This document shows, piece after piece, positions 1 to 64,000 of a stretch of DNA of 64,000 bases. Position 1 is the first letter of the stretch. The number at the start of each line of letters is the position of its first letter. The translations under genes and the position numbers were made by a program. The stretch comes from a bacterium. Lineage in GTDB: Bacteria > UBA8248. Below the pieces are notes generated by a model. The model saw nothing but the letters and a program-made list of their open reading frames with translations. It made no database searches and was not told the DNA's origin. Where the stretch lies: positions 3,648,001 through 3,712,000 of the forward strand of contig OZ253442.1 of NCBI GenBank assembly GCA_965261085.1, in the 5' to 3' direction.

Positions 1-708
1 CGGTATGTTCAGCTTCTCCGCCAGGGCGATGAGTTCTTTCGACGCCCCCGATGAGCGAACGCCGCCGCCTGCGACGATGACGGGCCGTTCAGCCTTTTCC
101 AGCAGTTCGACCGCTTTTTTCACGCGCGCCGGCTCGGGTTCGGGCCGGTAGGGAGGAAGCTCCTTGAAGTCTTCCTCGATGATCACCTCCATCTCGGCCT
201 CCCCGATGTCGAGTTGCCCCTCGTTGCCTGCGAATTGCAGATGCACGGGCCCCGGACAACCCGAGGTGGCGACCCGGAAAGCCTGGCGGATCATGTCCGG
301 AAAGCGCGAGACGTCATCCACCGTAGCGTTGAACTTCGTCACCGGCTCGAAAGCGGGAACGTCGTCCACCTCCTGATAAACCTTTCGGAACTTGGTCTCG
401 GGCACGCGCCCGCCCGTGAAGGCCAAGACGGGGGATTTCGCCAGATAGGCATCCCGCAGGCCCGCCGCCAGATTCAGCGCGCCGATGACCTGCGCCATGC
501 AGACGCCGGGCTTCTTGCCCGCGCGCGCGTAGCCGTCCGCCATGTAGGCGGCGGATTTCTCGCCGTGCGTCTGGATGCGGGCGATGTTCGTACGCTCTTC
601 CATCTCGGCCATCGAGCGCCTGAGAACGGCGGGAACCAAAAAAGTGTGAGTCACGCCATAACCCTTGAGCATCTCGGCCATGACCTGGGCGCCTGTCATT
701 TTAGGCAT
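1..708 (-). CDS. Thiamine pyrophosphate-binding protein (acetolactate synthase-like), 3' part outside window
   Basis: Manual translation from ATG at 708: MPKMTGAQVMAEMLKGYGVTHTFLVP...HGEKSAAYMADGYARAGKKPGVC, the TPP-enzyme N-terminal motif; open to the window edge. Confidence 0.9.
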   Translation of the reverse strand, partial: MPKMTGAQVMAEMLKGYGVTHTFLVPAVLRRSMAEMEERTNIARIQTHGEKSAAYMADGYARAGKKPGVCMAQVIGALNLAAGLRDAYLAKSPVLAFTGGRVPETKFRKVYQEVDDVPAFEPVTKFNATVDDVSRFPDMIRQAFRVATSGCPGPVHLQFAGNEGQLDIGEAEMEVIIEEDFKELPPYRPEPEPARVKKAVELLEKAERPVIVAGGGVRSSGASKELIALAEKLNIP

Positions 709-823
709 TCGCAATATCTCCTTGTCTGTACACAAAATTGATTAGGACGACGAAATACGAAACCACCAGTTTCGGATTTTTCAGGGAATACCAGATAGAA
801 TTATCAGCTAAGAAGCGAAAAAT

Positions 824-1750
824 CTAGCCGCCCAGGGCATCGCGCACGGCGGCGGGAATCTCGCGCATGTCCTCCACCACGGTGGCGCCCGCTTCCTTGA
901 GAAGCGCCTTTTTCCGCGCGGGAGAACCCTCCCCGCGTTCGATGATGGCCGCCGCGTGGCCGAAGCTCACCCCGCTCGGGGCGGACTCGTTAATCATCCC
1001 CGCAATGAAGGCGACCACAGGCTTGGTGAAGCCGCCCTCGCCCATCAGGCGCGCCGCGTCCTCTTCTGCGCATGAACCCGGCTCGCCGAAGAGGACGACG
1101 CACTCCGTATCGGGATCGTCCTCGAACAGGGGCATGAGTTCTGAAAAAGGAGCGCCCACCATCGCGTCTCCCCCCACGCTCACGTAGGTGCTCTGGCCGA
1201 TTCCCTCCCGGCTCAGGAGCCAGCAGGTCTCGCTGCCCATTCCCCCGCTTCTGCTCAGCACGCCCACCGGCCCCTTTTGGAACAAGAGGTTCGTGACGGG
1301 CAAATCACCGCCCGTGCCGCCCATCTTCGCCCGTCCTGGGCTGATGACGCCCTGGCTGTTGGGACCCACGAGCCGCACCCCCGCGCGTCTGGCATGGGCG
1401 ATCATTAGCGCCACGTCGTGTTGGGGAACCCCTTCGGCGCATACGAGGATCATCCCGATTCCTGCTCCCGCCGCCTCGATGGCCGATTCCGCAGCCGCAG
1501 CCGCAGGCACGAACAAGACGGCGGCGTCCGCCGGATGTTCATCAAGAGCAGTGGCGAACGAATCGTAAACGGGCGCGCCGTCACAATCCTCGCCCGCGCG
1601 CCCCGGCACCACGCCGGCCACCACGCGGGTGCCGTACTTGCGCATAAACCCGGTATGGGCGCGCGCCTGCCAGCCGGTGATGCCCGCCACGACGACGCGC
1701 GTGGCCTCACCAACGAGGATGCTCAAGACCCGCCTCCTGTGCCCATCCAC
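824..1750 (-). CDS. Succinyl-CoA synthetase alpha-subunit-like CoA ligase
   Basis: GITG..A..HT, LVGPN, SRSGG and phospho-His motif FGHAAA of the SucD family. Confidence 0.9.
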   Translation of the reverse strand: MDGHRRRVLSILVGEATRVVVAGITGWQARAHTGFMRKYGTRVVAGVVPGRAGEDCDGAPVYDSFATALDEHPADAAVLFVPAAAAAESAIEAAGAGIGMILVCAEGVPQHDVALMIAHARRAGVRLVGPNSQGVISPGRAKMGGTGGDLPVTNLLFQKGPVGVLSRSGGMGSETCWLLSREGIGQSTYVSVGGDAMVGAPFSELMPLFEDDPDTECVVLFGEPGSCAEEDAARLMGEGGFTKPVVAFIAGMINESAPSGVSFGHAAAIIERGEGSPARKKALLKEAGATVVEDMREIPAAVRDALGG

Positions 1751-2970
1751 GACTCTCCGCGCTTTACCGCCTCGACCTGGGAGACGATGCGCTCGGCCGC
1801 TTCTTCGAGCGTCACCTCATCGCCCAGATACTGAAGACCCGGGCACGTTCGGGCGATCTCACGCGCCTCTTCTCCGCCTGCGCCCGCGAAACGCACGATA
1901 AAGGGGAATTCAGAGAGATCGACCCCCGTCTCCTTAACGGCGCGGGCGATGGCGCGGACCTTGAGCTGAACGCGCGAGAAACTCGTGATGTTGCTCCCCG
2001 CGAGCGCGCCCTTTACGTTCGGCATCCCGAGAATCTCTTTGGTGATCTCGAAATACTTCTCCTCCAGAGGACCCGGCGTAATGTCGAACGCCGTCGCGGG
2101 CTTTCCGCCCAGGCGCTCCATCGTGTCCAGGAGATACAAACCGCCGCCTCCCCCGCTCCACATGAGGGCGATTTCCCCGTCATCGATCTCCGTGAAGCGC
2201 GCCGTGTTGAACGGAGGTATTCTGGCGTCTATCTCCGCTACCCTCGCCTCGATGGGGGTGGGCGGACGCCAGCCGCCGCCTGAGCCTTCATCGAGCAGCG
2301 CAACCAGTTCGGGATGGCGAAACAAGGCGTCCGCGTCCAAATCCAGCACGCACGCGGCGGCTACGACTTCCTCCGCATCGCTCAGAACAAGCGGATTCAC
2401 CTCCAGAACCCGCGCCTCGGTGCGGCGGAAAAGCCCATAGCAGGCCTCCAAGGCGAGGGCCGCCCGGTAGAGGGACTCCCCGTGCACGCCGCAGGCGCGG
2501 AGAAAAGAAATACACCTCTCCTCGCTCAGGCCGTCTAAGATATCGACTTCCATCCGCTTGAGCGCTTCGGGGTTTTCCTCCAAAAGCGCCTCGATCTCCA
2601 CGCCGCCCTCGGTGCTGAACATCACGAGCGGCCCGCGCGATGCGCTGTCGAAGGCGATGGAGAGATACCATTCCTGCACGATCCCGATTTTCTCCTCGAC
2701 CAGCAGACGCTTGACGGGAAAATGATGCACCACCCGGCCCAGAAGTTCGCCGGCCGCTCTTTCCGCCTCATCGGGCGTATCCGCAGCGAGAATCGCGCCC
2801 GCCTTACCGCGCTTTCCCACCGGAACCAACGCCTTCACCATCACGGGGCCGCCGATTGCGCGCGCAGCCTCCGCCGCTTCTGCGGGCGTATGCGCCGAGC
2901 GGCCACGCGGGACGCGCACGCCCGCATCGCTTAAAAGCGTTTTGGCCTTATCCTCGAACACGCGGGGCAT
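1723..2970 (-). CDS. Succinyl-CoA synthetase beta-subunit-like ATP-grasp CoA ligase
   Basis: VKALVPVGKRGKAGAI, EGGVEIE, LEVNPL, DADALFRHP; overlaps the alpha gene. Confidence 0.9.
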   Translation of the reverse strand: MPRVFEDKAKTLLSDAGVRVPRGRSAHTPAEAAEAARAIGGPVMVKALVPVGKRGKAGAILAADTPDEAERAAGELLGRVVHHFPVKRLLVEEKIGIVQEWYLSIAFDSASRGPLVMFSTEGGVEIEALLEENPEALKRMEVDILDGLSEERCISFLRACGVHGESLYRAALALEACYGLFRRTEARVLEVNPLVLSDAEEVVAAACVLDLDADALFRHPELVALLDEGSGGGWRPPTPIEARVAEIDARIPPFNTARFTEIDDGEIALMWSGGGGGLYLLDTMERLGGKPATAFDITPGPLEEKYFEITKEILGMPNVKGALAGSNITSFSRVQLKVRAIARAVKETGVDLSEFPFIVRFAGAGGEEAREIARTCPGLQYLGDEVTLEEAAERIVSQVEAVKRGESWMGTGGGS

Positions 2971-3002
2971 ATCTATCGCACCAAAACAGGATGGGAGTGG
3001 GT

Positions 3003-3797
3003 TTACAGAATGGCTACGGGACGGACGGGCGAACCCGTGCCGCCGCGCACCTTGAGCGGCAGGCAGACGAAGAGAAATTCATAGGCCCGGGCCCGGCTCA
3101 ACTCCTCGAGCACGGCCACTTCGAGCAGATGTATTCCGCTGTCCACCAGCATGTGGCAGTGCACCGGCAAGGAGGGGGCCGGCAGGACTTCCACCGCGAA
3201 GTTATCGCTGCCCGCCATGAAGATGCCTTGATCCGAGAGCCACTTCGCAGCGTCCAGGTCGATTCCAGGCGCGCCGCCTTTTTGAAAATAATAGTTCCGG
3301 CCCGGCCAGTGGCGCATGTGCCCGGTGCGCACCAGGACGACGTCGCCTTCTTCCACCCTGACCCCCTGGGCGGCGGCGACCGCTTCGAGTTCACCCGTCG
3401 TAATGGGGCGGCCCGCTTCGAGCACGTCTTGTTTGAAATGCGCCGCCATGTCGAGCATCACCCCGCGCCTCACCACGGGCGCCACGCTCTCGATGCCGTG
3501 GACTTTGAGACCCTCGGTCTTGCTCTGGGAGGCGACGGCGTCCACGCCGCCGTGGAGCTTCATGTCCTGCGCGATGTGGCCGAGGGCGTCGATGTGCGTG
3601 CCCGTGTGGCCGGTGCAGAAGAACGTATCCACCGCCGAGCACGCCCCGCCTGAATACATGAAGTCGCCGTGTTCCCTGATCATCGAGTACCCGAACGGGC
3701 CGTGGAGCGGCACGTGCGGCATTCCGGGGAAAAGCTCGACGCCCAAATCGAACACTTTACTGCCGCGCGCGATGGCGCGTACGTCTTCTATGTTCAT
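3003..3797 (-). CDS. Cyclase family (kynurenine formamidase-like) metal-dependent hydrolase
   Basis: HTGTHIDALGH motif; C-terminal PLKVRGGTGSPVRPVA. Confidence 0.9.
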   Translation of the reverse strand: MNIEDVRAIARGSKVFDLGVELFPGMPHVPLHGPFGYSMIREHGDFMYSGGACSAVDTFFCTGHTGTHIDALGHIAQDMKLHGGVDAVASQSKTEGLKVHGIESVAPVVRRGVMLDMAAHFKQDVLEAGRPITTGELEAVAAAQGVRVEEGDVVLVRTGHMRHWPGRNYYFQKGGAPGIDLDAAKWLSDQGIFMAGSDNFAVEVLPAPSLPVHCHMLVDSGIHLLEVAVLEELSRARAYEFLFVCLPLKVRGGTGSPVRPVAIL

Positions 3798-3895
3798 CGT
3801 GACCTCATCAGAAATTCAGGTAATAAATCCTTGACGCATGTCGTCTCATTTTTTTTCTTTCACCCGTCATAAGATATTCACAATCCCTATTCGGG

Positions 3896-4549
3896 TTAGT
3901 CGTCCTCGTAAACCCCGCCGTCGCTGCTCTCCGGAAAAACTTCACGGTAAATATCCGAGAGATTTCTGCCTTCGAAAGTCCAGCGCCCACACGGATTAGC
4001 CGAGTAATTCAGGTCCAGGGCCATGTTTGTTGCAGCCGTCAAAGACATTTCCTCGCCACGAAACGACACCTTTTTCTCTCCAATCACGATCGCTTTCTCG
4101 TGTGCGCCATTCGTGGACACCAGTTCCGAACCATCTGGAATTCCCATGACCCTAAAATTCAAATTCGGTCTGTGATTGCGTCTTTTGAATTTCCTCGCAT
4201 CCTCTTTTTCTTCGGAAGACAAATCTTTATCCAAGTCACGCTCAATCTCCGGGGTTACGTCTCGGGCGTCCGGCCAGATTTTGAGAAGAGCCTCTACTTG
4301 GGAACTCCCTACTTCAAAGAACTCTCGGGAACGACTCAGTCTGTGCGGCTCGAATGCGACATGAAGGGCTTTCTCGAGTTCATCCCCCTTTTCTTCAACC
4401 TCGACCGCGATGGTGCAATCGAACGGAAGGGGAACGCCTGTCGTATACAATTCTTTCATTCTCGCCTGGAGGTCATCCCGCGTCGTCTTGCCGATCTTGA
4501 TGAGGTCGGGCATAGCCGGGTTAGTCAGAACATAAACAATGACGGACAC
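3896..4549 (-). CDS. GIY-YIG / T5orf172-domain nuclease-like protein
   Basis: VYVLTNPAMPDLIKIGKT...RMKELYTTGVPLPF...EKALH...REFF. Confidence 0.8.
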   Translation of the reverse strand: MSVIVYVLTNPAMPDLIKIGKTTRDDLQARMKELYTTGVPLPFDCTIAVEVEEKGDELEKALHVAFEPHRLSRSREFFEVGSSQVEALLKIWPDARDVTPEIERDLDKDLSSEEKEDARKFKRRNHRPNLNFRVMGIPDGSELVSTNGAHEKAIVIGEKKVSFRGEEMSLTAATNMALDLNYSANPCGRWTFEGRNLSDIYREVFPESSDGGVYEDD

Positions 4550-4806
4550 GCTCTCTCCCTTTCAGCGATCTTGAGACCCCACGAAACCGCCACTGCGGTG
4601 GTCTATTACACGGAGAGCCGTCCCCGTTTCTCAAGTCCACTACCAGAGCAACTTAGCAGGACAAACTGTTACTTTCTTTTATTCCCTAGCCAATAGCACC
4701 GGAGGTGTTTTGGTTACTATAGCTTTGCGTCTCGCCATCCGGCAAGGTAAACATCAAGGGCGGAAATGAACACTCATCTCATCGAAATTCCCTGGAGCGG
4801 CGGCGC

Positions 4807-5229
4807 ATGAATTATTGGGCATACGTTCATCCGGCTTTTCAGATTGCCACGCTTTCGCTGGGCCTGATCACTCTGGCCAACGGCTTGCGCGTGAGGCGTT
4901 CCCGAAGGGGAGGAGCCGGACCCGAGACGGCGCGCATCGCCCGCCTTCACATGCGGCTCGGGCGATGGTTCATCGCTTTTTTCTCGGCGGGCTACGCTTT
5001 GGGGCTGGGCGGGATGCGCTTCGCCCTGGAAGGGCCCCTCTACGAGACGGCGCACAGCTATTTCGCCACCCTGGCCCTGGGCTTGTTCTGGACGACGGCC
5101 TATCTGGGACGAAGACTGAGAAAAAATCTCAAAAACGACGATTTGCGGCAGATTCACTCCTATTGCGGGTTTCTGGCCGTTTTTCTCGCCCTGTTCGTCG
5201 CTTTTTTGGGGATGCGCCTACTCCCCTAG
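4807..5229 (+). CDS. DUF4079-like 4-TM membrane protein (cytochrome b561-like His pattern)
   Basis: Hydrophobic segments with His at HP, RLHMRLG, TAHSYF and RQIHSY. Confidence 0.65.
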   Translation: MNYWAYVHPAFQIATLSLGLITLANGLRVRRSRRGGAGPETARIARLHMRLGRWFIAFFSAGYALGLGGMRFALEGPLYETAHSYFATLALGLFWTTAYLGRRLRKNLKNDDLRQIHSYCGFLAVFLALFVAFLGMRLLP

Positions 5230-5472
5230 CGTCCTCGATTCTGATAGAATTAGGAGGGAGCCGCCGCTTCAAGAAGCAGGAAAATTCTCCATGTCCTTAT
5301 TCTCGCTCTCGTCTTCATGCCCCATGATTATCATGGCCGGCAATCAGACATTTTGCCCGGCGCAAACCTTTCGTGTATCCTGCAATCCATTGGCTCGACC
5401 AACACCCAAAATTCAAGAAATAGCGGACGACGAAAATTCGTATCGCAATTATCCCTCCATGGAGGAAGAATT

Positions 5473-6426
5473 ATGCTGAGAAAATCGTGGTTCATCCTGT
5501 TCGCCGCGCTCCTCATCGCCTCGCTTTGGGCCGCCCTTCCGGCCCAGGCGGCGAACCCATGCGCCAAGAACCCGTGCGCGGCGAAAAATCCGTGCGCGTC
5601 AAATCCTTGTGCGAAAAACCCCTGCGCTAAAAATCCTTGCGCAAAAAATCCCTGTGCAAAGAACCCATGCGCCAAGAACCCCTGCGCAGGAAATCCGTGT
5701 GCTGCCAAGAACCCTTGTGCTAAAAACCCCTGTGGCGCGAACCCGTGCGCGAAGGCGGCGAAGAACCCCTGTGGCGCGAACCCATGCGCCAAGGCGGCGA
5801 AAAACCCTTGTGGCGGGAATCCGTGCAACCCTTGTGCGGGCGGCGCGGCCCGGGCGAGGAGCGAGGCCGTCATGCTCGTCGGCCAGGTCACCGGCTACAG
5901 CAAGGGCTATCTGGGCGTGCGCACCTCCGCCGGCAAGAACGTGAGCGTCCACGTGGTGAAAACCACGCTGGCGCACAGGGGGCCGAAACCGATCAGCGCA
6001 GCCTCCATCAAGGCCGGAACCCGGGTGAACATCTCCACCCAGGCCAGGGGCGGCTACTACAAGGCGAACTTCATCTACGCCCTCGTAAGCGGCGGAGGTA
6101 ATCCCTGCGGCGCCAACCCCTGTGGCGGTAACCCCTGCGCCAAAAATCCCTGCGCCGGCAACCCTTGCGCGAAGACCGCCAAGAACCCTTGCGGGGGAAA
6201 CCCCTGCGCAGCGAAAAATCCTTGCGGGGCCAATCCATGCGCCAAGAAAAACCCGTGCGGCGCAAACCCCTGCGCAGCCAAGAACCCTTGCGCCAGTAAC
6301 CCGTGCGCGAAAAAAAATCCGTGTGGTGGGAACCCTTGCGCGAAAAACCCGTGCGCCGCCAAGAATCCTTGTGCGGCGAAGAATCCGTGCGCCAAGAATC
6401 CTTGCGCTCCGGGAGGGAAAAAATAG
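5473..6426 (+). CDS. Exported Cys-rich protein with two Asn-Pro-Cys repeat arms (about 18 and 19 NPC) flanking a small beta (DUF5666/OB-like) domain
   Basis: GGAGG RBS at 5461, ATG 5473, signal peptide ending AQA, repeats (A/G)(A/K)KNPC. Confidence 0.85.
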   Translation: MLRKSWFILFAALLIASLWAALPAQAANPCAKNPCAAKNPCASNPCAKNPCAKNPCAKNPCAKNPCAKNPCAGNPCAAKNPCAKNPCGANPCAKAAKNPCGANPCAKAAKNPCGGNPCNPCAGGAARARSEAVMLVGQVTGYSKGYLGVRTSAGKNVSVHVVKTTLAHRGPKPISAASIKAGTRVNISTQARGGYYKANFIYALVSGGGNPCGANPCGGNPCAKNPCAGNPCAKTAKNPCGGNPCAAKNPCGANPCAKKNPCGANPCAAKNPCASNPCAKKNPCGGNPCAKNPCAAKNPCAAKNPCAKNPCAPGGKK

Positions 6427-6500
6427 AAATGCCTCCACGCGCGGTGCGTGGAGTTTGACTTTTCTTGAAGTCGGATTTTTCCATATCCTGCAAGGAGAAA

Positions 6501-7358
6501 ATGATGAAGACAGCAAAGTGGGGCATCATTCTCGCCGTGGCCTTAGGCCTGATGATTCCATCGGCCGCCCAGGCGGCGGAAAAGAAGGCGACTATCACGC
6601 CGCCGCCCTTTTTCTTCACCCAGCAACGCGACGCCAGCGTGAAGGACTCCGTCACCCGGGGCAAGAAAATCTTCAGAGACATAGGCTGCGTGGGCTGCCA
6701 CCCCCGGGGCCGCACCGTCGGCGGCACCGCCGTGGACATCATGGGCTTCAGGAACCCGGTGCCCATTCCCACCCTCATGGGAGCGGCGGATCACTTCCCG
6801 CGCCTGAGTCCGGCAAGCCAGGTGGTGAACGTCGGGCAGTTCAACGACCTTTGCTCCACGACGTTCATCGGCAATCCGCCCATGGACCCCTATTCCCAGA
6901 GATACAAGGACCTCGAATCCTACGTGGTTTCGCTCTCCCGCGCGCGATACAAGCGGATGCTCGACTGGGAGGCGAAGCGCAAGGCGTTCATGAAGACGGT
7001 GCAGCCCGCGGCCGGTGGGGGGAACCCCTGCGGAGCCAACCCCTGCGCAGCCAAGAACCCTTGCGGGGGTAATCCTTGCGCCAAGAATCCATGCGCGGCG
7101 AAGAATCCCTGCGCCGCCAAGAACCCGTGCGCGTCAAAAAACCCCTGCGCGGGGATAAATCCTTGCGCCAAAAATCCGTGCGCGGCTAAGAATCCCTGTG
7201 CGGCCAAAAATCCTTGTGCGGCGAAGAACCCCTGCGCTGCCAAAAATCCTTGTGCGAAGAACCCTTGCGCTGCGAAAAACCCCTGCGCTAAGAATCCTTG
7301 CGCGAAAAACCCGTGCGCGGCAAAGAATCCGTGCGCAAAGAATCCATGCAAGAAATAA
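6501..7358 (+). CDS. Exported monohaem cytochrome c (SoxA/TsdA-like His/Cys type) with a C-terminal tail of about 20 NPC repeats
   Basis: AAGGAG RBS, signal peptide, CVGCH, FP...NDLC...LESYVVSL pattern, NPC tail. Confidence 0.85.
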   Translation: MMKTAKWGIILAVALGLMIPSAAQAAEKKATITPPPFFFTQQRDASVKDSVTRGKKIFRDIGCVGCHPRGRTVGGTAVDIMGFRNPVPIPTLMGAADHFPRLSPASQVVNVGQFNDLCSTTFIGNPPMDPYSQRYKDLESYVVSLSRARYKRMLDWEAKRKAFMKTVQPAAGGGNPCGANPCAAKNPCGGNPCAKNPCAAKNPCAAKNPCASKNPCAGINPCAKNPCAAKNPCAAKNPCAAKNPCAAKNPCAKNPCAAKNPCAKNPCAKNPCAAKNPCAKNPCKK

Positions 7359-7496
7359 TGGAGGCTTAGCCGACATATTCGGATGAGCATCCGGCGCGCG
7401 CGCGTTTGAGACACCGCCTCCCCGCATCGATCGGGGATGGCGGAGTCTCCGCGCCTGCGTCCCATATCGACGAGACCGATGAAAGAGGACGGGAGA

Positions 7497-8297
7497 ATGA
7501 AGTTTCTGAAGAAAAGGGGGTTGTGGATCGTCGTGGCTCTCGCGTGGAGCCTCATCGCGCCCGCCGGTTCTCTTGCCGCCAAGAGAATACCTCCCAAGAC
7601 CGAGACGGCGAAGCAAAACGGCGCGGACTACTGGCTGGGCAAGGAAATCTATGAGGAAATCTGTTTTTCCTGCCACGGCAGCAAGGGTGACGGGAAGGGC
7701 CCTAGCTGGCGGAGTTCGAGGCCGAGACCGCAGGTGTTCATCAGCCCCTACATGAGGCGCATGACGGATGACTACATCTTCTCCATCGTGAAGTTCGGCA
7801 AGATGAATGTCTTGAAAAACCAGACGAAGGGCCACAAGATAAAAAACGGCGTCCCCACCGCCATGCCCTCGTTCGGCGAAGTGCTCGAAGACGACCAGAT
7901 AAGAAAGCTCATCAAATGGGAGCGCGGCTTCACGAGCGGCAAACAGCCCAAGGATGAGGAGTCGAAAGGGATCTTCATCGACGCCTGCTCCCAGTGCCAC
8001 GGCAAACAGGGCTTCGGCAACGGAATCCGTCCCGTGGAGGATCAGGACCCCGAAAAACCGTTCATCAGCCACATTCAGCCGCCGCCGATGAACTATCACC
8101 TAAAAGAGCAGATGGCGCGCTTTGACGACGAATTCCTCTTCTGGCTCATCAAGTTCGGCCGCATCGACGTCACCGAGATGAAGAAGTTCGACTTCATGAA
8201 GGCCTACGGCCACGTGCTGAGCGATGAGGAGATATGGTCGGTCGTCCAGTATGTCCGCGAAACGTTCATCGACGGCAAGCCGAGAAAGAAGAAATAG
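7497..8297 (+). CDS. Exported dihaem cytochrome c
   Basis: Signal peptide; CFSCHG and CSQCHG; AMPSFGEVL and LSDEEIWSVVQYVR class I cytochrome c helices. Confidence 0.9.
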   Translation: MKFLKKRGLWIVVALAWSLIAPAGSLAAKRIPPKTETAKQNGADYWLGKEIYEEICFSCHGSKGDGKGPSWRSSRPRPQVFISPYMRRMTDDYIFSIVKFGKMNVLKNQTKGHKIKNGVPTAMPSFGEVLEDDQIRKLIKWERGFTSGKQPKDEESKGIFIDACSQCHGKQGFGNGIRPVEDQDPEKPFISHIQPPPMNYHLKEQMARFDDEFLFWLIKFGRIDVTEMKKFDFMKAYGHVLSDEEIWSVVQYVRETFIDGKPRKKK

Positions 8298-8346
8298 GAG
8301 AACCGCCGGATTCCTCCCGATTCCAGACGCCGCCGAGTAGTGGACG

Positions 8347-8773
8347 ATGCGCTTGTGGAGTCTTCACCCGAAATATATCGACGCCAGGGGCCTCGTCGCC
8401 CTGTGGAGAGAAGGCCTCCTCGCCCAGGCGGTTCTCACGGCCAAGACGCGCGGCTACCGCCGCCATCCCCAATTGCTTCGCTTTCACTCAGGCGGCAGAC
8501 CCGCCGCCTTCATCGCCGAATACTTAAGGGCCGTACACGCGGAATCACTCGCACGGGGCTACCGCTTCGACGTAAACAAGACAGGTTGCAGCCGCACTTC
8601 CTCAAAGCTGGAAGTAACAAGCGGCCAGCTCGATTTCGAATGGGCTCATCTCATGAAAAAGCTGGAAACCCGTGCGCCGGAACTACATGAGAGATTGATG
8701 GCGACGGCCTCCCCCCAATCTCATCCCCTGTTCCGCAACGCCCGGCGGGGTTGCGGACTGGGAGCGGCCGTAA
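8347..8773 (+). pseudogene. Pyrimidine dimer DNA glycosylase/endonuclease V family, frameshift near 8737
   Basis: MRLWSLHPKYID..GLVALWREGLLAQAVL...GYRRHPQL; the family-like C-terminus TPGGVADWERP* (TAA 8771-8773) is in another frame. Confidence 0.7.
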
Positions 8774-8860
8774 GTCTCTATTTCAGGACAAGACGAGGCG
8801 CTCGCTTTATGAGAAAATACGCGCGTTGCCCGAAACGTAAGTTCCCTGAGGAGTTTCATC

Positions 8861-9172
8861 ATGAGTCTGAACGTCGAAGCATCGCGAGAGGAGGTCGCCG
8901 CCTTTTGTGAGCGCTGGCAGGTTACACAACTCGCCATTTTCGGCTCGGCGCTGCGGGAAGATTTCGGGCCCGATAGCGACGTAGACCTTCTCGTGAGCTT
9001 CGAAGACGGCGCGCGCCATACGCTCTTTGACATGCACTACATGGAGGAGGAGCTTAAAACGATATTCGGGCGTGAGGTCGATCTCATTGAGCGCGTAGGG
9101 GTCGAACGAAGCCGAAACCACATCCGCCGCGAAGCCATCCTCCAATCCGCCGAGACGATTTATGCGGCGTGA
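8861..9172 (+). CDS. Minimal nucleotidyltransferase (MntA-type antitoxin)
   Basis: IFGSALREDFGPDSDVDLLV...FGREVDL. Confidence 0.9.
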   Translation: MSLNVEASREEVAAFCERWQVTQLAIFGSALREDFGPDSDVDLLVSFEDGARHTLFDMHYMEEELKTIFGREVDLIERVGVERSRNHIRREAILQSAETIYAA

Positions 9173-9500
9173 CGACGCCTGGCTGGTCGACATGTTACAG
9201 GCCGCGAGAGAGGCGGTGGAGTTCGCGAACGGACTGAGCTTCGCGGAATTCGAACAAAACCGCATGGTGCAACTCGCGATCCTGAAAGCTATGGAAATCG
9301 TAGGAGAAGCCGCCTCCCACGTCGGTGCCGACGCACGAGAAGCCTATTCCGAAATTCCCTGGCCTGAAATCGTCGGTATGCGCAATCGTCTCGTGCATGG
9401 ATATTTCAACGTCAATCTGAAGCGTGTGTGGGAAACCGTCCAACAGGACATCCCCCGGCTTATTTCACAACTCGAACGGCTCGCACCGCCGGAGTCTTAG
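9162..9500 (+). CDS. DUF86/HepT HEPN RNase toxin
   Basis: EIVGEAA, IPW..IVGMRNRLVHGY (RX4H); overlaps the MNT gene. Confidence 0.9.
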   Translation: MRRDDAWLVDMLQAAREAVEFANGLSFAEFEQNRMVQLAILKAMEIVGEAASHVGADAREAYSEIPWPEIVGMRNRLVHGYFNVNLKRVWETVQQDIPRLISQLERLAPPES

Positions 9501-9750
9501 CCTAACTCTCCCTCATCCACCGCCCAAACCTTGACGAGGGTGTGAAACTCCCCGTTTTCCCCGAACCGGTCGATTCGCTCGGGCAAGGCCGCCATCATAG
9601 TGCGATCGAATCGCTGCCCCACCCGCACGACGCCGTGCGCCTCCTCCGTCACCGCCGAGACCTCACAGAGCACGCCGCTCGCCTCCAAGTCGCCCATCAG
9701 CGCCTCATAGGGCGCGCCCCAGAGCGGAAAGTGAAGCGATGCGCCGTCCC
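9497..9750 (-). pseudogene. C-terminal fragment of a diphthine-ammonia-ligase-like (adenine nucleotide alpha-hydrolase) ATP-binding protein
   Basis: FPLWG...VGQRFD...LPERIDRFGENGEFHTLV motif; no N-terminal half or start. Confidence 0.6.
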
Positions 9751-10673
9751 TAGGGGATATCAAGGCGCTCCCAGCCTGTACCCTCATGGCCGAAGGCGAA
9801 GGCTTCAGGATGCAGAATTTCCGCCAGTATCTCTGCGGACTCGACCAGCCTCGGCCCCGGGCGGTTGAAGAACTGGTTGCCGTCCGTGACGAACACGCGT
9901 CCCCTTTGCACGGCTTCCAGGCGCGCCCACTCCGCCCGTTCGGTGAGCGCGGGAAGCTCTTGGCGCGAGCGCGCGATGTCGAAGCCGCACGGCATGAGCA
10001 CGATGGTCTCGGGCGCGGCCTCTTCCAGCGCGGCCCACTCCAGCCATGCGGAGTGCTCTCCCCGGATGCCCAGAACGTCCACACCGCCTGCTATTTCCAC
10101 GAGTTCTGGCACCCAGTTGCCCGCCGCCATCAGCGGGTCGTACCACTCGATACACGCGACCCGGGGTCTGCGGCCTATCTCCTGCGCGCGCTCGGCGACG
10201 GCCGCAAGCCTTCCGCGCAACTCATCGAGCAACGCCTCGCCCCGCTCCCCGACTCCCAGGGCCTCGGCCACCGAGGCGATATCGCGCCAGACGTCTTTTA
10301 GTTCATTGGGTTCGAGCGAGAGAACATCGGGTTTTGAGCGCACCAGCCGGCGAACGGCCGCCTGAACGTCTTGTAAGCTCACCGCACAGAGTTCGCATTG
10401 GGACTGCGTCACCACGAGGTCCGGCGCCAGTTCATCGAGAAGAGCGGTGTCGACGCTGTAGACCGAGACGGCTTCTGCCAGCACCGCCTTCACGCGCTCG
10501 TCAATCTCGCGGCTGGCGCCGTTCGGGTCGAATTTGGGCGCCGTGCAAGGCGGCAGAACGTCGATTCCGGCTGGATAGTCGCACTCGTGCGAACGGCCCA
10601 CCAGACGCTCGCCGCAGCCTAAGGCGTGGATGATTTCGGTGCTGCTGGGCAAAAGCGATACGACGCGGTTCAA
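9750..10673 (-). CDS. BtuF-like cobalamin/iron periplasmic-binding-fold protein
   Basis: RVVSLLPSSTEI, GRSHECDYP, FNRPGPRLVES; GGAGG upstream of TTG at 10673. Confidence 0.85.
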   Translation of the reverse strand: MNRVVSLLPSSTEIIHALGCGERLVGRSHECDYPAGIDVLPPCTAPKFDPNGASREIDERVKAVLAEAVSVYSVDTALLDELAPDLVVTQSQCELCAVSLQDVQAAVRRLVRSKPDVLSLEPNELKDVWRDIASVAEALGVGERGEALLDELRGRLAAVAERAQEIGRRPRVACIEWYDPLMAAGNWVPELVEIAGGVDVLGIRGEHSAWLEWAALEEAAPETIVLMPCGFDIARSRQELPALTERAEWARLEAVQRGRVFVTDGNQFFNRPGPRLVESAEILAEILHPEAFAFGHEGTGWERLDIP

Positions 10674-10874
10674 GGACCCGCCTCCACATCTGATGAAGTT
10701 CGACCGCACGAACCTTAGCATATATCAACATGAACATGCGGCGCAGGCGCGATACGCTTTCAGGCGTGAGGGCACGCCGTGTGCGAGCGATTTGACGCCT
10801 TTGCTCCGCTTGGGCATATATTCATGGCGTTCCCAGCGGGAAACCTCACAGCGAAACCACAGGGCGCATGCGAA

Positions 10875-11702
10875 ATGAGAGCAATAGAGAAAACCGGCGC
10901 ACATCATGTCGCGGCGCGCTTTATTTTCCCCCTCCTCATCCTTCTGATCTTTACGGCTCCGGCGGCGGGAGAGCGACAGGGCAAACGCGATGAGACCGTT
11001 CCCTCCCCTCCCATCATCAAAGTGCTTCCCGATACGAAAGACGGCCGGGCGATGGTGTTCGTGCCGGGGGGCCGCTTCACGCAAGGCTCATACGACGGCA
11101 ACCCTCAGGAGCTTCCCGTGCGAAAGGTCTTCATCTCCCCGTTCTGGATGGATCGCGATGAGGTGTCCGTCGCCGGTTGGGAGAGGTTCCGAGAGACCAC
11201 GGGCCACCGGGCGTCTAAGTATTCTCGGGACAAAACGCTCCACCGGCCTCATCTGCCGGTCGTGGGCGTCTCCTGGTTCGACGCCGGGGCGTATTGCGCC
11301 TGGGCCGGCAAGCGCCTGCCCACCGAAGCCGAGTGGGAAAAGACGGCGCGCGGCGCGGACGCGAGGCGCTACCCGTGGGGCGATTTTTTCGATCGCGCCC
11401 GCGTGGGCGGTGGCGGCCCCCAGCCCGTGGTCGGCAATCCGGGCGGCGAATCGCCCTATGGCGCGCGTTCGATGGCGGGCGGCGTCTGGGAGTGGACGCA
11501 TGATTTCTGGGGCGAGTTCTATTACCGCGAAGCGCCGCTCAAAGACCCGCAGGGGCCGCCTTCCGGGTTTTTGCACACCATTCGGGGCGGTTCGTGGCGC
11601 GAAGGCCCCGAATACTTGAGGAGTGCGGAGCGTTTTCGCCTCGACGGCATCATCCGCTGGAAAATTCTGGGCTTTCGCTGCGCGAAGAGCGGGGGGAGGT
11701 AG
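10875..11702 (+). CDS. Formylglycine-generating-enzyme (FGE-sulfatase) domain protein
   Basis: PVVGVSWFDA.AYC.WAGKRLPTEAEWEK.ARG, RGGSW, LGFRCA; hydrophobic N-terminus. Confidence 0.9.
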   Translation: MRAIEKTGAHHVAARFIFPLLILLIFTAPAAGERQGKRDETVPSPPIIKVLPDTKDGRAMVFVPGGRFTQGSYDGNPQELPVRKVFISPFWMDRDEVSVAGWERFRETTGHRASKYSRDKTLHRPHLPVVGVSWFDAGAYCAWAGKRLPTEAEWEKTARGADARRYPWGDFFDRARVGGGGPQPVVGNPGGESPYGARSMAGGVWEWTHDFWGEFYYREAPLKDPQGPPSGFLHTIRGGSWREGPEYLRSAERFRLDGIIRWKILGFRCAKSGGR

Positions 11703-11782
11703 CGCCCTCCCCTTGCCGGGTCGCCTCCCCTCTGCTAGTTTTTGGGGCAAATCCATTCATCCTTTTCAGGAGGAAACGCGCG

Positions 11783-12304
11783 ATGGCGGAATTCACCGTA
11801 GCCAATTTCAAGGACGTGTCCGGGGGTCTGCAAGAGGGACAGTTCGCAGTCGGCGAGAGGAAAAAGGCGAGCGGCCTGGCGGACCTGGACCCCATCTACA
11901 GAGATTTGCTCGACAAGCAGATTACCGTCACGCTGGGCCTCATCGGCCCCGACGGGCGGGTGAACATGACGCCCATGTGGTTCGACTACGAGGGCGACAC
12001 GATTCTGGTGAACACGGCCGCGCATCGGGCGAAATGCGGATGGATTCGAAACAACCCGCAGTTGACGATCCTGCTCGTGAACCCCGAAAACCCCTACCAC
12101 TGGATGAGCATCAAGTGCACGGTGGTGAACGAGATAAAAGAGGACGGTCCGGGCGGCGAGAAGGCGACCGAGCAACTCGACCGCATCTGGACGAAATACA
12201 CCGGCGCGGACCCGCCCTATGCGCTCAGAGACCCCGTTATCGACGAGAAACGCGTGCTCTTCGAGTGCCGCGTGGACAGGGTGGCCACGTTCGGACAACC
12301 GTAA
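11783..12304 (+). CDS. Pyridoxamine 5'-phosphate oxidase-like (PPOX) flavin-binding protein
   Basis: AGGAGG RBS; GPDG...TPMWFDY...VNTA.HR.K...IRNNP. Confidence 0.85.
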   Translation: MAEFTVANFKDVSGGLQEGQFAVGERKKASGLADLDPIYRDLLDKQITVTLGLIGPDGRVNMTPMWFDYEGDTILVNTAAHRAKCGWIRNNPQLTILLVNPENPYHWMSIKCTVVNEIKEDGPGGEKATEQLDRIWTKYTGADPPYALRDPVIDEKRVLFECRVDRVATFGQP

Positions 12305-12458
12305 TAGGGAAGGGCGAAGGCAGAGTCATCCGCGCGGACGTTCCCCGTATTCGTGGGTTCGAAGACCGTATATTTACGGTGGGGCAGTCTCGAATACACA
12401 AAGAGAGATTGTCCCAAACGCGATCTCCAAAATCGTGAAACTCTCTAACCTTGCAATT

Positions 12459-12590
12459 ATTCCCCCCTTGAGGGTCAATTCTGACCGAAGAGGGAAGGAT
12501 TGTCGCAGAAGCCGAGCCCTTTGGGCGAAGGCTGATGCGGTGGGGGGACGATTCTAAAATAAGAGTTCCCCCCACCGGTGAGGGAGGGTT
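12459..12590. repeat. REP-like palindromic repeat family A (partial)
   Basis: CCCCCCTTGAGGG...GCAGAAGCCGAGC...GCGAAGGCTGATGCGGTGGGGGG, shared with the copies at 24108, 33293 and 42918. Confidence 0.8.
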
Positions 12591-12600
12591 CGCGGTTTTT

Positions 12601-12673
12601 TGTAGGGGACGCATACATGCGGCCCGCGTCGTGAAGGCGGAAAATCTAGGGTCGCATATATGCGACCCCTACA
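12601..12673. repeat. GTAGGG...CCCTAC REP doublet (RAYT-type REPIN)
   Basis: TGTAGGGGACGCATACATGCGGCCC ... GGGTCGCATATATGCGACCCCTACA; near-identical to 48125-48196. Confidence 0.75.
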
Positions 12674-12708
12674 AGGAACCACATCCTTCCGCCTCGGTCG
12701 GGTTTGAC

Positions 12709-13839
12709 CTACCAGACGCAGCCGCGCGCGGCCACGGGAATCACCGCTTCGAGCACGCCATCCTCCATTCCGCCGCGAACGCCGTGGTAGACATCGTAGA
12801 GGTTGATGGTCGGGTCGCAGTGGCTGGGCTGGAACAGGAGCGTCTCGCCGATTTCAGGACGCCTCGAAGCCGGGGATAATTCCAGCACGCCGTGTTCATC
12901 GGACGCCCGCGCGTGCACGGCGCCCTCGAGTTCCACGCAAGGGGCCAGACCGCTGTCCGAGGCGAGGGCCTTGTGGCCGGCGTCCATCACCACGTGTCCG
13001 GGCCCGGGCGCGCTCACCACGGTCGTCAGCACGAAAAGGCTGGGCTTGAAGTCGTCATAGGTGTCGGAATTCTCGCCGCCGATGCTGCGGTAGTGAGAAT
13101 CCATGAACAGATAGCTGCCCGCCTGAAGCTCGCTCAGTACGCCTGACTCCGCATCCCAGCGCCACGATCCCGTGCCGCCGCCGCTCCTGATCTCCATCGG
13201 AAGCCCTGCGGCCTCGAACGCGGCCACGGTCTCGCGCATCAGCTCGATGGCGCGGGCGTAGACCTCGCGCCGCTCTTTGAATCCATCCACATGCTGGGCT
13301 CTGCCCTGGTAGGCCTGAATACCCTTGAGTTCGAGCCCCTTCGCCGCTTCCACGCGCCGGGCCAGTTCCACCGCCGCAGCCCCCGGCGCCACGCCGCAGC
13401 GCCCCTGGCCCACGTCCACGTCGATGAGCACGCCGATTTCCGCTCCGGCCGCCGTCACGGCTTCTGAAAGCATCGCCACTCCCTGGGGATGATCCACCAC
13501 CACCATCAGGCTCGCATGGCGCGCCAGCGCGGCGAGGCGCCTGAGCTTCGAGACGGCCGTGACCTCGCTGCTCACGAGCACGTCCTCCACCCCGCCCTCC
13601 ACCATCACCTCGGCCTCGCTCACCTTCTGGCAGCACACGCCCACGGCGCCGAGCGCCATCTGCTTTCTCGCGAGCCAGGGACTCTTGTGCGTCTTGGCGT
13701 GGGCGCGGAGCCTGACGCCCGTCCCCGCGAGGCGCTTCGCCATCAACGCGAGGTTCTCCTCCATGACGTCCAGGTCGATGAGCAAGGCGGGCGTTTCGAT
13801 TTCGCGCACAGGCGTTCCGATGCTCTGGCTATGGGGCAT
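12709..13839 (-). CDS. DSD1-family PLP enzyme (D-threonine aldolase / 3-hydroxy-D-aspartate aldolase-like)
   Basis: ETPALLIDL, RAHAKTHKS, CCQKVSEAE, GGGTG, ELQAGSYLFMD, HCDPTINLYD. Confidence 0.9.
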   Translation of the reverse strand: MPHSQSIGTPVREIETPALLIDLDVMEENLALMAKRLAGTGVRLRAHAKTHKSPWLARKQMALGAVGVCCQKVSEAEVMVEGGVEDVLVSSEVTAVSKLRRLAALARHASLMVVVDHPQGVAMLSEAVTAAGAEIGVLIDVDVGQGRCGVAPGAAAVELARRVEAAKGLELKGIQAYQGRAQHVDGFKERREVYARAIELMRETVAAFEAAGLPMEIRSGGGTGSWRWDAESGVLSELQAGSYLFMDSHYRSIGGENSDTYDDFKPSLFVLTTVVSAPGPGHVVMDAGHKALASDSGLAPCVELEGAVHARASDEHGVLELSPASRRPEIGETLLFQPSHCDPTINLYDVYHGVRGGMEDGVLEAVIPVAARGCVW

Positions 13840-13999
13840 GAAAAATCCTCCTCGGGGGGAAATCTTTTTTTCACGAGAACGAAGAATATCACCTGAAAGA
13901 CGCGGCGGGAACCGGCTTGCCCGCCATCCTTTCATGACGCATGATGCGTTTTTATTTTTCACTCAATTTGTCCTACTCGAATTCGGAGGGTTTTTGTTC

Positions 14000-14890
14000 A
14001 TGCGCACGAAGGCGGACGATCTCCTCGAGGGCGCCATCGACGTCCACGCCCACATCTTCCCCCAGGTATTTTTAGAGGAACCCGGGCGCGTGCTGGACCA
14101 TGAATGGGCCGAACTCGCGCGCGACGTCGGCATGCGCGGCTTCGTGATGAAGAGCCACCTGTGGCCCACCATCGCCCAGGCCAGGATTCTGAACGAGGTT
14201 TACCCGGGCGTCACTGCCTTCGGCGCCATCACCCTGAACGCCAACGTGGGCGGGCTTTCGCCCTTTGCCGCGGAAAGCGCGGCGCGCCTCGGCGTGAAAG
14301 TCATCTGGATGCCCACATACTCCGCGGCGAACGACATCGAGGTGGGCGCCTACAGCAAGCGCATCGCGGAGACCTACCAGCAGCCCCCGCCTTCGCAGGG
14401 TCTAACCGTGCTGGACGGAAACGGCGCGGTGCGCCCCGAGGCGGACGCCATACTCGAAATCGCCCGCGATGCGGACGTGGCCGTGGCCACAGGCCACTTG
14501 TCTGCAGAGGAGGGCGTCGCCCTGGCGAGGCGCGCGAAGGAGATCGGGGTCAAAAAATTCATCTTCACCCACCCGATCATCTTCATCGTGAACGCGAGCG
14601 AGGCGCAACTGCGCGAAGTCGCGGACCTGGGCTACATCGTCGAGTTCACGTGGATATCGGCTTTTCCGATGTGGCGCGATCTGGACCCCAAGAAAGTGGC
14701 GGAAACCGCGCGCGCCCTCGGTCCCGAGCGATGCGTGATGAGCACGGACGCGCAACTCGACCTGAATCCCCCGCCGACGGAAATGCTGCGCATGTTCATC
14801 GCCACTATGCTGCGCTTAGGGTTCGAGGAAGAGGAGATTCGCTGGATGGTCCAGCGAAATCCCGCCCGCCTAATGGGTCTCGAAGAATAG
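14000..14890 (+). CDS. DUF6282 family amidohydrolase-fold protein
   Basis: GAIDVHAH, MKSH, IWMPT, ATGHLS, FTHP, STD, NPARL. Confidence 0.8.
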   Translation: MRTKADDLLEGAIDVHAHIFPQVFLEEPGRVLDHEWAELARDVGMRGFVMKSHLWPTIAQARILNEVYPGVTAFGAITLNANVGGLSPFAAESAARLGVKVIWMPTYSAANDIEVGAYSKRIAETYQQPPPSQGLTVLDGNGAVRPEADAILEIARDADVAVATGHLSAEEGVALARRAKEIGVKKFIFTHPIIFIVNASEAQLREVADLGYIVEFTWISAFPMWRDLDPKKVAETARALGPERCVMSTDAQLDLNPPPTEMLRMFIATMLRLGFEEEEIRWMVQRNPARLMGLEE

Positions 14891-15068
14891 AAATCAATCG
14901 CACTACACACCCCGATGGATGATTCGGAAGGGACGTTTCGCTTCGATCCGCCTCATCTCGATTTTTTTCTTGACTCCTCTCCTAAATTCCTTACAAAATC
15001 TTAACATTGCATCGCCGCCTTGGTTGATACCATATCAACAGGTTATTGGGGCGGAGGATCCAATTGGC

Positions 15069-15779
15069 ATGAACCGCAAAAACTCCATTCTCATCGTCGA
15101 GGATGAGAAAAACATCGCATCACTCATCGACAAGTCTTTACGCCGGGAAGGTTTCCACACCATCATTGCTCATGACGGGGAGCGGGCCCTGGAACTCGCG
15201 CGCGAGTACGAGCCGATTTTCGTCGTGCTCGATCTGATGCTCCCGAAGATGAACGGGTGGGAGGTTTGCAGGCGGCTCCGAGAGGAGTCCGACGTTCCCA
15301 TCCTGATCCTCACGGCCAAGGAAGGAGAGGTCGACAAACTTTGCGGCTTCTCGCTGGGCGCCGATGATTATGTCGTCAAGCCCTTCAGTCCGAGGGAACT
15401 CATCGAGCGCGTCAAGGCCATCCTCAGGCGCACGAGAAACGCGTGCATGTGCAGGAAGGCGAAACTCTCTTTCGGCAACCTGCTCCTGGAACCCGAAAAA
15501 CACAAACTCACCCGAAACGGCAAACCCATATCGCTCACCCCTTCGGAATACGTGCTGCTCCAGACGCTCATGAGCTCGCCCGGTCGCGTTTTCTCCCGCC
15601 ATGAACTACTCACCAAGCTCTACCAAACGTCGGACGCCGTAGTCGATCGAGTCGTGGACGTCCACATCGGAAAACTCCGGCAAAAAATCGAGTGTGACCC
15701 CGCCAATCCCCACCTCATCCTCACGACGCGCGGCGTGGGATATTGTTTTACAGACGAGGAAAAGCAAGGAGGCAATTAG
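15069..15779 (+). CDS. OmpR-family response regulator
   Basis: VEDE, LDLMLP, GADDYVVKPFS, DVHIGKLRQKIE, RGVGY. Confidence 0.95.
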   Translation: MNRKNSILIVEDEKNIASLIDKSLRREGFHTIIAHDGERALELAREYEPIFVVLDLMLPKMNGWEVCRRLREESDVPILILTAKEGEVDKLCGFSLGADDYVVKPFSPRELIERVKAILRRTRNACMCRKAKLSFGNLLLEPEKHKLTRNGKPISLTPSEYVLLQTLMSSPGRVFSRHELLTKLYQTSDAVVDRVVDVHIGKLRQKIECDPANPHLILTTRGVGYCFTDEEKQGGN

Positions 15780-15780
15780 C

Positions 15781-16845
15781 ATGAAAAGTCGTCTGCTCTG
15801 GAAACTTCTGTCCATCAACCTGCCAGTCATTGCACTGGTCATTCTCATCGTCTGGTTGTCGATCGATTTCCTCGCCGCCGATTACTTCGCCGCCCTGATG
15901 CGCAAATACAACATCTCGCCCACGGAAACACACCAGATGTTCCTGAACGCCGTTCATCGCTACATCATCAGTACCAGCCTGGTCGCCATCCTCATGGCCT
16001 TCGTCTTGAGTTTCTTCCTCACCAAGAGAATGCTACGCCCACTCTACGCGATGGCCGAAGTGTCCAGAAAAGTATCGCAAGGCGATTTCACCGCGCGCGC
16101 GGATATTTCATCGAGCGACGAGGTCGGCAGGTTCGGGGTGATGTTCAACCAGATGGCCGACAATCTGGAGAAAATCGAAAAACTAAGACAATCCATGCTG
16201 GTGGATATCGCCCATGAGTTGAGAACCCCGCTCACCACGGTGCGTGGATATCTCGAAGGTCTGGCCGACGGTATCATCCCACCCGCCAAAGAGACGTTCT
16301 CCATGTTGAAGGAGGAAATCTTGCGCCTCGTGCGCCTGGTCCAGGATTTTCAAAAACTTACCCTAGCCGAGGCCGCCAAGGTCTATCTCAGGCGAGAGGA
16401 AATTCAGTTGTCGCATCTGGTGAAGCGCGTCATCGAACTCTATCGGCACGATTTCGAAGTCAAAGGCATAAGGGTGAACCTGGATTTCAACGGCGAGCCA
16501 TGCGCAGTGCAGGCGGATCGGGACAAAATTGTCCAGGCTCTGGGAAATATCGTTCAGAATGCATGGCGGTACACGCCCGAGCAAGGGGAGTTCCGCGTCC
16601 GGGCGGAAGGGTGTGGAAAATATGTAAAGATTATTTTTTCAAATACTTGTCATGAGTTCCCGAAAGAAGATGTCGGCCTCATCTTCGAGAGGTTCTACCG
16701 TGTGGAAAAATCTCGTTCCCGCGACAGCGGGGGGGCGGGCATCGGCCTGGCGATAGTGAAAGCTCTCGTCGAGGCGCATGGAGGCGAAGTGGGCGCCTGG
16801 TATGACGAAGACGCCATCCACATCTGGCTCAGCCTCCCCCACTGA
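15781..16845 (+). CDS. HAMP sensor histidine kinase (BaeS-like)
   Basis: Two TM segments, HAMP, HELRTPL, FERFYR..SRSR.SGGAGIGLAIV. Confidence 0.95.
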   Translation: MKSRLLWKLLSINLPVIALVILIVWLSIDFLAADYFAALMRKYNISPTETHQMFLNAVHRYIISTSLVAILMAFVLSFFLTKRMLRPLYAMAEVSRKVSQGDFTARADISSSDEVGRFGVMFNQMADNLEKIEKLRQSMLVDIAHELRTPLTTVRGYLEGLADGIIPPAKETFSMLKEEILRLVRLVQDFQKLTLAEAAKVYLRREEIQLSHLVKRVIELYRHDFEVKGIRVNLDFNGEPCAVQADRDKIVQALGNIVQNAWRYTPEQGEFRVRAEGCGKYVKIIFSNTCHEFPKEDVGLIFERFYRVEKSRSRDSGGAGIGLAIVKALVEAHGGEVGAWYDEDAIHIWLSLPH

Positions 16846-17031
16846 TCTCCTGGTTTGCGATTTTTTGACGTTTTTTCATCAATTCACCATATCTTTTTGG
16901 TATGCTCTTCGAAGCGAACTTGTATAGTGGCATCCGCCGATCATCAAAAAAGCCGCCAGCACAGCTTCATGACCCTCCGGTGAATCAAAAACCGGGAGAG
17001 TTGAAAACACACCCGAAAAAGGAACCAGACC

Positions 17032-17496
17032 ATGCGAAACATCCACAAAGCTCTCATGATCCTCCTTACGGTATCCTTGCTCCCCCTCGTATCGAATTCC
17101 GTGACCGCCGCCGAGCCGACCGTCATCACCCTCACCCAGACGGGATGCCAGTTCACCGAGCCCGAGGGCAAGGACCACGGTTTCAAAACCATGGGGTCGG
17201 CCGATTGCAAAGCGATCAACTCCCAAAGCGGAAAGAAGCGCCTCGCCGAAGCCGAGACCATCACGCTCAAACCAGGCAAGTACATTTTCCGGGTGAAAAA
17301 CAGAGACGTGCCTTACCAACTCGGGTTTTATCTGCGAGGCGCAGGCATCGGACGCCTCACGCTGCCGAAGGTTTCGGGGGGCGGTCTCGTGAAGGGGAAA
17401 TCGAGGGATTACGCCATCACCCTGAAAGAGGGCGATTATTATTATTCATGCCCCCTGAACCCGACGCCAGATTACAGTCTGAAGGTGACGAACTAG
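17032..17496 (+). CDS. Exported cupredoxin-like domain protein
   Basis: Signal peptide; LKPGKYIFRV, G.YYYSCPLNPTPDY. Confidence 0.7.
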   Translation: MRNIHKALMILLTVSLLPLVSNSVTAAEPTVITLTQTGCQFTEPEGKDHGFKTMGSADCKAINSQSGKKRLAEAETITLKPGKYIFRVKNRDVPYQLGFYLRGAGIGRLTLPKVSGGGLVKGKSRDYAITLKEGDYYYSCPLNPTPDYSLKVTN

Positions 17497-17499
17497 ACT

Positions 17500-18897
17500 T
17501 CAGAGCAAACAAGAGACCAAACCGCTTACGTCCTCTCGCGCGTCTATCTCGTTGATCTCTTGAAAGAGCGCGCTTCTCCTGTCCACATCGGGGTGGGAGA
17601 AGCGCGCGCATTTGAGAAACTTCTCCTCAAGTTCGGACTCGTTCATCGGCCTCTCGATCCCGCCGCGCACTTGCGCAACCGTCGTCGAAAGCACCTCTCC
17701 ACTCTTGAGAAAGACCTCCACCCGTACGGGAACCTTGTGTCGTATCGAAGGGTCAATCACCAGCTCCATGCGCGGGACCACTTCGGCCACTCGGGCGTCG
17801 GCAATACCCTCCTCGGTAAAGGCGTCCAGAAACACATTCCCGCGCACCAGGGCGCACGCCATGTGATAGGGCAAGGAGAACTGGCTGTTCACCACGCCGC
17901 TCTCGCCCGGAACGAAGGGGCGGTCGACCAGCCGCGCTATCCACGGGCTGATGTGAGCACGCGCTTTCACCACATCATGAGACGCAATTTTCTTCTCGCT
18001 AATCATCTCCAAAAGGCCGTCGAGCACCCCGTGGCTGGCGCGGCAGCAGGGATACGGCTTGAAGCTCAAGTGTTCGATTTCGTAGCGAAAGCCTAAATCT
18101 CGCGCCAGCGCGTCGTTCGCGTATTCGTGCGAGCCATCGGTTTGACGCACCTCGTCCGGGTCGGTTCGCTCGTTTTTTCTGCCTCCGTAGAGATGAAAGA
18201 AACCGAACCTCCCCTCAAAGACGTCCTTTGCGCCCGTGACCCCGCGCGCCGCCAGTTGCGCCGCCACCACCCCCGCCTGGGCGGCGAAGCCGGCGTGAAG
18301 CCTTTTGGTGTGAGCGCCGTCGACCACCGATTGCAGCGTGCCCGCCGTCTGACTCAGGACGATTCCCAAAGCGTTTCGCACGCCCTCCGCATCAAGCTCC
18401 AACAATTTTGCCGATGCAGCCGCCGCCCCGAAAGCCCCACAAATCCCCGTCAAATGCCATCCGGCGTAGCGCTCCACCGAAAGACCGAGCCGGCACGCCA
18501 GGTCCACGCCCAGGATGAGGGCGGTGAGAAAATCCGCGCCGCTCACGTTTTCAGACTCCGCAAGCGCCAGCGCCGCCGGAACCACGCTCGCGCACGAATG
18601 CACCCCCGCCACGTCGTGCGTGTCGTCAAAATCCCGCGCATGGGCCATCGCGCCATTCGCCAGGGCCGCGAACGGGGCGGGCGCGCGAGTCCCGAAGGCG
18701 GCGACGGCCGATTGCGCCGCCCCTCCCCATTCTTCGATTTGCGCCACTAACTCCCGCACACCCGGGGCGGAGGAGCCGGCCAGGATGCAGCCTAAAGTAT
18801 CGATGAGGGCGCGCTTGGCGGAGGCCTCCACATGTCGGGGGATATCTTCCGCCCTGATATTTGCGATGAATTTTGATATGGGAACCACCGGATCCAT
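17500..18897 (-). CDS. MmgE/PrpD family protein
   Basis: NGAMAHARDFDDTH, GWH, KRLHAG, FKPYPCC. Confidence 0.92.
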   Translation of the reverse strand: MDPVVPISKFIANIRAEDIPRHVEASAKRALIDTLGCILAGSSAPGVRELVAQIEEWGGAAQSAVAAFGTRAPAPFAALANGAMAHARDFDDTHDVAGVHSCASVVPAALALAESENVSGADFLTALILGVDLACRLGLSVERYAGWHLTGICGAFGAAAASAKLLELDAEGVRNALGIVLSQTAGTLQSVVDGAHTKRLHAGFAAQAGVVAAQLAARGVTGAKDVFEGRFGFFHLYGGRKNERTDPDEVRQTDGSHEYANDALARDLGFRYEIEHLSFKPYPCCRASHGVLDGLLEMISEKKIASHDVVKARAHISPWIARLVDRPFVPGESGVVNSQFSLPYHMACALVRGNVFLDAFTEEGIADARVAEVVPRMELVIDPSIRHKVPVRVEVFLKSGEVLSTTVAQVRGGIERPMNESELEEKFLKCARFSHPDVDRRSALFQEINEIDAREDVSGLVSCLL

Positions 18898-19067
18898 ACG
18901 CCATACCCCAACTTGTTGCTTGCATTTTCGCGCATATGCGAAGCCAATGGAAATCCCCGGACCCGGTAGAGCCGCGCGTCCACCTATCTTATAATAATTT
19001 CACTATATCTTTTACGTGGAACATGACCGGGAATCATATACCCATCCACATGAGGCCGCATGGAGAA

Positions 19068-19979
19068 ATGTTCTTGAATCTTCAAAATTCTCCCACCGTC
19101 TGCGTGCTGGGATTCGGCATGGCGGGCAGGCCCATCGCCCGGGGACTGGCGGAAGCAGGCTTAGCCCAGGTTCGCGTGTGGAAAAGACCGCCCTGGCGAC
19201 CGGAACATCTCGACGCCTCCGATCATCCGGCCATCCGGATGACGGAATCCATGGAAGAGGCGGTGGGTGGCGCAGACCTCGTTCTCTCGCTCGTCACGAC
19301 GGAAAGCGCACTGGATACGGCGCGCAGCGCCTCTTCTTTCGTCCGAAACGCCGTGTACCTGGATTTGAACACCACGACTCCCGAGGTGAAGATGGAGATT
19401 GGCCGCGTCATCGAGGCGGGCGGGAGCCAGCCGATTGACGGTGCAATATGCGATCCTGCGGAGGTGTACGGGCACAAAGTCGTCACGTTGATCTCAGGCC
19501 CCGAGGCGCATTCCTTGAGCGAAGCCATGGCTCGCTACGGGATGCAGCTTCAGGTGCTCAGCAAGCGTATGGGAGACGCCTCCGCCCTCAAGGTCGTTCG
19601 CAGCGTATTCACCAAAGGGCTGATGATGACTTTCCTGGAAGCCATCGAGGCGGCGAGGCGCTGCGGGCTCGTGGAGGAAATGCTCGAGTCCATCGCCGGG
19701 ACGGTGGAGGGGCTCTCCCTGAGGGACCTGGCCCTGAGTCTGGCGGGCACGAGCCTCATCGTCGCCGAGAGACGCGCGCAGGAGATGGAAGGCGTCGTCT
19801 CGACTCTCGAATCGCTGGGAGTGGACTCGCACATCAGTTCCGCCGCCCTTGAGAAATTCCGATGGCTCAAGGGGTTTGATTTTCAAAGCGAACTCGGAGG
19901 GGTGCCGCCGGAATCGGTCGAAACCATGCTCCGCGCGCTCGGGAAAATTTTCGACGCCTCCCCGAAACACCCGGGCTGA
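19068..19979 (+). CDS. NAD(P)-dependent oxidoreductase (6PGD/3-hydroxyisobutyrate dehydrogenase family, DUF1932)
   Basis: LGFGMAG, YLDLNT, GDASALKVVRSVFTKG, RRAQEM. Confidence 0.85.
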   Translation: MFLNLQNSPTVCVLGFGMAGRPIARGLAEAGLAQVRVWKRPPWRPEHLDASDHPAIRMTESMEEAVGGADLVLSLVTTESALDTARSASSFVRNAVYLDLNTTTPEVKMEIGRVIEAGGSQPIDGAICDPAEVYGHKVVTLISGPEAHSLSEAMARYGMQLQVLSKRMGDASALKVVRSVFTKGLMMTFLEAIEAARRCGLVEEMLESIAGTVEGLSLRDLALSLAGTSLIVAERRAQEMEGVVSTLESLGVDSHISSAALEKFRWLKGFDFQSELGGVPPESVETMLRALGKIFDASPKHPG

Positions 19980-20179
19980 GATCACCCTCGCCCGCCTGAG
20001 AAAGAATCTCGATTTTGTGCATCTCTACCCTTGATTTTCCCGAGCGGCATCTGGTAGCATCGCTCTGCGCTTAGGGTATCCAGGTGCATTTGATTTGAAT
20101 AAAACGTGAATCGCCAGGGAGTCGTTCCCTCGGGGTTCCAATCGCAAAAATCTTCATCAGCCGTAGGAGGGAATCATCC

Positions 20180-20491
20180 ATGACATTTGTCATCGGGGAA
20201 AAATGCCTGGGCGAGCGCTATGCGACGTGCGTGAGCGTCTGTCCCGTAGATTGTATGCACCCGGGCGAGTACAAAGGGGAACCCTTCCTGATCATCGACC
20301 CGGAAGAATGCATCGACTGCGGGGTGTGTCAGCCGGAGTGCCCCATTGACGCCATCCTGGAAACCGAAGACGACGATCCCGTATGGGCGGAAATCAACGC
20401 GGAACTCACCGATGAATTCAAGAACCACGAGCCGGTCGAGCCGCGCCCGGCGAACGACCCGCCGAGAAGAGCGGACAACCAGTTGCGCTAG
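20180..20491 (+). CDS. fdxA: FdxA-type ferredoxin
   Basis: AGGAGG RBS; CVSVCPVDC and IDPEECIDCGVCQPECP. Confidence 0.9.
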   Translation: MTFVIGEKCLGERYATCVSVCPVDCMHPGEYKGEPFLIIDPEECIDCGVCQPECPIDAILETEDDDPVWAEINAELTDEFKNHEPVEPRPANDPPRRADNQLR

Positions 20492-20508
20492 TTCCACCTT
20501 GCCGATTC

Positions 20509-20544
20509 AAACACCGCGGCCGAACGGTCGCGGTGTTTTTTTTT
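20509..20544 (+). terminator. Intrinsic terminator
   Basis: AAACACCGCGGCCG-AA-CGGTCGCGGTGTTTTTTTTT after the ferredoxin gene. Confidence 0.9.
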
Positions 20545-20607
20545 CGCCTATGCAAAAGGCTTTCACATCCACCCCGTGATCCATAAACGGGAAACCCTGA
20601 GGGAGCT

Positions 20608-21588
20608 ATGGTTTTAAGTCCACCCGCAAAAGACGGCCCGCTCATCGCCGTCGCCGGAACGCGCTTCGGCCCACCCACCATTGAGGAGGAGATACTCGCC
20701 CCTATGGGTTCTCGCCTGCGTCTGGGTATGGGCGCGGACGGAGAATCATTGATCGAACTCTGCGCGGAGGCGGAGGGCGTCATTATCGGCGCGATTCCGA
20801 AATTCACCGCCGGGGTCATCGCACAACTAAAGCATTGCAAAATCCTCGCGCGCGGAGGCGTGGGGGTGGACAACATCGATCTTGAAGCCGCGCGGGAAAA
20901 AGGGATTCAGGTCACCTTCGTGCCCGATTACTGCGTCGATGAGGTATCGGACCACGCCATGGCATTGATCCTCTATTTCGCCCGAAAACTCGAACAAGGG
21001 ATCACGGAAGTCAAAAAAGGCGGATGGGGGATCGCCTCGCTCCGGCCCATCGCCCCGCTGCGGGGCGCGACATTGGGTATAGTGGGCATCGGGAGAATCG
21101 GCGCAGCTTTGGCCGGGAAGGCGCGCGCCTTCGGGATGCGGATCATCGCGCACGATCCTTTCGCGCCAGAATCCGTTTTCGAGGAGTCAGGAGCCGGGAA
21201 AGTCGCGCTTTCCCGGATATGGGAAGAGTCCGACTACGTTTCCCTGCACTCGCCCTTGACGCCCGAAACCCGGGGCATGGTGAACGCCGAAGCACTCGAG
21301 CGCATGAAGACGGACGCCGTTTTGATCAACGTGGCGCGCGGCGAACTCGTGGACGAGAAGGCGCTGGCCAGTGCTCTAAAGAAAAACGCCATCCGGGGCG
21401 CGGGCCTCGACGTGCTCGAAGAAGAACCCCCGCCTCCGGGTCACCCCCTGCTCGGGCTGCCCAACTGCCGCGTCACGCCGCACAGCGCGTGGTACAGCAC
21501 GGCGGCTCTCGAAGACATGAGGCGAAAGGCGGCGACAGATGTACTGCGCGTGCTGCGTGGGGAGAAACCACGCTATCCTGTGGAGTGA
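20608..21588 (+). CDS. D-2-hydroxyacid dehydrogenase (CtBP/phosphoglycerate dehydrogenase-like)
   Basis: GVGVDNID, GIGRIG, INVARG, LDVLEEEP, TPHSAWYS. Confidence 0.92.
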   Translation: MVLSPPAKDGPLIAVAGTRFGPPTIEEEILAPMGSRLRLGMGADGESLIELCAEAEGVIIGAIPKFTAGVIAQLKHCKILARGGVGVDNIDLEAAREKGIQVTFVPDYCVDEVSDHAMALILYFARKLEQGITEVKKGGWGIASLRPIAPLRGATLGIVGIGRIGAALAGKARAFGMRIIAHDPFAPESVFEESGAGKVALSRIWEESDYVSLHSPLTPETRGMVNAEALERMKTDAVLINVARGELVDEKALASALKKNAIRGAGLDVLEEEPPPPGHPLLGLPNCRVTPHSAWYSTAALEDMRRKAATDVLRVLRGEKPRYPVE

Positions 21589-21611
21589 TTGAATCTCGGC
21601 AGGTGGATGGG

Positions 21612-22460
21612 CTACTTTTCTATCGGAAAACCGACGACGCTGCCCCACTCCGTCCATGAGCCGTCATATATTTTCACGTTTTCATAGCCCAGCAGATACC
21701 GCATGGCGAACCAGACCAGACTGGCCCGGTGGCTCAGCCGTCAGTAGAGGACGAGTTCGATCTCATCATCGGGCGCAGCGCCTGCGCCGCTGAGAATTTT
21801 CCCGAGTTCCTCCGTACTCTTGTAGGTGTCGTCCGCATTCAGCAGTTCGCGGAAAAACAGGTGCACCGAACCCGGTATGCGCCCGGCGCGCTCGGCCCCG
21901 TGGTCGAGACCCGGCGGGGGCATCACCCGCTCGCCCCTGTATTCCTCGGGCGAGCGCACGTCGAGCAACACCCTGCCCGGCTCGCCGAGCCTGTCGCGGA
22001 TATCGTCCCTGCCCACGCTCAAGACTTCCGCTTCATCCGGCGCGGGGTGGGCGACGGCCACAGCACCCGGCGCCTCGCTCGAGACGGGCATCCCGTCGGC
22101 AATCCATTTTTTCTTCGCGCCATCGAGGAGCTTCAGATTCGTGAAGCCCGCCATCTTCAGGACCCAATACGCATAGGTTCCGAACTGCACCGGCTCACCA
22201 TAGAGAACAATGGTCGCATCCGGCCCAACCCCCATGCGGCCCAACTGCTCCGCCAACGCCCCGGGCGCGGCGAACGCGCGGTCCGTCTCGTGCCAAAGGG
22301 CCCCTTTCCAGAACCACCAGTGCGCCCCTGGCACATGGGCTTCACGGTAGGAGGCGTCGTCATTGGCTGATGAAACCTCGATGACGTGTACATTCGGACT
22401 CCCTAGGTGTTCTGAGAGCCACGCGGTAGAAACGAGCGCGGAATTATCGGTTTGCGTCAT
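21612..22460 (-). CDS. Two-domain rhodanese sulfurtransferase, probable selenoprotein (UGA at 21741-21743 at the catalytic position)
   Basis: Reads [51 protein letters not shown]; the YDGSWxEW signature lies after the TGA, in frame. Confidence 0.85.
21710..21730 (-). promoter_or_regulatory. Candidate bacterial SECIS hairpin
   Basis: mRNA ACCGGGCCA-GUC-UGGUCUGGU stem-loop starting 10 nt after the UGA, with G in the apical loop. Confidence 0.6.
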
Positions 22461-22526
22461 ATCTGAATACCCTCACTATAAGAAAACAAGTAGAAAAATC
22501 GCGTCATGAAAATCTTTTCAGAAAAT

Positions 22527-23951
22527 TCACCCGCCGAACATCGGGGGCTTTTCCCGCCGTATATCCGGCGTGGCTTCTTCGTACGCATGGGACGCCTGCA
22601 GCACGCGGGCTTCCTCCCAGGGCGGCCCCACGAACTGGACCGATACCGGCAGGCCATCGGCGCTGAAGCCGGACGGCGCGGCCATGGCCGGAAAACCGAA
22701 CAGATTGTAAGGGCCGGTCTGGGGCCTGCCGAGGCCCGAGAAGGGGACTTCCACCCCGTTCACGCTGCCCATCGTAGTCGCAATAGGCGCAGCGGGACAG
22801 GGGTAGCCCGGCGCCAGGAGGATGTCGATTTCACCAAACACCTTTTCCATCTCCCGGGTGACTATCCGCCGCTCCCTGCAGGCGCGCACGTAGTCATCGA
22901 GCGTCACGCGGTTCACCGACTCCAGGCGGTCGCGCACGTCCTCGCCGAACATTTCGGGATGCTCACTAAACCGCTCGCGATGCACCACCGCCAGTTCGGC
23001 CCCTGCGATCATGCCGCGCACCTCGTTCATCTGCTCGGCGTGTGGGTAGCGCACCTGAACGATGACGCCGCCCAGACCCTTCAAGGTTTCTATCGCCTGC
23101 TCGAAGCCATTTTGGACCGATTCGTCGTTTTCAGAAAGGTGCAGATCTTCGCAAAGCCCGAAACGCATCCCCTCGACGCCCTGGCCTATCAGGGCGCAGA
23201 AATCAGGCGTTTCCCGATCTTCCGAGCCTGGGTCCGCCGGGTCGTAGCCCGCCATGGCCTGGAGCATGAGGCCGCAATCGCGCGCCGTTCTGGCGAGCGG
23301 GCCGGCGTGGTCGAGGCTGGGAGAGTTCGGGAAAATACCGCGAAGGCTCACCCGCCCGTAGGTGGGCTTCAGGCCCATCGTTCCGCATGCGCTCGCAGGC
23401 CCCCGGATGGAGCCGCCCGTGTCGGTTCCCACGGCGGCGGGGCACATGAAGGCCGCGACGGAAGCACCCGAACCCCCGCTCGATCCGCCCGCAACCCGCT
23501 CGGTATTCCAGGGGTTCCGGCACGGGCCGTAATGGGGATTCACGGTGGTGGAGCCCGCCGCGAACTCGTGCGTGTTGCATTTCCCGATGATGAGGGCGCC
23601 CGCAGCTTTCAGCTTTCTCACGCACTCCGCATCTTCGGCGGGCACGTTTTCCGGGAAAAAACTCGATCCCTGCGTCGTCAGCACGCCCGCGGTATCCACG
23701 ATGTCCTTGATGCCTACGGGTATCCCGTGGAGCGGCCCCCGGTAGTTTCCGCCCTGAATCTCATCCTCCGCCTTTTTGGCGTCCTCACGCGCCTCATCCG
23801 CGCACACGGTGATGAACGCGTTAATCTCAGGGTTTAAGGCCTCGATGTGGCGTAAATGCGCGTCCACCACCTCGCGCGGGGAGATTTTCTTTTGCTCGAT
23901 CTGCTGGGCGAGTTCATATAATGAGAGAAAATTCAGTCCATCGGCGCTCAT
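22527..23951 (-). CDS. Amidase signature family protein
   Basis: GPLHGIPVGIKD, GGSSGGS, GTDTGGSIRGPA. Confidence 0.93.
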   Translation of the reverse strand: MSADGLNFLSLYELAQQIEQKKISPREVVDAHLRHIEALNPEINAFITVCADEAREDAKKAEDEIQGGNYRGPLHGIPVGIKDIVDTAGVLTTQGSSFFPENVPAEDAECVRKLKAAGALIIGKCNTHEFAAGSTTVNPHYGPCRNPWNTERVAGGSSGGSGASVAAFMCPAAVGTDTGGSIRGPASACGTMGLKPTYGRVSLRGIFPNSPSLDHAGPLARTARDCGLMLQAMAGYDPADPGSEDRETPDFCALIGQGVEGMRFGLCEDLHLSENDESVQNGFEQAIETLKGLGGVIVQVRYPHAEQMNEVRGMIAGAELAVVHRERFSEHPEMFGEDVRDRLESVNRVTLDDYVRACRERRIVTREMEKVFGEIDILLAPGYPCPAAPIATTMGSVNGVEVPFSGLGRPQTGPYNLFGFPAMAAPSGFSADGLPVSVQFVGPPWEEARVLQASHAYEEATPDIRREKPPMFGG

Positions 23952-24107
23952 TTTCACCTCCATACCACCTGTGTGAATTTTATTTGGCTTCCGCCTGGTT
24001 GATTGAATATCACCTTACCATGACCGGGCGATCTTCGCCCTCACCGCAGGAGATTTCTTCCTCTTCCAAGTCGAATGCGCACTTGAATGGCAGCGCGTGC
24101 GGCAGAA

Positions 24108-24490
24108 AAATCACTCCCCCCTCGAGGGGGAGTTCCGACCGAGAAGGGAGGGAGTGTCGCAGAAGCCGAGCCTATGGCGAAGGCTGATGCGGTGGGGGGT
24201 CAGCCCCGAGGAGGGGCTAGGACAACCACGGGGGGTTGTCCCCTACGAGGCGGTGCGGTTTTGTTCGTCATTCCGGCGCATGCCGGAATCCATGTGTTTT
24301 AACTTTGTTTTTTATTTTCTGATTGGTTCCCGCCAATGACGGGGAGATGAAAAGCCGGAGTATTGTCATTCCGCTTGGGAATGGCCAACCTCTCGGTTGT
24401 CACCAGCTTTCGCCGGAATGACGGCGGTGGTCAATTCCGAGCGAGGAGGGGCTTTTTCAACAACCCCCTCAAGGGGGGAGTAATCAGAAC
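24108..24490. repeat. Mosaic of REP-like repeats (family A, GTCATTCCGGCGCATGCCGGAATC family, lone MITE end)
   Basis: TCACTCCCCCCTCGAGGGGGAGT..., GTCATTCCGGCGCATGCCGGAATCCA at about 24267, TTTTTCAACAACCCC at about 24453. Confidence 0.75.
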
Positions 24491-24683
24491 CCAAGGGTGA
24501 GTGATTGTGCACACTTCGCCTTTTTTCTGACCAACTCGAACTCCCCTTAAGGGAGGCCCACTTGGCGAAGGCGCGCTGATTTGTTATGGATGGTTGCGGG
24601 CTGATGATGCAATACGCCCGATTCACGCGCCAGGAGCTTAAGAAAACTCGTGGCGCGGCCATCATTCCATGAGGTCAAACCAC

Positions 24684-25835
24684 ATGAACGGCGATACTTT
24701 CGACGCTCTGGTCGTCGGCGGTGGAATCAACGGGCTCTCAGCCCTTTATCACCTGAAGCGCCTGGGAGCGGAGCGGGTAGGCCTCGTGGAGCGCTTCTCT
24801 ATCGGCCACGACCGGGGCAGTTCGCATGGCGCCGCCCGCGTCACGAGAAGCGCCTACGTCGCACCCGAATACGTCCGCCTGATGCAATGGGTGCACACGG
24901 AAGAGTGGCCACGGATCGAAAAAGCCGTCGGCAAACAGCTCGTGTATTCCAACCCCGGAATCTACACAGGACTCCCCTGCGAGCGTCTCGACCGCTACAT
25001 CAACGCGGTGCAGCAAGTAGGCGTGGACGTGGAACTCATCTCTGCGGGCGAGGCGCGGGAGCGCTTCCCCCAATTCACGTTCGTAAACGCCGAAAGCGCC
25101 CTGCTGGACAAAACGGGCGGTTTCGTCTCGGCCAAAGAAGCCGTCGACTCACTCGCAGGCCTTGCCCGCGAGAACGGGGTGATAATCCACGAAAACACCA
25201 TCGTCCACGGAATCGACCCGACGAGCGATCCCGTGCGAGTCGAAACGAGCGCGGGAACCTTCAAGGCCGAACGCCTGATAGTCGCGGCTGGCGCATGGGC
25301 GCGTGAATTGCTGCCGTTCCTCAAGCCCAGGCTCAACGTCTCCCGCCAGACGGTGGGATATTTCACGCCCGGGGATGACCCCGACGCCTACCGGCCCGGC
25401 CGTTTCCCCGTCTGGGTGTATATGGAACAGGAAGAGAACGATCTTTTCTACGGGATGCCCGAATTCGGGCGCGCAGGCATCAAGGTGGCCCGGCACATGA
25501 GAGTCGGAGTGGATGATGATCCCGACAACCCGCCCGATGCCATCGAGCAGGAGAAGATAGATGACGTGAGACGCTTCATGGCGAGCTTCTTCTCCTGCAA
25601 AGACTGGACGCTCGCGGATGCTGAGAACTGCCTCTACACCAACGCGCCGAATGAGGATTTCATCATCGACCTACATCCCGAGAATCCGCGCATCGCGTTC
25701 GGGGCCGGATTTTCGGGCCACGGATTCAAGTTCTCCCCCCTCACAGGAAGGCTCCTGGCCGAACTGGTCTGGGAGGGGAAGATATCCATACCCGACGCCG
25801 ATCTGGCGAGGCAGCTTTTTTCGCTCAAGAAATAG
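24684..25835 (+). CDS. FAD-dependent sarcosine/N-methyl-tryptophan oxidase (SolA-like)
   Basis: VVGGGING, HDRGSSHG..R, CLYT, GFSGHGFKF. Confidence 0.9.
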   Translation: MNGDTFDALVVGGGINGLSALYHLKRLGAERVGLVERFSIGHDRGSSHGAARVTRSAYVAPEYVRLMQWVHTEEWPRIEKAVGKQLVYSNPGIYTGLPCERLDRYINAVQQVGVDVELISAGEARERFPQFTFVNAESALLDKTGGFVSAKEAVDSLAGLARENGVIIHENTIVHGIDPTSDPVRVETSAGTFKAERLIVAAGAWARELLPFLKPRLNVSRQTVGYFTPGDDPDAYRPGRFPVWVYMEQEENDLFYGMPEFGRAGIKVARHMRVGVDDDPDNPPDAIEQEKIDDVRRFMASFFSCKDWTLADAENCLYTNAPNEDFIIDLHPENPRIAFGAGFSGHGFKFSPLTGRLLAELVWEGKISIPDADLARQLFSLKK

Positions 25836-25888
25836 GCTATCTCTCTCCCTGCGAGAATCCGCCCCGCTACTAAAGCCTTATGCACCCA

Positions 25889-26701
25889 TTACCCCAGAAG
25901 CGCCCTTAGATTCTCGCCCGCCCGCCGGGCCGCAGTCCGGGCATCGGGTTTCGAGACAATCTGGCAGGTCAGATAGCCCGCATACCCTATCGAGCGGAGC
26001 GCCTCGATGATTTCGCCGAACGGGATGTGTCCGCCGCCGGGATACAGTCGGTTGTTCTCGGCGATGTGCATGTGGCCCAAATACTCTTTTGATTCGAGGA
26101 TCGGGTCGGTGAACGACGCCTCATCCACGTTCATGTGGTAGGTGTCCAGCATGAGCACGAGACCCTCGTGATCGAACTCCCGGCAGAGGGCCACGCCTTC
26201 CGCTGCCGTGTTCACGTTGTTGATCCAGTGGCTGCACAAGGGTTCGAGGTATAGTTTAAGTCCGCGAGCTGCGGCCTCATCCGCAAGACCCAGAAGCGCG
26301 TCGCGCATCCAGCGTAGCGAATCATCGCGCCGCTCGTTCTCGCAGAGATTCCCGCGTGAGGAGCCGATCACCATGCCGCACCCGAACCTTCGCGCCATAT
26401 CGAGCGCGTCCAGGTGGCGGCGATAGGACACCGCCCTGATCTCGGGCACGGGATGGCACAGCCAGATTTTATCCTGAAAACCCATGGCCGCCGTGTGTAT
26501 CATCGAAACCGAAAGGCCCCGGCGCGCTATTTCCTTTTCGATGCTTCCCAAATCGAGTTCATCCGGTTTTCTCACCGAAAGCTCCACGCCCTCGAAACCC
26601 GCCTCGGCCACGCAGGTGAGGTTTTCCTCGAGCGTTCCCTGCGCGCTGGGAAGGTTGGGGGTGGAAATATCCGGCGTGGCGATCTGGTAGCTCAGCTTCA
26701 T
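25889..26701 (-). CDS. Sugar phosphate isomerase/epimerase (TIM barrel, IolO-like)
   Basis: GFEGVEL, LEP, LDTYHMN, HMHIAENNRLYPGGGH. Confidence 0.85.
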   Translation of the reverse strand: MKLSYQIATPDISTPNLPSAQGTLEENLTCVAEAGFEGVELSVRKPDELDLGSIEKEIARRGLSVSMIHTAAMGFQDKIWLCHPVPEIRAVSYRRHLDALDMARRFGCGMVIGSSRGNLCENERRDDSLRWMRDALLGLADEAAARGLKLYLEPLCSHWINNVNTAAEGVALCREFDHEGLVLMLDTYHMNVDEASFTDPILESKEYLGHMHIAENNRLYPGGGHIPFGEIIEALRSIGYAGYLTCQIVSKPDARTAARRAGENLRALLG

Positions 26702-27156
26702 TCAGAAGACTCCTCCGCCCCCATCGCGCCCCAGGATACGGCGCGGCGTGGTGTTATCTCTATCATCCATTGGTGGATTTTGATGGGGCCGCGGTACTGC
26801 GCATATTTCTCACGAAGCAACTCCGCCGCCCTCTCATACGCTGCGGCGTCCGCCTCGGCGTGGATGATCCTCGCGCTCCCAAAAAGCAGCACGAAACCGA
26901 GTTTCGCCCAGTCGTCCTCGTAGTGATCCACCAGAAAAGAGACTTTTTCGTTTTCGCGGATGTTGTCGAGCCGTTTTAAGCGCTCGATGTCTTTTTTCTG
27001 CTTGCCGTCCACCGGAACGTATATTTTCCCGTCCACCACGGCGAAAACCACGGGCACGGCGTGGGGAGCGCCCTCTCTGTCCGCCGTCGCCAGCCGCGCC
27101 ACGCGCGCGCCTCTCACGAAGCGCCATTCATCATCAGAAAGCAAAGGCCCCGTCAC
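26698..27156 (-). CDS. PPOX-class (F420/FMN) oxidoreductase
   Basis: GTG start overlaps the upstream stop; RVARLATAD..G.PH.VPVVFA, VDGK.K, RLDNI.EN, VDHYEDDW. Confidence 0.85.
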   Translation of the reverse strand: MTGPLLSDDEWRFVRGARVARLATADREGAPHAVPVVFAVVDGKIYVPVDGKQKKDIERLKRLDNIRENEKVSFLVDHYEDDWAKLGFVLLFGSARIIHAEADAAAYERAAELLREKYAQYRGPIKIHQWMIEITPRRAVSWGAMGAEESSE

Positions 27157-28697
27157 TCCGCTTCTCCGTAACCCCCGCCGCCCGGCGTGATGAGCGTGAG
27201 GGTATCGCCCGGCTCCATATCGGTGGTGACCTTGGGGTCGATTTCGCGCTCGTTGATGCGCACCTGCCCCCGCGCGCCAGATCCTCCGCCGAACAGCCCC
27301 GGCGCCGGCGATTTCGTGCGCTCGGCCATGAACGACACCGTGATGCGGGCGGGAGAGTCGTTCCTGAAGACGATTCGCTGCCCGCAGCCTCCCCGGAATT
27401 TCCCGGCGCCGCCTGAGTCTCTTAATATCGTCTTCTCGATGAGGGTGAAGGGCGTGATGCGCTCGATCACTTCGATCGGCGTGTGGGATACGTTGCTGGG
27501 ATAGCTCAGGCACGCATGGCCGTCCCCGCGCGCGGTGGCGCCCGTGCCCCCGTTCTGGAAGAAAAGCCCCGCCGTCCGCACGCCCAGCTTATCCAGCCCC
27601 GTATAGTTCACGCACCAAAGGGGAGAGCCGCTCGCCGCGGGCACTTCTTCGGGAATGACGGGAGCGAGGGCCTCGAAAACGGCGGCGGGCAGATAGTGGC
27701 CCACCAGCATCCGGCCTCCTCCCGCGGCGGGATGGAGCGGCTCCAGAATACTGCCCGGCTCCGTCCTCACCTCGATGGGCCTAAAACACCCCTCGTTGTT
27801 GGGAACCTCGGGACAAAGAACGCACTTGATGGGATAGACCGAATAGGCATAGGTGTAGTTGTAGGCCACGTTCACGGCGCGATCGACCTGGGGCGAGGAG
27901 CCCGCGTAGTCGATCACCAGGGAATCTCCTGTTTTCTCGATCCGCGTCCGCACCCGAATAGGCTCCGCCAGACCGTCCGTCTCAATCTCAGAGGCGTATT
28001 CCCCATCGGGCAAGCGAAGCAGGGCGTCGCGCATGGCTTTTTCCGAGCGGCCCTGAATCTCCTTCGTCAGCGCGCGCAAATCATCCAAGCCGTATTCTTC
28101 CAAGAGATCGCCCAGGCGTTTTTCCGCCAGGCGATTCGCCGTGATCTGCGCGTTGATGTCGCCCATCACCAAATCGGGCACGCGCACGTTGTAGCGAATG
28201 AGGTCGATGAGCGTCTGATCCGGCTCGCCGCGCCGGTACATCTTCATCATGGGAATCTGGAGGCCCTCTTCGTAGACCTCCCTGGGGTCGGGGGAGCGGA
28301 TTTTCCCGCCGATGTCGGGCAGATGGGCCGTACTGGCTGAGAACCCGATGAATTTTTCCCGGTAAAACACCGGCTTCACGATGTTCACGTCGGGGAGATG
28401 GCCCGTTCCGTACCAGATGTCGTTGGTGACGAGGATGTCGCCGGGTTCGAGCGTCTCGGGCGGAAACGCCCGGAGAAAATGGCGAACCGTTATCGGCAAG
28501 GTGCCGATGAACGATGCGATGCTGGCCGAAGACTGCACGAGGGAGTGGCCCTGATCGTCGGTGATCACGCAGGAAAAATCGTTCGACTCGCGCACCAGCG
28601 TGGAAAACGAGGTGCGCACCAGTGTCGCCGCCGCCTCGTCCACGATGCCGATGAGCCTGCGCCAGAGCACTTCCAGCGTAATGGGATCAAACGCCAT
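27153..28697 (-). CDS. Hydantoinase B/oxoprolinase family
   Basis: DPITLEV, RTSFS...RES.DFS, NDIWYGTGHLPD, DSGGAGKFRGG, TPGGGGYG. Confidence 0.93.
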   Translation of the reverse strand: MAFDPITLEVLWRRLIGIVDEAAATLVRTSFSTLVRESNDFSCVITDDQGHSLVQSSASIASFIGTLPITVRHFLRAFPPETLEPGDILVTNDIWYGTGHLPDVNIVKPVFYREKFIGFSASTAHLPDIGGKIRSPDPREVYEEGLQIPMMKMYRRGEPDQTLIDLIRYNVRVPDLVMGDINAQITANRLAEKRLGDLLEEYGLDDLRALTKEIQGRSEKAMRDALLRLPDGEYASEIETDGLAEPIRVRTRIEKTGDSLVIDYAGSSPQVDRAVNVAYNYTYAYSVYPIKCVLCPEVPNNEGCFRPIEVRTEPGSILEPLHPAAGGGRMLVGHYLPAAVFEALAPVIPEEVPAASGSPLWCVNYTGLDKLGVRTAGLFFQNGGTGATARGDGHACLSYPSNVSHTPIEVIERITPFTLIEKTILRDSGGAGKFRGGCGQRIVFRNDSPARITVSFMAERTKSPAPGLFGGGSGARGQVRINEREIDPKVTTDMEPGDTLTLITPGGGGYGEAE

Positions 28698-30787
28698 TAC
28701 CCGTTCACCTCGATGATGATGTGGCCGCTTTCATTTTTTCTAAATTGCGCGTCTTGGGGGACCACGATGGTGGATTCACGCTCCTCGACGATGGCGGGGC
28801 CGGAAAATTCCCGCCCGGCGGGCAGCGAATACCTGTGGTAGACGCGCGCCTCCAGAAACCCGACATCAGTACCCGCATATATCTTTCTTGACCCCTTATC
28901 GAAATCCGCCTCATCCGTGAGCGGCGGGACGTTCATGCCTTGAGGGCCCGGACCCAGCATCGTCAGCCGCCAGGCGGCCACCTCCGCCGCCACGTTCTCG
29001 ATTTTTCGCAAATACCGCTTCTCATACGCTTGCTCGAATAACTCCTGCATGGCCGCGCTATCGCGAACCGGCATCCCGCCCTCCTCGGGCAGGGGGACGC
29101 TCACCGTATCCGTCTGCCCCCTGTAGCGCATGTCGGCTGCGGGCTGAAACTCCCAACGCGCATCCACGTCGAGCCTGTCCCCCAGGGAATCTTTCATCTG
29201 CGCGGCCATATCCCGATAAAGCGCCTCGACGCGCGCCCAGTCCACCGCATCGACGTCGGAAACCAGGACGCGGACGGCGTCGGCTCTCGGCCGCGCCGCC
29301 AGAAGACCGGCTGCGGAGGCCACGCCCACGTCCGGCGGGCAGACGATACGGCGGATATAGAGTTTCTTCGCCATGTGGCAGGCGTGAAGGGGTGCGGCTC
29401 CACCCGTGGCGATCAAGGCGTAGTTTCTGGGGTCGCCCCCTTTTTCGGCGATGTGCACGCGCGCGGCGCTCGCCATCTGCTCGGTGATGATCTCATAAAT
29501 CCCCCACGCCGCATCCTCTACGCTCATGTCCAGCTTTTCGGCCAGAGCCGAGACGGCCTCGCGCGCTATTTCGGCGTCGAGTTTCATCGCGCCGCCCAGG
29601 AAGAAATCGGGATTGAGATAGCCCAACAGCAGGCTCGCGTCCGTAACGGTGGGCTGTTCGCCTCCTTGCCCATAACAGGCGGGTCCCGGCATCGCGCCCG
29701 CGCTCTGCGGGCCGACCCGAATCAACCCCAGGCCGCTTACCTGCGCGATGCTGCCGCCGCCCGCGCCGATCTCGACCAGATCCACCGTGGGCGAGAGGAT
29801 GGGCAGGCCGCTTCCCTTCTGGAATCTCGACGTTCTCGCCACCTCGAAACGGTTCTCCGTCGCGGGTTCGCCGTTTTCGATCAGGCATATCTTGGCCGTG
29901 GTTCCGCCCATGTCGAAGCCCAGAACGTGATCCTCTCCCAGGGAGCGGGCGATTTGCGCCGCCGTGAGCGCGCCGCCCGCAGGCCCTGATTCGATGATTC
30001 GCACCGGATGCTCCCGCACGCTGTCGAGCGTGGCGAAGCCTGAGTTCGAGAGCATGATGAAGAGATCGCCCGCAAAGCCCGAATCCCGCAGGCTGGCGAG
30101 CAAGCGCGTCAGGTACGCATCGGCGATGGGCCGCACGTAGGCGTTCGCCGCCGTGGTGGAAGTTCGCTCGTACTCGCCCGTCTCGGGGGCCACTGCGGAT
30201 GAGATGCAAACGGGCGTATCGCCCACGACCTCCTCGATTGCCGCCTGGGCCGCCCTCTCGTTCTCGGGATTCACGGGCGCATGGAGAAACGAGACGGCGA
30301 GAGATTCCGCCCCGAGGCGAACGAGTTTTTCCGCCTCGCGCTTCACGGCTTCTACGTCCAGGGGAACCACAATCTCGCCATCCACGTGGACGCGCTCGGG
30401 CACCTCGGCGCGCAACTCCTGCGAGACGAGAGGCATCGGCATCTCCTGGTGCAGGTCGTAGAGGTCGAAGCGCTTCTCGCGGCCGATCTCGATGACGTCG
30501 GAAAACCCCTGCGTGGTGATGAGGCCCGTGCGCGCGCCTTTTCGCTCGATCAGGGCGTTGGTGATGAGGGTGGTGGCGTGCACGATGCTCGCGAGGTCGG
30601 ATGCTTTAAGACCGGCGGATTCGAGTATTTTCCTGAAGCCCGAGAGCGTCCCCTCGGCGGGATCATCGGGCGTGGTCAGCACCTTGGCGATGTGGACCGC
30701 TCCCCGCCTCTCGTCGATGAGCACGAGATCGGTGAACGTGCCCCCGATGTCTACGCCCAAGCGAATTTGCAAGTCTTTATCCATCAT
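28697..30787 (-). CDS. Hydantoinase A/oxoprolinase family
   Basis: GVDIGGTFTD, ESGPAGG, FDMGGTTAK, EIGAGGGSI. Confidence 0.93.
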   Translation of the reverse strand: MMDKDLQIRLGVDIGGTFTDLVLIDERRGAVHIAKVLTTPDDPAEGTLSGFRKILESAGLKASDLASIVHATTLITNALIERKGARTGLITTQGFSDVIEIGREKRFDLYDLHQEMPMPLVSQELRAEVPERVHVDGEIVVPLDVEAVKREAEKLVRLGAESLAVSFLHAPVNPENERAAQAAIEEVVGDTPVCISSAVAPETGEYERTSTTAANAYVRPIADAYLTRLLASLRDSGFAGDLFIMLSNSGFATLDSVREHPVRIIESGPAGGALTAAQIARSLGEDHVLGFDMGGTTAKICLIENGEPATENRFEVARTSRFQKGSGLPILSPTVDLVEIGAGGGSIAQVSGLGLIRVGPQSAGAMPGPACYGQGGEQPTVTDASLLLGYLNPDFFLGGAMKLDAEIAREAVSALAEKLDMSVEDAAWGIYEIITEQMASAARVHIAEKGGDPRNYALIATGGAAPLHACHMAKKLYIRRIVCPPDVGVASAAGLLAARPRADAVRVLVSDVDAVDWARVEALYRDMAAQMKDSLGDRLDVDARWEFQPAADMRYRGQTDTVSVPLPEEGGMPVRDSAAMQELFEQAYEKRYLRKIENVAAEVAAWRLTMLGPGPQGMNVPPLTDEADFDKGSRKIYAGTDVGFLEARVYHRYSLPAGREFSGPAIVEERESTIVVPQDAQFRKNESGHIIIEVNG

Positions 30788-30800
30788 TGCGCTTTCGACA

Positions 30801-31337
30801 TTATTTTTTGCACTTCTTCTTGCCGGCCAACCTTTCGGAAGTCGTCATGCCAAAGTTGCATGCCTTGATGTAGTCGCCATCCCCGGAGCGGCCATACACC
30901 ACGTCCCCGTTTTCGTCATAGACGGTTTGGGTGACAAAGACGACCTCGCCCCCATGATGCTGGACGATGAGCACCTGGCCCTTCCCCACCTCTCCGGCAA
31001 AAGTATCGGTGCGGCGTTTCTCCGTGCTCGTGCTCACCAGGGGTATGACGGCGTCGCCCAGGAAACTGACCTTTACGGTATTGCCCCGGTTCACGGTTAC
31101 GGAACAGCTCTCCCCGGTGATTTCAAAACCCACCATGAGTCTTTGAATGAAACCCCTTGCGGGTATGTGGACGCAACCATGGCGCGTCCCCGGTTTTAAT
31201 TTTTCCTGATTCAGGGGCGGATTCGATAAAAGCCCTTGAAGGTAGCTTTTGCTCAAAGGCTGAGCGGCGACGCTCTGACAGACCACCGCAAAGAGGAGAA
31301 AACTTGCGAAAACGAAAACAAACTTCATCTTTTTCAT
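30801..31337 (-). CDS. Hypothetical exported protein
   Basis: Signal peptide MKKMKFVFVFASFLLFAVV...AAQ; fills the gap in a same-strand operon. Confidence 0.65.
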   Translation of the reverse strand: MKKMKFVFVFASFLLFAVVCQSVAAQPLSKSYLQGLLSNPPLNQEKLKPGTRHGCVHIPARGFIQRLMVGFEITGESCSVTVNRGNTVKVSFLGDAVIPLVSTSTEKRRTDTFAGEVGKGQVLIVQHHGGEVVFVTQTVYDENGDVVYGRSGDGDYIKACNFGMTTSERLAGKKKCKK

Positions 31338-31398
31338 TCAACGCGTCTCTGTGAAAAACAATTTTCCATTTCCAGGCGAACTTCCATGGTTATTCGGC

Positions 31399-32364
31399 TC
31401 ATTCCGCGTCCGGCAGTATTTCGCCGTTTCGGATGATGGGCGCGCCGTCGAACCAGACCGATGGCGCTCTGATGATGGCGTCGAAGTGGGTCTTGGCCTG
31501 CACGTCTCCCCCTAAGTTGGCGGAGGTGCCGATGCCGATGTGGATCGTGCCGTTCACACCCTCATCATTCAGCATCTCGCCCGTGAAATCCTTGCATTCG
31601 GGGTTTAGGCCCATCGCGAACTGCGCGACGTTATAGACCCATTCGTCGTTCTGTTCAGCCAGTAATTTATCGAGGTAATCCGCCTGCCGCCCGCCCGATA
31701 TCTCCCGCACGAAGCCGTCTTCAACCTGGAAAATAACAGGCTCTTCGATGACGCCCACGCCGTAATAGGGAATGCTCCCGTCCACTACGAGGACGCCGCT
31801 CGCCGTCCCTTCCAAAGGAGATATATTCGCCTCGATGTTCGGAACGGCGGTGAACCCGGGGCCATCCAGAACACAGGCGTGGCTGTTGCCCGCGCGTCCC
31901 TCGACGGAAAGCACGAGTTCGGTGCCCGCCGGGTTGGTGACGCGCACCTCGCGCGCCTCGCTCAAGCGCGCCGCCAGGGCGTCGCAAAGCGGTTTTCTCG
32001 CCCTGAAATCGGCCATCAGGCCGCCGTACTCCATCTGTCCGGGCGTGAACGCCGTCATCGAGAGCACGCGCGCGCCGGCTCCGATGGCCTCACGCGTCGC
32101 CCGCGTATGGGCGAGGGCGTGGGTGACGGGCAGAAAAACCACGTCGGACGCCCGCATCGCTTCGGCCACGGCGCGCGGCGGCTCCTCGTTGTCGATGCTT
32201 CTGGGCGGGCATACGGCCATCGTCGCCCGTGCGCCTTGGTTCTGCGCCTCGGCGCAAAGGGCCTGCGCGATGGGGAGGCGTTCAGAGTCGGTGACGATGA
32301 GCACGTCCTCACCATTCTTCACGCCGGCGCAGCCGCCCACCAAAATTTTCGCGCCTTTTTTCAT
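31399..32364 (-). CDS. M29-like aminopeptidase / NicX-like protein
   Basis: VTNPAGTEL, GVLVVDGS, MGLNP, NDEG..GTIHIGIG, HFD. Confidence 0.8.
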   Translation of the reverse strand: MKKGAKILVGGCAGVKNGEDVLIVTDSERLPIAQALCAEAQNQGARATMAVCPPRSIDNEEPPRAVAEAMRASDVVFLPVTHALAHTRATREAIGAGARVLSMTAFTPGQMEYGGLMADFRARKPLCDALAARLSEAREVRVTNPAGTELVLSVEGRAGNSHACVLDGPGFTAVPNIEANISPLEGTASGVLVVDGSIPYYGVGVIEEPVIFQVEDGFVREISGGRQADYLDKLLAEQNDEWVYNVAQFAMGLNPECKDFTGEMLNDEGVNGTIHIGIGTSANLGGDVQAKTHFDAIIRAPSVWFDGAPIIRNGEILPDAE

Positions 32365-32536
32365 CGAACATCCCTTACCTTCGAGCGATGAAGGCGGCGT
32401 CGCCGACCCCGGTTCGCCCGCAATATCCACTCCGCAAAATCCCGAAATCCCGCCGGGGCTTCAAAGGCGTCTTTGCGCTACGATGCTTGCCCGTATAAGT
32501 GTAGGAATCTACACCAGGGGAATGAGCGAGGCGAGC

Positions 32537-33373
32537 ATGAGCGAGAGAAAACGCGCAATTCAAAAATCGGGCATCGGCCGAAAGCGCCTGATGGATATCT
32601 ACGAGCGCCTGTACGCGCGCTTCGGCCCGCAGGATTGGTGGCCCGGCGAGACGACGCTCGAGGTCTGCCTGGGAGCCATTCTCGTCCAGAACACCTCGTG
32701 GGCGAACGCGGCGCGCGCGATCGGGAACCTCAAAAAAGAAGGCCTCTTAACGGAGGGCGCGCTCAAGAAAGTGCGCAAAGATCGCCTCGCCCGCCTCATC
32801 CGACCCGCGCGGTTTTTCAACATGAAGGCCAAGAGGCTAAAGGGTTTCGTCTCTTATCTCTGGAAACACTTTGAGGGAGACGTGGACATATTCTTGAGCC
32901 TGCCCACCGAAAAGCTGCATGAGGAACTCTTAAGCCTCGACGGCGTCGGGCGCGAGACGGCCGATTCCATCACCCTTTACGCCTCCGGGAGGGCGGTGTT
33001 CGTGGTGGACGCCTACACGAAACGCATATTTTCGAGGCTCGGGCATTTCGAGGCGTCAAAAAACGGGGATAAGGACTATCTCGCCTTACAGGAGAGCCTC
33101 ACGGCCCACTTGCCCCGTGAGGCCCCTCTTTTCAACGAATACCACGCCCTGCTCGTGCGTCTGGGGCACACCTGCTGCCGCCCGAAGCCCAAATGCGAGG
33201 AATGCCCGCTCCAAGCGGTCTGCCCGTATCCCGGAAACGACACGCGCCGGAATGACGGGAAAGGCAGAAAATCACTCCCCGTTAAGGACCTGAATCACTC
33301 CCCCCTTGAGGGTCATTGCCGACCAAAGAGGGAGGGAATGTCGAAGAAGCCGAGCGTTTTGTGCGATGGCTGA
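32537..33373 (+). CDS. Endonuclease III-related HhH-GPD glycosylase with FeS cluster
   Basis: FGPQDWWP, GAILVQNTSW, GVGRETADSI, VVDAYT.R, C.PKPKCEECPL..VC. Confidence 0.9.
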   Translation: MSERKRAIQKSGIGRKRLMDIYERLYARFGPQDWWPGETTLEVCLGAILVQNTSWANAARAIGNLKKEGLLTEGALKKVRKDRLARLIRPARFFNMKAKRLKGFVSYLWKHFEGDVDIFLSLPTEKLHEELLSLDGVGRETADSITLYASGRAVFVVDAYTKRIFSRLGHFEASKNGDKDYLALQESLTAHLPREAPLFNEYHALLVRLGHTCCRPKPKCEECPLQAVCPYPGNDTRRNDGKGRKSLPVKDLNHSPLEGHCRPKREGMSKKPSVLCDG

Positions 33374-33780
33374 TGCGGTGGGGGGTCAAACCCGACCAAT
33401 GAGGGGCTGTTGAAAAAGCCTTTGTCAAGGGAGCAACCCCCCTGTCCCCCCTTGTCAGGGGGGTAAAGGCGATGCCCCCCGACGATGGGGGTGGAAGAAA
33501 AGCCCCCCTGACAAGGGGGGACAGGGGGGTTGCTTTTACCAGTCGAAAGGGGTGTCCCCTCTACTTTCTAAAAAGGGGTCTTTTTCAACAACCCCAATGA
33601 GGGAGGGCTTAACCAGGGTGAGGAAAACAGCGGCATGCAATTCCTCGCTCGTCGCTCGGAAGAATTCCTCCTTCCTCAGTCGGAATTCACCCCCCACTGG
33701 TTCGCTTGCGGGCTAACGCCCTTAGCTCACCGACGGACTTTCCCCTCGGAAAGCCCGACCCTCAAGGGGGGAGTGATTTT
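33293..33780. repeat. Complete REP-like family A element interrupted by a MITE
   Basis: AATCACTCCCCCCTTGAGGG ... CCCTCAAGGGGGGAGTGATT inverted ends. Confidence 0.8.
33403..33595. mobile_element. MITE (TIR GGGG(C/T)TGTTGAAAAA), TSD AATGA
   Basis: AATGA|GGGGCTGTTGAAAAAG ... CTTTTTCAACAACCCC|AATGA; internal CCCCCCTGACAAGGGGGG hairpins. Confidence 0.85.
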
Positions 33781-33958
33781 CCTCTCTAGTCTTGACGTAG
33801 GGCTTCTCGAAGAAGAGAAGCTCTACCTTCAAAGGGAGTGAAAAAATCCGGGCAGGCAAGAACGTCCATTTCCAAGGGATCCTGCGCGCTGGCCTTGATG
33901 GCGGTTTTGTTACTCTTCAGCGTCTTCCGGGAGATACCGGCGCGCATAAATCCCTGAC

Positions 33959-34741
33959 CTACACGACGGCGCAGAAACCACCGTCGATGTTCACCGCCGT
34001 CCCCGTGATGAAAGACGCGGCGTCAGACGCCAGAAAACACGCCATGTTGGCGTATTCCTCGGCCGTTCCCATTCTGCCGAGGGGAATATCACGCCCGTAT
34101 TCGGCGACGAATTCATCAAACGAGATTTCAGGCTTTTCCCGCTCATAGCGCCCCGCGATTTGATCCGTCACGATGCGTCCCGTACAAAGCGAGTTCACCA
34201 GCACGTTGTGCGGCGCGCCTTCGCCCGCCAGCACCTTGGTCATCGCCATGCCTGCGGCGCGCGATACCGAGGTGGGCGCGCTGCCCGCAGGCGGCGCTTT
34301 GCCCGCCACGGTCACCACGTTGATGATGCGGCCCCAGCGGCGCGCCTTCATCGCGGGAAACGCGAGCCGGCAGGTCCTGATGGCGCCGAAGAGCTTGAGG
34401 CCCAAATCCTCCTCCCACATCTCATCGCTTATTTCCTCGAACGGCCCCCGGGTGGAGGTGCCCGCGTTGTTCACCAGAATGTCGATTTGGCCCAGATCAT
34501 CGAGCGCCGAGGCCCACATGGTCTTGATCGCCTCGGCATCGCCCATATCGCACGAATAGGCGAAAACCTTGCCTCCCGTGGCGGCTTCCATCTCCCGTTT
34601 CGTTTCATCGAGCACGTCGGGCCGCCTCGCGACGATGCCCACCTCGGCTCCTGATTCAGAGAATTTGAGAGCCATGCCCCGGCCCATGCCTCGGCTGGCG
34701 CCCGTGATGAGCGCTTTTTTTCCGTCCAGACGAATATCCAT
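33959..34741 (-). CDS. Short-chain dehydrogenase/reductase
   Basis: TGASRGMG, LVNNAG, PLGRMG. Confidence 0.92.
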   Translation of the reverse strand: MDIRLDGKKALITGASRGMGRGMALKFSESGAEVGIVARRPDVLDETKREMEAATGGKVFAYSCDMGDAEAIKTMWASALDDLGQIDILVNNAGTSTRGPFEEISDEMWEEDLGLKLFGAIRTCRLAFPAMKARRWGRIINVVTVAGKAPPAGSAPTSVSRAAGMAMTKVLAGEGAPHNVLVNSLCTGRIVTDQIAGRYEREKPEISFDEFVAEYGRDIPLGRMGTAEEYANMACFLASDAASFITGTAVNIDGGFCAVV

Positions 34742-34856
34742 GGAAAACTCCTCCAGTATGTTTCAGGTTATGTATCCGCAGTAAAACAGGAAGGTCGAGA
34801 ACTTTCATCGGCGCATAGAAGCCCGCCCGGCCCGGAATTCACCCGCCCGGTTTTCC

Positions 34857-36542
34857 TTATGAAATTTTCGGGAGGGGCTGCTCGCGCGTCATGACTTCCA
34901 CGATGGCCGGCATGCCCGCAGAGAGCGCCGCCTCGATGGCATCGTCGAGATCGGCGGGGTCTTCCACCCGCACGCCGAAAGCGTCGAAAGAGCGCGCCAT
35001 CTCGGCGAAATGGGGGCTCTTGAAGTCGCAGCCGTAGGCCGCGCCGTAGAGGTTTTGCTGCTGGCGATCAATCTGGCCGTAGGAGCCGTCGTTCAAGACG
35101 ATCATCACGATGTCGGCGCCGTATTCGCTCGCCGTCACGAAATCACCGATCGTCATCAGAAACGCGCCGTCCCCCACCAGGCCGATGACGTCGCGCTCGG
35201 GATATTCCATCTTGGCGACGATGGCCGTGGGCAGCGCGAAGGACATGGCGTTCCACACGCCCGACTGCATGAAGGAGAACTGGTTCGTGAGCGGCACGTA
35301 GTAGCGCGCGAACATCTGGCAGTTGCCCACGTCGCTGACGACGATGGCGTCGGACTTGATGTGGGTGGCCAGCTTTTCCATCAACAGCGCCGGATGGATC
35401 GGGGTCTCGCTCTCATGGCCTTCGATGACCTTCAAGACCTGCCTTCTCATGTCCGCCTTGCCCTGCGCGATCTGCTCTCTTACTCCATCTCCCGCGCATC
35501 CGCTCTCATCCTCTAAATGGGCTTCCAGGTCGCTTAAGAACATTTTTGGATCCGCGACAATCTCGTCCGCGCCGCCGTAATGCGCGTCCTCCGCGTCGTC
35601 GAAGCCGATGAAAATCCGGTCCCCAGGCGCATAGCCGTCGATGTGCTCCACCTCCGCCGTGGCGGCTCTTAGGCCGATGAACATCATCAGATCACACTTC
35701 GAGGTGACGCCGTTCATAAAGCCTGTGTTCCTGAAGGCGAAGTAATGCCCCACCGCCAGGGGGTGGTCTTCAGGGATAACGCCCATTGCATCCTGGGGGT
35801 AGATGACGGGAATGGAGAATTTATCGGCGACCCGCGCCAACTCTTCCATCGCCCCTTTTCGCATCACCCCCTTGCCCGCGCAGATGACGGGGTATTTCGC
35901 GGCCAGCAGCCTCCGGGCGTACTGGGCGACGTCCTCCGCATTGGGGGCCACGACCTGCGTCGGCTGCGGCGCATATTCGGGCAACGCGATGGGTTCTTCC
36001 TGCAAGAGATGGGGGCTGTAATCGCTGAGTCTCGGAATCTCGACGTGGACCGGCCCCGGCCTCCCGCTTCTGGCGACGTGAAACGCCCTGGCCATGACGC
36101 CCGAGATATCCTCCATCCTCTTCACGCGAACGCTCCACTTGGTGACTTTTCCGAACATCTCGACCAGAAAATCAGGGTCGTCCACCCCGTGGAACGCCTC
36201 GCGCGACGCATCGAGGGGTACTGAGCCCGTGATGTGCACCATCGGCGACGCCGCGCCATAGGCTTGGGCCACGCCCGCGATGGAATTCGCACCGCCCGGC
36301 CCCGCCGTGAGCAGGCATACGCCGGGCTCTCCGGTGAGCCGCCCGTAGGCGTCGGCCATCAGGGAGGCGTTCGGCTCCTGCTTGCAAGTGACGAGACCGA
36401 TGGAGGGCGCTTCCCGCAGCGCGTCGTAGAACTGAAGAAGATGAGACCCGGGAAGGCAATAGAGCCTTTTTACGTTTTCCCTTACGAGCGCGTCTACGAC
36501 GATTTGGCCCGCGTGCGCGGGCGCGCCTACTTCAAAAGCCAT
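34857..36542 (-). CDS. Thiamine pyrophosphate-binding enzyme (ALS-like)
   Basis: LPGSH, MADAYGRLTG.PGV, GDGAFLM...VLNDGSYG. Confidence 0.92.
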   Translation of the reverse strand: MAFEVGAPAHAGQIVVDALVRENVKRLYCLPGSHLLQFYDALREAPSIGLVTCKQEPNASLMADAYGRLTGEPGVCLLTAGPGGANSIAGVAQAYGAASPMVHITGSVPLDASREAFHGVDDPDFLVEMFGKVTKWSVRVKRMEDISGVMARAFHVARSGRPGPVHVEIPRLSDYSPHLLQEEPIALPEYAPQPTQVVAPNAEDVAQYARRLLAAKYPVICAGKGVMRKGAMEELARVADKFSIPVIYPQDAMGVIPEDHPLAVGHYFAFRNTGFMNGVTSKCDLMMFIGLRAATAEVEHIDGYAPGDRIFIGFDDAEDAHYGGADEIVADPKMFLSDLEAHLEDESGCAGDGVREQIAQGKADMRRQVLKVIEGHESETPIHPALLMEKLATHIKSDAIVVSDVGNCQMFARYYVPLTNQFSFMQSGVWNAMSFALPTAIVAKMEYPERDVIGLVGDGAFLMTIGDFVTASEYGADIVMIVLNDGSYGQIDRQQQNLYGAAYGCDFKSPHFAEMARSFDAFGVRVEDPADLDDAIEAALSAGMPAIVEVMTREQPLPKIS

Positions 36543-36582
36543 GAATCATCCTCTCGTTCATGAAAACGAAATAAGAAAAAAG

Positions 36583-37662
36583 CTACGCGCCTGATTTCTG
36601 GATGTGCGCGCAAAGATAATCGCCCACTTCACGGGTATTCAGCGAGCCACCCAGGTCGGCCGTGATCTTTTTCTCGCGGACGGCGGAGCGTATCGCCTCC
36701 CAGATCAGGTTCGCCGCATCCTCCATCCCCAGGGTGTTCAGCAGGATTCTTCCCGTGAGGCATACCGCAAAAGGGTTCGCGATTCCCTTGAGCGCGATGT
36801 CGGGCGCGGTGCCGTGCACGGGCTCGAACATGCAGACGCGGCCCGGATGAATGCAGCCCGAAGCCGCCAGCCCCACGCCTCCGACGAGCCCCGCGCACAG
36901 ATCGCTCAGGATATCGCCGAACATGTTGTTGGTGACGATAACGCCGAAATCCTCGGGCTTGTACAAGAGATCCTGGCACAGCGTGTCGATGAAGTAATGC
37001 TCCCCCTCCACGTCGGGAAATTCCTCTGAAACCGCCCAGAAAACCCGCTGCCACAGACCGTGCGCGTGAATCAAAGACCCGTGCTTGTCCGCCATGGTCA
37101 CCTTGGGGTAGCCGTGTTTTTGCGCGTACTCGAAGGCGTAGCGGCAGATGCGCGAGACACCCTTGTAGGTGTTGATGTCCTCCTGGATGGCGACCTCATC
37201 GGGCGTTCCCTTCTTGAAGTTGCCGCCCACGCGCACGTTCAGCCCTTCGGTGTTTTCGCGCACGACGACCAGGTCGATGGGAGCATCTTTCTTTAAGGGG
37301 CAGAAATCGGGATGCAGCAGCGGCGCCGGCCGCAGGTTCACGTACAAATCAAGCTCGAACCGAAGGGCGCGCAGGAGATCGCGGCAGTTCACGTCCTTGG
37401 GGATTCTGGGGTCGAGACCAGCACTTCCGAACAGGATGGCGTCGTGCCTGTCCGCGAGGCCCCGCACCAGCCCTTCCACGTCGTCGGGCAGGGGGGTTCC
37501 GTGCTCGATATAGTGGAGCGCGCCGTAGTCATACACTTGCGGTTCGACGGCCACACCCACTGCGCCCGCCGCCGCCTGAATCACCTCCGTCGCCACGGGC
37601 AGCACGTCGTGCCCCACGCCGTCGCCCAGAATCACCGCCATGGAAATCGATTTTTCATTCAT
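36583..37662 (-). CDS. Isocitrate/isopropylmalate/tartrate beta-decarboxylating dehydrogenase
   Basis: GDGVG, LYVNLRP, VRENTEG, NMFGDILSD, FEPVHGTAPDI. Confidence 0.92.
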   Translation of the reverse strand: MNEKSISMAVILGDGVGHDVLPVATEVIQAAAGAVGVAVEPQVYDYGALHYIEHGTPLPDDVEGLVRGLADRHDAILFGSAGLDPRIPKDVNCRDLLRALRFELDLYVNLRPAPLLHPDFCPLKKDAPIDLVVVRENTEGLNVRVGGNFKKGTPDEVAIQEDINTYKGVSRICRYAFEYAQKHGYPKVTMADKHGSLIHAHGLWQRVFWAVSEEFPDVEGEHYFIDTLCQDLLYKPEDFGVIVTNNMFGDILSDLCAGLVGGVGLAASGCIHPGRVCMFEPVHGTAPDIALKGIANPFAVCLTGRILLNTLGMEDAANLIWEAIRSAVREKKITADLGGSLNTREVGDYLCAHIQKSGA

Positions 37663-37675
37663 GAGATTCCCCCGC

Positions 37676-38851
37676 TCACAGGTGCTTGATGACTTTGATG
37701 CGCTGCACGGCGTCGCCTGCCAGATGCGTCCAGACGATCGCGTCGCGAACGAGTTTTTCCACGCCCACGTCCTTCATGACGCCGGCGCCGCCGTGGATGT
37801 CCATGCACAGGTGGGTAACGCGCTGGATGACGTCCGTCGAGAAATTCATGAGCAGGATGTTGTGCTTCATGTCGCGGTCCGCACCCTTTTCGAGGTCACA
37901 CGCGGTGCGCATGACGTAGGAGCGCAGCGCTTCGGTGAGCATGTGCATCTCGGAGAGTTTGAGCTGAATGGCCTGGTGCTCGATGATGAATTTACCGCCC
38001 TGCCAGCGCGTTCTCGCGTGGTGCATCGCCATGTCGACCGCCGCCTGGCACACGCCCAGCGCGTTGGAGGAGAGTTCCAGATCGCCGAATTCCGACGTAT
38101 CGCCTTTTCTCGCCTGAATCCCCCGGTTCACCTCGCCCACCACGTTGGCGTGCGGCACGCGGGCGTCCTCGAAAATAAGCTCCGCGTTCTGGTAAAAACG
38201 CCAGCCTATCTTGTCGTACACCTTGCCCACGCGAAAGCCCGGCGTATCCGTCGGCACCAGGAAGAGCGTGGTGCCCTGCGTGATGGGTACGTCCGGGTCG
38301 GATCTGCCGTCGATGAAGAAGAGCTTGGCCACGCTGCCGTTGGCGATGTAGCGCTTGCGGCCGTTCAGCACCCACTCGTCCCCATCGCGCACCGCCTGCA
38401 GCTTCCAGCCCGTCCGGGGGTCGTCCGAGGGCATGCGGTTGTCAGAACCCGCCGACTCCTCGGTTCCGCCTTTGCCGAGAAGATAGGTGTCGTCCGCCAG
38501 GAAAGGTTTCAGGAACCTGTCTTTCTGATCATCCGTGCAGGCGGCGGCTATCAGGTGGCTCCACTTCCAGCACTGGCTGAAAGTTTTCGATATCGCGCTG
38601 TCGCCGCGCGCGATTTCTTCCATCACCAGCGCCTGGGAGACGAAATCTATCCCGTGTCCGCCGCGTTCCTTGGGCACGACGGCGGTGCGAAAACCGAGCC
38701 GGGAGCCCTTTTTGATAATCTCCCAATCGAAGGTCTCGCGCGGGTCGGAAATCATGTCCCGCGCGAGCGATATGGGAGCGACTTCCTCGGTCGCGAATTT
38801 TCTCGCCTTATCGCGCCACACCTGCTGTTCTTCGTTCAGATTAAAATCCAT
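37676..38851 (-). CDS. Acyl-CoA dehydrogenase family
   Basis: TE.SAGSD, WVLNGRKRYIANG, ELIFEDARVP, IHGGAG. Confidence 0.92.
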   Translation of the reverse strand: MDFNLNEEQQVWRDKARKFATEEVAPISLARDMISDPRETFDWEIIKKGSRLGFRTAVVPKERGGHGIDFVSQALVMEEIARGDSAISKTFSQCWKWSHLIAAACTDDQKDRFLKPFLADDTYLLGKGGTEESAGSDNRMPSDDPRTGWKLQAVRDGDEWVLNGRKRYIANGSVAKLFFIDGRSDPDVPITQGTTLFLVPTDTPGFRVGKVYDKIGWRFYQNAELIFEDARVPHANVVGEVNRGIQARKGDTSEFGDLELSSNALGVCQAAVDMAMHHARTRWQGGKFIIEHQAIQLKLSEMHMLTEALRSYVMRTACDLEKGADRDMKHNILLMNFSTDVIQRVTHLCMDIHGGAGVMKDVGVEKLVRDAIVWTHLAGDAVQRIKVIKHL

Positions 38852-38927
38852 ATAAATCAACCCTCATCAATGAAAGAATGGCGGGCCTATTTTAGCCCGC
38901 CCGTATTTTACGGAAATCCACGGGAAA

Positions 38928-40070
38928 CTAGACGGATACCCCCTGGCTTAAGCACAAAAACGCCTCATCCTCCTCATGCACGAGGCCCAGTTCCCTTTCC
39001 ATCTCGCGCACGAGCGGAATCACGTGTCTGCCTACGGTTTCGCATTCCTCGTGCAGGGGGAAGCCCGAGAGTATCAGCAAGTCGATGCCCGCCTGTTCGA
39101 TCTCGATGATCTTCTGGGCGCATTGCGCATAAGAGCCCACGATGGCGACGGCCGAGCCCGAGCGGATGCGCCCCATGCCCGCCCAGAGGTTGGGGGCCAC
39201 CATTTCCTCGCGCGTGCGGGCCTGCTGATCCTTCGTGCCCTGGCTCTCGAAGGAGGAAATGACCTTGCCGCGATGCGCCAACACCTCGGGATCGACCCGG
39301 CTCATCACCTCCTCCGCCGCCTCGAAGGCTTCCTCCTCGGTTTCGCGCGCGAAGATTTGAAAGCGCGTCACGTACTTGAGCGGTCTCTCCCGCCCGGCCC
39401 GTTCGCATTTCTCGTTCATATGCCGGACGCGCCCGGCCACCTGCCCGGGCGTTTCTCCCCAGAACACCGAATACTCCGCCCGCCGGATGGCGATGTCCTG
39501 CGCTATCTCGGAAGCCCCGGCCATGAAGAAGGGGATCCTCGGCTTCTGCACGGGGCGGGGATAGACGGTGGCGTCTTCCAAACGGTAGAACTTGCCCGCA
39601 AACGAGTATTTATCTTTAGTCCAGAGGCCCTCTAAAATTTCGAGATATTCATCCGTGCGCTCATAGCGCGTGTCGTGGTCCAGGGTCTCGCCGTAGTTCG
39701 CGAGCGCGCCGCCTCCCGTCACGATGTTATAAAGAATGCGCCCGCCCGTGAGCTCATCCAGCGAAGCCATCATCCGGGCGCAGATGGCCGGGTCGATGAT
39801 CCCCACCCGAACGGCGAGGAGCAGCTTTATCGTCTTCGTCGCAGGACCGATGACCGCGGCGTTCACCATGCTGTCCCACGTGGGGGCCTGCGGCCCGTAG
39901 TGGCCGCTCACTTGCGAGGTGGGCACCAGGATGGTGGTGAAGCCGCTGCGCTCGGCGTTTTGCGCGATGCGGGTGAAGGTCTCATAGCTCGGGGGATGGT
40001 CGGCGAATTTCTGGCCGATGTACGCGCTGTCGCCGTCACACGACATGTACCATGCAAGTTCTATGGCCAT
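38928..40070 (-). CDS. LLM-class flavin monooxygenase (SsuD-like)
   Basis: AERSGF..ILVPT, LLAVR, GGRILYNIVTGG, AGASE, PNLWAG, ILSGFP. Confidence 0.88.
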   Translation of the reverse strand: MAIELAWYMSCDGDSAYIGQKFADHPPSYETFTRIAQNAERSGFTTILVPTSQVSGHYGPQAPTWDSMVNAAVIGPATKTIKLLLAVRVGIIDPAICARMMASLDELTGGRILYNIVTGGGALANYGETLDHDTRYERTDEYLEILEGLWTKDKYSFAGKFYRLEDATVYPRPVQKPRIPFFMAGASEIAQDIAIRRAEYSVFWGETPGQVAGRVRHMNEKCERAGRERPLKYVTRFQIFARETEEEAFEAAEEVMSRVDPEVLAHRGKVISSFESQGTKDQQARTREEMVAPNLWAGMGRIRSGSAVAIVGSYAQCAQKIIEIEQAGIDLLILSGFPLHEECETVGRHVIPLVREMERELGLVHEEDEAFLCLSQGVSV

Positions 40071-40170
40071 GAGATTCTCTCCGGGTATGTTCCGTTCCCT
40101 TGAATGAGGAGCCAGTATATTCCCCCAGAGGGCGTTTCGTCACTTGAGATCGGCGTTTCGCGCGCGAACC

Positions 40171-41031
40171 TCATCCCTCGAGAAACGCTTCCATCTGGCG
40201 GCGGTAGTCCGCGTCGTTGGTGTATTTTTTCATAAAATCGCCCGTGGGGATGTTTTCGAGATCCTCCGGCTGCGCGCCTTCCCTGAAGGCCTTCAGCACC
40301 GAATAGGCCGCCTGCGCCGCCGCCATGATGGGCTGGTGGCCCTGGAGCGCGACGCGCACGCCCAGACTCCCGAGATAATCCAGCCCGCGCACCTCCTTGG
40401 CGCTCCCGCCCAGTATGATGGGGAGGCTCACCGCCGCCGCGATGGCCTCCAACTGAGCGCGGCTCTGGACGCCCACCACGAAGATGGCGTCCACCCCCGC
40501 CGCCTCATACGCCGTCACGCGCGCGATAGCGTCTTCCGTGCCCGTGACGCGCGGCGCGCTCGTCCTGCCCGCGATGACGAGGTTCTTATCCCCGCGTCCC
40601 TCGAGCGCGGCGCGCATCTTGCCGACGCCCTCCTCAATCGTGCTGAGCTGCGCCCCCTCTGCGCCGAAGGGCTGGGGAAGTATCGTGTCCTCTATCGAGA
40701 GGCCCGCCACGCCGGCGGTTTCGAGTTCCTGGACGGTGCGCTTCACGTTCAGCGCGTTGCCGTAGCCATGATCGGCGTCCACCATCAGGGGAACGTCCAT
40801 CGCGCGGTTGATGCGCAGCGCCTGGCCGGCGAATTCCGTCAACGTCAGCAAGATGATGTCCGGCGCGCCCAGCACGGTGAGCGAAGCGGTGGAGCCTGCG
40901 AACATCCCGAGTTCGAAGCCCAAATCCTCCGCCATGCGCGCGGTGAGGGGGTCATACACCGAACCGGGGTGAACGCATCTGTCGCCTGAGAGTATGGCGC
41001 GAAATTTCTCTCGTCTTGGTGTCCAGTTCAT
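40171..41031 (-). CDS. Isocitrate lyase/PEP mutase family (oxaloacetate decarboxylase-like)
   Basis: GSVYDP, VDADHGYGNALNV.RTV, SIEDT.LP. Confidence 0.88.
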   Translation of the reverse strand: MNWTPRREKFRAILSGDRCVHPGSVYDPLTARMAEDLGFELGMFAGSTASLTVLGAPDIILLTLTEFAGQALRINRAMDVPLMVDADHGYGNALNVKRTVQELETAGVAGLSIEDTILPQPFGAEGAQLSTIEEGVGKMRAALEGRGDKNLVIAGRTSAPRVTGTEDAIARVTAYEAAGVDAIFVVGVQSRAQLEAIAAAVSLPIILGGSAKEVRGLDYLGSLGVRVALQGHQPIMAAAQAAYSVLKAFREGAQPEDLENIPTGDFMKKYTNDADYRRQMEAFLEG

Positions 41032-41287
41032 TTTGAATCCATCTCCCGTTCAAAGGTGAAGCAATGCCGCCTCATATGACCTCCCTCCCGCCGTCTGAAT
41101 AGGTGACCCGCACGCTGATTTGCGGCTCGCTCATGCTTCACTCCTGTATGAAGGATTGATGATGACGGTTTCAAGCCGAGGCACTATAGCATTTTTCACC
41201 GCGCCGGCCAGCGTGGTGAGGCGGGGGCGGAATAAGGAATACCGACCGATGGAGGAATTGTTCCGAGTGAGTGATGTTGCCTTTGCT

Positions 41288-41490
41288 CGTCATTCCGGCG
41301 CATGCCGGAATCCAGAGCCGATGAGATGGATATATTGCGGCATTCCATCTTCTCCACATTGTCGGGAATGACGATACAAAACAAAAAACAAAGTCGCTGG
41401 ATTCCGGCATGCGCCGGAATGACGAGCAAAAACAAAAACAGGGCGGACACACAGGTCCGCCCCTACGGCAAACATCGCGCCCCTACGCGA
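41288..41490. repeat. REP cluster (GTCATTCCGGCGCATGCCGGAATCCA inverted pair plus CCCCTAC repeats)
   Basis: Inverted copies at about 41289 and 41398 with AAAACAAAAA spacers; AGGGCGGACACACAGGTCCGCCCCTACG. Confidence 0.75.
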
Positions 41491-41536
41491 ACCCCGTCAA
41501 TCGAAACGAGGCGAACTCGAGAATTACTCCCCCTTG

Positions 41537-41853
41537 GGGGTTGTTGAAAAAGCCCCCCTGACAAGGGGGGTTGGGGGTCGAACGCGACCGGGGAGGGAGC
41601 GTTCATGGCAAGGAAGGATGGGGGGGAGTCGGAGGGAATAGTACTTTACCCGTCCCGCTCGCCCTCCCTCGGCTGGAAACCAACCCCCCTGGCCCCCCTT
41701 GTCAGGGGGGTAAAGGCCATGCGCCCGACGAGGGGTTTTTTCAACAGCCCCAGGAGCGAGGATTTGTTTGCCGCCCGACGAGGGAAGTATTACGTGCCAG
41801 GGTAGCGAATGCGCCGCAGGCATTTTCCTTTGAGGGGGTTTTTCAACAACCCC
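41537..41853. mobile_element. MITE copy (41537-41751) extended to a second right end at 41853, inserted in the centre of a family A palindrome
   Basis: ACTCCCCCTTG|GGGGTTGTTGAAAAAG...TTTTTCAACAGCCCC...TTTTTCAACAACCCC|CTTGAGGGGGAGTGA. Confidence 0.75.
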
Positions 41854-41909
41854 CTTGAGGGGGAGTGATTCGCCGATATCGGCCCCGTGCATGCGGTAGA
41901 CGACACGCA

Positions 41910-42464
41910 TTAGGTCCGGGCCTTGCGAACCGTCTCGATACCGATGAACATCCTGAGCGGACGCGACGGCAGCGACTGAAACCCCATGGCCGCGTAGAAC
42001 GCGCGGCGTTTTTCCGTGATCCCGGGGCCGCCGTCCTCAATCACGTCGAGCACCACGGCCTTGAGCCCGATCTGATCCGCAGCGGCTGCCGCGCGGTTCA
42101 ATGCGTCCGCGAGAAGAATGCGTCCGAAGCCCTGGCCCTGGCGGCGGCTGTCGACTGCGATCATCGAGAGATAGACGGCCGGAATCCAGCCGGAGCGGGG
42201 AGCGTTCCTCGTCAGGTTCGCCGGGAGGTCGTCGCCTTCGAGCGAATGGGCGTTCAGCGCGTAAAACCCGAGAATTTCGGCGCGCCCGCCTTCCGTGGCC
42301 ACCCAGACCCGCGTGAAGTCTCCCGCCTGGTGTTTCCTGGCGGTGCGTTTGAGAAAGTTATCGAGCCGATCGGTCCCGCAGGAGAAAGCCGCTCGATCGT
42401 GTTTTTGCGGGTCGAGCGGCTCGATGGATATTCCTTGTGGATTTGGGGCCGCCTCAGCCGTCAC
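41910..42464 (-). CDS. GNAT acetyltransferase toxin (AtaT/TacT-like)
   Basis: HDRAAFSCG..LDNFL, IAVD...QGQGFG..LL.DAL, AFY..MGF. Confidence 0.9.
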   Translation of the reverse strand: MTAEAAPNPQGISIEPLDPQKHDRAAFSCGTDRLDNFLKRTARKHQAGDFTRVWVATEGGRAEILGFYALNAHSLEGDDLPANLTRNAPRSGWIPAVYLSMIAVDSRRQGQGFGRILLADALNRAAAAADQIGLKAVVLDVIEDGGPGITEKRRAFYAAMGFQSLPSRPLRMFIGIETVRKART

Positions 42465-42765
42465 GCGCCACCCGCGCGCCGTGCAGGGCCATCGCCTCGC
42501 GCAACGCTTCGGTCGGCTCCGCAGGCGCATCGAGGGCAGTGAGGACGAGGTCGCGATCCTCCGCCGAGAGGAGGGTACGCTCATGATCGGCAATCGTGAG
42601 CCGGGCTTGCTCCAGCGCCGCGCTAGTCACGAAAGTCGTCTCGTCGACGCCGAGCAGGGCCGCCGCCTGTTGGATCTGCGCTTTGACGTGCGGTTTGGTG
42701 CGTTGTTCCATGCGCGCCGTTTTCGGCTCGTCGATGGCGGCCGCAGGGTCACGGAAGTTCAGCAT
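42454..42765 (-). CDS. DUF1778 RHH antitoxin (AtaR/TacA-like)
   Basis: ARMEQRT...K..IQQAAALLG...TFV...A; overlaps the toxin start. Confidence 0.9.
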   Translation of the reverse strand: MLNFRDPAAAIDEPKTARMEQRTKPHVKAQIQQAAALLGVDETTFVTSAALEQARLTIADHERTLLSAEDRDLVLTALDAPAEPTEALREAMALHGARVARDG

Positions 42766-42792
42766 GGTCTCGCCTCCTTTGCCTGCCTTTAA

Positions 42793-42813
42793 TGTACGGC
42801 AATTTGCCGGACA
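42793..42813. promoter_or_regulatory. Inverted-repeat operator of the TA operon
   Basis: TGTACGGCAA-T-TTGCCGGACA about 28 bp upstream of the antitoxin ATG. Confidence 0.65.
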
Positions 42814-42917
42814 CTGCAAGTTCTCAATCGTCCCAGCGTCGGATTAGAGTCGGAGCGAGGATCGAAGACGACGAATGGAGGTTTGTGAATTTCAATCCCT
42901 CCCGCCTTGGTGAGGTG

Positions 42918-43093
42918 AATCACTCCCCCCTTGAGGGGGAGTAGCAGAAGCCGAGCGGTTTGTGCGAAGGCTGATGCGTGGGGGGTATGGTTCTAAAATA
43001 TGAGTTTCCCGACAAAATAAATTCACCCCCCACCGGTTCGCTTGAGGGCTTTCGCCCTTAGCTCACCGACTCCCCCTCAAGGGGGGAGTGGTT
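42918..43093. repeat. Complete REP-like family A element
   Basis: AATCACTCCCCCCTTGAGGGGGAGT ... ACTCCCCCTCAAGGGGGGAGTGGTT. Confidence 0.85.
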
Positions 43094-43198
43094 TTTCCTC
43101 TTTCATCAGTTGCTAATGACCCTCAAGGGGGGAGTGATATTAGAACCTCAATAGAGCGGCACGTTGATATCGCCCTGGGCAAGTGGGAAGATCGCCCA

Positions 43199-43651
43199 TC
43201 AGGTGCGCGGATGCGCGCTCTCTTCCCTGCGCACCGTGCCGCCCACGGCGATGGCCGCGCTTAAGAGAATGAGGTTCTTGATGATGTATTGCCCCTCCAG
43301 CGTGGGGGCGAAGGGAATCTGCGTGAAGCACACCTCGGGCAGCAGAAACAGCGGCAGAATCGTCCCCGGCATCTGAAGGAAAAGCAGGAACAGCGCCACG
43401 CGGATGAGCGGGCGGAAGAGCAGCCCCACCCCTATCGCCACCTCCCACCAGCCAAGTAGTGGGATGAAGAAATCAGGCGGAAGCCAATAGACCGTGCGGC
43501 GCACGAGTTCGGCCGCCGCGCTCAGACCCATGGGCTTCAGGATACCGAACCAGATGAAGACGACGGCGAGCGAAATCCTCAGGAACAGGCGGCCGTAGCG
43601 GTTCATCCAGCCCGAGATGTGGCGATCGATTTCGTCGATGTACGTGATCAA
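43199..43651 (-). CDS. DoxX-like membrane protein
   Basis: LRISLAVVFIWFGILK, EVAIGVGLL, GQYIIKNL. Confidence 0.85.
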   Translation of the reverse strand: MITYIDEIDRHISGWMNRYGRLFLRISLAVVFIWFGILKPMGLSAAAELVRRTVYWLPPDFFIPLLGWWEVAIGVGLLFRPLIRVALFLLFLQMPGTILPLFLLPEVCFTQIPFAPTLEGQYIIKNLILLSAAIAVGGTVRREESAHPRT

Positions 43652-43943
43652 GGAAATTCCGTCCCGGCGGCGGGCCTGAAAGCGCGACTACGCTTTTCAA
43701 TATAGCCGTTTATCGCGCGGGAGAAAATTCACGAAGGCCTTAAAATCATCCGGGAAACCTCTTTTCCCTCCCCTTCGCCCGACGCCTGAGCAGGGAAAAC
43801 GTAAAAGCCATAAATTCTCCAAATTGAAAAATGCGGGCCTTTGTCGCATAATTTCTTCACATTCTATTCAAGCGCAAACGCGGAAAGAGCGGGCGGCCCC
43901 GTCTCGGGAGCCGCGGCCTCATTCTCAAACCCGGGAGGTGCAT

Positions 43944-45671
43944 ATGATTATCGAACGTGATCTGCCCGTCGAGATGGACGACGGGGTGGTGCTGCGGGTC
44001 GACGTCTACAGGCCCGACACCAAGGAGAAGGTGCCCATCGTCTTGGCCGGCGGCCCCTACGGCAAGGGAGTCAAGTATCAGGAGCACTACAAGCCGCTGT
44101 GGGATTCGCTGGTGAAGATGCACCCCGATATCCTGGAGGGATCGCAGCACCGCTGGCTGACATGGGAGACGGTGGACCCCGAGATATGGGTGCCCTGGGG
44201 CTACGCCTGCGTACGCTTCGATTCGCGCGGCGCGGGTCGCTCACCCGGTTATCTCGACATCTTCTCCCCGCGCGAGACCGAGGACTTCGCCATAGCCATC
44301 GAATGGGCGGGCCAACAGGAGTGGTCGAACGGCAAGGTCGGCCTGAACGGCGTCTCCTATTACGCCATCAACCAGTGGCAGGTCGCGGCGTTACAGCCCA
44401 AACACCTGACGGCCATGATCCCCTGGGAGGGCGCCGCCGACCACTACCGCGACTGGGCGCACCACGGGGGCATTCTCTCGAACAAGTTCATGGAAATCTG
44501 GTATCCGCGCCAGGTCGAGGCGGTGCAGCACGGCAACCCCAAGGGCCCGCGCGACCACTGGATGGAGACGCGCTCGACGGGTCCGGCGACGCTTTCTAAG
44601 GAAGAACTCAAGGACAACCGCGCCGACACGCTCTCGAACTTCCTGGCGCGCGAGATGGACGACGACTGGTACCGCTCTCGCTCGCCCGACTGGTCGAAGG
44701 TGAAAGTCCCCTTCCTGAGCGCGGGAAGCTGGGCGGGCTTCGGCCTGCATCCGCGCGGGAACTTCGAGGCCTACACGCAGGCGGCGTCCGAGGAGAAATG
44801 GCTCGAAGCGCATCCGGGCAGGCACGAGGAGTGGTTCTATCTCAAATACGGGATGGATCTTCAAAAGCGCTTCTTTGACTATTATCTCAAGGGCGAGCAG
44901 AACGGCTGGGACAAAGAACCCCGCGTGTGGCTCAACCTGCGGCGTCCGTTCACCGACGAGGTGGAACTCCGCAAAGAACACGAATGGCCGCTCAAGGGCA
45001 CGAATTGGACGAAGCTCTACATCCACGCGGGCGGCAAGGGCAAGCTCGACCCGAACCCGCCGAAAGCCAAGCGCTCAAAAACCTTCCGGGCGCTGACGCG
45101 CGGCATCACCTTGCGGACGGCGCCGCTCAAGGAGGAGACCGAGATCACGGGCCCGATGGCGGCCAAGCTCTTCATCTCCTCATCAACGCGGGATGCGGAT
45201 TTGTTCCTGACCGTCCAGGCGTTCTCGCCCAGGGGCCGGGAAGTCTATTTCCAGGGCACGGTCGACCCCAAGACGCCGCTCGCACAGGGGTGGCTGCGCG
45301 CCTCGCACCGAAAGCTGGATGAGGAGCTATCAGACCCCTGGCGGCCCTACCACACGCACGACGACAAACAGCTGCTGACGCCGGAGCGGATTTACGAACT
45401 CGACATCGAAATCTGGCCCCAGTGCATCGTGCTGCCCAAAGGCTTCCAACTCTCCATCAACATCGCCGGGCAGGATTTCGACCGCCCCGGCCCTGCGGTG
45501 GAAGCCTACGTTCCCTCGCGCGGGTCGGGACCGTTCTTACACGATCATCCCGTCGATCGCTCGAAAGAAGTCTTCGGCGGGCGCACCACCCTGCACACGG
45601 GCCCGAACCACCAGTCGTACCTGCTCGTGCCGATCATCCCCAAAGGACGGCCCGGCGCAGTGGCGAAGTAA
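43944..45671 (+). CDS. CocE/NonD family serine hydrolase
   Basis: GGGAGG RBS; MDDGVVLRVDVYRP, DSRG.GRSPG, WSNGKVGL.GVSYYA, GWLRASHR. Confidence 0.92.
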   Translation: MIIERDLPVEMDDGVVLRVDVYRPDTKEKVPIVLAGGPYGKGVKYQEHYKPLWDSLVKMHPDILEGSQHRWLTWETVDPEIWVPWGYACVRFDSRGAGRSPGYLDIFSPRETEDFAIAIEWAGQQEWSNGKVGLNGVSYYAINQWQVAALQPKHLTAMIPWEGAADHYRDWAHHGGILSNKFMEIWYPRQVEAVQHGNPKGPRDHWMETRSTGPATLSKEELKDNRADTLSNFLAREMDDDWYRSRSPDWSKVKVPFLSAGSWAGFGLHPRGNFEAYTQAASEEKWLEAHPGRHEEWFYLKYGMDLQKRFFDYYLKGEQNGWDKEPRVWLNLRRPFTDEVELRKEHEWPLKGTNWTKLYIHAGGKGKLDPNPPKAKRSKTFRALTRGITLRTAPLKEETEITGPMAAKLFISSSTRDADLFLTVQAFSPRGREVYFQGTVDPKTPLAQGWLRASHRKLDEELSDPWRPYHTHDDKQLLTPERIYELDIEIWPQCIVLPKGFQLSINIAGQDFDRPGPAVEAYVPSRGSGPFLHDHPVDRSKEVFGGRTTLHTGPNHQSYLLVPIIPKGRPGAVAK

Positions 45672-45722
45672 GACTTAAGCAAGGCCCGGGTTCAGCCTGA
45701 GCCGAACAGAATGAGACTTAAA

Positions 45723-45757
45723 ACATCGGGGGTGGGGATATTTCCCACCCCCGGTGT
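45723..45757. terminator. Hairpin after the cocE-like gene (probable terminator)
   Basis: ACATCGGGGGTGGGGA..TTTCCCACCCCCGGTGT. Confidence 0.6.
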
Positions 45758-45780
45758 CGTGCATTACCCGAAAATACCGT

Positions 45781-45809
45781 TTGACAATGTCAAAATGATG
45801 GCTTATTTT
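45781..45809 (+). promoter_or_regulatory. Sigma70-type promoter
   Basis: TTGACA-N17-TATTTT. Confidence 0.7.
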
Positions 45810-45814
45810 CATCA

Positions 45815-45893
45815 TGAGACGCAATCCTGGATGTCATGACAGGGTTGCCCTTCATTCCGAGACCCACGCTCCGGCGTGGGTTTTCGTGTTTTT
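45815..45893 (+). ncRNA. Candidate DUF3800-associated structured RNA with terminator
   Basis: Stem GCAATCCTG/CAGGGTTGC (45821-45848), then GAGACCCACGC-TCCG-GCGTGGGTTTT plus a U-tract, between the promoter and the DUF3800 gene. Confidence 0.6.
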
Positions 45894-45911
45894 GCGATCT
45901 TGGGTTGCTCA

Positions 45912-46652
45912 TTGACTTACATCGCCTATCTTGACGAATTTGGACACATCGGGCCTTACATCAGCCGGAGCCATCCGAATCACAACGATAGTCCTGTGTT
46001 CGGCCTTGCCGGCTTCGTTCTTCCAACTGATGAAGTACGCAGGTTCGGGACGTGGTTTTTTCAACGCAAATGCGAATTGCTCGATTTCGAGATTAAGCAG
46101 TCTGGCAAAAATCCCGCCCGATGGGAGAAAAAGGGAGCCCGTCTTTATACGGTAACCAACGTTATTAGGTATCCTGAACTGCGAAGATTCACAAACCGCC
46201 TGTTGAACATGATCACAATACTCGGCGGTTTCGTATTCTATGTTGGAATCAAGAAAAACGCCGATCCTGAGCATCACAAGCCAAATCTGCTTTACGAACG
46301 GATTCTTGTTGAGGCAATCAAGCGGATCAATGGGTACTGTTCTGAAGATTGCAAGCTCCCAGAAAATTTTCTTATGGCTCTTGACCAACACCAGCACCGC
46401 TCGGCGTTACTTACAAGAGCGGCGCAAAGCATGTATGGAATTCAATCATATCGATGTCTGATTGAGCAGCCTTTCCATCTGGAAAGCCACCGCTATCAAA
46501 CCATACAGGCTGCCGATTGGATTGCGGGGCTGGTTGGACGAATTGGAGCGATTTGGACAGATCCAGAAGCCTATCCCGAAAACGAGGTGTTCCGAAGGTA
46601 TTTTGAACATCGCCTTCATCACGTCAGTCGACGGAGTGGAATCCGGAATTGA
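45912..46652 (+). CDS. DUF3800 domain protein (RNase H-like)
   Basis: YIAYLDEFGH N-terminus, EKKG, ES..YQTIQAADWIAG; lower GC than the flanks. Confidence 0.85.
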   Translation: MTYIAYLDEFGHIGPYISRSHPNHNDSPVFGLAGFVLPTDEVRRFGTWFFQRKCELLDFEIKQSGKNPARWEKKGARLYTVTNVIRYPELRRFTNRLLNMITILGGFVFYVGIKKNADPEHHKPNLLYERILVEAIKRINGYCSEDCKLPENFLMALDQHQHRSALLTRAAQSMYGIQSYRCLIEQPFHLESHRYQTIQAADWIAGLVGRIGAIWTDPEAYPENEVFRRYFEHRLHHVSRRSGIRN

Positions 46653-46659
46653 CTTGCAA

Positions 46660-46735
46660 TGGTGGGCGGGAGAGGGTTCGAACCTCCGACCTATGCCTTG
46701 TAAGGGCACCGCTCTGCCAGCTGAGCTACCCGCCC
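46660..46735 (-). tRNA. tRNA-Val(TAC)
   Basis: GGGCGGGTAGCTCAGCTGGCAGAGCGGTGCCCTTACAAGGCATAGGTCGGAGGTTCGAACCCTCTCCCGCCCACCA. Confidence 0.97.
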
Positions 46736-46821
46736 ATAGGGAAACGGCGCGTGGAGAATAGCATTTTGAGAGTGGGGCGGCTATCCCCGGAACCGATGAG
46801 AATCCGGTTTCATCCATCCGG

Positions 46822-47943
46822 TTAAATCTGTAGTTCCCCGTCCTTGGAAAAGAGTTTTCCGTCCACGTACACCTCACCGCCATCGCGCAAATCGCACACC
46901 ATGTCCCAGTGAAGGGCGGAGTTGTTCCTGGAACCACTCTGGGGATAGCCCTTGCCCAGGGCGAGGTGCAGGGTGCCGCCGATTTTCTCATCGAACAGCG
47001 TGTTTTTCGTGAAGCGCTGGATGCCGCCGTTCAAGCCGAAGGCGAACTCCCCCACCCTCTTGGCGCCATCGTCCATGCCGATCATGGATTTCAAGAACGC
47101 CTCGTTCTTATCCGCCGTCGCCTTCACGACCTCGCCCTTGTCGAACTCGAGCTCCACGCCGTCGACCTCGCGCCCCGAGATGCAGGCGGGAAAGGAATAG
47201 CGAATCTTTCCGTCGATTCTGTTCTCCTGCGGGCCGGTGAAAACCTCCCCGTCCGGGAAATTGTTGCGCCCCGAACAATTCATGAACGGACGCCCCGCGA
47301 TGCCCACACGCAGGTCTGTGCCGGGCGCGCCGATTTCCACCACCTTGCGTCCCTTCAAATAGCGAATCACCCGCGCCTGGCGCCTGTGCTGCTCCCGCCA
47401 GCGCTTGATGCCGCCCGCCTCATCCGCGAAACACGCGCCGAAAACAAAATTCTCATACTCCCTGATCCCCATCTCGGCATCCTGCGCGTAGGCCTCGGTG
47501 GGAAACAGAGTAAGCGTCCACCGGAGGCCCCCCTTGCCCGTTTCCTCATGCTGGGCGGCGCGCTTCATGAACGTCTCCATGATGGGCTGTCTGGTTTTAG
47601 ACACAATCGCCTGTTTCTTGGGGTCTGCGCCCGAGAGCCGCCGCGTGTTCGTTTCGGATAAAATACTGATGACGACGTCCACGTTTTCCACTTCAAATTT
47701 TCTCATGGGTGAGAGATACGCCAACTGGGCGCGTTTGGCGTGCTCGAAAAAAATCTCCTCAAGCCCCGGCAGCGACACCTCGGCATGGACGTGCGCGCCG
47801 CGCCGGACGCACTCGGCGTACACCGCGCGAATGAGGGGAGCGGCGGCCGTGCCGCCCCGGATGACCACGAGATCGTCTCGTTTTACTTTTGAGGAATACC
47901 CCGTGATGATCTCCGCCATCCGCTCCACGCGCACATCTTCCAT
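46822..47943 (-). CDS. M29 thermophilic-type aminopeptidase
   Basis: NFPDGEVFTGP, GEFAFG.N, LFDEKIGGTLHLALG..YP, SALHWDMV. Confidence 0.92.
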   Translation of the reverse strand: MEDVRVERMAEIITGYSSKVKRDDLVVIRGGTAAAPLIRAVYAECVRRGAHVHAEVSLPGLEEIFFEHAKRAQLAYLSPMRKFEVENVDVVISILSETNTRRLSGADPKKQAIVSKTRQPIMETFMKRAAQHEETGKGGLRWTLTLFPTEAYAQDAEMGIREYENFVFGACFADEAGGIKRWREQHRRQARVIRYLKGRKVVEIGAPGTDLRVGIAGRPFMNCSGRNNFPDGEVFTGPQENRIDGKIRYSFPACISGREVDGVELEFDKGEVVKATADKNEAFLKSMIGMDDGAKRVGEFAFGLNGGIQRFTKNTLFDEKIGGTLHLALGKGYPQSGSRNNSALHWDMVCDLRDGGEVYVDGKLFSKDGELQI

Positions 47944-48124
47944 CTTTATCTCCTCCCGTAATGATTTGTTCCGGTAATGCACTAGACGGCAACTCTCGAC
48001 TCACGGCCCACCCGAGCGATGCGAGAGGGGCGTGACGAATCATGCTCCTGCGTCCATGATACAACAAAACGGCGGGGAGATTCAGCAGAAAGTGGGGGGA
48101 GGTCGAGCGAGGCGAGGCATTCCT

Positions 48125-48196
48125 CGTAGGGGTCGCATACATGCGACCCGTGTTTTGACGACGAAAAATCAGGGACGCATATATGCGTCCCCTACA
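48125..48196. repeat. GTAGGG...CCCTAC REP doublet
   Basis: CGTAGGGGTCGCATACATGCGACCCG ... GGGACGCATATATGCGTCCCCTACA. Confidence 0.8.
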
Positions 48197-48277
48197 CTCA
48201 CGTCGCCGAACCCAACAGCGTGCCGGATGTTCGCGAACCGCTCCTAAACCCTCTTGCATCCGTTGGGCGGATACTCC

Positions 48278-51121
48278 TTAGTCCTCTCCCTCCAGATTCA
48301 TCTTGAGCAACTCCCCCAACGCCTCTCCTTCGGAAATGTCGGCGGGCCAGCCATAGGCGGCGGCTACAGCGGCGTCGAGTTCCGCGTGGGTGTCGGCGAG
48401 CCATTGCGGACGGGTGTTGTAGAGGTTGGTGAGGGTGCGCTTCTTGAGTTCTTTCGCGGAGGTTTCATCGAGCGGGACGGGACGCTTGGGATATCCCGGA
48501 ACAGGCTCGTCCACCCACTCCACCCATTCGGGCGGATTCAGCCAGTTGTCTCGGAGTTCCACCAGCCGCCGTGCAGCTTCGGCGATTAGGACGGCGCGTG
48601 GATCGTCCTTGTAATCGACGGCGGATACATCGGGCGAAAGGCCTTTCGGGAATGGATAGGTCTCGAAGGTGGTGGTCGGCGTATAGCGTGGGTCGTTTCC
48701 CACCCCAACCCAAGTGCAAAGTCTGAGTGACCACGCTTCATGAAACCGGCTGTGGAGAACCCCGAATGTCGTATCGTCGTCGCGAGCGATTACGATAACT
48801 TGGCAATCGGGACAAATACCAGCATCCAGCCACACGAATAGTCGATGCTTGGCGACGCGGGGCGTGGCGATGTAGCGCGATAGGCCGTTTATGGCTTGCC
48901 ACATCTCCGGGCGAGGACGCCAGTGTCGCCACCAAAAATCCATAATTCCTTTTTCGTCGCTTTTCTTTTTCACCGGTAAAACATGTTCCTGGATATAAGC
49001 AAAAGGCGCTTCATAAAGCGCTGCGTCGGCCTCGCTCATCGTATCGCCGAAATCGACGATCCACATGTCTCGTGGACGGCGCGTCAGGTCCATGCCGTTC
49101 ATCCAAGGCTTCAAAACGTCGGCGTTGGGCCGCCCGTTAGGGTTCGCGGGGAGTCGCAGCCACGACCGCGCCAAATCTCCGGGGATATCGAACGAACCAC
49201 GCTTGATGTCTCCCTGAAAAGCAACACCCTCGCTTCGTTTCAGCGGATTCGCTGAAGTGAGATCGAGACTTCCTGCGGATAAGTCCGCGTTGATTTGGGA
49301 TACATCACTCTCGTCCAGACGAACGGGAAGTTCGGCATCCTTTGAAGCGAAGCAGATCAGCGAGACGCGAACCGCTGCCCCCTCGACGACCCAAGACTCA
49401 TCCGAGTGGGCGTCGAAAATAGCCGAATCTTCCAGAATTTTATCCAGTGTTTTACGATTTGTACCGCCACGGATCGAATTCGTCGCCACCAGACCGGCGC
49501 GTTCAACTTTTCCTTCAGCGACCAAACGTCCTGCCTTGGCGAACCAGTAACAAACCAAATCGGGCTTGCCGCGAATCAATCCTCTGTATGTGCGTGGTAG
49601 TGTTTCGGCGTAATCATATCCTAATTCCTTGCGGAGTTTTCTATTTCCCAGAAACGGGGGGTTGCCGATGACGACGTCGACTTCCGGCCAGTCGGGTTCT
49701 TCGCCCTCCACCGTCAATATCGCGTCGCGGCATTCGATTGTGTCGAGTGGTTTAAGAACCGGGTCTCGATTCTCGACAAACCCGTTGCGCCGCATCCACT
49801 GAATCTCACCAATCCACACCGAGACGCGGGCGAGTTCGGCGGCGTAGGGGTTGATTTCGATTCCCTTGACGTTAGCGGGACCGACCGAGGGGAACGCCCG
49901 TTCGAGACCCATCGCCTCGGCTTCGAGCTGCGCGCGGTGCTCCACGTCCTTTAGTGCGTGAAGCGCCAGATAGAGAAAATTGCCCGAACCGCAGGCGGGG
50001 TCGAGCACTTGGAACCCTCGCAGTTTCGCAAGAAAATCGCGCAATAGCTGATTCGCCAACCCACGCCGCCTCGTGCGCACAGAAGCCGATTTGGTCTCGC
50101 CTGCCCGTTCGAGATGTTCGGCGATTTCCCTCTTTACTTTCTCCCATTCGGCGAGCAGGGGGCGAGTGATGACCGGATCGATGATGCACATGATCTTGTC
50201 GCGATCCGTGTAGTGCGCTCCGAGTTGTGAACGTTTATCCGGATTGAGGCCACGCTCGAAAAGTGTGCCCAGGATAGAAGGGTCGATTTCCGACCAGTCG
50301 AGACCCGCCGCCGCGAGCGCGGTTTCTATCTCGGCTCTTTCGAGCGGCAGGGCGGAATCGTCGTCGAACAGCCCGCCGTTGAACCACGCCACGGACTCGA
50401 AGCCGACATCCCCGCCTTCGGACATCGCCCCGAACAGGCGGCTTGCCAATTCGGCAAACACCTCGGGCCGATTTCTCGCGCCTTGTAACATCCGCGTGAA
50501 CATCTTGTTCGGCAGAAGCCCCACGTCCTCGGCGAACATGCAGAACACCAGCCTGTTGATGAAATGCGCCACCGCCTGCGGATCGCGTCCGCGTCCTCGT
50601 AGACTATGGGCCAGCAGGGCGAAGGTGGCAGCCGCGCGCTCGGTGATATCCTGCCTGCTCTCGCCGGGCCGGAGCCGTTCAGGGTCGGCCATCGCCCATT
50701 TGAGCTTGTCGCGGTTTGCGGCATCCACCAAATCTTCAAGCGCGAACTCGTGCGTCTCGCTCACGCTGTTCGTCCAGTTGGTATAGATGCGGAAGAGCGC
50801 CATGTCGGAGACGATCAAGAGCGGCGGGTTGTCGAGCGCTAGAGTGTATTGCCTGAGTTACCTGAAAGCGGCGTCCAAATTCTTGTGCTTGCCCTTGTAT
50901 TCCCAGGCGAAATGATGCCGCTTCCACACGTCGGCCCAGCCCTTGCCGCCGCCGTCCTTGCGCGCGCCGCGCTCGAAGCAGTAGTGATCGCCCTTAGGGT
51001 CGGCCTCCGCCGGAGTCGGCTCGTCCAGCAGACGGCACAGGTCGATGAAGTGCTCCTGCGCCGCCGAACTTTCTTTCAACTCCGAGACCCGCCACTTGGC
51101 GATGAACTCACCCGGCGTCAT
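48278..51121 (-). pseudogene. MmeI-like type IIL/IIG restriction-modification enzyme with a premature TAA at 50858-50860
   Basis: MTPGEFIAKW...GWADVWKR..FAWEYKG...AAFR*LRQYTLALDNPPLLIVSDM continues in frame into LGAHYT, DPACGSGNFL, GNPPF and the TRD. Confidence 0.85.
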
Positions 51122-51298
51122 GGCGCCCACAGTTGGTTGTTTTTTGTTTTTGGAATGAACACACCCATTCGCATTCCACCAACATACCGAGTCTTTCATC
51201 GCCCGGCAACCGGATTCGCTTGCTCCTCAGTCGCGTCAAAGACGCAGTCTTCCCCTCCTCGGGGAAGCCTGACCTCCTCGGGGAAGCCTGACCTCATC

Positions 51299-51489
51299 GG
51301 GGTTGTTGAAAAAGCCCCCCTGACAAGGGGGGTTGGGGGGTTCATGGCAAGGAAGGATGGGGGGGAGTCGGAGGGAATAGTACTTTACCCGTCCCGCTCG
51401 CCCTCCCTCGGCTGGAAACCAACCCCCCTGGCCCCCCTTGTCAGGGGGGTAAAGGCCATGCGCCCGACGAGGGGTTTTTCAACAGCCCC
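51299..51489. mobile_element. MITE copy, TSD TCATC
   Basis: TCATC|GGGGTTGTTGAAAAAG ... TTTTTCAACAGCCCC|TCATC; near-identical to 41537-41751. Confidence 0.88.
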
Positions 51490-51859
51490 TCATCGGTCGG
51501 GTTTGACTTTTTTTCGGGATTCGCCACATCGCGCCGGAGGCGCATTTCCCCGCATTTGCGGTGGGGGGATGAAAAGAGAGAGCGGGTATGATGGCGGAGC
51601 GGCTCGGCCCATCCGGGCCAGGGGAATTTCTGAAAATATCGATAAATTCACGGGGTTTTTCGATAAATTAGGTGCGTCCATCCGTTTCGATTAGACGCAT
51701 ATCTATCTAACATATTGATATTATTGTCTTTCAATGAGTCTTTGAAATCCACCCTCCACAATCCGTAATCAAACCGAAAGCGGATTCGTTACAACGCCTG
51801 CGTATCCCAGGGAGGCGTTGTCGCCGTAACCGTTCGGCGGTGGGGTGACGGGGGTTGTT

Positions 51860-52732
51860 TCAGCGATTGAGGACTTGCTTCCAGTTATTTCTGAGCGGCC
51901 GCAACCAGACGTCCTTTTTGGGCTTGTCGTAGCGTCTGTCCCTGTCGTAGCGTCCACGACCCTGGGTGGTTCCGACGTGAATCCATCCCGATGCCCTGTA
52001 GACGGCGCCGGTATAGCGGGGCGTCTCGACGAAGGTCTCGATGAGCACGGGGGTGACGCCATAGCGCTCGGTCCAGTCTCCGGGCAGGCGACGGCGGATG
52101 ATGGCGAGGAGGTGGGAGCCGAGGTTGGGGATTTTGATCCATGGCAGGATGAGGAACCTCGGGTTGTCGACCACGAGGGGGAGGTTCTTCTCGCGCAGCC
52201 CGGACGTCCAGCCGATGAAGGCATCGCGCGGGGCGAGCTTCCATGCGGCGGTGGAGAAGCCGAGCATGGCGAGGGGCCTGCCGTCGCAGTCGTGGACGGC
52301 GTAGCGCATCTGTGCGCCGACGAGGGTCTTGTAGCCCAGGTAATGGTAACGGGCGACGAACTCGTTCCAGAGCTTGCCCTCGCGGGTTCCGCGCACGACG
52401 ATGCGCATATCGAGGGGACGTACCTCATCGAGGGTCTCAGGCGCCGGGATGAGGGGCGCTTCGGTGTCGGGTCCGAAGATGATTGGTCCGGGCCGGTTCT
52501 GACGCCACTTCGGAGGCGGCAGCGTGATCAGGCCGTCCTTGTGCATGGCGAGCATGGTCACCCGGGCCATCATGTCCTTGAGTCCGCCGTCGGGCTTGAA
52601 CCAGCCGATGCGGCGGCAGAACTCCTTCGAGAGCGCATGGCGGTTGAGCGCAGGAGGACCGGCGATCAGCGCGCGCAGCAGCGCCATCTCTTCCGTCGTG
52701 AAGTCGCGTCCGTAGTAGCGGCACTCGGTCAC
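51860..52732 (-). CDS. DUF4338 / DruA-like protein inside the IS
   Basis: R..LS.E.C...W, LWNE...YHYLGY..LVGAQMRY, RD.FIGW, RFLILPW...NLGS, ETFVE..RY.G..YRA.GW...G.T.GRG. Confidence 0.88.
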   Translation of the reverse strand: MTECRYYGRDFTTEEMALLRALIAGPPALNRHALSKEFCRRIGWFKPDGGLKDMMARVTMLAMHKDGLITLPPPKWRQNRPGPIIFGPDTEAPLIPAPETLDEVRPLDMRIVVRGTREGKLWNEFVARYHYLGYKTLVGAQMRYAVHDCDGRPLAMLGFSTAAWKLAPRDAFIGWTSGLREKNLPLVVDNPRFLILPWIKIPNLGSHLLAIIRRRLPGDWTERYGVTPVLIETFVETPRYTGAVYRASGWIHVGTTQGRGRYDRDRRYDKPKKDVWLRPLRNNWKQVLNR

Positions 52733-52736
52733 GGCG

Positions 52737-55066
52737 TCATCCCGGCGCCATGAGGGCGCGCCTGCGTTGTGCGTCCATTGACCAGGGCAGCCACGCGGAG
52801 AGGTCCCCGGGCGCCCGGCCGCCGTTCTCCGCGCAGGCGGTGAGCCATGCCTCCAGCCAGCGGAGAGGGTCGATGCCGTTCGAGGAGAGTGTACCGAGGA
52901 CCGAGTACATCATCGCCGTAAACCGGGCGCCGGCCTCGCTGTCGGAGCCGAACGAGAGTCGCCTGCCGATTACTGGACCCCTGAGCACTCTCTCTGATTG
53001 ATTATTATCCATCGGTACCGAGGGGCGCTCGAGGAATACGCTCAGCCCCTCGCGATGGTTCAGCAGCGAGCGAAGCGCCTTGCCCTCGGGCGCCTGCGCC
53101 GGCAGGGCGGCGAGTTCCCTCCGGGCCTGCGCGAACAGGCTCTCGAGCGCCTTCCTGAGCGCAGCCTGCGCTACGCCGAACGCCGCGCCCTGGCGTTCGG
53201 CGCCCGGGTCGTAACGGGCCAGGCGCGCCTCGTTCAGGCGGTAGAGCTGCGCGATCCGCCCGATCCATCTCTCGCACCATGGCGTCAGCCGCTCCTCTCC
53301 TGCGGCGCAGTGGATATAATCGCGGCGTTGATGCGCCCAGCACCATGCGAGAGTGACCAGACCCCCGGGAATGCGCGCCAGCTTCTTGTAGGCGCTGTAG
53401 CGGTCGCAGACGAGGACCGTATGGCGGCCGGCCGCGCCGAACAGCTTCATCGCGACTTCCGCGCTCCGCGAGGGGTCGACGTGGAAGTAGACGGCGTCCG
53501 TGCTTACCGATGTCCACAGCCAGGCGCGGCTCGAGCGTCCTTGCTCGCGAAGCGACTGGACGCGCCACGTCGTCTCGTCCCCGTGGCGCACCGCCGCCTC
53601 GTTCTGGCGGGCGAGGATCGCGGCAGCCACCGGATCGAACAGGGGTGTGAAGCGGTGCGCGCCGCCGGCCAGCGTCCCTGCGGAGACAGGAAGCCCCTGG
53701 TCGGAGAGCCACGCGGCGACCCGGCGCAGCGGGCGGAAGCAGGCGTAGCGCTCGAACAGGAAGCGCGCCCACACGCTCGTCCCGAAGGACGTGCCCGCGA
53801 ACAGGCGCGGCGCGGGCGGCGCCGACACTTCGGTGGGAGACGACGCGCATTCGCACCCCCGGCGCCACCTCGGACGGCGGATGACGCGCCTGTGAGCCGA
53901 GACTTCGATCTCGACGATGCTCGATACACGGGCGCCGTTCGCCACGTAGGGCTTCCCGCAACCGGCGCAGACGCGCGCACCGGCCGCGGGTTGCGCACTT
54001 CGGTCCTCTCATCGAGCGCGGGCCGTGGGGTGCGGCCATGGCCCCGGGCGCCGGGCTGCCCGCCGCGTCTTCGCTCCGAGCGCGGCCTCTCCTGCCGCTC
54101 GCTCCCGCGCCCGAACAGCCTCCTCGCCAGCACCGCTCCGGTGGCGCGCAGCTTCCCGAGCTCGGCCTCCAGACGCGCTTGGCGGGCCTCCGACTTGCGA
54201 AGCGCACGGCACAACCGCGCGTTCTCCCTGGACAGGGACCCGAGCGCCGTCTTCTGACGCCGCGACCTCCCCAGGGCCTTGCGCAGTTCCGCGTCCGCAC
54301 GCGACGGCGACCTCGAGCGCGCCGCCTCGCGCGCGCGCAGCAACCGCGCCTTCAGCCGTTCGGTCGCAATGCCTGCGGCTCCCAGGGAGACTTTAAGACG
54401 GTAGACCTCCGCGGACAACGACTTGACCACCTCCGCCTGGTCGCGCAATCGCCGCAACCTCCTGTAGAGCCCGATGGTCTCCTCGTCCAGGCTCCGGATG
54501 GTCTCTTTGTGAGCCGCCGACTTCTGCTTCTCCCGGGCCAGTCGTTCCTCCAGCCGGGCGACCTCCTTCTCCCGCCAGCCGATCTCCTTGCGCTCCTCCA
54601 GGGCCTTGCGCACCCGCCCCGCCTCCCCCGGCGACGGCACGCCCGAGAGCTCCTTGCGAAGCCGGACGACCTCCATGCGCAGCGACATGAGCGGGCTGCG
54701 CTTGCGCGGCTCGACTCCCGCTTCCGCGAGTAGCTTCTCCAGCCGCGCCACTTCCGCCTTGAGCGACAGCGCGTCCTTCGCCGCGCGGCGGGCTTCCTTC
54801 GCTTCCCCGGCGGCCTCCTTGAGCTTCTTCCGGCAGACGTCGAGCTGCCGCTTCAGCCTACCCGCACGGGCGCGGGAATCCACTTCCGCCCACCGTAACT
54901 CCTCGCCGCGCGCCTCCGCCGCCTCCGCGCGCGCACGCTCGCGCTCGTACAGCGAACGCCAGTACGCCTCTCCGGTTGTGGACAACTCGGGGGGATGAGG
55001 CCATCGGCCATCCGGCTTCTCGACCAACGCCGGCTCCGTCTCGACAGCTTCTGTCCAAATCTTCAT
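52737..55066 (-). pseudogene. IS66 TnpC transposase with a long coiled-coil N-terminus, 1-nt frameshift near 53987
   Basis: LFGRGSE, GGQPGARGHGR, then in the shifted frame CAGCGKPY zinc finger, HGDETTW, CDRYSAY, CWAHQRR, DNNQSER. Confidence 0.88.
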
Positions 55067-55325
55067 GCCGACATGGTTACCACATGTCGAATCTCGTTAC
55101 CAGCCCCTTACGGGAATATCTTCGAATATCCGGGATGAGAAAGGCGGGCCATCACCTTGCCGCCGAACGGTTACTTGTCGCCGGCCCTGTCAGAACGTCC
55201 TCCAAAATCCGGCTCGCAACGGCTTGATAGCGGTCATCCTCGGCGCCACGAGACGTTCATTCAAGAACCATCGGTCCGCTCCCCCAGTGTAGGCGACTAC
55301 AGCAACGTCGAACTTCTGAGCGCGG

Positions 55326-55490
55326 TCCGCAGCGGAGCACGCCCCGCCTGAATACATGAAGTCGCCGTGTTCCCTGATCATCGAGTCCCCGAACGGGCCA
55401 TGGAGCGGCACGTGGATATCCCGGGGAAAAACTCTACCCTAAATCGAATACCTTGGGTCCGCGCTTTGGCGCGTACGTCTTCCATGTTCA
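55326..55490 (-). pseudogene. Degenerate duplicate of the 5' end of the cyclase gene (3003-3797)
   Basis: GAGCACGCCCCGCCTGAATACATGAAGTCGCCGTGTTCCCTGATCATCGAG identical to 3637-3687; ATGAACATGGAAGACGTACGC start with indels. Confidence 0.85.
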
Positions 55491-55593
55491 TTATTTCTTC
55501 AATCAAGAATTCGTGAGCCGGCGGGCCGATGGGTCGAGCCGAATACAAAACCACATATAAAGTCGCCGATGTATCCGCTAATCCGGAAACACA

Positions 55594-56196
55594 TCAAGAC
55601 GAGCATCTATTCACTAAATTTCCCCTCAAGCGATACGTTCTTAAAATTTTCGTTCCAATTTTTTCGGTTTTTTCGCTGGTGGAAATTCTCCAGCCAACAC
55701 ATTCCATCGGGATGGAATGACGAGAAAGGAATGCGCTGCATTGGGCTTCGGCCTTGAACAAGGGATACCTTGAATCACGAAATCTTCGATATTTCTTTTT
55801 TGATAATTCGTTGTACAAGTCGTTCAAACAACGGACGCGTTTCAGCGCTTCATTACGCCCCAATTTTTGTGGAACAGGTTTTTTAACATTCGAATTGCCG
55901 AGGTTGCCAAAAAATTTATCCAAGCTCATCCCAAGTTGTTGATTCCAGCTTTCCCCCTTCAGCATCTGCTCAGGGTCGGTATAATAATCGATAACCGCGG
56001 CCACCTTCGCGTCTTCGTCATATGCTCCCCATGCTATCACCGATGCCCGCATCAAGACTCCCGGAGATTTCCGGTATTCCTGCTTGGTGAACCCCAGATG
56101 CCGGATTCTGAACCGTTCTTCCATCAAGCTATTAACCGCTCCACAAGCGGAAAGCGTGAACATACATATGATTGAAGTCGTCAGAATTTTCAACAT
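55594..56196 (-). CDS. Hypothetical lipoprotein
   Basis: AAGGA RBS, MLKILTTSIICMFTLSAC lipobox; low GC. Confidence 0.65.
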   Translation of the reverse strand: MLKILTTSIICMFTLSACGAVNSLMEERFRIRHLGFTKQEYRKSPGVLMRASVIAWGAYDEDAKVAAVIDYYTDPEQMLKGESWNQQLGMSLDKFFGNLGNSNVKKPVPQKLGRNEALKRVRCLNDLYNELSKKKYRRFRDSRYPLFKAEAQCSAFLSRHSIPMECVGWRISTSEKTEKIGTKILRTYRLRGNLVNRCSS

Positions 56197-56432
56197 TGTA
56201 AATTCCTTCATGGTGGTTGTGTTGGGGAAGAGGCGAAATTTCAACAAACCGCGGGCCGATGGCCAAAGATGTTTCGGTTACTATAGCTCAGCGTCTCACT
56301 CTCCTCCAAGGCAACAAGGATAGTGATGAAAATACGTTATATCGAAACTCCCTGGAGCCGAGGTGGATGAGTTTTGCGCCGTATATTCGTCCAGCTTTTC
56401 AAATAGAGGCGCTTTCGCTGGGCTTGATCGCT

Positions 56433-56461
56433 AGAAGGGCAGCCGTGCGGGCTGCCCTTCT
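56433..56461. terminator. Hairpin downstream of the TbpB-like gene
   Basis: AGAAGGGCAGCC-GTGCG-GGCTGCCCTTCT. Confidence 0.6.
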
Positions 56462-56493
56462 GTTGTTACGTTGGTGCTGTTATGGGGACGTGC

Positions 56494-57849
56494 CTATTGC
56501 TTATACGCCCCGTAGGCGCCCAGAAAACCCTCGCTTCCATCCGCTGTGGCGGCGCCGAACGTCCCGGCGACCGACCCCGGTTTGCCGTCAGTCTCACTGT
56601 TGCCGTAGAACTGGCCGCCCCACTTGCCTGTGAAGTTGCTTCCACCAACAACATCCATTCTGGTGTCTCCCGTGAAGAACCCGCTATTCAAACTCCCGAT
56701 ATTGGCGCTGTCCAGGGTCAATTCCGGGTTTCCTGAGACGGTGAGGCCCTCTACGTCGAAGTTATGGATACGTCCTCTAATCGTTCCCAACTCGCTGCCG
56801 TTGCCGAAGTTGGCCATTAGGGTGACGCTGGCGTCAAAGAAGTAATTTCTTCCTTCCTCCGCATCCGCGTACACTCCGGTGGCGCCGTCGGGAAGAGAAT
56901 ACGTGACGGTCCCCGTCACACCCACCAGGTTGTTCTGCTGGAACGGATCGCTGCCGTCGACAAAGGCTCCGTATTCGTAGTCATCGAGACTGGATGCGTT
57001 ATCCGGCGAATACACCCATATGCCTCCTGCCAGATAGTCGGTGTCTCCGCCACCCTCATGATCCGTGTATACATCGATCCAGATGTCTCCGGGTGCGAGA
57101 CCGAGTTGCGCCGCATCTGCTTGCCCCAGACTCCGATAAAACTCGACGCCGCCAGACACCCGCTCATGCAACCGCGTTCCCTTGGGTCGGTCAAGCACAT
57201 CTTCCACATTTATTTCCGGTGTTCCGTTTGCGGTGCTGACTACTTCCATGCCGTTGTAGGATAAGACGTAGGTTTGCTGTCCGGCAGTACCGCTAACTTC
57301 GATGTTGACGGAATCGGTCGTAACGCCGCTCGCATCGGCGTCCGAGGACTGCGTTACGCTGCCCGCCTTCGGCGTGTTTCGCGCGGCTGCCGCGATTTGG
57401 AGTTGAACTATATTGGCGGTGGTTGCCTCGATAGTGGGAGCGTTATTACCATTTGATGGCGTCATCGCGACACCGGGAAGGGCTGTGACTTCCCAGTCCC
57501 CGGCACTGTTCTTTCTTGCAGAAAAATTATTGGCTGTAATGCTGTTGCCACTACAAATACTTCCGCCCAAACAGCCCCGCCCATTGGCATCTACTGAAAA
57601 GGTGAAGCTGTTACCGGGACTTTCATGGCTGCAAGATTGACCCGCGGACAGAGTACCACCCACCATACAGGCTGTCGGCGTCATCATGTCAGAGCCGCCG
57701 GGCGTCTGTGGCGTTTCTCCAGGTGTTTGTGGTGGTGTCGGCATCGACCCACTCGACGCCGATTTGGTATCCCCACCACCACAGCCGGATAATACCACTG
57801 CAGTTATTGCGGCTATCATAAACATGAAAAACCAGTTTCTCTTCAGCAT
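56494..57849 (-). CDS. Surface lipoprotein with a TbpB-like C-terminal beta-barrel
   Basis: Lipobox VLSGC, Pro/Thr linker, DTDYLAGGIW, GKWGGQFYG...GSVAGTFGA...GAYGA. Confidence 0.8.
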   Translation of the reverse strand: MLKRNWFFMFMIAAITAVVLSGCGGGDTKSASSGSMPTPPQTPGETPQTPGGSDMMTPTACMVGGTLSAGQSCSHESPGNSFTFSVDANGRGCLGGSICSGNSITANNFSARKNSAGDWEVTALPGVAMTPSNGNNAPTIEATTANIVQLQIAAAARNTPKAGSVTQSSDADASGVTTDSVNIEVSGTAGQQTYVLSYNGMEVVSTANGTPEINVEDVLDRPKGTRLHERVSGGVEFYRSLGQADAAQLGLAPGDIWIDVYTDHEGGGDTDYLAGGIWVYSPDNASSLDDYEYGAFVDGSDPFQQNNLVGVTGTVTYSLPDGATGVYADAEEGRNYFFDASVTLMANFGNGSELGTIRGRIHNFDVEGLTVSGNPELTLDSANIGSLNSGFFTGDTRMDVVGGSNFTGKWGGQFYGNSETDGKPGSVAGTFGAATADGSEGFLGAYGAYKQ

Positions 57850-58664
57850 TGTTATTTGCTCCTCTTTTCCAGGTAGAAGAATTACAAGAATATACCCCGT
57901 GAAGTCACAGAAGCTCTGGACGGGGCATCCCATTGGAGTGAACTTTCTGTTCTGCGTGTTCAGGTCGACTACCAATACTTAACGTATAGGAAAGCGTGAG
58001 CTTCTTCGTGCCCCCAGATTTAGGGGGATTCAGCGAATTTTTCGCCCGTTTAGAGGAGGAAAGGCGTTTTTAGCGCAGGTGAGATTCTTTTATCCTGTTG
58101 ATATTATCATGAATATTCATTTCTTCCAATCTCATCCGGAATCCGCCTTCCGCAATATGCAATCAAAACGAAAGCGGGCGAATTCAAACTCCTGCGCATC
58201 CCGGCGGGTCCGATTCGCCGGAACCATCCCGTCTCCTCTACCACCCGCACTACGCAACCGCGCCTCCGTCCTGTTTCGCCTTTCGCCGTCGCCTCGCGTA
58301 GCGCCGTGTTCCTGCGTCTTGGGGGCTTCGACATCTCATGTCTCCTCCCCTCGCCTGCGGCCGCCGGGCTTCGTTTCCGGCTGTATGGGGTCGTGAAACG
58401 CCACCCCGCAAGGGCCCTGTATTTGCACAAATTTAATTATCCCTAGCCCAAAAATTTCCCGTTTCACAAGGTGTGTCCGAATCGTTTATCCTGGATAGTG
58501 ATCAGACTTTGGCTAGGAGGCGCCAGGTTCCGTACCACGGGCCGGCTCCGTATCGTTCGACTTGGTCGTACGGGCCCGTGCGGGATTTATGGGACGCCTC
58601 ATGAAACGAAAGAAAGAAGAGGGAACGAATGGGATCTCGAGGGAAGTGGGCGAGAGGCCTGAAA

Positions 58665-58693
58665 TTGCGTGAGACGCCGGGTCCTAGTATACT
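58665..58693 (+). promoter_or_regulatory. Sigma70-type promoter
   Basis: TTGCGT-N17-TATACT, ending 5 bp before the heptamer array. Confidence 0.65.
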
Positions 58694-58697
58694 GAGG

Positions 58698-58886
58698 GCC
58701 TCAAGCCTCAAGCCTCAAGCCTCAAGCCTCAAGCCTCAAGCCTCAAGCCTCAAGCCTCAAGCCTCAAGCCTCAAGCCTCAAGCCTCAAGCCTCAAGCCTC
58801 AAGCCTCAAGCCTCAAGCCTCAAGCCTCAAGCCTCAAGCCTCAAGCCTCAAGCCTCAAGCCTCAAGCCTCAAGCCTCAAGCCTCAA
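58698..58886 (+). repeat. Perfect tandem repeat (GCCTCAA)x27
   Basis: 189 bp of exact 7-mers read directly. Confidence 0.97.
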
Positions 58887-59093
58887 GAATAGATCGGGCG
58901 TCCGGTCGGCGCCTTCACCCCCCCGGGGGGGTGCGCCTTTTCGGGCGCAGATGCGCCCGAAAGCGAGCATTCCCGCCTGGCGGCGAATATCAACGAATCC
59001 CCCACCGACAAGCATGAGTCATGGACGACCCGGACGCCGGTCTTGCGTCCGGACCGGTGCGGCGGCGCACCACATGAAAGGAAAGGTGAGACA

Positions 59094-62000
59094 ATGACGG
59101 CATCCGTGAAAGCTTCGTCTCCAGGGAACGACGGTTCAAGGGCGCATCACGGCTCCCCTTCCGGACTCCGGCGCCGCATGGCGGGCGGGTTCCTCCGCTC
59201 CGCACGCGCGCTCGCCGCAGCTGCGCTGCTCTTGCTCTCCGGCGGCCTCGCCCTGCCGGCCCCGGCCCAGGCGCAGACCGTCACGACGCTGGTTTCGAAC
59301 ACCGGCCAGTCGACGTCGGGTTCTGTGGCATCGATCGGAGCGCAACCGTTCACGACGGGGAGCGCCGCAGTCCTTACCAGTGTCGGTTTCTTTTTGATCA
59401 ACAATGTCAGTTTGGACGTTGGTGACATTCGGGTTCGCATCCTACAGGACAATTCCGGCAGCCCTGGCACGGCGTTGGTCACGCTGTCAAATCCCACGGC
59501 GCTAGAGGACAATGGCATCAACACCTTCACGGCGCCGTCAGGCACGAACCTGGCTGCCAGTACGACGTACTATGTGGAGGTGTCGATGACCGATGGTACG
59601 AATGGCGTTCCCTACAATCGGACGAGATCGCCATCAGAAGACGCCGGCGGTGCGACCGGTTGGGAAATCGGCAATACCCGATACTTCAAGAACAACAAAA
59701 CCGACCCTTGGGCCACTTCCACCAACTTAATGCTGATCGCCATCAAGGGCTACGAGGTGGGCGGCACGCCGTCAACGGACGCGACGCTGAGCGGGCTGAC
59801 GGTGACCGCCGGCGGCACGGACCTGGTGACCTTCGCGTCGGGCACCACCGACTACACGCCGATGGTGGCGAACGACGTCGACGAGGTGACGGTGACGGCG
59901 ATGACGACCGATTCCGGGGCGACGATCGAATACCTGGACGCGTCCGACATGACGCTCGACGACGCGGACACCGGGGTGACCGATCTCCAGGTGGCGCTGG
60001 CGGTGGGCGACACCGTCATCAAGGTGAAGGTGACGGCCGAGGACGGCAACGCCACCCAGACCTACATGGTGACGGTGACCCGGGCGGCGGCCATGACCCC
60101 GACCTGCACGCTGAACACCGGCGACCTCTGGTGCGGCGTGGTGACGGTGGGGGAGATAGCTTCCGGGGGCCATGGATTCGTCTCGATTTCGGGTGGGAAT
60201 GTGGGCGACTTGACCGACAACTCGGGCGACCGGTCGTTCACAATTGGAACGTCACAGTACGTTGTATATCGGGTTGCAGTTTCGTCATTCGGGCTGAGTT
60301 TCGCTGTTACTCGGACGACCGCCGGCGGTGTCCAAAGCCCTGGCCTGCTCGATGACGACCGCGCGAAGCTGCATCTGCATGTCGACGGCCACAGCGCCTC
60401 GTTCGCGTTCAGTGATGTAGTGCTTAGTGGCAGTCTCGGCTACGAGTGGAGCGGCGCCAGCCTGGATTGGTCGTCGACGGGTTCGGTCACGGTGCGGCTG
60501 CGCGAGGTGGCGGCGCTCTCGTCGGACGCGACGCTGAGCGCGCTGACGGTGACCGCCGGCGGCACGGACCTGGTGACCTTCGCGTCGGGCACCACCGACT
60601 ACACGCCGATGGTGGCGAACGACGTCGACGAGGTGACGGTGACGGCGATGACGACCGATTCCGGGGCGACGATTGAATACCTGGACGGGGACGACGCGAC
60701 GCTCACCGACGCCGACACCTCGGATCCCGGCCACCAGGTGGCGCTGGCGGTGGGCGACGACACCGTCATCAAGGTGAAGGTGACGGCCGAGGACGGCAAC
60801 GCCACCCAGACCTACATGGTGACGGTGAGCCGGGCGGCCCCGACCTGCACGCTGAACACCGGCGACGGCGACATCTGGTGCGGCGTGGTTACGGTGGAGG
60901 CATACACCTCATTCGGGTTGACCAATACATACGGATTCGTGATTGCCCCACTTGGTGCGGGTGCCCTGTCCGACACCGGGTTCAGTGTCGGAACAAACCC
61001 TTACACGATTGACTATGTCACAGTAAATTCAACTTCCGGCGACTTGAGTTTCAGTCTAACCAGCGCCCTAACCGCAACCGATAAGGAACAGCTGGTGCTG
61101 CATGTGGACAGCGCCTCGTTTGCGTTCAGCGATGCGAGCTTTGTTGATGCTAGCGATACCTACAAATGGAGCGGCTCCGGCCTGGACTGGTCCTCGGAGG
61201 ACTACGTCACGCTGCGACTGCGGGAGGCGGCCGCCTCGACGGACGCGACGCTGAGCGATCTGGTCGTCAACGACGGCACCACCGACCTGACGCTGACGCC
61301 GACCTTCGCATCGGGCATGTACACCTACACGGCGTCGGTGGCGAGCACCGTTGCCGAGGTGACGGTGACGCCGACGAAGAGCGACACCAACGCGACGATC
61401 GAATATCTGGACGGGAGCGACATGACGCTCACCGACGCCAACACCACGGATGCCGGCCATCAGGTGGCGGTGGCGGAGGGCGACACCGTCATCAAGGTGA
61501 AGGTGACGGCCGAGGACGGCAACGCCACCCAGACCTACGTGGTGACGGTGAAGCGGGCGGCGGCGGACGCCTCGACGGACGCGACGCTGAGCGATCTGGT
61601 CGTCAACGACGGCAACATGGACCTGACGCTGACGCCGACCTTCGCATCGAGCAAGTACACCTACACGGCGATGGTGGCGAACACCGTCACCGAGGTGACG
61701 GTGACGCCGACGAAGAACGATTCCGGCGCGACGATCGAATATCTGGACGCGAGTAACATGACGCTCACCGACGCCGACACCGGGGCGACCGGCCACCAGG
61801 TGGCGGTGGCGGTGGGCGACACCATCATCGAGGTGAAGGTGACGGCCGAGGACGGTGACACCACCCAGACCTACACGGTGACGGTGAACCGGGCGGCGGC
61901 CATGCCCCCGACCTGCACGCTGAACACCGGCGACCTCTGGTGCGGCGTGGTCGCGGTGGGGCAGGTCCAGCTTCCCGATAGAGGAGTGATTGAATACGGA

Positions 62001-64000
62001 TTCAAAGGTACTACGATAGGTGACCTGTCGGACAATGACGGTGACAAGACGTTCGCCATCGGACCGAATTCCTACACGATTGACAGGGTTACCGTTGGGG
62101 CAGCAGATGCTGGGATAGGAGGGTACTTGACGTTCAGTCTGACCAGCGCCCTAATCGTCACCGATAAGGAAAATCTGGTGCTGCATGTGGGCAGCGCCTC
62201 GTTCGCGTTCAGTAATCGGACTCCAACTTCTACACATGACTATTCCTGGTCGAGCACCCTGGACTGGTCGTCGGAAAGCACGGTCACGCTGCGGCTGCGC
62301 GAGGCGCCGGCCGGTCCGGACGCGACGCTGAGCGCTCTGGTCGTCAACGACGGTCGTAGGGACCTGACGCTGAGGCCGGGTTTCGCACCGGGCGCCACCT
62401 CCTACACGGCGTCGGTGGCGAACGCCGTCGCCGAAGTGACGGTGATGGCGACGCCGAACGATGCCGAGGCGACGATCGAATATCTGGACGCGTCCGACAC
62501 GACGCTCGCCGACGCCGACACCTCGGATACCGTCCAGCCGGTGACGCTGGCGGAGGGTGACAACGTCGTCAAGGTGAAGGTGACGGCCGAGGACACCACC
62601 ACGACCGAGACCTACACGGTGACGGTGATGCGCCTCGCCGCGGACGCTCCGGGCGTCGAGGGGCAGTTCCGCCTGGCGCCCGACACCGTGGACGACTACG
62701 CGGACGAGGATGAAGATCGCCTGAACGGGCATGTGGGGCGCGTCGAGGTGTTCCACGCCGGGCACTGGGGCACGGTGTGCAGCGACGGCTTCTCGAAGGA
62801 TAATACCTTCAGGTTCGCCCCGGACCTGGATGCGGACGGCGACCCATTGGGCACCTTCACGGAAACTACACCCGCCAACGAGGCGCCCGCCCTGGTCTGC
62901 CAGTCCATGGGCTACGACACCGGCGAATACGCGTCGGGCTACGGCCAGGGGGTGCCGAGCCAAACGTCCGAGCCGCAGATGACCTACTACCCGGTGGGCA
63001 GCACCTACCCGGCGGATGGACAGCAGCTTCCGCCGCTGCCCATCTGGCTCGACGACCTGACGTGCGCGGCGGGCGACGCCGATCTGACGGGGGAGAGCGC
63101 GCTGCGGGCACCGTTGGCGCACTGCGGGTACGCGGGCTGGGGGCTGCACAACTGCTCGCACAACGAGGATGCGGGGGTGCGCTGCTGGAACGAGTCGGGG
63201 AGCGCCATGGCCGGTGGGCGGGCGCTGAAGGCGCGGTTCGTGTCGCCGCCGGAGCACCATGACGGCTCGGGCCGGGTCAAGGTTCGGGTGGCGTTCAGCG
63301 AGGCGATCGAGGAGAGCCCGGAGAACGTCGGCGAGCACGGGGTGAAGGTCGAGGGCGGCCGGGTGACGTCGGTGCGCCAGGTGGACAACCGGCCGGGCGG
63401 AGGCGCGGCGGGTCGTTCGGCGGGCCGTTCGGGTGGCGGACAGGAAGACGGCGAGCGCGTGTGGGAGTTCGAGATCGAGCCGGGCTCGGACGACGACCTG
63501 ACGATGCGGATCGACGGGGGGCGTCCGTGCGACGAGCCGGGGGCGATCTGCACGGAGGACGGGCGTTCGCTGTCGGAGGGGATCGCGACGACGGTAGAGG
63601 GTCCGGGCCCTGCGCCGCTGACGGCGGCGTTCGAGGGCCTGCCGGAGGCGCATGACGGCGAGGACGCGTTCCACTTCCGGGTGGCGTTCAGCGAGGACAT
63701 CGGGATCGGCTTCCGGTCGATGCGCGACGACTCGTTCACGGTGTCCGGGGGCGAGGTGACCGGGGCGCGGCGGGTGGACGGGCGCAATGACCTGTGGGAG
63801 ATCACGGTCGCGCCCGAGACGGACGGGGCGGTGACGATCACGCTGCCGGGCGGGCGCGAGTGCGCGGTCTCCGGGGCGATCTGCACCCGGGGCGGGAACC
63901 GGCGGCTGTTGACCAACACGCCGGCGGCGACGGTGGCCGGCCCCGCGGTCGAGGCGGCGGTCGTGGCGCTGACGGCGAGTTTCGTGCAGGCGCCGGCGGA
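59094..64000 (+). CDS. Giant exported modular surface protein (5 cadherin-like beta-sandwich repeats, 3 variable domains, SRCR domain, HDG repeats), 3' part outside window
   Basis: AAGGAAAGG RBS region, ATG 59094, signal peptide ..LALPAPAQA; frame stays open to the window end; repeats DATLS.L...IKVKVTAEDG..TQTY.VTV; SRCR GRVEVFHAGHWGTVC...IWLDDLTC...WGLHNCSHNEDAGVRC. Confidence 0.9.
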   Translation, partial: MTASVKASSPGNDGSRAHHGSPSGLRRRMAGGFLRSARALAAAALLLLSGGLALPAPAQAQTVTTLVSNTGQSTSGSVASIGAQPFTTGSAAVLTSVGFFLINNVSLDVGDIRVRILQDNSGSPGTALVTLSNPTALEDNGINTFTAPSGTNLAASTTYYVEVSMTDGTNGVPYNRTRSPSEDAGGATGWEIGNTRYFKNNKTDPWATSTNLMLIAIKGYEVGGTPSTDATLSGLTVTAGGTDLVTFASGTTDYTPMVANDVDEVTVTAMTTDSGATIEYLDASDMTLDDADTGVTDLQVALAVGDTVIKVKVTAEDGNATQTYMVTVTRAAAMTPTCTLNTGDLWCGVVTVGEIASGGHGFVSISGGNVGDLTDNSGDRSFTIGTSQYVVYRVAVSSFGLSFAVTRTTAGGVQSPGLLDDDRAKLHLHVDGHSASFAFSDVVLSGSLGYEWSGASLDWSSTGSVTVRLREVAALSSDATLSALTVTAGGTDLVTFASGTTDYTPMVANDVDEVTVTAMTTDSGATIEYLDGDDATLTDADTSDPGHQVALAVGDDTVIKVKVTAEDGNATQTYMVTVSRAAPTCTLNTGDGDIWCGVVTVEAYTSFGLTNTYGFVIAPLGAGALSDTGFSVGTNPYTIDYVTVNSTSGDLSFSLTSALTATDKEQLVLHVDSASFAFSDASFVDASDTYKWSGSGLDWSSEDYVTLRLREAAASTDATLSDLVVNDGTTDLTLTPTFASGMYTYTASVASTVAEVTVTPTKSDTNATIEYLDGSDMTLTDANTTDAGHQVAVAEGDTVIKVKVTAEDGNATQTYVVTVKRAAADASTDATLSDLVVNDGNMDLTLTPTFASSKYTYTAMVANTVTEVTVTPTKNDSGATIEYLDASNMTLTDADTGATGHQVAVAVGDTIIEVKVTAEDGDTTQTYTVTVNRAAAMPPTCTLNTGDLWCGVVAVGQVQLPDRGVIEYGFKGTTIGDLSDNDGDKTFAIGPNSYTIDRVTVGAADAGIGGYLTFSLTSALIVTDKENLVLHVGSASFAFSNRTPTSTHDYSWSSTLDWSSESTVTLRLREAPAGPDATLSALVVNDGRRDLTLRPGFAPGATSYTASVANAVAEVTVMATPNDAEATIEYLDASDTTLADADTSDTVQPVTLAEGDNVVKVKVTAEDTTTTETYTVTVMRLAADAPGVEGQFRLAPDTVDDYADEDEDRLNGHVGRVEVFHAGHWGTVCSDGFSKDNTFRFAPDLDADGDPLGTFTETTPANEAPALVCQSMGYDTGEYASGYGQGVPSQTSEPQMTYYPVGSTYPADGQQLPPLPIWLDDLTCAAGDADLTGESALRAPLAHCGYAGWGLHNCSHNEDAGVRCWNESGSAMAGGRALKARFVSPPEHHDGSGRVKVRVAFSEAIEESPENVGEHGVKVEGGRVTSVRQVDNRPGGGAAGRSAGRSGGGQEDGERVWEFEIEPGSDDDLTMRIDGGRPCDEPGAICTEDGRSLSEGIATTVEGPGPAPLTAAFEGLPEAHDGEDAFHFRVAFSEDIGIGFRSMRDDSFTVSGGEVTGARRVDGRNDLWEITVAPETDGAVTITLPGGRECAVSGAICTRGGNRRLLTNTPAATVAGPAVEAAVVALTASFVQAPA

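Follow-up and report, generated by a model that had tools for sequence, protein, structure and literature searches.

The SoxA family of cytochromes is described as acting through a cysteine S-thiosulfonate formed on the haem ligand, which is then resolved by the thiol of the SoxY arm (PMC4423706). MccSep, as reported in PMC13510729, combines a His/Cys haem with selenocysteine to cleave S-S bonds, and it also reduces selenite. A periplasmic methionine-rich peptide, MrpX, is oxidised by hypochlorite and regenerated enzymatically under the control of SigF/NrsF, according to the account in PMC4436054.

In this study, we analysed a 64,000-nucleotide stretch of bacterial DNA (the window) and focused on a cassette of four genes on its + strand. 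They encode, in order, a DUF4079 membrane protein, a protein with an OB-fold core between two arms of Asn-Pro-Cys (NPC) repeats (the OB-NPC protein), an NPC-tailed monohaem cytochrome and a dihaem cytochrome c. The conservation of this gene set, with its three haem proteins, points to an unstudied redox system of the sulfur type outside the cell membrane. The features discussed below are as follows.

4807..5229, + strand: DUF4079 membrane protein, cytochrome b561-like, first gene of the cassette (PF13301 2.5e-13, PF03188 1.4e-5)
5230..5472, + strand: conserved 243-nt leader between the DUF4079 and OB-NPC genes
5473..6426, + strand: OB-NPC gene (gene 1), an open reading frame of 317 aa
5473..5550, + strand: Sec-type signal peptide, residues 1-26, cleavage after AQA (read from the sequence)
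5551..5835, + strand: N-terminal arm, 95 residues with 18 NPC units and 13 Lys, and no Asp, Glu, His or Met
5836..6099, + strand: OB-fold core, residues 122-209 (88 aa), Cys-free, DUF5666/CusF-like (AF2, VIA, Foldseek, phmmer)
6100..6426, + strand: C-terminal arm, 108 residues with 19 NPC units and 15 Lys, running to the stop codon
6433..6453, + strand: terminator-like hairpin just past the OB-NPC stop codon (weak feature)
6501..7358, + strand: monohaem cytochrome c with a tail of 20 NPC units (gene 2)
7437..8297, + strand: dihaem cytochrome c (CFSCH, CSQCH), probable start 7497 (PF13442 4.2e-22, two stretches)

The NPC-arm protein and its core

The OB-NPC frame is preceded by a GGAGGA ribosome-binding site at 5461-5466. 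Its product begins with MLRKSWFILFAALLIASLWAALPAQA, continues with ANPC after the predicted cleavage site and ends in NPCAPGGKK; neither a twin-arginine motif nor a lipobox was read in the signal peptide. The NPC motif occurs 37 times, with 18 units in residues 28-121 and 19 in residues 210-311. The arms contain 37 Cys and 28 Lys and are devoid of acidic residues, His and Met, and the distance from one Cys to the next within them is 5 residues in 23 cases, 6 in eight, 8 in three and 3 in one. Both arms are predicted to be disordered, with an AF2 pLDDT below 50 for the N-terminal arm.

Codon usage over the 37 units is mixed: AAC 23 and AAT 14 for Asn; CCT 12, CCC 11, CCG 10 and CCA 4 for Pro; TGC 26 and TGT 11 for Cys. 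Thirteen of the 16 possible synonymous forms of the NPC 9-mer are used, no unit carries a non-synonymous change, and the tandem repeats of the gene match each other at only 59-87% at the DNA level. It is therefore the peptide, and not the DNA, that is conserved. Since only two stop-to-stop frames with at least three NPC motifs exist in the 4.27-Mb genome, namely the OB-NPC frame (37) and the next gene (20), a chance origin of the repeats is excluded. Antisense open reading frames over the repeat region were rejected as mirror artefacts of the repeat.

These results agree with what a sequence-only reading of this DNA had observed. The protein was said to be exported, and a Sec signal peptide is present; the arrangement of 18 NPC units, a central domain and 19 NPC units recurs with the same counts in the 317-aa frame; the central domain of about 80 aa corresponds to residues 128-205, which are modelled at a pLDDT of about 97; and the proposal that selection acts on the peptide is borne out by codons that vary while Asn, Pro and Cys are always kept. 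The three haem-protein genes around the OB-NPC frame were absent from that reading.

The core, with strands at residues 131-203 of the AF2 model, is an OB fold, a five-stranded closed beta barrel, as judged from the model and from structural comparison. In VIA comparisons it matched PilY2 (Z 9.2, rmsd 3.1, 73 aligned residues), SSB and PriB (Z 9.1), SilB (Z 8.4) and SilF-Cu(I) (Z 7.7). Foldseek returned a probability of 1.00 to RPA, Ten1 and CusF, with a TM score of 0.67-0.73 for CusF, and none of its matches in the PDB had an E-value of 1e-3 or below. At the sequence level, phmmer aligned the core with a protein containing five DUF5666 copies (E 3.9e-11; the DUF5666 match of that protein itself is 1.1e-60). 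A Pfam search of the OB-NPC protein found no family, including DUF5666 (PF18914) and CusF_Ec, and all scores in the protein Atlas were 0.84 or lower, with a neighbour named DUF5666 at 0.83. The residues invariant among relatives are Gly, Ser, Ala and Tyr; no metal-binding His, Met, Trp or Cys is conserved in the core alignment.

Metallothioneins and the copper-storage protein Csp1 are Cys-rich stores of Cu(I). In the same way, the OB-NPC protein might buffer thiophilic metals or metalloids in the periplasm, with Cu(I), Hg, Cd, As(III), selenite and tellurite as candidates. Its arms would enclose the ions in clusters of thiolates after the manner of metallothioneins or Csp1, the lysine charges would offset those of the clusters, and the cytochromes would maintain or restore the redox state. 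The composition of the arms, 37 Cys and 28 Lys with no other functional side chains, agrees with this, as do the matches of the core to CusF, SilB and SilF-Cu(I), the fusion of NPC arms to YHS metal-binding domains in two representatives, the cupredoxin genes in related loci and the reduction of selenite reported for MccSep (PMC13510729). However, the core lacks conserved metal ligands, and OB matches at Z 8-9 are generic, SSB and tRNA-synthetase domains scoring higher. The cassette contains no gene for metal efflux, a metal sensor or a metal chaperone, and simple chelation would leave both the strict conservation of Asn and Pro and the haem partner with its Cys/Sec site, described below, unexplained. 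We consider a metal buffer unlikely.

Conservation of the cassette and its monohaem partner

Within the phylum, whose closest named kin are the Nitrospinota, 19 of 51 genomes carry the OB-NPC gene, as do 5 of the 22 genomes of the genus; the gene is accessory. Where it occurs, its surroundings are largely preserved. In 17 of the 18 other phylum genomes with the gene, a CHPRG-type cytochrome gene lies just downstream on the same strand; a dihaem frame follows the monohaem gene at 17 of the 18 loci, and a DUF4079 gene lies upstream on the same strand at 12 of them. At one phylum locus with the OB gene and the dihaem frame, a motif search found no CHPRG cytochrome. The trio of OB-NPC protein, cytochrome and dihaem protein was also present in loci of Deltaproteobacteria, Binatia and Acidiferrales. 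Genes 1 and 2 were recovered at 90-99% identity on RNA-library contigs from two studies; these contigs leave the cassette partly uncovered, do not show strand, ends or level, and are no proof of transcription.

The DUF4079 protein has four invariant His, one in each predicted transmembrane helix, in all eight orthologues, and its PF03188 match is above the 23-bit cut-off. It is predicted to be a cytochrome b561-like protein whose four transmembrane His could bind two b haems. The leader that separates it from the OB-NPC gene shows a mean column identity of 89% over four relatives, with long invariant blocks, and a scan for sigma-70-like promoters found no site on the + strand. The hairpin at 6433..6453 is possibly an attenuator between gene 1 and gene 2; terminator-like hairpins were found at 7 sites against 5.9 expected from shuffled sequences.

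The monohaem cytochrome contains CVGCH at residues 63-67 (nt 6687-6701), Cys118 (nt 6852-6854) and the NPC tail (nt 7023-7355). The CxxCH motif and Cys118 are invariant in 14 of 14 aligned sequences of the Nitrospinota-type and proteobacterial groups. The Pfam search of the window protein returned no family, PF21342 (SoxA-TsdA_cyt-c) included; two proteobacterial NPC cytochromes pass this family at 8.7e-10 and 2.5e-9 (38.9 and 37.4 bits, cut-off 27). When the haem domain of the window was compared by hhalign with the proteobacterial SoxA/TsdA-like domain, the probability was 88.6% (E 2.6e-6) and the Cys columns were aligned. A phmmer alignment to SoxA 1h31_A (E 0.08) pairs CH/YP.YV/E.M...C with H80 and C114, the latter being the haem ligand of that structure. 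The best PDB profile matches of the domain are dihaem peroxidases (8e-5), the PDB E-values ranging from 8e-5 to 0.08. From these comparisons we infer that the domain is a distant relative of the cysteine-ligated SoxA/TsdA cytochromes, within the wider class of the SoxA/TsdA/peroxidase type, and Cys118 appears to be the counterpart of the haem-ligating catalytic Cys of SoxA. Because there is no Pfam match and the AF2 model is poor (pLDDT 47), haem ligation by Cys118 is read from weak sequence alignments.

In some relatives, the codon at the position of Cys118 is an in-frame TGA. This was the case in 7 of 7 loci of one set and in 5 of the 18 phylum loci, 11 distinct loci being involved, and the reading frame stays conserved past the TGA into the NPC tail. 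SelA was found above the cut-off in four of the five TGA-type genomes. Over the 36 nt from the TGA onwards, 9 of 12 third codon positions do not vary, compared with 2 of 13 over the following 39 nt and 4 of 25 on the upstream side. A hairpin 13 nt past the UGA (-9.3 kcal/mol, z -1.16) is not significant alone and shows no compensatory changes, and an Rfam search at the UGA gave no match. The TGA of these relatives is probably read as selenocysteine, which suggests that the position of Cys118 is catalytic and serves chalcogen redox chemistry.

Relatives and possible roles of the arm thiols

A word-index homology search with the core returned one fragment only, 96% identical, and an exhaustive HMMER search was therefore needed to reveal the family. 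Among the best 150 of its 549 matches together with protein P0001, 56 of 151 had fewer than four NPC units; those scanned are Pro/Ala/Lys low-complexity proteins with Extensin or HC2 matches, so that 549 overstates the size of the family. At least 537 sites with NPC arms were counted on contigs representing one genome per species, the arms being joined to SoxA-like, P460, DM13, YHS and YceI domains. No family library names them, and no paper describing such repeats was found in a search of the literature outside subscription journals and supplements. In that literature, DUF4079 and DUF5666 receive passing mentions only, and no paper on DUF6969 was found.

The number of units in the arms varies among relatives from 3+5 to 24+20. 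Such freedom of copy number would suit a purely structural role, in which disulfides within or between molecules build a cross-linked periplasmic mesh or tether and undergo no redox turnover, and an oxidising periplasm would be expected to promote disulfides between neighbouring Cys. Against this stand the conserved linkage to three haem proteins, the Cys/Sec site of the partner, the odd total of 37 cysteines and the fusion of NPC arms to electron-transfer domains (SoxA-like, P460, DM13). We regard a structural mesh as very improbable.

Gene neighbourhoods were compared over 80 NPC loci, comprising 79 related loci and the window. DUF6969 is the commonest neighbour elsewhere (25 loci); it had no match in the genome of the window, an absence that is weak since control genomes gave no match either. 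Other neighbours are YeeE sulfur-transport genes (11 loci), thioredoxin-like genes (9), DUF302 (5) and rhodanese (2). A multihaem gene with five CxxCH motifs lies beside NPC genes in 18 of the 80 loci, with a weak ExtKL/MccSep match (51 bits, cut-off 250), and no such gene is present in the window. Genes for cupredoxins and for an ECF sigma factor paired with a zf-HC2 anti-sigma factor also occur in related loci.

On this evidence we tentatively prefer, with somewhat less than even confidence, the reading that the OB-NPC protein, itself without haem, acts as a carrier or substrate, and that S-S or sulfane chemistry takes place on its arm thiols at the haem centre of the monohaem cytochrome, wired to the respiratory chain. 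The exported arm thiols, those of the cytochrome tail as well as those of the OB-NPC protein, would reach the haem-Cys/Sec site and be oxidatively coupled there. This coupling would yield a disulfide or, alternatively, join the arms to an anionic sulfur species (sulfide, polysulfide or thiosulfate), which they would then carry as a persulfide or thiosulfonate, in parallel with the loading of the SoxY carrier arm by SoxAX. The dihaem cytochrome c would take up the two electrons and exchange them with the respiratory chain through the b561-like membrane protein; a reductive course, as in MccSep and TsdA, is equally possible. The two polycationic arms present their 37 cysteines on Asn-Pro turns; the lysines would draw in anionic substrates and make the thiols more acidic, and the OB core would serve only as a soluble handle or docking piece.

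The sequence-only reading had offered sulfane-sulfur storage as one of several options. The gene context favours sulfane-sulfur handling, because the partner is SoxA/TsdA-like with a Cys/TGA site and because YeeE, rhodanese and ExtKL/MccSep-like genes occur in related loci. In a more far-reaching form, which we hold to be doubtful, the cassette would be an undescribed periplasmic machine for chalcogen redox chemistry, in which a SoxA-type haem with a catalytic Cys or natural selenocysteine loads and unloads sulfur (or selenium) on the arms and the OB-NPC protein is a multivalent store or shuttle of sulfane sulfur. The whole would be connected to respiration by the dihaem cytochrome and the b561-like membrane protein, in a phylum that, to our knowledge, is not known for sulfur metabolism.

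Several observations count against a sulfur role. The genome has no SoxY: PF13501 had no match anywhere in it (the Sox search covered SoxY, and not SoxB, SoxCD or SoxZ). In contrast to many related loci, no sulfur-transport or rhodanese gene adjoins the cassette of the window, a rhodanese gene lying 13 kb away. The Cys/Lys composition of the arms fits a metallothionein, the core resembles CusF/SilF, and YHS fusions exist. The accessory distribution of the OB-NPC gene and the weak alignments behind haem ligation by Cys118 also weigh against this reading.

The ECF sigma and zf-HC2 anti-sigma factors of related loci point to stress defence rather than to energy metabolism. The arm thiols might accordingly be an oxidant sink that scavenges periplasmic hypochlorite or chlorite, peroxide or peroxynitrite and is then recycled, for which MrpX, as reported, is a precedent (PMC4436054). 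These regulators and the thioredoxin-like genes of related NPC loci are consistent with a sink, as is the finding that dihaem peroxidases (8e-5) are the best PDB profile matches of the haem domain. The nearest named relatives, the Nitrospinota, may also be in its favour; nitrite oxidisers can form chlorite from chlorate. On the other hand, the cassette of the window has no sigma, anti-sigma, thioredoxin or CcdA gene. Cytochromes c would be thermodynamically unable to re-reduce disulfides, which would leave the three haem genes without a clear role, and the selenocysteine of the partner enzyme in relatives suggests specific catalysis instead. An oxidant sink is, in our view, quite unlikely.

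The sequence-only reading had also compared the protein with Cys-repeat RiPP metallophores and noted that no modifying enzyme was visible; we likewise found none among the 56 window open reading frames scanned. A modified repeat substrate could be either a RiPP-like metallophore processed by an MNIO or radical-SAM enzyme or a protein whose Cys are converted by an FGE-like protein. A weak CefA match (E 0.6), an FGE-sulfatase gene at 10779-11702, FGE-like genes in 15 of the 80 NPC loci and a proteobacterial NPC-linked FGE clade that keeps the Cys pair (GGSWDDKGCGVCR) could be cited for it. However, MNIO (DUF692, PF05114) had no match in the 96%-complete genome, the control being matched in Caulobacter; radical-SAM proteins were absent from the scanned window frames and the conserved neighbours; CefA (NF038108) reached 10.1 bits against a cut-off of 30; no CxPxR motif occurs in the 317 residues; and in place of a leader peptide, the protein carries a Sec signal peptide as well as a folded core. 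We give this explanation very little credence. The FGE-sulfatase of the window was rejected as a partner: its clade was seen in close kin only, the Cys pair is missing, the genome has eight such paralogues, and a toxin-antitoxin pair and a glycosylase gene stand between it and the cassette. For proteobacterial loci, an FGE-like partner remains of note. Of the earlier interpretation, the exported, thiol-dense arms with predicted disorder are retained. The analogy with RiPP metallophores finds no support in view of the missing MNIO, the CefA score below the cut-off, the Sec signal with a folded core and the absence of a radical-SAM neighbour.

If the arms are substrates of the haem-Cys/Sec centre, as in the sulfur-carrier reading that we prefer, the cassette would represent a new means of carrying or storing reactive sulfur, or thiophilic elements, beyond the cytoplasmic membrane, and also a new selenoprotein family with its selenium at a haem site of the SoxA type. 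With the Cys/Sec pair, mutagenesis has a defined target, and genetic work can draw on cultured bacteria with NPC cytochromes, among them the isolates Sedimenticola selenatireducens DSM 17993, Motiliproteus coralliicola C34 and Stutzerimonas stutzeri CLN100.

Comparison with known systems

In the SoxYZ/SoxAX and TsdA/TsdB systems, as described in PMC4423706, a beta-rich, haem-less periplasmic protein offers, as proposed for the OB-NPC protein, an arm Cys to a cytochrome with a catalytic Cys, and a second cytochrome takes the electrons, as the dihaem protein would here. SoxY has one arm Cys and an Ig-like core, whereas the OB-NPC protein has 37 arm Cys and an OB core; it also lacks the C-terminal GGCGG of SoxY and shows no sequence relation to it. 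The NPC cytochrome differs from SoxA and TsdA in having a single haem domain and in bearing arms itself.

MccSep/ExtKL (GSU2937-2936) of Geobacter sulfurreducens is described as a pentahaem selenoprotein polysulfide reductase (PMC13510729). The similarity lies in a periplasmic c-type cytochrome with haem-associated Cys and Sec, in a family that has Cys and Sec forms (PMC13510729). In MccSep, according to the same account, there are five haems, and Cys and Sec are two different residues, whereas the NPC cytochrome has one haem and one Cys/Sec position; the second thiol, a separate residue in MccSep, would here come from the arms.

MrpX of Azospira suillum, in the description given in PMC4436054, is likewise an exported low-complexity protein with repeated sulfur residues and dedicated redox recycling. 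Its residue is methionine and its partner a molybdoenzyme reductase, whereas the OB-NPC protein uses cysteine and is accompanied by cytochromes c, and no SigF/NrsF pair is present in the window. The Cys-repeat RiPP metallophores (bufferins, HvfA, methanobactin-type MNIO products and CefA) are also exported or secreted and have regularly spaced Cys, but the OB-NPC protein differs from them in its 317 aa, its folded core and its Sec signal peptide. Finally, the periplasmic OB-fold copper chaperones CusF, SilF and SilB-C and the DUF5666 proteins share the small five-stranded periplasmic OB barrel with the core, whereas the Met/His/Trp metal site of these chaperones is not conserved in it.

The NPC-repeat gene and its OB core

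The open reading frame at 5473..6426 (+) encodes 317 residues and follows a ribosome-binding site, GGAGGA, at 5461-5466 (+). Its product is exported, with a Sec-type signal peptide read from the sequence at the N-terminus (MLRKSWFILFAALLIASLWAALPAQA up to the cleavage point, A after it). The frame holds 37 Asn-Pro-Cys (NPC) units, 18 at residues 28-121 and 19 at residues 210-311, and the intervening residues 122-209 contain no cysteine. The ORF reading and residue counts agree with the layout described in the sequence-only reading (signal peptide, 18 units, central domain, 19 units). The variation of synonymous codons that it noted between units was also borne out: Asn is encoded by AAC (23) or AAT (14), Pro by CCT (12), CCC (11), CCG (10) or CCA (4) and Cys by TGC (26) or TGT (11). 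Of the 16 possible synonymous NPC 9-mers 13 are present, and the tandem repeats are only 59-87% identical at the DNA level, while 111/111 Asn, Pro and Cys codons are kept. A chance origin of the repeats is excluded. Only this gene (37) and the next one (20) contain frames with at least three NPC in the whole genome. The gene is real and unusual; its function is proposed by analogy.

The AF2 model of this NPC-OB protein, built on a 24-row family alignment, gave pLDDT of ~97 over residues 128-205 and below 50 across nearly all of both arms (the repeat stretches flanking the core), which are predicted to be disordered. The modelled core forms an OB barrel. Its structure matches in VIA reached Z of up to 9.2 (PilY2, SSB, PriB and tRNA-synthetase anticodon domains) and included, from periplasmic copper chaperones, the domains SilB-C (Z 8.4) and SilF (Z 7.7); Foldseek matched the core to CusF (TM 0.67-0.73). 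The core also matched a protein built of five DUF5666 domains in an HMMER-type sequence search; no Pfam domain was assigned to the window's NPC-OB protein. Its invariant residues in the family alignment are Gly, Ser, Ala and Tyr, without a metal-type ligand. Apart from one or two S/T, the arms are made up entirely of A, N, P, C, K and G, with net charges of +13 and +15; a composition count found no D, E, H or M in them.

An exhaustive HMMER search returned 549 representatives at E <= 1e-3. Among 151 proteins sorted by architecture (the best 150 of these matches plus one), 95 have at least four NPC, 30 are arm-only, 28 contain haem motifs and at least 14 have the complete NPC-OB-NPC layout, of which there are also fragments. 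The other 56 have fewer than four NPC, and those scanned were rejected as compositional Pro/Ala/Lys matches. Relatives have between 3+5 and 24+20 arm units; close kin total 44, 38 and 33 units, compared with 37 in the window. The OB-NPC gene is accessory, since it is present in 19/51 species genomes of the phylum (all in the collection) and 5/22 genomes of the genus, the window's own not counted. Of the named loci, the nearest carry Nitrospinota titles. The NPC-arm family is apparently undescribed, and the NPC-OB protein is apparently a new variant in it.

The four-gene cassette and Cys/TGA alternation

Genes forming a cassette with the NPC-OB gene
4807-5229 (+), DUF4079 protein, four invariant His, weak cytochrome b561 matches
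6501-7358 (+), monohaem cytochrome, 285 aa, predicted to be exported, with CVGCH, invariant Cys118 and a 20-NPC tail
7437-8297 (+), dihaem cytochrome c (Pfam match)

At the 18 other phylum loci with an OB-NPC gene, the monohaem gene lies downstream on the same strand in 17, a dihaem ORF follows it in 17 and a DUF4079 gene lies upstream in 12. The trio of OB-NPC, cytochrome and dihaem genes recurs in Deltaproteobacteria-, Binatia- and Acidiferrales-titled loci, beside a BNR propeller, a cupredoxin, an ECF sigma factor with zf-HC2 anti-sigma factor and a divergent five-haem gene. In four runs of two studies, metatranscriptome contigs carry the NPC-OB and monohaem genes at 90-99% identity, with a different N-arm repeat number; presence in an RNA library is not proof of transcription. 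Ahead of the NPC gene lies a 243-nt leader (5230-5472) that hardly varies among four relatives. It includes a block, from GGCAATCAGACATTTTGCCCGGCGC to AACCTTTCGTGTATCCT, that is perfectly conserved, with a single variable base between. A search of this leader for a sigma-70 site found none, so a regulatory element may sit there.

No Pfam family matched the window's monohaem domain. In profile-profile comparison, its group matched a proteobacterial SoxA-like group (88.6% probability, E 2.6e-6), and both the CxxCH and the single Cys lined up. PDB profile matches were weak (dihaem peroxidases, 8e-5; SoxA 2c1d, 4e-3; TsdA, 0.06). With phmmer, a proteobacterial domain aligned to SoxA 1h31_A over ...C..CH...YP.YV...E.M...C, paired with chain residues H80 and C114, the latter of which we take to be a haem ligand.

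In 11 distinct related loci, an in-frame TGA stands exactly at the Cys118 codon.

Cytochrome relatives split by TGA
Each divided into two ORFs by an in-frame TGA at the codon of the invariant Cys:
L012:5983-6600
L013:2154-2760
L014:4711-5340
L015:374-990
L016:5983-6520
L017:928-1550
L062:5086-5470
L099
L101
L103
L104

The codon is TGA in 7/7 loci of one set (Deltaproteobacteria/Binatia/Acidiferrales type, plus one Nitrospinaceae locus); among the 18 phylum loci, it is TGA in 5 and Cys in 12. Past the TGA, the reading frame stays open and its sequence conserved until it enters the NPC tail. SelA scored above the cut-off in 4/5 genomes with such loci. Third codon positions are invariant at 9/12 over the first 36 nt counted from the TGA, compared with 2/13 in the following 39 nt and 4/25 upstream; the sequences are kin, so that a Fisher p of 0.005 exaggerates the support. 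A small hairpin 13 nt past the UGA (z -1.16) is not significant alone. Judged from sequence, the split relatives, with a frozen stretch of 35 nt and the hairpin past the UGA, are probably unannotated selenoproteins, and we read the alternation as a Cys/selenocysteine pair, which usually marks a catalytic redox residue. A literature search found no link between NPC cytochromes and selenocysteine.

Portable NPC arms and their surroundings

The motif search for NPC-repeat proteins and their neighbourhoods that had been suggested located NPC tails at no fewer than 537 sites across one-genome-per-species contigs. The tails adjoin cytochrome domains of the SoxA/TsdA type (PF21342, 8.7e-10) and P460 domains, and NPC arms accompany DM13 (electron-transfer; P0048, P0072, P0140), YHS metal-binding (P0029, P0110) and YceI-like (P0049) domains. 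The arm is a portable module, since it is fused to several kinds of periplasmic domain. The YHS fusions, together with the Cys/Lys composition and the CusF-like core, fit metal or metalloid buffering by the NPC-OB protein, but neither a metal site nor a metal gene is present in the cassette, and we consider this role unlikely.

Neighbours were counted in 79 loci and the window by crude ORF calling and BLAST clustering.

Neighbours of NPC genes (number of loci)
DUF6969, 25
Multihaem gene with a weak ExtKL/MccSep match (51 bits, cut-off 250), 18/80
FGE-sulfatase, 15
Dihaem cytochrome c, 14
160-aa protein without family assignment, 12
YeeE, 11
Thioredoxin-like, 9
DUF302, 5

The ExtKL/MccSep-like neighbour (NCBIfam) is ~417 aa long with five CxxCH (L045:6142-7395 and 17 other loci). 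The thioredoxin and sigma/anti-sigma genes of related loci would suit a sacrificial oxidant sink, for which the comparison system is MrpX (excerpted text of PMC4436054); this would leave the cytochromes without a role and is quite improbable.

One clade of exported FGE-sulfatase-like proteins adjoins P460-type NPC genes in proteobacteria.

FGE-like clade beside P460-type NPC genes (all - strand)
L027:4743-5630
L029:4858-5733
L035:4446-5318
L048:4970-5902
L049:4749-5639
L056:4872-5771

This clade keeps a Cys pair (GGSWDDKGCGVCR) at the copper-binding cysteine positions of true FGE, and the CNPC-rich arms at these loci may be substrates of its members. In the window, the FGE-like gene (10779-11702) belongs to a different clade without the pair. 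The earlier suggestion of a RiPP-like modified substrate failed on the MNIO, CefA and FGE tests alike, and a RiPP or post-translational-modification substrate is now very hard to credit; we give a purely structural role of the NPC-OB protein equally little weight.

Other features of the window
3896-4549 (-), T5orf172/MUG113 (GIY-YIG-like) gene just upstream of the cassette, lower GC3 (0.58)
8347-8910, pyrimidine-dimer glycosylase gene
8861-9500, nucleotidyltransferase/HepT toxin-antitoxin pair
45876-46652, DUF3800
48278-50818, MmeI-type restriction-modification gene
51860-52732, DruA-like Druantia gene
59043-64000 (+), very large ORF, >1652 aa, passing the window end

The genes at 8347-9500, between the dihaem and FGE-like genes, look like an insertion because in the relative L007 the FGE-like gene directly follows the dihaem gene. 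The T5orf172/MUG113 gene probably represents an insert, mobile or defence-related, and 45876-52732, with the DUF3800, MmeI-type and DruA-like genes, is a likely defence island. Several low-GC3 ORFs without family lie near it (53504-58430). The very large ORF contains at least five beta-sandwich domains resembling cadherin and matches SRCR faintly.

A possible thiol carrier at a haem-Cys/Sec site

According to the excerpted text of PMC4423706, the haem-ligating cysteine of the SoxA family forms an S-thiosulfonate, which is resolved by the SoxY carrier-arm thiol or, in TsdA, by a second thiosulfate. MccSep, as excerpted in PMC13510729, combines a His/Cys haem with selenocysteine, cleaves polysulfide and reduces selenite. 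By analogy with both, the NPC arms would be thiol partners of the haem-Cys/Sec site and the OB-core protein a free, multivalent carrier; the site would be connected to the membrane through the dihaem cytochrome and the b561-like protein. We hold this carrier reading tentatively, at somewhat less than an even chance. Gene linkage, the alternation of Cys with TGA, arm composition and the export, fold and disorder of the protein are shown by sequence and model; we infer haem ligation, substrate and direction of electron flow. The closest functional analogue of the NPC-arm family would be the SoxAX/SoxYZ carrier-arm system.

Follow-up and report, generated by a model that had tools for sequence, protein, structure and literature searches.

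A Cys-repeat-tailed monohaem cytochrome c of SoxA/TsdA type and its probable selenocysteine-containing relatives

Introduction

SoxA, TsdA and MccSep carry out catalysis at c-type haems ligated by His and Cys, in which the role of the chalcogen ligand is debated. The carrier arm of SoxY, on its side, has one conserved Cys, located in a GGCG(G) at the C-terminus. Two arginines, Arg109 and Arg119 in precursor numbering, are required by TsdA according to the available part of PMC6879331. Selenocysteine (Sec), which typically marks redox-active sites (available parts of PMC13188914 and PMC13510729), occurs naturally as the proximal axial haem ligand of a cytochrome P450, as described in the accessible text of PMC11703216. 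In the MccSep/ExtKL polysulfide reductase, the available portion of PMC13510729 places a Sec beside the haem and assigns the ligand role to Cys239. Two described systems of small exported chains are also relevant here. One is MrpX, a Met-rich secreted sacrificial peptide working with MsrP (YedY) and the SigF/NrsF regulators (text available from PMC4436054), and the other comprises the oxazolin and bufferin RiPPs, the products of MNIO enzymes (accessible part of PMC12452194).

In this work we follow up a window of 64,000 nucleotides of bacterial DNA (the whole stretch analysed), in which an exported monohaem cytochrome c ends in a long series of NPC repeats. A preliminary description had proposed that the protein holds a SoxA/TsdA-like haem, a type acting on thiosulfate or persulfides, and that its tail could be a portable module acting as a SoxY-like arm.

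The cytochrome gene and its repeat tail

The sequence motifs given in the preliminary description (CVGCH, AADHFPRL, NDLC, LESYVVSL and 20 NPC units) are all present in the translated ORF (Table 1). The tail contains exactly 20 NPC units at residues 175-283 (7023-7349), with a spacing of 5-6 residues; elsewhere in the window NPC appears 8 times in 123,996 six-frame codons, that is, about 0.007 expected per 110 residues, so the tail lies far above chance. Nine different codon strings are used across the 20 units and no exact DNA repeat exceeds 18 nt, so the repetition is one of protein sequence and not a fresh DNA duplication. The closest named relatives carry a Nitrospinota label. Scanning for promoters and terminators gave chance-level results, and a plasmid search returned a single 70-residue match, with no corresponding listed ORF or annotation.

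Table 1. Features of the window and of related loci (L) and proteins (P)
Feature	Position	Strand	Remarks
DUF4079 (cytochrome b561-like) membrane protein	4807..5229	+	Pfam 50.9 bits; syntenic in L050, L010
Exported protein upstream: 18 NPC, small domain of ~80 aa, 19 NPC	5473..6426	+	
Small domain of the upstream protein	5854-6096		OB/DUF5666-like by eye; no Pfam match
AAGGAG preceding the cytochrome start	6492-6497	+	
Exported monohaem cytochrome c with NPC tail, 285 aa	6501..7358	+	ORF translation; start 6501 or 6504
Putative signal peptide, aa 1-25	6501..6575	+	Basic start, hydrophobic core, cleavage AQA/A; judged by eye from sequence
SoxA/TsdA-type (PF21342-like) monohaem domain and long C-terminal helix	6576..7010	+	AF2, profile, VIA
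CxxCH haem attachment site (CVGCH, aa 63); His67 as proximal ligand	6687..6701	+	Conservation among 135 homologues
AADHFPRL, aa 95	6783	+	
Phe114, equivalent to the substrate-binding Arg (Cys-4) of TsdA haem 1 and SoxA haem 2	6840..6842	+	
NDLC, aa 115	6843	+	FP-x18-C118 spacing
Cys118, codon TGC, predicted distal haem ligand	6852..6854	+	In-frame TGA in sister clade
LESYVVSL, aa 138	6912	+	
Tail of 20 NPC(A/G)xx repeats	7023..7355	+	20 Cys, Lys-rich, zero acidic residues, ends NPCKK
Exported dihaem cytochrome c, two CxxCH	7497..8297	+	Pfam PF13442/PF00034
FGE-sulfatase-domain protein	10779..11702	+	Family in 7/76 NPC loci, 27-41% identity
Response regulator and histidine kinase	14919..16845	+	
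Exported cupredoxin-like protein	17032..17496	+	tblastn 48-62% identity; weak plastocyanin match, E 0.017
In-frame TGA at the Cys118 codon	L009:731, L010:5446, L054:5726		
Proteins ending exactly at the predicted ligand Cys	P0293-P0411, P0146, P0147, P0150, P0151, P0206, P0256		
DUF6969, conserved His-rich cytoplasmic protein	L011:9097-9834 and 42 other loci		
Pentahaem cytochrome	L011:7826-9085, L037:6717-7982, L054:2596-3825		

Fold and predicted ligands of the haem

Family models scored the window cytochrome below their thresholds: PF21342 gave 16 bits (E 0.012) against a Pfam gathering cut-off of 27 bits, which the relative at locus L070 exceeds with 44 bits, and the SoxA model TIGR04484 gave 15.6 bits against a cut-off of 110. 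When the single sequence was searched against solved structures, only peroxidase matches in the CxxCH region were obtained, and a family profile was needed. This profile, built from a 49-row family alignment, retrieved SoxA (1h31, E 1.4e-14) and TsdA (4wq7, E 8e-10) among 69 sequences, and the resulting alignments put Cys118 on the distal-ligand Cys of both proteins, which in TsdA is Cys96. An AF2 model of the haem domain (pLDDT 95) was superposed by VIA on residues 53-144 of SoxA 1h31 (Z 9.2, rmsd 1.8 Å, 85 aligned) and on TsdA haem 1 (4wq7/4v2k; Z 9.1-9.3, rmsd 2.9 Å, 94 aligned). Peroxidase and hydrazine-synthase domains followed at Z 8.2-8.8, so the lead of SoxA and TsdA is modest, and Foldseek gave nothing at E≤0.001, with TsdA ranked first at 2.7e-3. 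The fold, the CxxCH and the aligned distal Cys of the SoxA/TsdA cytochrome c domain are all present in the window protein, which bears out this part of the preliminary description. Some relatives are labelled di-haem peroxidases, a name that we discarded, as the match is limited to the CxxCH region and the chains have one haem.

Among 135 aligned homologues, C63 is conserved in 134, and C66 and H67 in all 135. Position 118 is Cys in 123 of these domains, TGA in 3, preceded by the chain end in 6 and frameshifted in 3. The candidate methionines do not form a conserved column in the same alignment (M93 is Met in 7/135, and the position of M128 is L, M or F), and on this ground we rejected His/Met ligation. 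Given the alignment of fold and ligand, the conservation of Cys118 and the lack of a conserved Met, His/Cys ligation, as predicted from a haem-free model and the alignment, is well supported.

Relation to SoxA, TsdA and thiosulfate chemistry

The window protein shares with SoxA (Rhodovulum sulfidophilum 1h31; TIGR04484) the domain fold, the FP/YP...N-x-C...S....L.aY layout and the distal Cys, but it differs in having a single domain, an NPC tail and relatives with Sec, and in lacking both an Arg at Cys-4 and any soxXYZB found. With TsdA (Allochromatium vinosum 4wq7/4v2k) the haem-1 fold and the ligand are common, and the dihaem cytochrome of the adjoining gene recalls TsdB; however, the chain has one CxxCH, compared with the two haems of TsdA, and lacks a second haem domain. 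Both activity-linked arginines are also replaced: a 27-residue numbering offset between 4v2k and 4wq9 places Arg109 and Arg119 of TsdA at Cys-14 and Cys-4, positions occupied here by P104/A105 and F114. The Cys-4 residue is Arg in the TsdA and in both SoxA haem-2 profile alignments and Met or Tyr in SoxA haem-1 domains, and it is Arg in 0/135 of the homologues.

The genes flanking the cytochrome in the window are not sox genes. A partial scan of the neighbourhoods of NPC genes found no sox family match among 126 ORFs (E≤1e-25) and none among the representatives of the clusters. The 126 were picked from 395 unlabelled ORFs, of which 218 lie no more than 3.5 kb away from an NPC gene and formed the pool for the choice. 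Because it is monohaem, lacks the Arg at Cys-4 and has no sox gene found nearby, the cytochrome belongs to neither the SoxA nor the TsdA family despite its SoxA/TsdA-type His/Cys haem domain, and thiosulfate chemistry of the SoxA/TsdA kind is not supported, given the missing Arg and the lack of a sox gene among the scanned neighbours.

A sister clade with probable selenocysteine at the predicted ligand position

A tblastn search with the haem domain found four distinct loci. One of them (L050) encodes Cys at position 118, as the window protein itself does, and the other three (L009, L010 and L054, the last being the same as L055) show an in-frame TGA at that codon. In these three of the four loci the frame continues past the TGA with conserved sequence up to the normal C-terminus, which in L009 includes the NPC tail; the Sec-type protein of L054 has no such tail. 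After the TGA, 22 of 40 residues are common to the window protein in L009, and the same number in L054. The differences between these two loci downstream of the codon fall as 6/4/22 on codon positions 1/2/3, indicating that the DNA after the TGA is under purifying selection. Moreover, the L010 and L055 contigs use TGA as an ordinary stop and TGG for Trp, which excludes a genome-wide reassignment there.

When the read-through L054 protein was used as query, 192 matches were found among 763 candidates, and the matches listed (120/120) end at NDL or NDM, one residue short of the Cys column; these 120 shortened relatives are protein sequences, and the TGA codon itself is seen in the three loci. 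Source names of the proteins ending before the Cys cover Rokubacteria, Methylomirabilia, Entotheonellia, Binatia, Nitrospinota and Deltaproteobacteria. In a tree of 67 rows, the window clade (support 100/99) is sister to six Sec or shortened rows (95/85), with a joint support of 94/89 from few columns, and two shortened proteins (P0206 and P0256) sit in other branches, so that Sec may be present in several lineages. In L009 (centroid structure) and L054 (minimum free energy structure) a GGC-CGUGA-GCC hairpin is located 18 nt past the UGA, with one U-A/C-G exchange between them. These SECIS-like hairpins are not more stable than shuffled sequences (z -0.55 and +0.92), and the Cys-coding sequence of the window can form a stem at the corresponding register, its loop being free of G; the hairpins are weak candidates for a SECIS.

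If the TGA were a true stop, these relatives would be shortened or pseudogenised cytochromes. The unremarkable hairpin energies and the three loci in which the codon was directly seen fit this idea, but the shared end point of all 120 listed relatives, the selected frame that follows the TGA and the ordinary use of TGA and TGG in the L010 and L055 contigs leave it barely credible. From these sequence data, it is very probable that the TGA of the sister clade encodes Sec at the predicted distal ligand of a His/Sec-ligated c-type haem, and the relatives of the window protein probably define a His/Sec cytochrome c family.

The read-through forms match no NCBIfam selenoprotein model, and the family is not among the 119 families in Table 1 of the 2026 inventory PMC13188914, the table that this comparison covers; a description of such a family was not found in our literature searches either. 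The Sec-ligated P450 (available text of PMC11703216) offers the parallel of a natural Sec as axial haem ligand, but there it is proximal, whereas in the present family Sec would lie on the distal side of a c-type haem, with His on the other face. Similarly, MccSep/ExtKL is a cytochrome of the periplasm in which Sec chemistry is joined to a His/Cys haem, but in the accessible portion of PMC13510729 the Sec is not the ligand, and here it would replace the predicted ligand in a monohaem SoxA fold; five haems with a Cys ligand and a separate Sec/Cys, as in MccSep/ExtKL, are not seen in the window protein. The existence of natural Cys and Sec versions of a small single-domain family would make the role of the chalcogen ligand directly testable, with the Cys orthologues as built-in controls. 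If Sec is confirmed, a selenoprotein family shortened by gene callers would be added, comprising at least 120 database clusters.

The NPC repeat as a portable module

Used as query, the NPC tail retrieved 685 proteins among 2,907 candidates. By motif class, the 107 new NPC proteins listed comprise 60 with a SoxA-type haem, 26 OB-like (plus 4 similar), 13 P460-like and 4 YHS. A genome scan for NPCAAKNPC gave at least 125 loci, with 102 Pseudomonadota among the matches listed and the rest from several other phyla. Within 76 non-duplicate flanked loci, which retain three that look like chance NPC matches (L035, L042 and L075), we counted 40 short NPC ORFs (≤150 residues), mostly a signal peptide followed by repeats, 35 cytochrome fusions and 12 P460-like proteins. 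The portability of NPC suggested by the preliminary description is thus confirmed by its presence on several kinds of domain and in stand-alone peptides. NPC was also observed on DM13 and YHS (seleno)protein domains (L082:1-627 and P0042).

Within the cytochrome family, tailed proteins occupy two separated parts of the tree, and NPC is missing from 26 Cys-type homologues. The C-terminal NPC count of 34 close homologues ranges from 2 to 20 (median 6), 19 of them having an N-terminal block as well, and many units have lost the Cys (NPG, NPP or NPR). Such variable counts, lost cysteines and tail-less homologues fit a sink of the dosage type better than a stoichiometric arm. Many tailed homologues start with the signal peptide of the upstream gene, as would be expected if the two genes had fused with loss of the OB-like domain. 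In this regard, the upstream signal peptide and first NPC block are joined to the cytochrome in L050:1405-2511 and in P0008, P0009, P0012-P0013 and P0015-P0019, and these fused relatives show degenerate repeats and no OB-like domain.

Our literature searches turned up no relevant description of the NPC repeat or of its module, and the tail defines a widespread stress-associated module without description in the literature searched.

Gene neighbourhoods

A gene like the upstream 37-NPC protein adjoins the cytochrome in L010 and L055, and this upstream protein matches weakly (E 0.6) the NCBIfam model of CefA, a RiPP with Cys at every fifth position. The dihaem gene follows the cytochrome homologue directly in three of the four related loci (L009, L050 and L054, 47-77% identity), the fourth contig ending inside the gene; its product is the likely electron partner. 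Some 8-10 kb from the cytochrome lie a two-component pair and a cupredoxin-like gene. The kinase is 49-52% identical to those directly upstream of genes for a stand-alone NPC peptide and MsrP (L025 and L058), and the cupredoxin-like family is present in 10/76 NPC loci; this system (14919-17496) is a possible regulator of the NPC module. The link of the FGE-sulfatase-domain protein to NPC loci is tentative. None of the mer, ars, YeeE or DUF6969 genes is found near the window cytochrome.

Across the 76 loci, neighbours were counted as single-linkage clusters with the representatives alone verified, and several loci are close kin; the counts express association only. The recurring families are DUF302 (19 loci), DUF3179 (15), YeeE/YedE (15), flavin disulfide reductases including MerA (14), radical SAM proteins including ArsS (9), thioredoxin (8), CcdA (6), MerR (6), ArsM (5), MerT (4) and MsrP (3), with single matches to MsrB, NrsF, Grx3, ArsC, ArsJ, MerP and SelD. 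Known Sec forms are given for DUF3179, YHS, YeeE and ArsS in Table 1 of PMC13188914. A pentahaem cytochrome also recurs with NPC genes; it has no conserved extra Cys and is a distant kin of ExtKL/MccSep (47-57 bits compared with the cut-off of 250 of NF040886).

It is against this background that the SoxY-like arm can be weighed, in a protein that would be a thiosulfate/persulfide oxidase whose tail feeds sulfur to the haem. Apart from a fold and ligand position as in TsdA haem 1, such a reading could draw on the adjoining dihaem cytochrome, similar to TsdB or SoxX, on the YeeE sulfur-transport genes and on the pentahaem neighbour. However, to the absence of the Arg and of sox genes one has to add the repeats themselves: they are portable, present in 2-20 copies at either terminus, degenerate in some relatives, missing from the 26 Cys-bearing homologues and from the Sec-type protein of L054, and mostly found without this cytochrome. 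A scan for the SoxY end motif gave four matches, none with a GGCGG end, and no C-terminal GGCG(G) occurs in the fetched proteins tested. A SoxY-type arm is therefore not supported, and the oxidase as a whole is very improbable.

The commonest neighbour of NPC genes is DUF6969, found in 43/76 loci (29 of the 45 that span at least 12 kb) and located directly downstream of the NPC gene in 26 of those 43. This protein has five invariant His and an invariant Asp/Glu, and a hydrophobic N-terminus in 0/32 sequences. Its model (pLDDT 94) reached a best VIA-align Z of 3.3 against solved folds and no Foldseek match at E≤0.001, a result that does not by itself establish a new fold, and it was not named in the literature searched. 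DUF6969 is, on sequence grounds, a candidate maturase or metalloenzyme. NPC repeats could accordingly be viewed by analogy as RiPP-type cores, in which DUF6969 would modify each Cys before export to give a metal-chelating polymer instead of free thiols. The frequency, position and conserved residues of DUF6969 agree with this, as does the parallel with the EGKCG precursors of MNIO enzymes in the available text of PMC12452194, where a signal peptide also precedes variable short Cys repeats, sometimes fused to a domain, next to a putative cytoplasmic metalloenzyme. Against it, DUF6969 was not found in the 64-kb window, in the four closest loci (short contigs) or in the fetched DNA of 33/76 loci, no MNIO/DUF692 match appeared among the scanned neighbours (partial coverage), and both the motif and the neighbouring enzyme differ from those of oxazolin and bufferin (accessible part of PMC12452194); 'NPC' and 'cytochrome' have 0 occurrences in the main text available from that source. 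We consider the modification of the repeats by DUF6969 unlikely.

A possible periplasmic thiol-stress module

Our preferred reading, which we hold tentatively and with a confidence just short of even, is that the cytochrome would provide the redox function in a module against thiol stress in the periplasm. It is based on the alignment of fold and ligand, the absence of a conserved Met and the Cys/Sec exchange at the ligand residue, together with the synteny of the dihaem gene, the roughly 40 stand-alone or short NPC ORFs next to 35 cytochrome fusions, and the recurring neighbours of the mer, ars, Msr, YeeE and thioredoxin types. Cys118, or Sec in the sister clade, would be a reactive chalcogen site at the haem, as in TsdA, making or breaking S-S, S-Se or S-metal(loid) bonds, and the low-potential haem would exchange electrons with the dihaem cytochrome of the adjoining gene. 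As the Arg pocket is missing, the substrate is probably not thiosulfate; less anionic S or Se species, such as poly/persulfide, disulfides or oxidised NPC cysteines, may take its place. The tail, for its part, would be a polythiol sink, flexible, of high capacity and adjustable in length, which takes up soft metal(loid)s such as Hg, As, Cu and Ag or suffers sacrificial oxidation, either appended to several proteins of the module or secreted alone, a Cys counterpart of the Met-rich MrpX. Fusion would place this sink beside a haem able to recycle it, the tail serving as an accessory instead of an arm that the substrate requires. Weighing against this reading are the lack of mer, ars, YeeE and DUF6969 genes near the window cytochrome, the close kinship of several of the 76 loci, the unremarkable stability of the SECIS-like hairpins and the resemblance of the haem surroundings to the SoxA haem-1 domain.

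The available part of PMC4436054 gives a precedent for a peptide sacrificed in the periplasm in association with MsrP and NrsF, and MsrP, MsrB and NrsF adjoin some NPC genes. Both systems would have in common a sacrificial peptide that is small, secreted and repeat-like, accompanied by repair enzymes of the periplasm and a regulator of the ECF type, but compared with the MrpX of that source, NPC uses Cys instead of Met, is also fused to cytochromes and has MsrP in only 3/76 loci.

A purely structural tail has also to be considered, in which intermolecular disulfides between NPC repeats would cross-link or tether the module proteins into a periplasmic matrix and the haem would be a plain low-potential carrier. 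Repeats flanking different domains on both sides and their freely variable number would suit such a matrix. Moreover, the surroundings of Cys118 resemble those of the SoxA haem-1 domain (best rmsd 1.8 Å, M/F at Cys-4), which we take to be an electron-transfer site, so the window haem may be only a low-potential carrier. On the other hand, the structural alternative leaves unexplained both the Sec at the ligand position of a large clade and the association with mer, ars, Msr, YeeE and DUF6969 genes, and it seems to us clearly improbable.

The thiol-stress sink and the modification of NPC by DUF6969 are mutually compatible. A combination in which a His/Sec cytochrome family with Cys orthologues and DUF6969-matured, metal- or chalcogen-binding NPC polymers recycled by haems would form one multi-phylum system is, in our opinion, unlikely. 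NPC repeats are in any case carried by hundreds of exported proteins and travel with DUF6969 and with mercury, arsenic and oxidant-repair genes, and cultured genera such as Marinobacter, Thalassospira and Stutzerimonas make this new stress-defence module tractable.

Other features of the window

Other parts of the window seem to hold further elements of note. An 846-residue ORF at 48278-50818 is presumably an MmeI-type restriction-modification methyltransferase, and the GC-rich (0.69) ORFs at 51860-55066, beside a DUF4338-like gene, look to us like an IS66-type transposase region. We take a nucleotidyltransferase/HEPN-like pair and a GNAT-like ORF (8861-9500 and 41910-42593) to be probable toxin-antitoxin modules. 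Finally, the segment 59043-64000 seems to encode a large secreted protein built of cadherin-like repeats together with a segment resembling scavenger-receptor Cys-rich domains, presumably as in sponge symbionts.
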